In this document: positions 1 to 64,000 of the stretch, one piece after another
Layout of the letters: each line of letters starts with the position of its first letter
How positions within the stretch are numbered: position 1 is the first letter of the stretch
Source of the DNA: Macrostomum lignano
Lineage: Eukaryota
NCBI GenBank assembly: GCA_002269645.1
Contig: NIVC01001375.1
Coordinates: 62,001 to 126,000 of the forward strand
Direction: 5' to 3'
Length of the DNA: 64,000 bases
Notes under the pieces: model-generated
What the model was told of the DNA's origin: nothing
Databases searched by the model: none
Seen by the model: the letters and a program-made list of their open reading frames with translations, nothing else
Translations under genes and position numbers: made by a program

Positions 1-532
1 GTTCAGTTTGTTCACCTCTAGGCTAGCTCTCATCGTTTTGATAACATCAACTTTTGCACTTATATAATTCAACACTTTAAAATCCAAGCATAGAGTAAAT
101 CACACGAAGCAGTTATGACATAATCAGTTTTTCAGTCAGTCGGTATCAGTTAACAATATGGTTACGCAATTTAAATCAAGTCTGGTGCTACGCTTTCACA
201 CTGCATTTCCAATTCAAGTCGGAGTTACAATTCAGTTATGATGCAATCTATTTCAGAATCAGAATTCAACCAGTAAGTTTTTTCTCTAGCATTCTTACAA
301 TGCATTTCAAGTCGAAAAGTTTGCTTGACCTTTGCAAAAAAAGCATGTTTTTCGAATATTTAATGCCTTTAGCATCGAGCAATTTCTTAGCCACGATGCA
401 TGTACCGTCACGGGAAAATTTCTGATCGAACAGTGCAAGTTCGAACAAAATCGGTCCAGCCATTTTTTCTCTAATCGATCACATAGATAGATAGATAGAT
501 AGACACAGACAGACCATTTTTAGTATATAGGA
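1..532 (-). mobile_element. Partial non-autonomous Helitron (5' part), diverged subfamily
   Basis: Minus strand begins TCCTATATACTAAAAATGG at 532, directly after the CTAG end of the next copy. Bases ~110-480 align with the 5' region of the other copies. It has a (GATA)n/GACA microsatellite near the 5' end. It probably continues off the window. Confidence 0.7.
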
Positions 533-669
533 CTAGCAATCTTCGCCCCCCGTTGGGGGACGTCTGTATAGAACCTCTGTTCTCTACAAGTAACAAAAAG
601 ATAGCCAAAAAAAGCCTTCACAAAGAAAACAGACAAAATACTCAAAGGAAGTTCAATGCAAAAAGAAAT

Positions 670-1128
670 CATCCCAAGACAGCAAGCATTCCCCAGATAG
701 CAAGCATCCTCCAGATTGCAAGCAACCCCCGGATAGCAAGCATCCCCCAGATAGCAAGCATCCCCCAGATAGCAAGCATCCCCTAGATAGCAACCATCCT
801 CCAGATAGCAAGCATCCCCCAGATAGCAAGCATCCCTCAGATAGCAAGCATCCCTCAGATAGCAAGCATCCCCCAGATAGCAAGCATCCCCCAGATAGCA
901 AGCATCCCCCAGATAGCAAGCATCCCCCAGATAGCAAGCATCCCAAGATAGCAAGCATCCCCCAGATAGCAAGCATCCCCCAGATAGCAAGCATCCCCAG
1001 ATAGCAAGCATCCCCCAGATAGCAAGCATCCCAAGATAGCAAGCATCCCCCAGATAGCAAGCATCCCCAAGAAAGAAAGCATCCCTCAGATAGCAAGCAT
1101 CCCCAAATAGCAAGCATCCACCAGACAA
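670..1128. repeat. 18-bp minisatellite (CAGATAGCAAGCATCCCC)n inside the Helitron
   Basis: Direct reading of tandem units. Equivalent arrays at ~4250-4740 and ~7860-8420 (more degenerate). Confidence 0.95.
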
Positions 1129-1214
1129 TAAGTAGCTAGTGCGACAATTTCCTTAGCATTATAGTGGCTCCTTTAAAATTCGCTTACTTTCACGTTTGAA
1201 ATTGTGTAAATTTT

Positions 1215-3510
1215 ATGTTCGACATGGTGGCTCTTTTATGCTTGACATGGTGGCTCTTTTATGTTCGACATGGTGGCTCTTTTATGTTTGACATGGTGGC
1301 TCTTAAATGTTTGACATGGTGGCTCTTTAATGTTCGACATGGTGGCTCTTTATTGTTTAACATGGTGGCTCTTTATGTTTGACATGGTGGCTCTTTAATG
1401 ATTGACATGGTGGCTCTTTTATGTTCGACATGGTGGCTCTTTTATGTTTGACATGGTGGCTCTTAAATGTTTGACATCGTGGCTCTTTAATGTTCGACAT
1501 GGTGGCTCTTTATTGTTTAACATGGTGGCTCTTTAATGTTTGACATGGTGGCTCTTTAATGTTTGAAATGGTAGCTCTTTCATGTTTGACATGGTGGCTC
1601 TTTAATGTTCGAAATAGTGGCTCTTTAATGTTCGAAATGGTGGCTCTTTAATGTTTGACACAAAGTCACATATATGTTTGACATGGTGGCTCTTAAATGT
1701 TTGACATGGTGGCTCTTAAATGTTTGACATGTTGGCTCTTTTATGTTTGACATGTTGGCTCTTTTATGTTTGACATGGTGGTTCTTTAATGTTCGAAAAA
1801 GTGGCTCCTAAATATTTGACATAGTGGCTCTTTGATGTTCGAAATAGTGGCTCTTTTATGGTCGACATGGTGGCTCTTTATTGTTTAACATGGTGGCTCT
1901 TTAATGTTCGACATATGGTGTCTCATTTATGTTTGACATGGTGGCTCTTTAATGTTTGACATTGAGTCACGTTTATGTTTCACATGATGACTCTTTTATG
2001 TTTGACATGATGGCTATTTTATGTTTGACATGGTAGCTCTTTTATATTTTACTTGGTGGCATTTCTATGTTTGACATAGTGGCTCTTTAATGTTTGACAT
2101 GGTGGCACTTTAATGTTTGACATAAAGTCACTTATATGTTCGAAATGGTGACTCTTTAATATTTTACATTGTGGCTCTTAAGTGTTCGACATGGTGGCTC
2201 TTTTAGGTTTAACATGGTGGCTCTTTTAGGTTTAACATGGTGGCTCTTTTAGGTTTAACATGGTGGCTCCTTTAGGTTTAACATGGTGGCTCTTAAATAT
2301 TTGACATAAAGTCACTTATATGGTTGACATGGTGGCTCTTTTATATTCTACATTTTGGCTCTTAAACTTTCGACATGGTGGCTCTTTTAGGTTTGACATG
2401 GTGGCTCTTTTATGCTTGATATGGTGGCTCTTTAATGTTTAACATTGTGGCTCTTAAGTGTTCGACATGGTGGCTCTTTAATGTTCGAAATGGTGGCTCT
2501 TTTGTTTTACATGGTGGCTCTTTAATGTTCGACATGGTGGCTCTTTTGTTTTACATGGTGGCTCTTTAATGTTCGACATGGTGGCTCTTTAATATTTTAC
2601 ATTGTGGCTCTTAAGTGTTCGACATGGTGGCTCTTTTAGGTTTAACATGGTGGCTCTTTTAGGTTTAACATGGTGGCTCTTAAATATTTGACATAAAGTC
2701 ACTTCTATGGTTGACATGGTGGCTCTTTTAGGTTTGACATGGTGACTTTTAATGTTAGACATGGTGGCTCTTTGATATTCGACAGGGTGGCTCTTTAATG
2801 TTCGACATGGTGGCTCTTTAATGTTAGACATGGTGGCTCTTTAATGTTCGACATGGTGACTCTTTAATGTTAGACATGGTGGCTCTTTAATGTTCGACAT
2901 GGTGGCTCTTTAATGTTCGACATGGTGGCTCTTTAATGTTTGACATCGTAGCTCTGTTATGTTCGAAATTGTGGCTCTTTAATGTTCGAAATGGTGGCTC
3001 TTTAATGTTTGACACAAAGTCACATATATGTTTGACATGGTGGCTCTTAAATGTTTGACATGGTGGCTCTTTATGTTTGACATGTTGGCTCTTTTATGTT
3101 TGACATGTTGGCTCTTTTATGTTTGACATGGTGGTTCTTTAATGTTCGAAAAAGCGGCTCCTAAATATTTGACATAGTGGCTCTTTGATGTTCGAAATAG
3201 TGGCTCTTTTATGGTCGACATGGTGGCTCTTTAATGTTCGAAATGGTGGCTCTTTAATGTTCGAAATAGTGGCTCTTTTATGTTCGACATGGTGGCTCTT
3301 TAATGTTCAAAATGGTGGCTGTTTAATGTTCGAAATGGTGGCTCTTTTATGTTTGACATAAAGTCACTTATATGTTTTACATGGTGCCTCTTAAATATTA
3401 GACATGGTGGCTCGTTTAGGTTTGACATGGTGGCTCTTTTATGTTTGACATGTTGGCTCTTTAATGTTCGACATGGTAGCTCTTCTATGTTTCACATTGC
3501 GCTTCTTTTA
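1215..3510. repeat. 23-bp minisatellite (TTTGACATGGTGGCTCTTTAATG)n inside the Helitron
   Basis: Roughly 100 degenerate tandem units. Confidence 0.95.
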
Positions 3511-3561
3511 TGTTTAGTAGTTTTGTGTTTTTTAGGTGTTTTAATAAAAAAAATCTTTTTT

Positions 3562-3628
3562 GCACTACCAAGATTCGAACCCAGGTCGCTACATTAGCAG
3601 TCCAGTCTGTTCGCATCTTGGCTATCTC
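3562..3628 (-). ncRNA. Degenerate tRNA-like (Ser-GCT-like) Pol III cassette within the Helitron; copies at 7168-7234 and 10866-10932
   Basis: Minus strand reads TAGCCAAG (A-box-like), TGGACTGCTAAT (anticodon-arm-like) and GGGTTCGAATC (B-box/T-loop), followed by a T8 run. No acceptor stem, so it is not a functional tRNA. Confidence 0.55.
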
Positions 3629-4107
3629 TTTTCAATTGGAGAACATGAATTGTGGCCCTTATAATTCAATTCTTACAGCAAGTCAATTGGAGTAAAAAGT
3701 TATGACATAATCAATTTCTCAGTCAGCCAGTATCAGTCTCACTTCAAGTTAGCAATATTGGTTACGCAATTTTAATCAAGTCTTGTGCGCATTTCTCCGG
3801 CACTGTTTTCAACTTGTTGTGATGCAATCTTTATCAGAATTGAAATTCAGTCAGTCATTTTTTCTCTAGCATTCTTACAATGCATTTCAGGTCGAAAGAG
3901 CTGCTTGACCTTTGCAAAAAAGCATGTTTTTCGAATATTTAATCCCTTTAACATTGAGCAATTTCTTAGCCAAGATGCATGTACCGTCCCAGGAAAATTT
4001 CTGATCGAATGGTGCAAGTTTGAAGAAAATCGGTTGAGCCAATTTTTCTGAAATCTATCGCATACCCACATACCCACATACAGACAACTCATTTTTAGTA
4101 TATAGGA

Positions 4108-7100
4108 CTAGCAATCTTCGCCCCCCGCTGGGGGACATCTGTATAGAACCTCTGTTCTCTACAAGTAACAAAAAGATAGCCAAAAAAAGCCTTCGCAAAG
4201 AAAACAGACAAAATACTCAAAGGTAGTGCAATGCAAAAAAAAATCATTCCAAGACAGCAAGCATCCCCCAGATAGCAAGCATCCCCCAGATAGCAAGCAT
4301 ACCCCAGATAGCAAGCATCCCTCAGATAGCAACCATCCCCCAGATAGCAAGCATCCCCCAGATAGCAAGCATCCCCCAGATAGCAAGCATCCCTCAGATA
4401 GCAAGCATCCCCCAGATAGCAAGCATCCCCCAGATAGCAAGCATCCCTCAGATAGCAACCATCCCCCAGATAGCAAGCATCCCCCAGATAGCAAGCATCC
4501 CCCAGATAGCAAGCATCCCCAGATAGCAAGTATCCCCAAGATAGCAAGCATCCCCCAGATAGCAAGCATCCCCCAGATAGCAAGCATCCCTCAGATAGCA
4601 AGCATCCCCCAGATAGCAAGCATCCCCCGGATAGCAAGCATCCCCCAGATAGCAAGTATCCCCAAGATAGCAAGCATCCCCCAGATAGCAAGCATCCCCT
4701 ACATAGATAGCATCCCCAAATAGCAAGCATCCACCAGACAATAAGTAGCTAGTGGCTCCTTTAAAATTCGCTTACTTTTACGTTTGAAATTGTGTAAATT
4801 TTATGTTTGACATGGTGGCTCTTTTATGTTCTACATGGCAACTCTTTTATGTTTGAAACGATGGCTTTTTAATGTCTGACATGGTGGCTCTTTTATGTTT
4901 GACATGGTGGCTCTTTATTGTTTGACATGGTGGCTCTTTAATGTTTGACATGGTGGCTCTTTTATGTTTGACACAGTGGCCCTTTAATGTTCGACAAAGT
5001 GGCTATTTAATGTTTGACAAGGTGGCTTTTAAATGTTTGACATGGTGGCTCCTTAATGTTCGAAATGGTGGCTCTTTAATGTATGACATAAAGACACATA
5101 TATACTTGACATGGTGGCTCTTAAATGTTTGACATGGTGGCTCTTTATTGTTTGACATAGTGGCTCTTTAATGATCGACAAAGTGGCTCTTTAATGTTCT
5201 TCATGGTATAGCTCTTTTATGTTCGACATGGTGGCTCTTAAATGTTTGACATGGTGGCTTTTTAATGTTAGAAATGGTGGCTCTTTTGTTTGACATGGTG
5301 GCTCTTTAATATTCTACATTGTGGCTCTTAAGTGTTCGAAATGGTGGATCTTTTAGGTTTGACATGATGGCTGTTTAATGTTTGACATGGTAGCTCTTTT
5401 ATGTTGACATGGTAGCTCTTTTAGGTTTGACATGGTGGCTGTTGAATGTTCAGTATGATGGCTCTTTAATGTTCAACATAGTGGCTCTTTAATATTCTAC
5501 ATGGTGGCTCTTTTATGTTTAACATGGTGGCTCTTTTGTTTTACATGGTGGCTCTTTAATGTTTGACATAAAGTCACTTATACGTTCGAAATGGTGGCTC
5601 TTTAATAGTTTAAATTGTGGCTCTTAAGTGTTCGACATGGTGGCTCTTTTAGGTTTGACATGGTGGCTCTTTTATGCTTGATATGGTGGCTCTTTAATGT
5701 TTAACATGGTGTCTTTTAATGTTAGACATGGTGGCTCTTTAATGTTCGACATGGTGGCTCTTTGATATTCGACAGGGTGGCTCTTAAATGTTTGACATGG
5801 TGGCTCTTTTTTGTTCGAAATGGTGGCTCTTTTTTGTTCTACATAGTAACTCTTATATCTGATACGGTGGCTTTTTTAATGTCTGACATGTTGGCTCTTT
5901 TATGTTCAAAATGGTGGCTCTTTTATGTTTGACATGGTGGCTCTTTAATGATTGACATGGTGGCTCTTTTATGTTCGACATGGTGGCTCTTTAATGTTCG
6001 AAATGGTGGCTTTTTAATGTTTGACACAAAGTCACACTGATGTTTGACATGGTGGCTCTTTATGTTTGACATGTTGGCTCTTTTATGTTTGACATGTTGG
6101 CTCTTTTATGTTTGACATAGTGGCTCTTTGATGTTCGAAATAGTGGCTCTTTTATGGTCGACATGGTGGCTCTTTAATGTTCGAAATGGTGGCTGTTTAA
6201 TGTTCGAAATAGTGGCTCTTTTATGTTCGGCATGGTGGCTCTTTAATGTTCGAAATGGTGGCTGTTTAATGTTCGAAATGGTGGCTCTCTTATGTTTGAC
6301 ATAAAGTCACTTATATGTTTTACATGGTGCCTCTTAAATATTAGACATGGTGGCTCGTTTAGGTTTGACATGGTGGCTCTTTTATGTTTGACATGTTGGC
6401 TCTTTAATTTTCGACATGGTGGCTCTTCTATGTTCGAAATGGTGGCTTTTTAATGTTCAAAATAGTGGCTCTTTATGTTCGACATGGTGGCTCTTTAATG
6501 TTCGAAATGGTGGCTCTTTAATGTACGACATAATGGCTCTTTAATGTTTGACAATGTGGCTTTTGAATGTTTGACATGGTGGCTCTTTAATGTTTGACAT
6601 GGTAGCTCTGTTATGTTCGACATGGTGGCTCTTTAATGTTCGAAATAGTGGCTCTTTAATGTTCGAAATGGTGGCTCTTTAATGTTTGACACAAAGTCAC
6701 ATTTATGTTTGACATGGTGGCTCCTAAATGTTTGACATGGTGGCTCTTTATGTTTGACATGTTGGCTCTTTTATGTTTGACATGGTGGCTCTTTATGTTT
6801 GACATGTTGGCTCTTTTATGTTTGACATAGTGGCTCTTTGATGTTCGAAATAGTGGCTCTTTTATGGTCGACATGGTGGCTCTTTAATGTTCGACATGGT
6901 GGCTCTTTAATGTTCGAAATGGTGGCTGTTTAATGTTCGAAATGGTGGCTCTATTATGTTGACATAAAGTCACTTATATGTTTTACATGGTGCCTCTTAA
7001 ATATTAGACATGGTGGCTCGTTTAGGTTTGACATGGTGGCTCTTTTATGTTTGACATGTTGGCTCTTTAATGTTCGACATGGTGGCTCTTCTATGTTTGA

Positions 7101-7717
7101 CATTGCGCTTCTTTTATGTTTAGCAGTTTCGTGTTTTTAAGGTGTTTTAATAAAAAAAATCTTTTTTGCACTACTAAGATTCGAACCCAGGTCGCTACAT
7201 TAGCATTCCAGTCTGTTCGCATCAGGGCTATCTTTTTTCAATTGGAGAAAATGAATTGTGGCCCTTATAATTCAATTCTTACAGCAAGTCAATTGGAGTA
7301 GAAAGTTATGACATAATCAATTTCTCAGTCAGCCAGAATCAGTCTCAATTTAAGTTGGCAATATGGTTACGCAATTTCATTCAAGTCGTGTGTGTATTTC
7401 TTTGACACTGTTTTCAACTTGTTGTGATGCAATCTTTATCACAATCGGAATTCAGTCAGTCAGTTTTTTCTCTAGCATTCTTACAATGTATTTCAGGTCG
7501 AAAGAGCTGCTTGACCTTTGCAAAAAAGCATGTTTTTCGAATATTTAATCCCTTTAACATTGGGCAATTTCTTAGCCAAGATGCATGTACCGTCCCAGGA
7601 AAATTTCTGATCGAATGGTGCAAGTTTGAAGAAAATCGGTTGAGCCAATTTTTCTGAAATCAATCGCATACCCACATACCCACATACCCACAGACAACTC
7701 ATTTTTAGTATATAGGA
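4108..7717 (-). mobile_element. Non-autonomous Helitron copy (3610 bp)
   Basis: Same termini (TC...hairpin-CTAG) and same internal module order as its neighbours. Confidence 0.85.
4802..7110. repeat. 23-bp minisatellite, second Helitron copy
   Basis: Same unit as 1215-3510. Confidence 0.95.
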
Positions 7718-10700
7718 CTAGCAATCTTCGCCCCCCGATGGGGGACATCTGGATTGAATCCTTGTTCTTTACAAATAAAGACTCCAAGAGAAATAACAAA
7801 TAGACAGGGTCATAAAGCCTTCATGAAAAAGCAACAGACATTTCCTCTAAAAACAAAACATCCCAAGACAGCAAGCATCCCCAGACAGCATTCAAGCATC
7901 GATCCCTAAATAGCAAACATCACCCAGACTGCAAGCATTCCATAGATAGCAAGCATCCACCCGATAGCAAGAAACCCCAGATAGCAAGCATCCCCCAGAT
8001 AGCAAGCATCCCCCAGACCCCAGATAGCAAGCATCCGCCAGATAGCAAGCATCCCCCAGATAGCAAGCATCCGCCAGATAGCAAGCATCCCCCAGATAGC
8101 AAGCATCCCCCAGATAGCAAGCATCCCCCAGATAGCAAGCATCCCCAAGATAGCAAGCATCCCCCAGACCGCAAGCAACCCCAGATAGCAAGCATAACCT
8201 GGATACAAAGAGACCTTATAGATATCTAGCAACCCCCTCTCAAGATAGCAAGTACCCTCCACCCCCCAAGAGCAAGCATCTCCCAATAGCAAGTAACCCC
8301 AGTAGCAAGCATCCTTCCGGTAGCAAGCATCCCACCAATAGCAAGCATCCCTCAGATAGCAAGCATCCATCAGATAGCAAGTATCCCCCTGATAGCAAGT
8401 ATCTATCCTTAAATAGCAATCCTCCAACAGAGAACAAGTAGCTAGTGCAACAATTTCCTTAGCTTTATAGTGGCTCCGTTTTGTTTGGCATGACACTTTT
8501 TATGTTTGAAACGGTGTCTCTTTTATGTTTGAAACGGTGGCTCTTTTATGTTTGAAATTGTGGCTCTTCTATGTTTGACATGACGTCTCTTCTATGTTTG
8601 ACATGGTGGCTCTTTAATGTTCGACATGATGGCTCTTCTATGTTTGCCATGGCGGCCCTTTTACGTTTAAAATGGTGTCTCTGTTATGTTTGACATGGTG
8701 GCTCAGTTGTTTGACATGGTGGCTCAGTTGTTTGACATGGTGGCTCAGTTGTTTGACATGGTGGCTCAGTTGTTTGACATGGTGGCTCAGTTGTTTGACA
8801 TGGTGGCTCAGTTGTTTGACATGGTGGCTCAGTTGTTTGACATGGTGGCTCAGTTGTTTGACATGGAGTTACGTATATGTTTGACATGGTGGCTCTTTTA
8901 TGTTCGACATGGTGGCACTTTTATGTTTGGCATAGTGGCTCTTTTATATTTGACATGATGGCTATTTTATATTCGACATGTTGCTCTTTTATGTTTGACA
9001 CGGAGTCACGTATATGTTTGACGAAATGGCTCTTTAATGTTCGCAATGTTGGCCCTCTTATGTTTGACATGGAGTCACATATATGTTTCACATGGTGGCG
9101 CTTTAATGTTTGACATGGAGTCACGTATATGTTTGACATGGTGGCTCTTTTATGTTCGACATGGTGCTCTTTTATGTTTGGCATGGTGGCTCTGTTATGT
9201 TTGACATGGTGGCTCAGTTGTTTGACATGGTGGCTCTTTAATGTTTGACATGGAGTCACGTATATGTTTGACATGGTGGCTCTTTTATGTTTGACATAGT
9301 GGCTCTTTAATGTTCGCCATGGTGGCTTTTTTATGTTCGACATGGTGCTCTTTTATGTTTGACATGGTGGCACTTTAATGTTTGACATGGTGGCTCTTTA
9401 ATGTTTGACATGGTAGCTCTTTAATGTTTGACATGGTGGCTCTTTAATGTTTGACATGGTGGCTCTTTAATGTTTGACATGGTGGCTCTTTAATGTTTGA
9501 AATGGTGGCTCTTTATTGTTCGACATGGTGGCTCTTTTTTCGACATGGTGGCTCTTTAATGTTCGACATGGTGGCTCTTTTAGGTTCGAAATGGTGGCTC
9601 TTTTATGTTTGACATGGTGGCTCTTTAATGTTTGACATGGTGGCTCTTTAATGTTAAATGTTAAATGTTTGACATGGTGGCTCATTAATGTTTGACATGG
9701 TGGCTCTTTAATGTTTGACATGGTAGCTCTTTAATGTTTGACATGGTGGCTCTTTAATGTTTGACATGGTGGCTCTTTAATGTTTGACATGGTGGCTCTT
9801 TAATGTTTGACATGGTGGCTCTTTAATGTTTGACATGATGGCTCTTTAATGTTTGACATGGTGGCTCTTTTATGTTTGACATGGTGGCTCTTTAATGTTT
9901 GACATGGTGGCTCTTAAATGTTTGACATGGTGGCTCTTTAATGTTTGACATGGTGGCTCTTTAATGTTTGAAATGGTGGCTCTTTATTGTTCGACATGGT
10001 GGCTCTTTTAGGTTCGACATAGTGGCTCTTTAGTGTTTGACAATGTGGCTCTTAATGTTTTACATGGTGGCTCTTTAATGTTCGACATGGTGGCTCTTTT
10101 ATGTTCGACATGGTGGCTCTTTAATGTTTGACATGGTTTTTCTTTTATGTTTGACATGGTAGCTCATTTATGTTCGACATGGTGGCTCTTTAATGTTTGA
10201 CATGGAGTCATGTATATGTTTGACATGGTGGCTCTTTAATGTTTGACATGGTGGCTCTTTAATGTTTGACATGGTGGCTCTTTAATGTTTGACATGGTGG
10301 CTCTTTAATGTTTGACATGGTGACTCGTTAATGTTAGACATGGTGGCTCTTTTATGTTTGACCTGGTGGCACCTTAATGTCTGTAATGATGGCTCTTTAA
10401 TGTTCGACATGGTGCCTCTTTAATGTTTGACATGGTGGCTCTTTATTGTTAAACATGGTGGCTGTTTAATTTTTGACATGGTGGCTCTTTATTGTTCGAC
10501 ATGGTGGCTCTTTAATGTTCGAAATGGTGGCTCTTTAATGTTCGAAATAGTGGCTCTTTTATGTTCAACATGGTGGCTCTTTAATGTTCGAAATGGTGGC
10601 TGTTTAATGTTCGAAATGGTGGCTCTTTTATGTTTGACATAAAGTCACTTGTATGTTTTACATGGTGCCTCTTAAATATTAGACATGGTGGCTTATTTAG

Positions 10701-11401
10701 GTTTGACATGGTGGCTCTTTTATGTTTGACCAGGTAACTCTTTTATGTTCGATATGTTGGCTCTTTAATGTTCGACATGGTGGCTCTTCTATGTTTGACA
10801 TTGCACTTCTTTTATGTTTAGCAGTTTTTTGTTTTTAAGGTGTTTTAATAAAAAAAATCTATTTTGCACTACTAAGATTCGAACCCAGGTCGCTACATTA
10901 GCATTCCAGTCTGTTCGCACCAGGGCTATCTTTTTTCAATTGGAGAACATGAATTGTGGCCCTTATAATTCAATTCTTACAGCAAGTCAATTGGAGCAAA
11001 AAGTTATGACATAATCAATTTCTCAGTCAGCCAGTATCAGTCTCAATTTAAGTTGGCAATATGGTTACGCAATTTCAATTCAAGTCGTGTGTGCGTTTCT
11101 TTGACACTGTTTTCAACTTGTTGTGATGCAATCTTTATCACAATCGGAATTCAGCCAGTCAGTTTTTTTCTCTAGCATTCTTACAATGCATTTCAAGTGG
11201 AAAATTTGGCTTGACCTTTGCAAAAAAGCATGTTTTTCGAATATTTAATCCCTTTAACATTGAGCAATTTCTTAGCCAAGATGCATGTACCGTCCCAGGA
11301 AAATTTCTGATCGAATGGTGCAAGTTTGAAGAAAATCGGTTGAGCCAATTTTTCTGAAATCTATCGCATACCCACAGACAACTCATTTTTAGTATATAGG
11401 A
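7718..11401 (-). mobile_element. Non-autonomous Helitron copy (3684 bp), outermost 5' end of the array
   Basis: 5' TC at 11401-11400 is preceded on the minus strand by A (11402), matching the Helitron A^T insertion rule. 3' CTAG at 7721-7718 with hairpin. Confidence 0.85.
8480..10810. repeat. 23-bp minisatellite, third Helitron copy, with a 21-bp sub-array at ~8688-8865
   Basis: Same unit, plus a homogeneous TTTGACATGGTGGCTCAGTTG block. Confidence 0.95.
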
Positions 11402-11643
11402 TTCAAGCATACAAACCTTAGAGATTTAGTATATTTAAGATTATGGACATACAAATATTAGAGATTTAGTATATTTAGATTGACTTTATTGAAAGATTGA
11501 ACCATGATAGAAGTTCTAGCAACACATGAAACCAACCAGTATCAAGCCAGGATCAAGGACTAGTCAAGTTTTTAAGCAGTAAGAAGCACTGCAACATTAC
11601 AACAGAGATGGTACTCAAGCCAATTAAACGATCCAAACAACAG

Positions 11644-12143
11644 GACTGCCTGGTGAGGCCGGACGCAACGGTTCGGACACGATTGGCTCGTACTCCGGCT
11701 TCACCGGCTTTGGTGGAACCAACGGGGCTCCGGGCTCCAACACTCCGAGCCGCACTGGGTCCGGCTACACTCACGGCGGCTGCGGTGCCGGCTGGCTCGG
11801 CAAGGCCGTCAACCCGAGACGAGGCAACACCGACGGAGAGCGAGGCGGCAGCGCGGCCGACGGCTGGATCGGCGGCAGCGGCGGCGACGGAGGCGGCGGC
11901 GACGGCGGATTCGGCGGCGGCGGCGGCGGAGGCGGCAACCCTGGAGGCAAAATCGCAGCCCCCGGCGCCGGCGGCGGTTTTAGCGGAGGCGGCGGTGGTC
12001 TCGGAGATGGCCACGCTGCCGGAGGCGGCGGCTCCATCTGCATCGGCGGCGGTGGTTGCATCACTGTCACTGGCGGCAACTCAGACAGAGAGCAGGGAAG
12101 AGTGGCTGTGCGGCTGCTGCACGCTTCATCCTCGACGTGCTGA
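11644..12143 (+). CDS. Terminal exon of a secreted ALK/LTK-like glycine-rich domain protein (upstream exons not in the window)
   Basis: Acceptor aacaacag|GA at 11643, then 166 open codons: LPGEAGRNG...GAGWLG...GWIGG...GGFGGGGG...GAGGGFSGGGG...GGGGSIC...GGNSDREQGRVAVRLL...TC-stop. The frame is absent from the ORF track because it has no start codon. Confidence 0.8.
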
Positions 12144-12167
12144 CGTCATATTTTGCTTTATACCGAG

Positions 12168-12457
12168 TCCCTGTATTCACGGGTCTTTTTTTGGCTCGCT
12201 TGGTTGAAATACTCTTGACTCTTGGATTCCAGTCAAACTTCACTTAACAACATTGAGATGAATTATGTTGAGTTCAATGCAGCAATTTCGAATGTACTTC
12301 GTACATTCAACATTGTAAGAATGTAATGCAACATTCGAAATTGCTGCATTGAACTCAACATAATTCATCTCAATGTTGTTAAGTGAGGTTTGACTGGAAT
12401 CCAAGAGTCAAGAGTATTTCAACCAAGCGAGCCAAAAAAGACCCGTGAATACATGGA
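12168..12457. mobile_element. Foldback/MITE-like palindrome, ~124-bp arms with 35-bp spacer
   Basis: 12172-12295 is the near-perfect reverse complement of 12331-12453. No target-site duplication recognised. Confidence 0.75.
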
Positions 12458-13963
12458 AGTATACGTGGACAATGGCAAAGTTTGCCTTTAATTTTAACCA
12501 ATAACAAAATAACAAAAAGCCATATTTTATTTCTTTAGCCGCTTGTTTTAAAGCTTTCATCCAAAGATATGCAAATGCGCTTTAGTTTCAATATTTTATA
12601 TTTTGATACACAACGCGCATGAATACCCCGTTGCCACCCCTTCTACTGAAACCTCGAGTTAAAAATGTACCTTTATGTTATTTTTACTAAGTTGAATTTA
12701 ACAGCCAAAAATACAAATGTACTCTTAGCGTTGCCGCTTTTTCAGCAACGTTTTTTTCAAATTTCTGCAGCAGCTGCAGAAACGCGGCAGAGAAGGTTGA
12801 GTTCGTCGCTCTTTTGAACTCTCCTTTATACAGCCCTTTTGAATGGATGAGGACACAAAGTGGACAAACCTCCACGTCAACCAAGCTTAGCATTAACTTC
12901 TGGATTCTGCATTGCCCCGTGTGGTTGCTGTTGACGCATGAAGTTAAAAAAATAGAAGGATAGATAGATAAATTACGTCTCTCTGAATCCGCATGAGTAA
13001 AAAACTGAAGCCGTGTGGCGAATCGCTTGCACAGAAACAGAGGATTCCCATGTCAATCTGGGCATGCCAATCCAGAGCCGACTTCTCATCAGAGGAGTAC
13101 ACGAGCTGCCTCTAACTTACTAGATGTTTGAATTTGAAGGAGACTTGAAGAGACCGAGGAAATCTGGTTGCATAGCATTTCTGCGAAAAATTAAAGTTGA
13201 GCCAGACTCAATGCATTGCCCGGAACGTAGTCAACAGCCTGTAACTGTTCTGTTGATTTTGTTGTACCAAACGGCGCCTTCGCTGACTTCACAACTGAGG
13301 AAATTCTTCGCACAAGCTGGGACATTGTGCGGTGCGGTGTGGTGTGTAGAACAAAATGTGACTATGGTTTGTCTGTATGGTTTGGTTTAGCCTCTTTGGA
13401 TCGGATAGTCTAGTAAGTCGTTTGTCCAGTTTATCCAGTAGACTTCAACAGAGAGGCTTATGATACAAGAAAGTAGTAAGTTTCGAATCAATCGTACGAT
13501 TTCTATTAGAAGCCAATTTATCTGAGCGATGCTCGTATGGAGGACAGAACAGCTAATTACAAGTAATGCACAGCATGATTACCACGTTCTACGGGCAAGA
13601 TCACTGAAATAGAAATAATTTAAATTTCTTCGAGAGTTAAGTCTCCTGAGAATGCTCTGGCTCTGCTTCCTGTCTCAAATTCTACATGAAACCTGTCAAT
13701 TATTTCGAAAAATCACTATATAGTCTCTATCAACGTCTTAAATATCTCGACTGCTGTTAATTAAAGTGTGGGAGTAAACACTAAACCAGCAGGTCTTAGA
13801 AAAATAAGGAGATAAAATCTGTTACGCTGTTGACACCGACTCCATTTGCGATGTATATTTCGGCTGGAACAGCTGGGAGATAGGAAATTTCAAACTGCAG
13901 AGAAACACACGCGAGCTTCGGCACTAATCTCGAAAATATTTTTATCATGGATTAATAAGTAGC

Positions 13964-16250
13964 ATGAAGGCTTTCTGTTTGCTATTGGCGCTGGTGATTT
14001 TGGAACCAATTATAGGTAAGCAACAATTAAAATGCATCTACAGCAACCGCAGATCCATAGAAGCGTAGTAGCACTACAACATCTGTGGCAATATGCATGC
14101 AAGAAAGTAACTCTAAAATCAACTAATTCACGAAAGAAGCTGCAGAGGTGTTGCCTTCATCAGCAGCGAACTGCACAAAGACACAAAGGTACAGGCGCGT
14201 CCGCTCGGCCCTGCCCGTCTCGCTCGACCGAATTGTGAGCAGTGACGTCATCATCGAGACCAATGTGGCTTCCGTGCCAGACTGTCTGCTCATGTGCGGA
14301 ATGAGAACCTGCGCTGTGGCGGTTGTTCCCAATGGCGCCTCCACCTGCCAACTCGTCTTCATCAACGATGCGTCGCAGTCTCCGGGACCGACGGCGAGTC
14401 ACGTGACGCGAGTTCTGGGCTCCGAGGCGGGCGAATCCGTGTGGACGGTGGACAATCTCGAGCAGCTGATCCGGGAGAGGGCCTACAGGCTCGATGTCGT
14501 GTTCAAGAGTGAGTAGCAGCTGCCAGTGCAGATATCAGTATCCTTATATTTTGCTGGCGTATTCGACATGTAATCAATTGGATGCAGCTGAGATCAGAAG
14601 GTCTTTTTTTGATGCATTGTTAATTACAGACTCGTCCAAGGGCAGCAGCGGGTCCGTCCAGCACCTGCAGATCGGCGTCACCGGCTGCTACCGCATCGAG
14701 TTTGCCGGAGCTAGAGGCGGCGCTAAGTTTGCCGCAGCGACCGTCGGAGGCCACGGAGCCACCGCGGCTGCCAACTTCAGCTTGACGGTCGGAACCCGAC
14801 TGGACATCGCCGTCGGACAGGCGGGTGGCAACGCATCGGTGAACGGCTTCGTGTAGACAAGCGACGGGTTGGAGAGTCTGCTGCCACTGGCTGCAGGCGG
14901 CGGCGGTGAAGGCGCGACTGGTAGAATCGGTGAGCTTTTCTCCTAGTCACGACTCCATTTTTATAAGGATATTAGTGGGTGTACTCTCTGAATGCAAATT
15001 CTGCAAATGCAGGCTTTCCGGGCGAAGGAGGACGTAATGGAGGCGATTTGCTCGGTAATAACTGGAAACTGATGGGCGTTTCACCCACCACTGATGGGTG
15101 AAACTGACGGAGGCGGGAGCGCTGGAGGCAGAAGAGGAGCTCCTGGCGCCGGCGGCGGCTTTAGCGGAGGCGGTGGAAGTCTCGGATTCGGCCACGCTGG
15201 ATCGGAGGCGGCGGCTCCGCCTGTGAAGAGTTTCTTCGAGTGGTGATCAGTCACCCGAAAACTCCCACTTCCAGACCCTAAGCCTGGGAAAAAAATTCCG
15301 TGATCACTTACTGTTGCGGGCTCCTCTTCTTTGTCGCGCGTGTCTGTAGAGCTTGTCTTCGCAAAGGTGTTCCTCCTGGGGTAGTCTTCCTGAAGTCTAA
15401 AATCGGCCGAAGGTGAGAGCGTAACAATCAACTCGACGTCGCAGTATTCCTCGAGTGCAGAAATCAATATCAACGATGTGCCCTACTAACAAAATTAAAT
15501 TCTATAACAACACGAGGTCCTCCAAAAGGGGCGTCTTCTTCTAGAACTAACGGAATCGGAGTCTTGTGCTCCTATCGGTCAATCTAGGATAATCCAAGAT
15601 CAATCACTCGATAATCCTCTAAGGGTATCGGAATCGGTCCGCAGATCCTATCCAATCCTTTAGGAAAATGGGAGGCCTCAACTTCAATGAACTCAGTTAA
15701 AAAACTGATCAGTAACGTCCGGGAATAAAATTGCTCTCAGTAATCCAAATAACAAAGGCTCGAACACGGCTTACCGAGCGGTATTCTTTCCTCAGAGATG
15801 TAGCCTCTTTGGCTGCTCTTGCAGAGTCCAAAGATCTTCGGAGGCTGCTCCGAGTCTGAGATTTTTAGCGCTAATTTTAGCTTGTACTCGTTTAGTAAAA
15901 TTTTGCGAGAATCAGGCTATTTTTAGTAGGTGACCATTTCGCGTTTTGGAAATTTGACCTCTCAAAATTGAATAGAATACAATAGATACCATGGTAATTT
16001 GAGCATCGAGTACCATATTTGGGGTTCTAAATTAAATGTTGCAAAGGATGATGTGGTCTTTTAAAAATAGAGTATGACAACTCATCATTTTAGATTCGAA
16101 TTTTCGCATTTTTACGTTACTACTTATAGTAGTTTACTTATACCGTATTTGGAGATCTCTACACCTGCATCGGCGGCAGCGGCCGCATCACCGTCACTGG
16201 CGGCAACTCAGACAGAGAGCAGGGAATTGCATGAGTGGCTGTGCGGCTGC
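13964..16250 (+). pseudogene. Second, disrupted copy of the signal peptide + Cys (PAN-like) + ALK/LTK Gly-rich gene
   Basis: Exons: 13964-14015 (MKAFCLLLALVILEPII), 14164-14508, 14630-14929 (TGCYRIEFAGARGG...LDIAVGQAG, in-frame TAG at 14854-14856), and 15013 onward (internal deletion, TGA at 15099, frameshift, 940-bp insertion, resuming at 16164). Splice phases are consistent. Confidence 0.8.
15224..16163. mobile_element. Probable solo LTR (940 bp)
   Basis: TG...CA ends with short inverted termini (TGAAGAG / CTCTACA) and a 4-bp duplication CCTG (15220-15223 and 16164-16167). Removing it restores GGGSACIGGSGRITVTGGNSDREQG, collinear with the intact paralog. Confidence 0.75.
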
Positions 16251-18008
16251 TGCACGCTTCTTCGGCAATTTGTTGATTCGTTCGTAAACCCTATTTTATA
16301 AAGCGTTGCTGCTTGAAGCGTTACGATCATCTTTATTAGTTTTTAAAATGTGTTACACGAATGTATTGACGCTTATGTAATGCAAAAGGCAAATCAGAAG
16401 AAAGCAATGATTTACATGTATTTTGCAATCATTTCTTGTTTTGTATACCATGTATAGTAGTGAAAATGCCTGTCTTACGAGTAAAGTCTTCTGACTCTCT
16501 GTTTCTATAAAAAATGCTGATTTTGAATCTCTGTGTGGAAAAATAATTGTTATAGAAATTAGCAACAGGGAGTAGTAGCTTCATGTATTTATTTACTTTT
16601 GCTTTTATATCTAAGTGGAAATACAAGTGTTGAATTATTTGTGCATGTACGTACGCTGGAATGCATATAGTTCTTTTTTATATAGAGTCGGAAGTCTTTT
16701 TGTGGAATCTACGAGTAATTAATAAGAAATAAAATTCTAACGATTTGACAGTAAGATCTTGCAAACACCATTTCTTTTCACTCCTTAATGTATTTTGTGG
16801 TGCTTCCGACAGCTAAAAATACTGAAACTGGCGAAACTAAGGCGTTTTAGTTGCGACTTCAAGGCGTTTCAATACAATTAGATTAGCACACCATCACATA
16901 AATCTGATGGCATGGCACAGTTGCGAAATTCAATACGTTTAAATTGTTTTTGTTTAAAAGCTATAACAAAGCATATAATTTCTATGTATTACAAAATTAG
17001 TTACTAATTTTTCAGGGATAATTAAGGCATATTATGTTATTGTATTTTTCTTTGTTAGAAAGCAAATTATATATTTGGTTGTCAAGGCTGTTAAACAAAG
17101 GTTTAACTTCAGAATTCGATATTCAGTTTACCCACTAATTGTCTTCGCCTTGCACAATGGCAAAAACCCTTAAAATGGAATTTTCTCTTCATACCATATC
17201 TATAGTTAAGAGCACATAGAAAGTGACGTGTAAAATAAAAATTGTTTTTACTAGCACATATTGCTTTAGACTACGCTTACAATTTCTCATTTATAGTCAC
17301 GTCGGAATGGCCATTTGTCAAATTATTCTTTCTGAACTTGTGCAATTTTCCGCCTTTCTGGTGTTACCATTTCTTCTTCCGATTCTCATATGTAGCCATG
17401 ACGTACATATAAGGCAATTTAAAGGATTGAACAATAGCCAGATTAATTTATTTTTGTTCATGAATATTATGTGCATGTTTGCGATAACGTGCTTACTGCT
17501 TAGTATTAAAAATACATATTTTTATTGCAATTAAAAAATTCCTTTTTAATACACTTTCTGATTAATTGTAGACGATAGTTAGATCTTAATGCCATAATGC
17601 CAATGGTTTTAAAACTTTCAAAAAGAATTTGATAAAAGTGTTTGATTGAATGAATTACATGTGTGTATGATAGTGTATGAGTGGATGTTGAAAAATCAAT
17701 TTTGATTTTAAACCTTTATACCTATTTCCTTCATGACATTTCACACAAGTTTGTAATACCAAATTAGATTTTTATTTGGTAGCATTTTTATAATGAAAAT
17801 CATAGGCTCTGCTTTCAGTATTATAAAATATGATATATGTAGTACTTGAATTTATTTCTGTTTATTAAATATTTTTTTTATTTAGAAAAACGTTATACAG
17901 ATTTAAAATGTTTTAATTATGTCCTACTGAATCCTGATGCAATAAAATTTTGCTATAATAACGACTGGATTATTTTTTCAGCCTAAATCGTCCACAGCTA
18001 GAGTTAAA

Positions 18009-20495
18009 ATGTCCGACGCAAAAGAGTACGTTTCCAAGAAACAGATCCCGCAACTCTTTGAGGTAAGTATGAAAATAACAAAGAAAAATATTTAAACAGC
18101 AAGAAATTTACTATTTTATCCTAAACTCTTAACCGCAGTGCCTCATGACCGGCCTGATGTACCACAGACCATCGGATCACATTGCCTACCTGCAGCAGTG
18201 CCTGGACAAGATCAAAGTACAGGGTGTCTCCGGAGTGCGCTGGGACCTCTTCCTTGAGGCTAAGCGGGCCAAGACGCCGCTGCCCCCGGTGACGCCACCA
18301 AGGTCCGCAAAGCGATCGGCCAGCCACAGTAAGTGAAATTGGCTGCAAATTCTGCTACGAGCTACAGTCATGCTTAATACTTGCTACTAAGTGTATATGT
18401 ATGATGAGTCTAAAAACCAAAGACTGTTAAGATTCCTGTTCGACAAGATTTCTGTTGTCTTTTTGTTAGACAAGCAATAGTTTGGCCACCACCGAACCAT
18501 GGTATTGATAACACGAGCCATAGATAAACAATGAAGTTGATGAACAGGCCACAGATAAACAATGAAAGCCAATCCTCACGGCAGAGAGTAGGTACACACT
18601 GCCAGACAATGAGAGTAATAGTTACTCATAAAGGTGTATGTACTTGCGTACGCATCCATGCGCATGTTGACCTTAATTACCCCCTAGCTAGCTCTTCATT
18701 TGTCTCCGAACAAACTTTTTACCAGCCTCATCGGTGTCTGATTTGGGCGAAAAGAAGCCGGTCCTACCGCCCATCGGTGGCGGCGGAAACTCCGCCAATT
18801 ACGAAGCTGTCGAAGACGCCAGCCGACAGCAGGTCGCAGCGGCCGCCGCCGTAGCCGTCAGAGAATCGTCGGCCCTCTCCGACTCGTCTAATTTGCAGAA
18901 GCTGACGGCGCCGCTCACCTGCCCGCTAGTGCTGGTGCTGGGCGGTCCCGGCAGCGGCAAGCGGGTCATCTGCCGCCACCTGGCCCAGCGGTACGGCTTC
19001 GCCAGCTTGTGCGTCGGTGACCTGGTCCGCAACGGCATCCGGGATTCGCGCGACGCCTCGCGTCAACGCTGGGCAGTGGCGGCGGCCGCTTTCGAACGCG
19101 GCGACGCTGTGCCAGAAGACCTGCTGCTGCCGGCGCTGATCGACGCCGTCAATCAATTGGTGGCCGACGGACGCTGCCGAGGCGTGTTTGTTGAAGGCTA
19201 CCCGCGCTCGCCTGAGCAGGTCGACGCCATTGCTGAGCACGTAAGTGTAGAGCGTCTTGCTGGAATTTAGGTGGAGGGCACCCTGACGTCTTTATCGTTT
19301 TTATCTGAATAGAAAGACAGAGGCGCACTCCCTATAGTTGCTACTACTGTTGCACTAAGAAGTACTACTCGTACTTCTGTTGGTAAACGCTCATGGGCAT
19401 CGAAGACGTTGCAGCGGAGATTCACAGCCGGAATTGCATAAAATTTGTGCACCGGTCGCACATGAGCATCCTCAATCCGCTACTCAACTCCACTGTTCTG
19501 AACTCAGATCAAGCAGCCAGACCGTGCCCTGCTGCTCGACTTTGAGGAGGACCTGCTTCAGGAGCGGCTGCTTCGGCGATACCACCGCCTCGGCGCCATC
19601 GAGGACCAGCCCGCTAACATCGGCCGCCGCATCGGCCACTTCCGGTCGGCCGGCCTGCCAGCCTGTCGAATCTACGACGAGGCGCGTCGACTTGTTGTTG
19701 TGCCGGTTGACGAGGACCTTGACGATGCCTCCGTGTTTGCCGAGGCTGCCCGAGCAATGGACGCCTTCTACGATCCTGTCGACACCAGCGCCGGGCCCAA
19801 GAAGGCGCCAAAGGCCGGCGAGGGGGGCGCCGACTCGAGAGACGACACCGAAGAAGAGTCGGAGGCTGCCGCGGTGTCTGCTTCGGCCGTCACGTACATC
19901 GAGGAGATCGAAAACGTGCCCGAGCCGGTGAAGCGGCCGTCGGACCTGCCGCAGTGCCCGATAGTGCTGGTGATGGGCGGCCCGGGCAGCGGCAGGTCCA
20001 GTCAGCTGCGCCGAGTCGCCGAGCGCTACGCGGGCTTCGTGCACATCAACGCCTCCGAGGAGGCGCGCAACAGGTCGCTTGGTGCCGGAGCCAACGCCGC
20101 CTGGTCCGCGCTAGTCGACATCGCCACTCAGGGCGACCTGGACGAGGAAGTTGACGCAGCAGAATTGCGTCGACTGTTGACAGAAAAAGGCCGCGGAGCG
20201 AATTGCATCCTGCTGGAGGGCTACCCGATCAACGCCAACCAGCTGCGCGACCTGTACAAAACCGTTGGCCAGCCCGACCTCACCGTGCTGCTGGACTGCG
20301 AGGAGACCTACATGGTGCGCCGGCTGTTGGCCAGGGGCCGCGAGCAGGGCGGCCTGGGTGACAACATTGCCGCCGTGTCAAAGCGGATGTCCTATTTTAA
20401 GGAGCACACGCTGCCTGTAGTGCGGCACTTTGATCTTGCCGGCAAGCTGTGCATTGTGAGTCTGCCTATGTATGTCTATCTATCCATCTATCTAT

Positions 20496-20530
<35 letters not shown>

Positions 20531-20535
20531 CACTG

Positions 20536-20573
<38 letters not shown>

Positions 20574-20584
20574 CCTATCTATCC

Positions 20585-20675
<91 letters not shown>

Positions 20676-21530
20676 CAACATCTTTCCCTTAATTTCCAAG
20701 GTACTCGGCGATCGAGATGACAGCGAGGTGTTTTACGACCTCGCCGGGCTATTTGACTACGTCTTCTTCAACCAGAAGCCGCAGCACGTGCAGCAAGACG
20801 AGACCAAGGCTGCCGAGACAATTCAGGCCGCTTTTGAAGGCTTTCTAACCAGACAGCAGTTCGCTGAGAACAATGCCGGCAAGGAGGGGCCAGCGGATCC
20901 CAGCAAGGATGCGATGGATGAGGACACGGCGGCTGAGACTATTCAGGCGGCATTCGATGGCTTCAAGACTAGGGAGGAGTTTGTGGCTGCTCAGGTGAGT
21001 AGGCTGTTACTTTTTTACTATTGGTAGGCCACTGCACTAATGCGCTAAGACTCTCAAAGACACTCTCAAACACTCGGACATTAAGACACTCGGACATTGA
21101 GACACTCTGATATCAAGAGACTCTGACATTAAGACACTCTGACATTGAGACACTCTGACATTGAGACACTCTGACATTGAGACACTCTGACATTAAGACA
21201 CTGACATTACATGTAAGACACTCGGACGTTAAGACACTCTGCCATTAAGACACTCGGACACTGAGACATTTGAGTGACGATATTAAAATTATTGGTTTTA
21301 TTAAATTGAAGAAATTTTCATTTCCTTCTTAGTATTCTAATATTCTACTTACCGTTTAGTAGTAAAGGCGCACATGATTATCATAAAATGTACGTCACAT
21401 GGAATTCCAGCAATCCGAGCAGCAGAATGGCGAGGAGGCGGCCAACTCAACTGAGGAGCAGCAGGCGGCCACGAAAATTCAAGCAAATTTCCGGGGCTAT
21501 CAAACACGCAAAAATCTCGCGAAGAAATGA
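18009..21530 (+). CDS. AK5: Adenylate kinase 5-like protein (docking domain + two AK domains + three IQ-like motifs), ~706 aa
   Basis: join(18009-18062,18139-18328,18726-19240,19508-20455,20701-20994,21411-21530); all introns GT-AG with matching phases. The N-terminus DAKEYVSKKQIPQLFE-CLMTGLMYHRPSDHIAYLQQCL resembles the AK5 docking domain. P-loops GGPGSGK and GGPGSGR; EGYP motifs. Confidence 0.88.
20472..20674. repeat. (CTAT)n microsatellite filling AK5 intron 4
   Basis: Direct reading. Confidence 0.97.
21070..21270. repeat. 16-bp minisatellite (GACACTCTGACATTGA)n in AK5 intron 5
   Basis: About a dozen degenerate units. Confidence 0.9.
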
Positions 21531-22609
21531 AAACTTTTATAAAGATGGATTAATTTTATTTAAAATATATAATTTATTTTACCCAGCGGTTCAAGCAGAC
21601 GACCTTTGGGTATGATTTTTTCATTATTTCAATTTCTTGTCCTCTGGTAACACCTGCACAAGCAACTTTTAAAGCAGGTCCAATGGAAAGTTTTTTACGG
21701 CAGGTTGTGTCAGGATTTTTCTGTAAGAAATTAGTGCGCTGTTATTCAATCTTTGAGTCTGTAATAAATGCCTTACTGTGTAAATATTTTTACTGGATTT
21801 TATAGCCGAATATATTTTTGTTTTTAACTAATAATCTGCCTTCAATAATTATAGCACTGTCCCTTCACTGACTATTATATCTTTTATATTTGTTATAATA
21901 AAAAACAAAGGTTTTTAGGAACTTTCTACAAATGCACTTTGGTCTCTTGATGCACTCTGACCACTCAGCTGTACTGAAAGATAATAAAACTGTAGTTTTA
22001 TTTTGCGTACTTCTTTTTGACCTAGAATTTACCCTAATTTTATCTGTGGAATCTGTTTGCTTAGATAGACTAATGCTTATATTCTTACAAATTCTACAAT
22101 TTAATAATGTGATAATAAAATATTTTGGCCAGAGCTCACTCTTCTACTCAAAGTAGTAGTCTTGAAACGAGAGTTTTTTATAGTTGTTTTTAAGCTGTCT
22201 AAGAAATAACCAAAGCAAGTTACATTTTTGCTTATATATTCTTCATATTTTAGCAGCAAATTTTCGCAGATGCCTGCAGCATAGCATGCATTTAAACAAT
22301 TTTTTATTTACTGTTAGCCAGGCATGCGTGCACATAAAAACAAATAACTGATGTAAGCAAAATTGAATCAATTTAGTATGAATAGATAGTACTCACTCAG
22401 TAATATCGTAGGACGTACATGTAATACCATGCAGTGGCAAGTGAAAAGTGAGGTGATATTAAAACCAAGAGAGCTTATAAATTCACTTAAATGTAATATT
22501 AACCTTATTACAGAATCGGCTGCGCGCTTGTACATAATTTTAATTTATTTTTTTACCTCCAAAAGGTCCATTTTAAAACCATTGACTATACAATGTTTAT
22601 CCGGTTGAC

Positions 22610-26066
<3,457 letters not shown>

Positions 26067-26979
26067 GTTGCAAGTCGAAGGCAAAAAAGCAGGTTAAAAA
26101 TTTTATAGTTCTTATATAGCTGCTTGTTTAGAGGATTCTGGGCGGCCTGCTAATGCGGTACCGCAGCCGCGTGATGAGTCATCAGGGTGGTGCAGGGAGC
26201 CGGTGGGTGCCAGCCCAGCGCACTGGCAGTGTCTCCCTCCGTCTTTCTTTTTCGCTGCCAAAATTTCTTTCCCGAATTCGTCTCTGGATGCCCGGTCGAA
26301 GCGTTCGAAATGGGAGCAGGAAAGCAAGAGAGAGAGGGGAACGTGACTTCTAGGATTTCTGTCTGGGCCCAGTCAGCCGACGAATTCCATATTTGGCGTT
26401 GCGTTCCAACGGTGGCGCGCGTCGCGATGACGAAGCCGCTTTCAGAACCAGCGTTGTTGGAAAAGAGAACTTTTTTGTTAACTTGCTCTTTATCTATATG
26501 CTGGACAATATTTTTTGAGGTGGGGAATCCTGTGGTCTTGGGATTTTTATTATGCAGCTGTTGGCTGCTGGCGTATGAGGACCGCTGCAGAATTGTAAAT
26601 GGGCCCGCGGTGATTTTGCAACTGTGCTTATCCCTTTGAGCTTACATCACGTGAGCGGAGAAGGATATACGATAAGAAAGTGCGCGTAAAGAAACAACTG
26701 AGAAAGTGTCTTTAAAAAAGAATGATAAATAATTAACCCATACTCGTATTCCCAGAGTAGACATGCATGCATTGATACGAGCTAGTATGCGTTGACTGGG
26801 CCTGATATGCATAGTGTGAGCTACGCAAAAAGGCATTTCCGTTTTGGCGTTTGGGTATAGTACTACATGCTGGATAGACATTGCTCGTATGGGTTAATTG
26901 CGTAATTTTTTTAGTCAATTAGACTTAGCTTAAAATAGAATGGATTGCTGATGACATTTGATCATTGAGACTGATCATT

Positions 26980-27605
26980 GTCGACTCATTCTCGACTCAT
27001 TCTCGACTCATTCTCCGACTCATTCTCGACTCATTCTCGACTCATTCTCGGCTCATTCTCGACTTATTCTCGACTCATTCTCGACTCATTCTCGACTCAT
27101 TCTCAGCTCATTCTCTACTCATTCTTGATCAATTCTCAAGTCATTCATGATCCAATCTCGACTTATTCTCGACTCATTCTCTTCTCATTCTCGACTCATT
27201 CTCGACTTTTTTTACTAGAGGCAGGGGGGTTGTGTGCACCTGCATGGCGCACTTTAAGCGACATAGGCACACAACCGGCGAGAGGCATTACTGGCCATTC
27301 CGCCGACTCCCCTGAGCAGGCACACAAGCGCGCGGATACGTACGCAGGCACACACTCACACAGGAGTGTACAGCGGCCCTAACTTTATATTATCGTTAGG
27401 CATGTACACTTCACTGCGCCTTGGGGGGTTGGCTCTCAAGGCCGTTAATTGCACGAGCAGAGCCAAGCCGAGATTCCAATTCAGCCCCAAATTAATGTGA
27501 CTGCACTTGGGATCGAGCCTGGGTCGCTGGCACACCAGAGCAGCTGCGCTACCGCTGGGCTACGGCCCCCTCTCATTCTCGACTCATTCTCAACTCATTC
27601 TCAAG
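26980..27605. repeat. 11-bp minisatellite (CGACTCATTCT)n split by a SINE
   Basis: Units at 26980-27206 and 27571-27605. Confidence 0.9.
27207..27570 (-). mobile_element. tRNA-derived SINE (~365 bp)
   Basis: Minus strand starts GGGGGCCGTAGCCCAGCGGTAG (A box), has GGCTCGATCCC (B-box-like), then a unique body and an A7 tail. Confidence 0.8.
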
Positions 27606-28233
27606 TTAGTAATTCTGTAGCCGTGGTCCTCCTAAATCGACTCATTCGAAGAGATGTTAGAATTATTTGCTGTTTGAGAAACATGACGTAATAGTTGTTC
27701 GCAATGAAGTTTAAATTTAATCAGTTTTATTAATTCATCAAAAAAATACTTATAAATTTGGAGAATGGCGGTGCACAGTTCTCGCGCACTACGACAAAAT
27801 GTTCATTTACAGTTTACAGTTAGTCGAATAAAACTATTAAATCGGGGCAGTTTAGTTGAACAATTACTGACAGCTAGTTCATGTTGTACAGAATTTTGCT
27901 TTACATTAATATGCTATGTTTATGCACATGTATCAGGTGCAGGGCTAGAGATTATTGTTTTATAATAGTCGCAAAGTTGTTAAAAGAGGGCCATTGGGGT
28001 GAAGACGGTGACAGCTGCTGGTCTATTGCAAAGGACAGATCGTGTAGATAAATGAATGAATTATGAACATTATAAACTAGCAAGTCAGAGTCTTCTGGAG
28101 TTTCGAGCTCTTGAATCAGGATTCGCTATGTACAAATAAACAGAACTTATGCAGGGCAGACGCACTGTGCCTGGGGCATGCAAAACAGATTCGTACAAAA
28201 ACTCGGGATTTCATGAAAAGTAATTTTCGAATT

Positions 28234-31011
28234 TTAAATCAAAATTCTGTCTAGGCTATACGTCCATCTCCTCGTAGACCTCCTGCTGTTCCTCCTGTTT
28301 GGGCGGCTGCAGCGCCGGGTTCCTCTCCGGCAGCGGCGGCGGAACGTCGTCAGCAGCGCCGGCCGGGTACTGGGCGAAGCCGGACCGGCTGCGCTGTAGC
28401 AGCGGGTGATCGCCAAGACCGAACTCCTGGCTGCGAGCTCGGCCGTAGCCGCCGCCGCCGCCGCCGCCCCGCCAGCAGCTGGTCCAGTGGCCAGCATGGA
28501 AGTCAGGGCGTCGGTGCTCTGAGCCGACCGCATCGCACCTCTCGGATCGATTGGCAGGCTGGTGGAGAACGGATCGGAGGCTGACTGCCGCATAGCGGAT
28601 TGGCTCATGCTGTGAATTCGCTGCATTTGGTGCAGTTGCATCTGTTGGATCTGGTTCACCTGCTGCATCTGCTGCAACTGCTGCTGCAGATTCGACGCAG
28701 ATGCGTTCAAGCTCGGCCGCGAACCATTCAGCGTGGTGCTGCCATTGCGTTTAGTAAATCGACGACTCTCGGGCTTTCTGGCGCTCTGAAATCGGGCGCC
28801 TCTGCTGTTGGGATCCTCGGTATCCAGATAGGTGTAGGAGTTGTAATCGTCCATTCCAGCTGCGCCGGTCTTGACCTCGTCGCGTCTGGCGCGTCGTTGC
28901 AACAGGCAGCAGACTAGTAGTGCGATGAGGGCCAGCGCCACCACTGGGACAATAACTGCTATTGAGATGTGCGCAGGCGACAGTTGTTGCTGCTCGGCTC
29001 GCGATGGCATGAACACACGACAGTTAGTTGGACTTTCAACATCGCCTGACGTTGGTCCTTGAAGTATGACGCAAAACCGATGCCGTTGAAGAGTGTCTAC
29101 GTGGAAGACTAACGAGTTGACAGAAATTAGCGCCTCTTGCACGCTATTTCTCAGCTGGTAGTCCGCCTCGGGGCCGTATCTAACGATGTAGCGATCGAAT
29201 CGGCTGGCGAGGCCGCTGGCATTGATGGTCAGGCGCACCAGTAGCTCGTCACTTAGCTCCATGGCGAGCCGGATGTCCAGAGGGTAAGGAAATGCCGTCG
29301 GCGTCGGTGCCGGAGTCGACGGCGGTTCGCGCATCTTGCAGGAGGCTGGGATTGGAGCTCCGCTGGGACAGAAGTCGGCGCCGGTTAAGTCAGACCAAGC
29401 TCGGCCACGCAAATTAAGAGGCTGGTTGCAGAGGACGCCGGTTAGAGCGTCGTTGCCGGCCTCTGCACGCATCCTGTTGAGCAGCCAGACCAGAGCGCAG
29501 TCACAGCGCCAAGGATTGCCAGCGAGTCCGATTTTGGACAAGCTGGTCAGGCCAGCCAGAGTGCAGTTGTCCAGGCTGGACAAGCTGTTGTCCTGCAGCT
29601 GCACTATGGCATTCGGCGCCAGGCCGTAGAGACTTGCTGAGTTAAGCTCCACGATTTTGTTGTTACGCAAACTCAGCAAATCGAGGCGCGACCAGGCAAA
29701 TTGAAAGTCCGGCACGTTGGTAATGACATTGTAGTCCAACAGAAGTCGCCGCAGCTGCTGATTACCAACTAGGCCTGGCCACACGGTGTCATCAAGGCCG
29801 CTGCGCATTTCTGCACCTTGGCCGCTTAGAGTAAGATTTCGCAGAGCAGGTAATTTGGTCAGCACCTCTGACCAGCTAGCTTGTTGCGGATCCGTCACTG
29901 AGCGGACGAGGACCCGCGAAGCCGGAATAGTCAGGCTGAGTTCGGCCAGTCGGCCCAGTCGTTGAAATGCTGTCACCTCGATGAAATTGATCTGCGCATC
30001 GTCCAGCTTCAAAGAGTAGAGTCGGGACCGCTCGTGAAAGTCGCCAACCCGGATGTTGGACACGAGCGTTTTGCGAGCCTCCAATAGTTCTAGCGACTCT
30101 AGCTGGCCTATATTGTTGGGCATCTCTTTCATCGGGTTGCTGTTCAGGAACAGGCGTTGCAAAGCGCTCATCGAGCCCAGGCCAGGAAGACCATCGGCAC
30201 CAAGCTTATTACCGTTTAGTTCAAGCACTTTCAGGGTTTTAGCGGCACTGGCAAAGCTTCGAAGGTCTAATAGAGTTAGTTGATTATTCGCAAAGTTCAT
30301 GAGAGTCAGCCGACTGAAGCTTGAATTGGGGTTCACTATTGTTGTGAGGCCGCAATTAGTCATAGTGAGGTTTTCCACTGTGCCAATCTGGCGTAGCAAG
30401 CTAGTCATGTAGGTCGATGCGGGATTCTTGCACAATTCGATAACTCTAAGGCTGGATAGACTAGTAAATGCGCTGCTTTCGATGCTGACAATGTCGGCAT
30501 TGATGAGACGCACGATTGACAGCTTAGTGCCCGAAACGAAGTCATTTGGCAAGTGGCCAAGTTTCACGTTTTCCAGATGCAAGAATGTCAAGCTGGACAA
30601 AGTACTCAAAAGTTGTTCCGCCTTAACCGCAGTTGGCTGCATAGCGGAGGCCACAACCATGAGCTCAGTGAGAAGGTGCAGATTTCGAAACGCTTGCCCG
30701 CTCAAATTAGCAATTGGAACTGTGGTGCGAATGCTCAAAAAAGTGAGCGAGTCGGTCAGGTTGGCAAAACTGTCGGGGCCGATGTAAGCGATCGGACACG
30801 AGTCCATGTAGAATATCTTCGCATTCAGACTGGCGTCGACGGTGGGCACTTCAGTGACTTCGCTACCTGAGCAGGTGATCATGCGAACCTGTTGAGGGAG
30901 CTGCTCCAATCGACAGTAGCGCGAGCTTTCTGTTGTGACATGGATTGCGCTGTGCTGCGCCGAAAGCAGCAACAGCAATAGCAGAAGCGGCCCTGGCAAT
31001 GATGAAGGCAT
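28234..31011 (-). CDS. Intronless LRR type-I transmembrane protein (signal peptide, LRRNT, many LRRs, LRRCT, FN3-like region, TM, cytoplasmic tail)
   Basis: Start MPSSLPGPLLLLLLLLSA at 31011; LxxLxLxxN repeats; LRRCT NPWRCDCALVWL...C..P..LRG...FC; TM ISIAVIVPVVALALIALLVCCLL. The true C-terminus is probably in another frame ending at 28256. Confidence 0.9.
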   Translation of the reverse strand: MPSSLPGPLLLLLLLLSAQHSAIHVTTESSRYCRLEQLPQQVRMITCSGSEVTEVPTVDASLNAKIFYMDSCPIAYIGPDSFANLTDSLTFLSIRTTVPIANLSGQAFRNLHLLTELMVVASAMQPTAVKAEQLLSTLSSLTFLHLENVKLGHLPNDFVSGTKLSIVRLINADIVSIESSAFTSLSSLRVIELCKNPASTYMTSLLRQIGTVENLTMTNCGLTTIVNPNSSFSRLTLMNFANNQLTLLDLRSFASAAKTLKVLELNGNKLGADGLPGLGSMSALQRLFLNSNPMKEMPNNIGQLESLELLEARKTLVSNIRVGDFHERSRLYSLKLDDAQINFIEVTAFQRLGRLAELSLTIPASRVLVRSVTDPQQASWSEVLTKLPALRNLTLSGQGAEMRSGLDDTVWPGLVGNQQLRRLLLDYNVITNVPDFQFAWSRLDLLSLRNNKIVELNSASLYGLAPNAIVQLQDNSLSSLDNCTLAGLTSLSKIGLAGNPWRCDCALVWLLNRMRAEAGNDALTGVLCNQPLNLRGRAWSDLTGADFCPSGAPIPASCKMREPPSTPAPTPTAFPYPLDIRLAMELSDELLVRLTINASGLASRFDRYIVRYGPEADYQLRNSVQEALISVNSLVFHVDTLQRHRFCVILQGPTSGDVESPTNCRVFMPSRAEQQQLSPAHISIAVIVPVVALALIALLVCCLLQRRARRDEVKTGAAGMDDYNSYTYLDTEDPNSRGARFQSARKPESRRFTKRNGSTTLNGSRPSLNASASNLQQQLQQMQQVNQIQQMQLHQMQRIHSMSQSAMRQSASDPFSTSLPIDPRGAMRSAQSTDALTSMLATGPAAGGAAAAAAATAELAARSSVLAITRCYSAAGPASPSTRPALLTTFRRRCRRGTRRCSRPNRRNSRRSTRRWTYSLDRILI

Positions 31012-32155
31012 ATCGCTGTTGCAGCACCGAAGGCTACGAGAGAGACATGGAACGATTCGGAAAAATGTCTGTTCACTTTCGCACTCTCCGCTTTCTCGTC
31101 TTCTTTTCAAGCCAGGCCATTTCTATAGCCTCTCTCCCTCTCTTTTTCTAACCAGCCTATTGTGCTGCAACAGCGCCCCTCACCTTCTGAACAGCTGGAG
31201 TCCCCCAGTCGGATGGAGGGGGTGGCGCATTAGCTTTGGTAGCTACTTTCGAATAATCGAAACGCACGCAGCGCGCATAACGCACTGAGGCTGAAACAAC
31301 GTGTGTGTGTGTGCTTTGGCGGTAGGGTTTCGCTTCGCCTGTCTGCCACCCCCAACCCCCAGTGAACAGTTGAGGACTGGGGGTTGGCTGGAGGGGCTGG
31401 AAGGGGTAAGTAATTATAATTAGGGGGTCTGCACAGGGGGTGACGCATGCGCAAGCACCATGTCGAATAGCAGTTTAGTTTAAGCGAGAGACGATCTGAT
31501 AAAAAATATGAATATAATACTGTGTCCACACTGGACTGTCCCCGTGGTGAATGCTGAATGCACGATGAATTTTCGAGACTTTGTTATCCATGCAGAAGAC
31601 TGAGTTATTCGGGAGCTGAAATTCAAAGCGCACTGTATAATCTGTACGCAGATTCAGCCACTCATTGTTGGTTAAATCATTACATTCTTTGAGTCGGCTT
31701 TGAAATCTATTTTTAGCCGTGTTTATTTACTAAATTCAGCTTGTAGCTAGCATATGCGTAAAATGCGAATAGTCAAATGGTCAATTATGGAAGGCAGCGC
31801 GGAAAATGCTCTCCTCACTGCTCTCGAGTCGAAGTCTAATTATTTTCTATAGTAATTGTGAGACATTCTGCGCTAGTTTTGTCTTCACCTAAATGTGCTG
31901 TGCACTGAGCCGGTGCAAAGAGAAATTGCCTAGTTAAGTGTTTCCCAATTTGTATATAAAGATGTATTTAGCATAATTATATTTTTTGGGTACAGCGGTA
32001 TTACGCTCGTTCAACGCACAGTATAGCTAAAGCTTACAGTAGTTTTTGTAGCTACTCTTCCTACGAGTAACGTGAATTTTTTGCGGAAAAATTACAAGTA
32101 CGTTCCATGAACAAACTGAGTAGTAGCAGCTAGAACATACAGTACTGTAGATGAA

Positions 32156-34190
32156 CAATGAGGCGCTGATATTGTGGTGAATGAGGCGCTCACATTGGTG
32201 TGAATGAGGCGCTGACATTGGTGTGAATGAGGCGCTGATATTGTGGTGAATGAGGCGCTGACATTGGTGTGAATGAGGCGCTGACATTGGTGTGAATGAG
32301 GCGCTGACATTGTTGTGAAACATTGGTGTGAATGAGTCGCTGATATTGTGGTGAATGAGGCGCTGACATTGGTGTGAATGAGGCGCTGACATTGGTGTGA
32401 ATGAGGCGCTGACATTGGTGTGAATGAGGCGCTGACATTGTTGTGAAACATTGGTGTGAATGAGGCGCTGACATTGGTGTGAATGAGTCGCTGACATTGG
32501 TGTGAATGAGGCGCTGACATTGGTGTGAATGAGGCGCTGACATTGTTGTGAAACATTGGTGTGAATGAGGCGCTGACATTGGTGTGAATGAGGCGCTGAT
32601 ATTGTGGTGAATGAGGCGCTGAAATTGGTGTGAATGAGTCGCTGATATTGTGGTGAATGAGGCGCTGACATTGGTGTGAATGAGGCGCTGACATTGGTGT
32701 GAATGAGGCGCTGACATTGGTGTGAATGAGGCGCTGACATTGTTGTGAAACATTGGTGTGAATGAGGCGCTGACAGTGGTGTGAATGAGTCGCTGACATT
32801 GGTGTGAATGAGGCGCTGACATTGGTGTGAATGAGGCGCTGATATTGTGGTGAATGAGGCGCTGACATTGGTGTGAATGAGGCGCTGATATTGTGGTGAA
32901 TGAGGCGCTGACATTGGTGTGAATGAGGCGCTGACATTGGTGTGAATGAGTCGCTGACATTGGTGTGAATGAGGCGCTGACATTGGTGTGAATGAGGCGC
33001 TGACATTGGTGTGAATGAGGCGCTGACATTGTTGTGAAACATTGGTGTGAATGAGGCGCTGACATTGTTGTGAAACATTGGTGTGAATGAGGCGCTGACA
33101 TTGGTGTGAATGAGTCGCTGACATTGTTGTGAAACATTGGTGTGAATGAGTCGCTGACATTAGTGTGAATGAGGCGCTGAAATTGGTGTGAATGAGGCGC
33201 TGACATTGTTGTGAAACATTGGTGTGAATGAGGCGCTGACATTGGTGTGAATGAGGCGCTGACATTGGTGTGAATGAGTCGCTGATATTGTGGTGAATGA
33301 GGCGCTGACATTGGTGTGAATGAGTCGCTGACATTGGTGTGAATGAGGCGCTGACATTGGTGTGAATGAGGCGCTGACATTGGTGTGAATGAGGCGCTGA
33401 CATTGGTGTGAATGAGGCGCTGACATTGTTGTGAAACATTGGTGTGAATGAGGCGCTGACATTGGTGTGAATGAGTCGCTGACATTGGTGTGAATGAGGC
33501 GCTGACATTGTTGTGAAACATTGGTGTGAATGAGGCGCTGACATTGTTGTGAAACATTGGTGTGAATGAGGCGCTGACATTGTTGTGAAACATTGGTGTG
33601 AATGAGGCGCTGACATTGGTGTGAATGAGTCGCTGATATTGTTGTGAAACATTGGTGTGAATGAGTCGCTGACATTGGTGTGAATGAGGCGCTGACATTG
33701 TTGTGAAACATTGGTGTGAATGAGGCGCTGACATTGTTGTGAAACATTGGTGTGAATGAGGCGCTGACATTGTTGTGAAACATTGGTGTGAATGAGGCGC
33801 TGACATTGGTGTGAATGAGTCGCTGATATTGTTGTGAAACATTGGTGTGAATGAGTCGCTGACATTGGTGTGAATGAGGCGCTGACATTGGTGTGAATGA
33901 GGCGCTGACATTGGTGTGAATGAGGCGCTGACATTGTTGTGAAACATTGGTGTGAATGATGCGCTGACATTGGTGTGAATGAGGCGCTGACATTGGTGTG
34001 AATGAGTCGCTGATATTGTGGTGAATGAGGCGCTGACATTGGTGTGAATGAGGCGCTGATATTGTGGTGAATGAGGCGCTGACATTGGTGTGAATGAGTC
34101 GCTGACATTGGTGTGAATGAGGCGCTTACATTGGTGTGAATGAGGCGCTGACATTGGTGTGAATGAGGCGCTTACATTGGCATGAATGAG
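32156..34190. repeat. 23-bp minisatellite (GGTGTGAATGAGGCGCTGACATT)n with recurring 13-bp insertion variant
   Basis: Direct reading; the overlapping ORFs have 23-aa periodicity. Confidence 0.97.
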
Positions 34191-35768
34191 TAGCTGAAAC
34201 AGTCTGAATAAAAAAGTTATTCATAGTTTCGATCGCTACAATAATGCTGTAATGACACGCATTTAGGAGGCACTACCTACTACAATGTATAAGCCCTTAA
34301 GTTAATTACCTACATCTCTAACTATAAAAATCAAAATGTACATATAAAAAAGGATGCCCGCCTTCAGTGCACTTTAAATTAACTTCTGTTTTTATTGTAC
34401 GAGCGCTATGTAATGAAAATTTTGATTTCAATGTTAGCCAACTCTAGCGGGGATCGACATTATTAAATTTTCGCATTCTAGTTTTATTCACTTATATATA
34501 CTACTACAAGTAGAACATTTTTAGTTCTTTAGAGCTTCTTTAAAGCTCGTTTCTTCTTTAAATTTATCATGAGTCCGATAAAAAATTAATTTGAATACTT
34601 GGTCAGTCCTCTTTTTGTTTTTGTTGAGCATGATGTTTCTTATTGATTTATTTACTAAAGTATAATTGGGTTTCTGTTATCCTTTATTTAGTTAATTATT
34701 TGCTTAAGTATATTTGGGTTTTTTATCCTTTTTTAATTAAAATTTATCAGGTAAGGAATAAAAAATCATTATTACAGTTCTGATCATCCTAATAAAAATC
34801 TTCAGAAAAAGTACAATTTTCTTGTATTTTCTTTTCTGTGCATAAAAAATTCTTTGCTTAATTTTGTCACAACATTATATATATATAGGTACTGTTAGGT
34901 ACTGTTCCCCTCGCTGCACCTCACCAGTGCATCTGCTTCCATCTGCATATTTATAACAGATATATATTTATCTGTTAAATATCTATTTACTTTTTCACCT
35001 TTATTATTACTAGCAATAACAAAAACTAAGATAGCTATAGTCAGAACTCTAAAACAAAAATTTAAAGCTGCATAAATAATTGCTGGACGAAAGTTGAACA
35101 GAGAGCTGAAGCTATATAAGGTAAGTAACATAGGCAGAAACTAAGCCAAATTAGGGCACTAAAAATGAGTTTCATGATAATTTAATTTTTCAGATTCAAC
35201 AATATTTTTAAGACGAAAATTCTCGTGAGATGGGATCATACTTCATTTTGATATGATATGCAGTACAAAATTAAAGGATAAAACAAATCAATTCTGATTT
35301 TACCAGCACTTCAACAATTTATATATACTAAAATAAAAAACAAGTAAAAAATCGTTTCTTTTTTTAAAATCGAAGGAAAATCCAGATGAAATATACGACA
35401 ACAGAGTAGTATTGAGACTTTTTTCTAGAGGTAGCGGCTATAAATTATTCGGCGCTAAACCTTGGCTTAGTGTTGCTTTCATTTCATCGTCTAATGTGAA
35501 GTAAAAAGCAACAGTTTAACAGACTTTACATTATCGTGGTTACTATTTAAAAATATAAAAACGCGTTCTTAAAATACGTTTTTTGGATGAGAATATACAA
35601 ATGTAGTTATTATGTTAGGAATAAAAATATATATATTTAAAATGTAATCATACTATTCATCTGTTTTAATCATCTCGCCACTTTGTTTTACTGTAAGAAT
35701 GTTTGTATTGTTATTTAAATGCTAATTTTCGCGACAAAATTCAGACCTCCCTCTTTCGACGAAGCACT

Positions 35769-58353
<22,585 letters not shown>

Positions 58354-59099
58354 ATTGCTTCGAGAAAGGACTTCTTAAACGGGCCCTTTTTTCTTATACA
58401 AAAAAGCGCACAGAGCTCGCCTTTCGATGTTACGTGCTGCTATTGTGTGCTTTTCGCGCCTTACTATTTGCTATATCTGTGTCGCTATCTTTCTTTTTAC
58501 CACAGTTTCATGCAGAAGTTCGTTTTCGACTTTTTTTCCTAACGCATAGCATCCGTGTTTTGCTATCGATTGGGTCCAAAATCTATTTTTAATAAGCATA
58601 TCTGTGCTCTGCGCCTGTGTCTGCTATATTACGTAATCTCTCTCGTGTTTGTTTTAATTGTACAAGATTTCAATTAATACAGAATTGTGATTTAATTCAA
58701 TTGTGATTTTTTGTCAAGTATTAATATCTGTTTTATTAATTTTTTTCTGCCTTAAATGTCGAAATTTTTTCAGGAGCCCAGGCTCCTCTGTTTCGTATTA
58801 ACTATGCTCATTTAGCTTTCTAAGGTTTTTCCGATGTGGGCTCCTTGGGGACCATATTTTTCTGCTGTTTAAATTTGTTATGACACACTGCCACGCCTCC
58901 TGATTATGCTTGCTTTGTATTATTATTTTCTAAATATGTTGGCCTTACTCGTTTGCGTGCTATTGAGTGTCTTGTCTTGCTCTGCTTTTTCCTTCGTAAT
59001 TTGTAGCAATTTTTTTCGAGTACCTGTTGAATTTTGATTGCTGTTTTTTTCTTACGCTTTGGCGTTCGGCTCTGACTTTTAGCTGGGTCATTTGCATCA

Positions 59100-59450
59100 G
59101 TAGGTCAGTCCTAAACCTGTCAGTAGGTCAGTCCCTAGAACTGACAGGTCAGTCCTAAACTGTCAGTAGGTCAGTCCTAAAACTGTCAGTAGGTCAGTCT
59201 TAAAACTGTCAGGTCAGTCCTAAAACTGTCAGGTCAGTCCTAAAACTGTCGGGTCAGTCCTAAAACTGTCAGGTCAGTCCTAAAACTGTCAGTAGGTCAG
59301 TCCTAAAACTGTCAGGTCAGTCCTAAAACTGTCAGTAGGTCAGTCCTAAAACTGTCAGGTCAGTCCTAAAACTGTCAGTAGGTCATTCCTAAAACTGTCA
59401 GTAGGTCAGTCCCTAAAACTGTCAGTAGGTCAGTCCCTAAAACTGTCAGC
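59100..59450. repeat. 20/23-bp minisatellite (AGGTCAGTCCTAAAACTGTC[AGT])n
   Basis: Direct reading. Confidence 0.93.
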
Positions 59451-60109
59451 AGAGATGTCAGGCACTAACCTGCTGACCACTGGATGAATGTCAGTGAATA
59501 TTGATAAAACTTCAGTTTAGAAAGAGCTGAAAAGTTTCAATTGCCACAAGCCATGCTACGCCTATTAATCATTCAATTACCTTTTGTTAAATAAAAATAT
59601 TTATTATTATGCTTATTGAACTTATTCATAATCATAGTTATTGTGAACTTTATGAAATTATTGATCGAAGTCTGCACTTCAAAGTGCTCTTGGCCAGTTA
59701 AATTTATTAATTAGGCTATGCACATGTTTTAACCAACTCATTTTTAATTTAATTTGTCATTTTCAATCAACGGCAACTGTTTGTCTTCCACACGCGAGCC
59801 GACTGGAACCTGTTTTGTCCTTTTTTGTCTCTTACCGCTAAAATATAAGTGCCTTTATTCTAACATATATTTATGCTCATATAAACTTGTGCATAGATTA
59901 TTATTGCATCGCAGTCGTGTGTGTTGCAAATCTTGATTAAATCTATCAATTATTTATTCCGCAATTACCGCATCCGCCATCACTGGTTTTGTTGGGCTCA
60001 GCGTGTTTTGCTAACAATGGATAGTTTGAAATTTTCCTTTTGAGTTTATTCGTTCCTGCTCTTGGCTGCATAATTGCTGCTTTTCTGCTTTCATTTGCAA
60101 TTCCTTTCT

Positions 60110-60840
60110 CAGGGTGTCTCAGTACTTGAGGAGGGTGTCTCAATGGAGGGTGTCTCAGTACTTGAGGAAGGTGTCTCAGTAATTGTAGAGGGTGTCTCAG
60201 TAATTGAGGAAGGTGTCTCAGTAATTGAGGAGGGTGTCTCAGTAATTGTAGAGGGTGTCTCAGTAATTGAGGAGGGTGTCTCAGTAATTGAGTAGGGTGT
60301 CTCAGTAATTGATGAGGGTGTCTCAGTAATTGATGAGGGTGTCTTAGTACTTGAGGAGGGTGTCTCAATTGAGGGTGTCTCAGTACTTGAGGAGGGTGTC
60401 TCAGTAATTGAAGAGGTTGTCTCAGTAATTGAGGAGGGTGTCTCAATGGAGGGTGTCTCAGTAATTGAAGAGGTTGTCTCAGTACTTGAGGAGGGTGTCT
60501 CAATTGAGGGTGTCTCAGTACTTGAGGAGGGTGTCTCAGTAATTGAAGAGGTTGTCTCAGTACTTGAGGAGGGTGTCTCAATTGAGGGTGTCTCAATAAT
60601 TGAAGAGGTTGTCTCAGTAATTGAAGAGGTTGTCTCAGTAATTGAGGAGGGTGTCTCAATGGAGGGTGTCTCAGTAATTGAGTAGGGTGTCTCAGTAATT
60701 GAGTAGGGTGTCTCAGTAATTGAGGAGGGTGTCTCAGTAATTGAGGAGGGTGTCTCAGTAATTGAGCAGGGTGTCTCAGTAATTGAGGAGGGTGTCTCCG
60801 TAATTGAGGAGGGTGTCTCAGCACTTGAGGCGGGTGTCCT
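60110..60840. repeat. 21/15-bp minisatellite (GAGGGTGTCTCAGTAATTGAG)n
   Basis: Direct reading. Confidence 0.95.
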
Positions 60841-61504
60841 TCAATAATCTTGACCTTCATGACCGGGCAGCAGTAATCTTACTGGTTGAATCATAAAATG
60901 TTATAATGTCATTGTTTATGATCTGCAGTGTGCTGCAGCAAAGAATTTAAGTGCAAATCAATTGACGTCACGGCAGGTAAGGCAGCCCTTTGTGGGCCAT
61001 AGTATACAAACAGGAATGTGTCAAGACAGTGGTGGCAAAGAGGCAAAGAACTATTATTCAACAGTTTGTGGCGAGTGATTTTGGTCGCGTTTATTATTTG
61101 GAGGCTTGAAATGTCATCCCACCCGAACACCTGCTGGTTCTTACCCGCTGCCTTGGTTTATGGCAATTTATTTTGATGGCCTGACAATGCCGCAGGGAGG
61201 GGGGGTACGCAGGTTTACTAGAATCCAGGCCAATGTAAACACAATCGGGAAGCCCGCATTCAAGAAGAGAGATCCGATAAGAATACTCATATTTCTGGTC
61301 AGCAGTTAATGTTGCTGGTTGGACCAGAAATATGCCAATAAATTTGGGGAATGGGACACGGCTACAGTAGGCTGGGATTGGAGGAGAATTCTAAATTATT
61401 AGGTCGTCGTTTGGCAACAATAGAGAAAAACAGACTCGCAATATAGAGTCCGTAGAAATCAGAGCAGATGTCTAAAGTACATCATTGTTGAGGCTGAGTT
61501 CAAA

Positions 61505-61932
61505 TGACAGAGGGGGCGCCAGCTACAGAGTGGGCGCCAGCTGCAGAAAGGGCGCCAGCTACAGAGGGGGCGCCAGCTGCAGAAGGGGGCGCCAGCTGCA
61601 GAAGGGGGCGCCAGCTACAAAGGGGGCGCCAGCTGCAGAAGGGGGCGCCAGCTACAGAGGGGGCAGACTACAGAGGGGGCAGACTACAGAGGGGGCAGAC
61701 TACAGAGGGGGCAGACTACAGAGGGGGCAGACTACAGAGGGGGCAGACTACAGAGGGGGCAGACTACAGAGGGGGCAGACTACAGAGGGGGCAGACTACA
61801 GAGGGGGCAGACTACAGAGGGGGCAGACTACAGAGGGGGCAGACTACAGAGGGGGCAGACTACAGAGGGGGCAGACTACAGAGGGGGCAGACTACAGAGG
61901 GGGCAGACTACAGAGGGGGCAGACTACAGAGG
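61505..61932. repeat. Compound minisatellite: (GGGGGCGCCAGCTRCAGA) units followed by 16-bp (GGGGGCAGACTACAGA)n
   Basis: Direct reading. Confidence 0.93.
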
Positions 61933-62300
61933 CCGCTGTAGCTGCTGCTGGAAGCGGGCTGGAGTCGAGCTGCTTGTCAGTGAACGCATTGTACAGCGTG
62001 CTTGACCAACCTCCTTAATGAAAAAATTCAGGTGTTCAAAACTTCTGTGTAGCGGTTTTCGCTCACGCAGTGACAGCAGGCTGCGGACAAGATCTGCATT
62101 TTCCTGTAGACAGCAGATCAGGTCACGGACGTTCGCCATGGAATGATTAATTGTGCCACTTTAAGAGCTGAACTGGCGAAAATGTCTCCATCAATCACTG
62201 AGAGCGGAGGCTGGGATTCCATCATTGGTACGTTCGCGATGGATGCTTAGGGGCCGTCATCTTGATTGATCTATTTGAAGAATAGAGCTAGCTTCGAGAT

Positions 62301-63110
62301 GGGAGATACTGGGATGGGAGATACTGAGATGGGAGATACTGAGATGGGAGATACTCAGAGATTGAGATGGGAGATACTCAGAGATTGAGATGGGAGATAC
62401 TCAGAGATTGAGATGGGAGATACTCAGAGACTGAGATGGGAGATACTCAGAGACTGAGATGGGAGATACACAGAGATTGAGATGGAAGATACTCAGAGAC
62501 TGAGATGAGAGATACTCAGAAATTGAGATGGGAGGTACTGAGATGGGAGATACTAAGAGACTGGGAAGGAAAATACTGAGATAGGAGATACTCAGAGATT
62601 GAGATTGGAGATACTAAGAGACTGGGATGGGAAATACTGAGATAGGAGATACTCAGAGACTGAGATGGGAGATACTGAGATGGGAGATACTGAGATGGGA
62701 GTTACTCAGAGATTGAGATGGGAGATACTCAGAGATTGAGATGGGAGATACTCAGAGATTGAGATGGGAGATACTCAGAGATTGAGATGGGAGATACTCA
62801 GAGACTGAGATGGGAGATACTGAGATGGGAAATACTCAGAGATTGAGATGGGAGATACTCAGAGATTGAGATGGGAGATACTCAGAGATTGAGATGGGAA
62901 ATACTGAGATAGGAGATACTCAGAGATTGAAATGGGAGATACTCAGAGATTGAACTGGGAGATACTCAGAGATTGAGATGTGAGATACTGAGATGGGAGA
63001 TACTGAGATGGGAGATACTGAGATGGGAGATACTGAGATGGGAGATACTGAGATGGGAGATACTGAGATGGGAGATACTGAGATGGGAGTTACTCAGAGA
63101 TTAAGATGGG
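62301..63110. repeat. 15/23-bp minisatellite (GAGATGGGAGATACT[CAGAGATT])n
   Basis: Direct reading. Confidence 0.95.
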
Positions 63111-63252
63111 AGATACGAAGACTAAGACAGAAGACGGGAGGAGAGAATTGAAAAACGGAGACAGCAAGACCAGCAGCACCTTACATCTCTTTACGAGTAT
63201 CTTACTGAGAGTAGTCAGCAAAGAAAACATATTTGCATGATGATTCACTAGT

Positions 63253-63258
63253 TTTATT
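63253..63258 (-). terminator. Polyadenylation signal AATAAA of the putative neuropeptide gene
   Basis: TTTATT on the + strand, downstream of the minus-strand stop at 63362. Confidence 0.5.
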
Positions 63259-63361
63259 TCTCAGTCAATTTTGTTGATTCGAAGACAGAGAGAAAAGCGT
63301 TCACGGCTATTCTAAGCTTCCACTCGGTGCAGATCTCAGTTTGTTCAAATCATTGCGCAAT

Positions 63362-63607
63362 TCAGAAGTCAGCAAATCTCTTAAAGTCGGCGAACCGCTT
63401 CTTGAAGTCGGCGAATCTCTTAAAGTCGGCGAATCTCTTCTTGAAGTCGGCGAATCTCTTAAAGTCGGCGAATCTCTTCTTGAAGTCGGCGAATCTTTTT
63501 CTAAAATCGGCGAAACGCTTTGTTGAAACCGAACTCTCCAGTTCTTGCTCGGCGGCCGACACAGCGCTGTTTGAGTCTGAAAAGGTTTTTGCTGTACTTT
63601 GAATCCT
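63362..63607 (-). CDS. Terminal exon of a putative neuropeptide precursor with 8 copies of FADF between KR/KKR/RKR sites
   Basis: Frame reads ...SAVSAAEQELESSVSTKRFADFRKRFADFKKRFADFKRFADFKKRFADFKRFADFKKRFADFKRFADF-stop. Differences between copies are synonymous or K/R. AATAAA lies ~105 nt after the stop. Candidate acceptors at 63607 or 63576; the 5' boundary is uncertain. Confidence 0.75.
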   Translation of the reverse strand, partial: RIQSTAKTFSDSNSAVSAAEQELESSVSTKRFADFRKRFADFKKRFADFKRFADFKKRFADFKRFADFKKRFADFKRFADF

Positions 63608-63612
63608 CTGAT

Positions 63613-64000
<388 letters not shown>

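Follow-up and report, generated by a model that had tools for sequence, protein, structure and literature searches.

A two-exon gene of Macrostomum lignano encodes a candidate multi-copy prohormone for the tetrapeptide FADF

The window analysed here is a stretch of 64,000 nucleotides of contig NIVC01001375.1 (positions 62,001 to 126,000 of the forward strand) in GCA_002269645.1, the Mlig_3_7 assembly of Macrostomum lignano (PMC5730564). Its large open reading frames encode LRR, adenylate-kinase, TEAD-interaction (YAP-type) and ALK/LTK Gly-rich domains, a set that points to an animal, and a 925-aa LRR membrane protein is encoded in it. A YAP/Yorkie-like WW-domain gene with a 580-aa product occupies window positions 35733..58353 on the plus strand. 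It is followed on the minus strand by a two-exon annotated gene with a 108-aa product, which is the subject of this work. The second exon of this gene lies in the window, and the first was found in locus L003, which comprises the locus of the 580-aa YAP-like product with 10-kb flanks. L003 matches the window without a difference over 40001..64000 and extends 4.3 kb beyond position 64000; window coordinates equal L003 coordinates plus 25732. In the deposited annotation, the gene for the 108-aa product is called at L003 37630..39297 on the minus strand. The features of the gene, listed from 5' to 3', are as follows.

Exon 1: window-equivalent 65029..64918, minus strand; 918-1029 nt past position 64000, with the ATG at L003 39297.
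Intron: 1341 nt, minus strand; phase 1, GT..AG, mostly a (AGAGTAGAGT)-type minisatellite and an (AGAC)n microsatellite.
(AGAC)n microsatellite: 63612..64000, minus strand; within the intron and running past the window edge.
3' part of the intron: 63577..64000, minus strand; acceptor ccttttcag, of which cag is 63579..63577.
Exon 2: 63576..63362, minus strand; acceptor ccttttcag/AC at window 63576.
5' part of exon 2: 63521..63576, minus strand; two bases finish the Asp38 codon, then 18 codons give the acidic, Ser-rich SNSAVSAAEQELESSVST.
FADF array: 63365..63520, minus strand; eight tandem units of K-R-F-A-D-F with none or one further K or R in front, 52 codons in units of 18 or 21 bp.
TGA stop: 63362..63364, minus strand; abuts the last FADF, and the annotated gene ends here (L003 37630 is window 63362).
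3' UTR: 63259..63361, minus strand; extends to the polyadenylation signal.
AATAAA polyadenylation signal: 63258..63253, minus strand; 103 nt past the stop (L003 37521..37526) and kept at all three loci described below.

Exon 1 contributes 112 nt of open reading frame, encoding MLRTTQLSTMGHSSAVCTRYLGLMAMLVVLVAAATAH plus one base, and ends at the donor CACG/gtgag. Splicing in silico (ATG...CACG/gtgag to ttttcag/AC...TGA) gave a reading frame of 327 nt and 108 aa. This reconstruction agreed exactly with the annotated gene, as judged on coordinates and length only because the reconstructed products are absent from the protein collection. The range of the annotated gene model agreed at all three loci, and the length agreed at this locus. 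An earlier note, made from the window alone, had marked 63362..63607 as a candidate new neuropeptide precursor and had placed the signal-peptide exon beyond position 64000, where exon 1 was indeed located. The marked range holds exon 2 and also includes 31 nt of intron, the exon beginning at 63576. The AATAAA that the note had reported downstream of the copies was recovered, as was the acidic Ser-rich spacer ahead of them, DSNSAVSAAEQELESSVST, which has 4 acidic residues and 6 Ser among 19.

The genome paper describes the deposited annotation as consisting of RNA-seq/transcript-assembly models only (StringTie, TACO and the mapped de novo transcriptome), with open reading frames called with TransDecoder. 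A spliced minus-strand transcript is therefore implied. RNA-seq-derived models at three loci, together with the conserved AATAAA, imply that the gene makes a spliced, polyadenylated mRNA. The reservation voiced in the earlier note, that a spliced minus-strand transcript with a signal peptide might not exist, is thereby answered by a GenBank model of RNA-seq origin.

The N-terminus of the precursor comprises a basic n-region, Arg19 and a 15-residue hydrophobic core, YLGLMAMLVVLVAAA. The Kyte-Doolittle profile peaked at 3.0 (11-residue window) over residues 21-33. The core is followed by A-T-A/H-D, with Ala at positions -3 and -1 of the predicted cleavage point. The n-region is long (19 residues) and would be reduced to 9 residues if translation began at Met10. 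By hydropathy and the -3/-1 rule only, the N-terminus is signal-peptide-like and follows the pattern of a cleavable signal peptide. A start at exon 2 by spliced-leader trans-splicing was also considered and rejected: the ATG in which the M. lignano spliced leader presumably ends would lie in another frame, and exon 2 has neither an in-frame Met nor a signal peptide. Such a start is unnecessary, because an annotated exon 1 exists.

Translation of the minus strand from 63520 to 63365 gave eight FADF copies, each with KR, KKR or RKR ahead of it. Following SDSNSAVSAAEQELESSVST, the units run KRFADF, RKRFADF, KKRFADF, KRFADF, KKRFADF, KRFADF, KKRFADF and KRFADF, the last one immediately before the stop. 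The reading of this minisatellite as eight (K/R)KR-FADF units ending at the stop, first made in the earlier note, is thus borne out by the translation and by Tandem Repeats Finder. The latter detected periods of 21 and 39 at 63365..63520, period 39 giving 3.9 copies with a 90% match. Period 39 is a better fit than period 21, so that KKRFADF-KRFADF, a superunit of 13 codons, is the true unit. The 52 residues of the array polypeptide include 20 Lys/Arg, 16 Phe and 8 Asp.

The sole residue variation among the eight copies is at the optional third basic position, which is empty, K or R. All other differences between copies are silent, as previously stated, and the codon sets are exactly those given before: TTC/TTT for Phe, GCC/GCT for Ala, GAC/GAT for Asp and AGA/CGT/CGG for Arg, with AAG/AAA for Lys. 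Gly is absent ahead of every basic site in the array and from the repeat as a whole. Because no Gly precedes any basic site, the array holds no amidation donor, in line with the non-amidated product predicted earlier. An amphipathic helix or coiled coil was tried as a description of the array and rejected, the Phe spacing of 3, 3, 3 and 4 residues being presumably unfit for a stable hydrophobic stripe.

The M. lignano genome is neopolyploid, and the gene was found in three syntenic copies. At each of the three loci, LRR-TM is followed by YAP and YAP by the FADF gene, which has 8, 6 and 7 units at L003, L004 and L002, respectively. L004 (NIVC01000381.1; gene 26373..27735) is nearly identical to L003, and L002 (NIVC01000013.1; gene 26453..28544) is 2-9% diverged in introns and flanks. 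Between L003 and L002, all 112 nt of exon 1 are the same, and divergence is 2-4% in the introns and 9% over 300 nt in the 3' region. The spacer carries one substitution, Ser to Ala, and the FADF codons carry silent changes only (GCC/GCA, GAC/GAT and TTC/TTT). Intron length varies (1341, 1075 and 1667 nt at the three loci) while the exons stay conserved. Because paralogue divergence is low, this exon conservation is weak evidence when taken alone. A TGA directly follows the last unit at all three loci.

The annotated products at L003, L004 and L002 are 108, 82 and 140 aa long, and the reconstructed splices encode 108, 95 and 101 aa. The 82 aa of L004 equal 95 minus one 13-residue (39-nt) superunit, which suggests a collapsed or shorter repeat in the transcript. 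The 140 aa of L002 equal 101 plus a 39-codon in-frame 5' extension to the end of the locus, which suggests a 5'-partial ORF call. An in-frame ATG (MNLGKLPNHF...) is found 38 codons before the MLRTTQ start, at L003 39411 on the minus strand (approximately window-equivalent 65143). It is present in L003 and L004, and L002 has AAT there. Because it is missing from the diverged L002, this codon is probably not the true start and either belongs to the 5' UTR or represents an upstream-ATG polymorphism.

The window abounds in minisatellites, several reading frames of the FADF array are open and no homologue was found in searches. All three observations would fit a neutral minisatellite that is open by chance in a non-coding or mis-annotated transcript, the peptide being an artefact. 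The substitution pattern points the other way. In a six-frame test, the coding frame kept the amino acid at the whole-codon level in all 19 nucleotide differences, which were pooled over the three loci and are not independent. Counted per site, 17 of 19 were kept in the coding frame; the two apparent exceptions fall on step two of the AGA-to-CGT change, after which Arg is still encoded. The other five frames kept between 0 and 13 of the 19. Even when six frames and about 15 arrays are allowed for, the finding that every difference is silent or K/R in one single frame has a P value below approximately 1e-4. The other arrays tested lacked such a pattern: in four other in-frame minisatellites of the window, used as a control, the silent fraction was 0.06-0.56 in every frame, and several of them shift frame between copies. 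For these four, the contrast that the earlier note drew with the other repeats of the window therefore holds.

A random substitution in the array would keep FADF and the K/R class with a probability of 0.21-0.33, depending on transition bias, and a random substitution within the FADF codons alone would be silent with a probability of 0.17-0.25. The FADF codons of the three loci have undergone at least 7 independent silent events and 0 non-silent ones (P about 4e-6 to 6e-5), and the Arg and Lys codons contribute several further silent events. Arg at -1 (AGA, CGT or CGG) and Lys at -2 (AAG or AAA) were kept in 21 of the 21 units of the three loci. That they persist through synonymous change speaks for selection on the cleavage site itself. 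Also at odds with a chance reading frame, the array joins in phase, through a canonical GT..AG intron, to an ATG-initiated exon with the signal-peptide-like sequence, the stop comes right after the last unit in 3/3 loci, and the paralogue likewise shows silent changes only. We consider a neutral origin of the array highly improbable. Judged by its codons, the array is protein-coding, and purifying selection acts on both the peptide and the K-R sites.

Homology searches were made with the products of this gene. The exon-2 product gave no match at E<=10 in a word-indexed search of 5.8 billion clustered proteins. When 1.84 billion representative proteins were scanned in full with HMMER, 30 weak matches were returned, all to unrelated low-complexity repeats except for P0013, which is described below. 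A pattern scan of JGI metagenome contigs revealed no relative of the precursor, and no orthologue beyond M. lignano was found in the protein and JGI metagenome searches, so that deep conservation is not evident. The protein collection is without the gene's own products, and the searches were blind to the M. lignano annotations of the gene. Exact look-up of the 66-aa in-window ORF gave no record, and the reconstructed 108, 82, 140, 95 and 101-aa products are all missing from the protein collection, although the positions of the genes are indexed. There was no significant match for the product in Pfam (best E-value 6.3) or in the PDB (best E-value 0.07), and Rfam found nothing over the whole window.

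In the literature, no publication linking FADF to a neuropeptide was found. The strings KRFADF and FADFK(K)R occurred in one unrelated human-protein paper only, and FADF in combination with peptide returned unrelated uses only (the fadF gene and an AP2 motif). The string FADF is absent from the planarian prohormone supplementary tables (PMC2953531). Neither the protein nor the literature searches produced a match to an already described precursor, the other outcome that the earlier note had named as fatal to its proposal; an earlier description may exist in McVeigh et al. 2009, who reportedly screened ESTs of M. lignano for neuropeptides. The candidate put forward in that note accordingly retains its multi-copy prohormone architecture and has no described counterpart in the sources searched. 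Its gene model was already in the deposited genome, and the novelty therefore lies in the interpretation and not in the gene.

We propose that this 108-aa two-exon gene is probably a lineage-specific multi-copy prohormone that releases non-amidated FADF, most likely as a neuronal neuropeptide. Upon entry into the secretory pathway, the signal peptide would be removed. A PC2-type convertase would then cut following each KR, and a carboxypeptidase E/D-type enzyme would trim the basic residues. Processing would release up to eight free-acid Phe-Ala-Asp-Phe peptides and one acidic spacer peptide, HDSNSAVSAAEQELESSVST, as secreted signals. The computed monoisotopic mass of FADF is 498.2114, with [M+H]+ at 499.2187. 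In planarians, pc2 has been proven to act as a prohormone convertase (PMC2953531). A PC2 homologue of M. lignano shows expression in the nervous system, and animals do not survive its knock-down; in hatchlings, knock-down of pc2 is lethal and prevents reproductive organs from developing (PMC4490696). Because the M. lignano nervous system expresses this homologue, the processing machinery exists in the animal.

Lineage-specific multi-copy precursors turn up routinely in mined transcriptomes (PMC6188537, PMC2953531). Clade-specific multi-copy peptide (MCP) neuropeptide precursors have been catalogued in planarians, among 51 prohormones (PMC2953531), and 14 novel MCP types were described in xenacoelomorphs (PMC6188537). 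The FADF precursor resembles them in being a small preproprotein with a predicted signal peptide, an acidic spacer and identical tandem peptides parted by dibasic sites, in its restriction to one lineage and in a copy number that varies between paralogues. Unlike these precursors, which were studied with expression data and peptide detection, FADF is known here from genes alone, its sequence matches none of theirs and it is not amidated.

Other known systems share some of these properties. The FMRFamide-like peptides of flatworms and molluscs (FLPs; YIRFamide, GYIRFamide and FMRFamide) are likewise very short, aromatic and multi-copy, with a KR-Phe/Tyr cleavage context. FLPs end in Arg-Phe-amide, encoded as RFG plus a basic residue, whereas FADF is acidic and has neither the C-terminal Arg-Phe nor the Gly amidation donor. 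To our knowledge, a non-amidated acidic tetrapeptide is unusual among flatworm neuropeptides. Similarly to what is proposed for the FADF precursor, the vertebrate proenkephalin and pro-TRH contain repeated units of 3-5 residues that PC1/3 or PC2 excises at KR/KKR and carboxypeptidase E trims, and the enkephalins, like FADF, lack amidation and carry an aromatic terminus. The FADF precursor is related to them neither in sequence nor by evolution; it is far smaller and without a Cys-rich N-domain.

The one match set apart in the HMMER scan, P0013 (JGI 3300031709, contig Ga0307385_10070000, 1.25 kb; L005 40..948), is an orphan 302-aa metatranscriptome precursor. It combines a signal peptide and a Cys-loop region with about 12 copies of MGPQ[DS]WA[DN]F, which are KR-flanked and non-amidated. 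As in the FADF precursor, the repeats are KR-flanked and non-amidated and end in aromatic-Ala-Asp-Phe. They differ in being 9-residue peptides, and the similarity is confined to ADF and the basic residues; it is likely a chance convergence. When used as a query against 5.8 billion proteins, P0013 found only itself. From its layout, P0013 looks like another undescribed multi-copy peptide precursor.

The possibility that FADF is a relative of achatin had been raised in the earlier note. Achatins start with Gly-aromatic and end in Asp or Asn, and GFGN is common across bilaterians (PMC6188537). A divergent member of this family (GFAD, GFGD or GFGN, with D-Phe at position 2) would share with FADF a non-amidated tetrapeptide, a KR-spaced multi-copy precursor and the string F-A-D. 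FADF has no Gly-aromatic start (G[FYM]..), the peptide being F-A-D-F, and no Asp/Asn at the C-terminal basic site, the C-terminus being Phe with Asp penultimate. Its F-A-D is out of register with that of achatin, shifted by one position, and there is no similarity outside the repeat and no family match. Because the N-terminal Gly and the C-terminal Asp/Asn are both absent, the achatin link is unsupported, and we regard membership of this family as scarcely credible.

FADF, which is acidic and non-amidated and has an aromatic residue at either end, might instead found a new family of secreted signalling tetrapeptides that is not related to achatin, is confined to macrostomids and acts on its own orphan receptor; this is a tentative proposal, and we hold it to be doubtful. 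If it were true, FADF could be a neuropeptide or an exocrine, ejaculate-borne allohormone in M. lignano, a reciprocally mating hermaphrodite, and the new family could possibly carry a post-translational L-to-D change. Such an isomerisation, with a D-residue in FADF, is pure speculation.

A different reading of the same gene is a secreted product that is not a neuropeptide. It could be an unprocessed cationic, Phe-rich polypeptide, or it could yield gland-cell peptides with adhesive, antimicrobial, prostate/seminal-fluid or pheromone roles; the acidic spacer would then neutralise the cationic part during storage. The signal-peptide-like N-terminus and the coding selection fit this reading equally well. 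The restriction to one lineage and the 8, 6 and 7 units at the three loci are also common in fast-evolving secreted repeat proteins, and many precursors of antimicrobial peptides likewise place a cationic repeat after an anionic propiece. Other features of the array are harder to accommodate. Lys-Arg stands before 21 of 21 units with three different Arg codons, as a convertase site would need and bulk charge would not. Identical four-residue cores parted by basic residues only are a hallmark of multi-copy precursors, and KR followed by Phe is a cleavage context in use in FMRFamide-type precursors. Taken jointly, these non-neuropeptide products appear unlikely but deserve serious consideration next to the multi-copy neuropeptide prohormone that we favour.

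As a flatworm model amenable to transgenesis and RNAi, M. lignano serves research on regeneration, stem cells and sexual conflict, and no dedicated neuropeptide survey of this species was found in the searchable literature. As FADF is short, repeated eight-fold, easily synthesised and of clear mass signature, it is a directly testable candidate ligand, and it could therefore be used for receptor deorphanisation and for the study of pc2-dependent phenotypes in M. lignano. Lineage-specific multi-copy prohormones are well known; FADF would extend their catalogue and leave the concept unchanged. Annotation pipelines often set minimum ORF-length cut-offs and mask tandem repeats, which puts small peptide genes at risk. 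Silent-only variation inside a minisatellite can pick out such genes.

The remainder of the window contains several further repeats and genes. The annotated gene at 22610..24322 on the minus strand encodes 570 aa, largely acidic EQQEQATD and PEQAAEQTKPTEEQ repeats, and has no Pfam match; unlike in the FADF array, about half of the differences between its copies are non-synonymous. At 18734..21027 on the plus strand, an annotated 715-aa product contains two adenylate-kinase domains and IQ-like AAETIQAAF motifs, and a microsatellite-bearing intron between its exons reads as LSIYLSIY in raw ORFs. An ORF at 14494..14856 on the plus strand matches the PF12810 ALK/LTK glycine-rich domain with 24.8 bits against a cut-off of 24.5 and may represent one exon of a receptor or secreted protein. 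The YAP-like gene spans 22.6 kb here, compared with 8.5 kb for the paralogue on NIVC01000013.1. One of its introns, at 39304..53332, holds a 14-kb satellite of about 620 copies of the 23-bp unit GGGCGAGAGAGAGAGTGAGTGAA, with extreme GC and AT skew. Finally, window positions 1..10801 consist of three near-identical blocks, each with an 18-bp array of CCCCAGATAGCAAGCATC followed by approximately 50-100 copies of the 23-bp TTTAATGTTTGACATGGTGGCTC, which indicates a higher-order segmental repeat.
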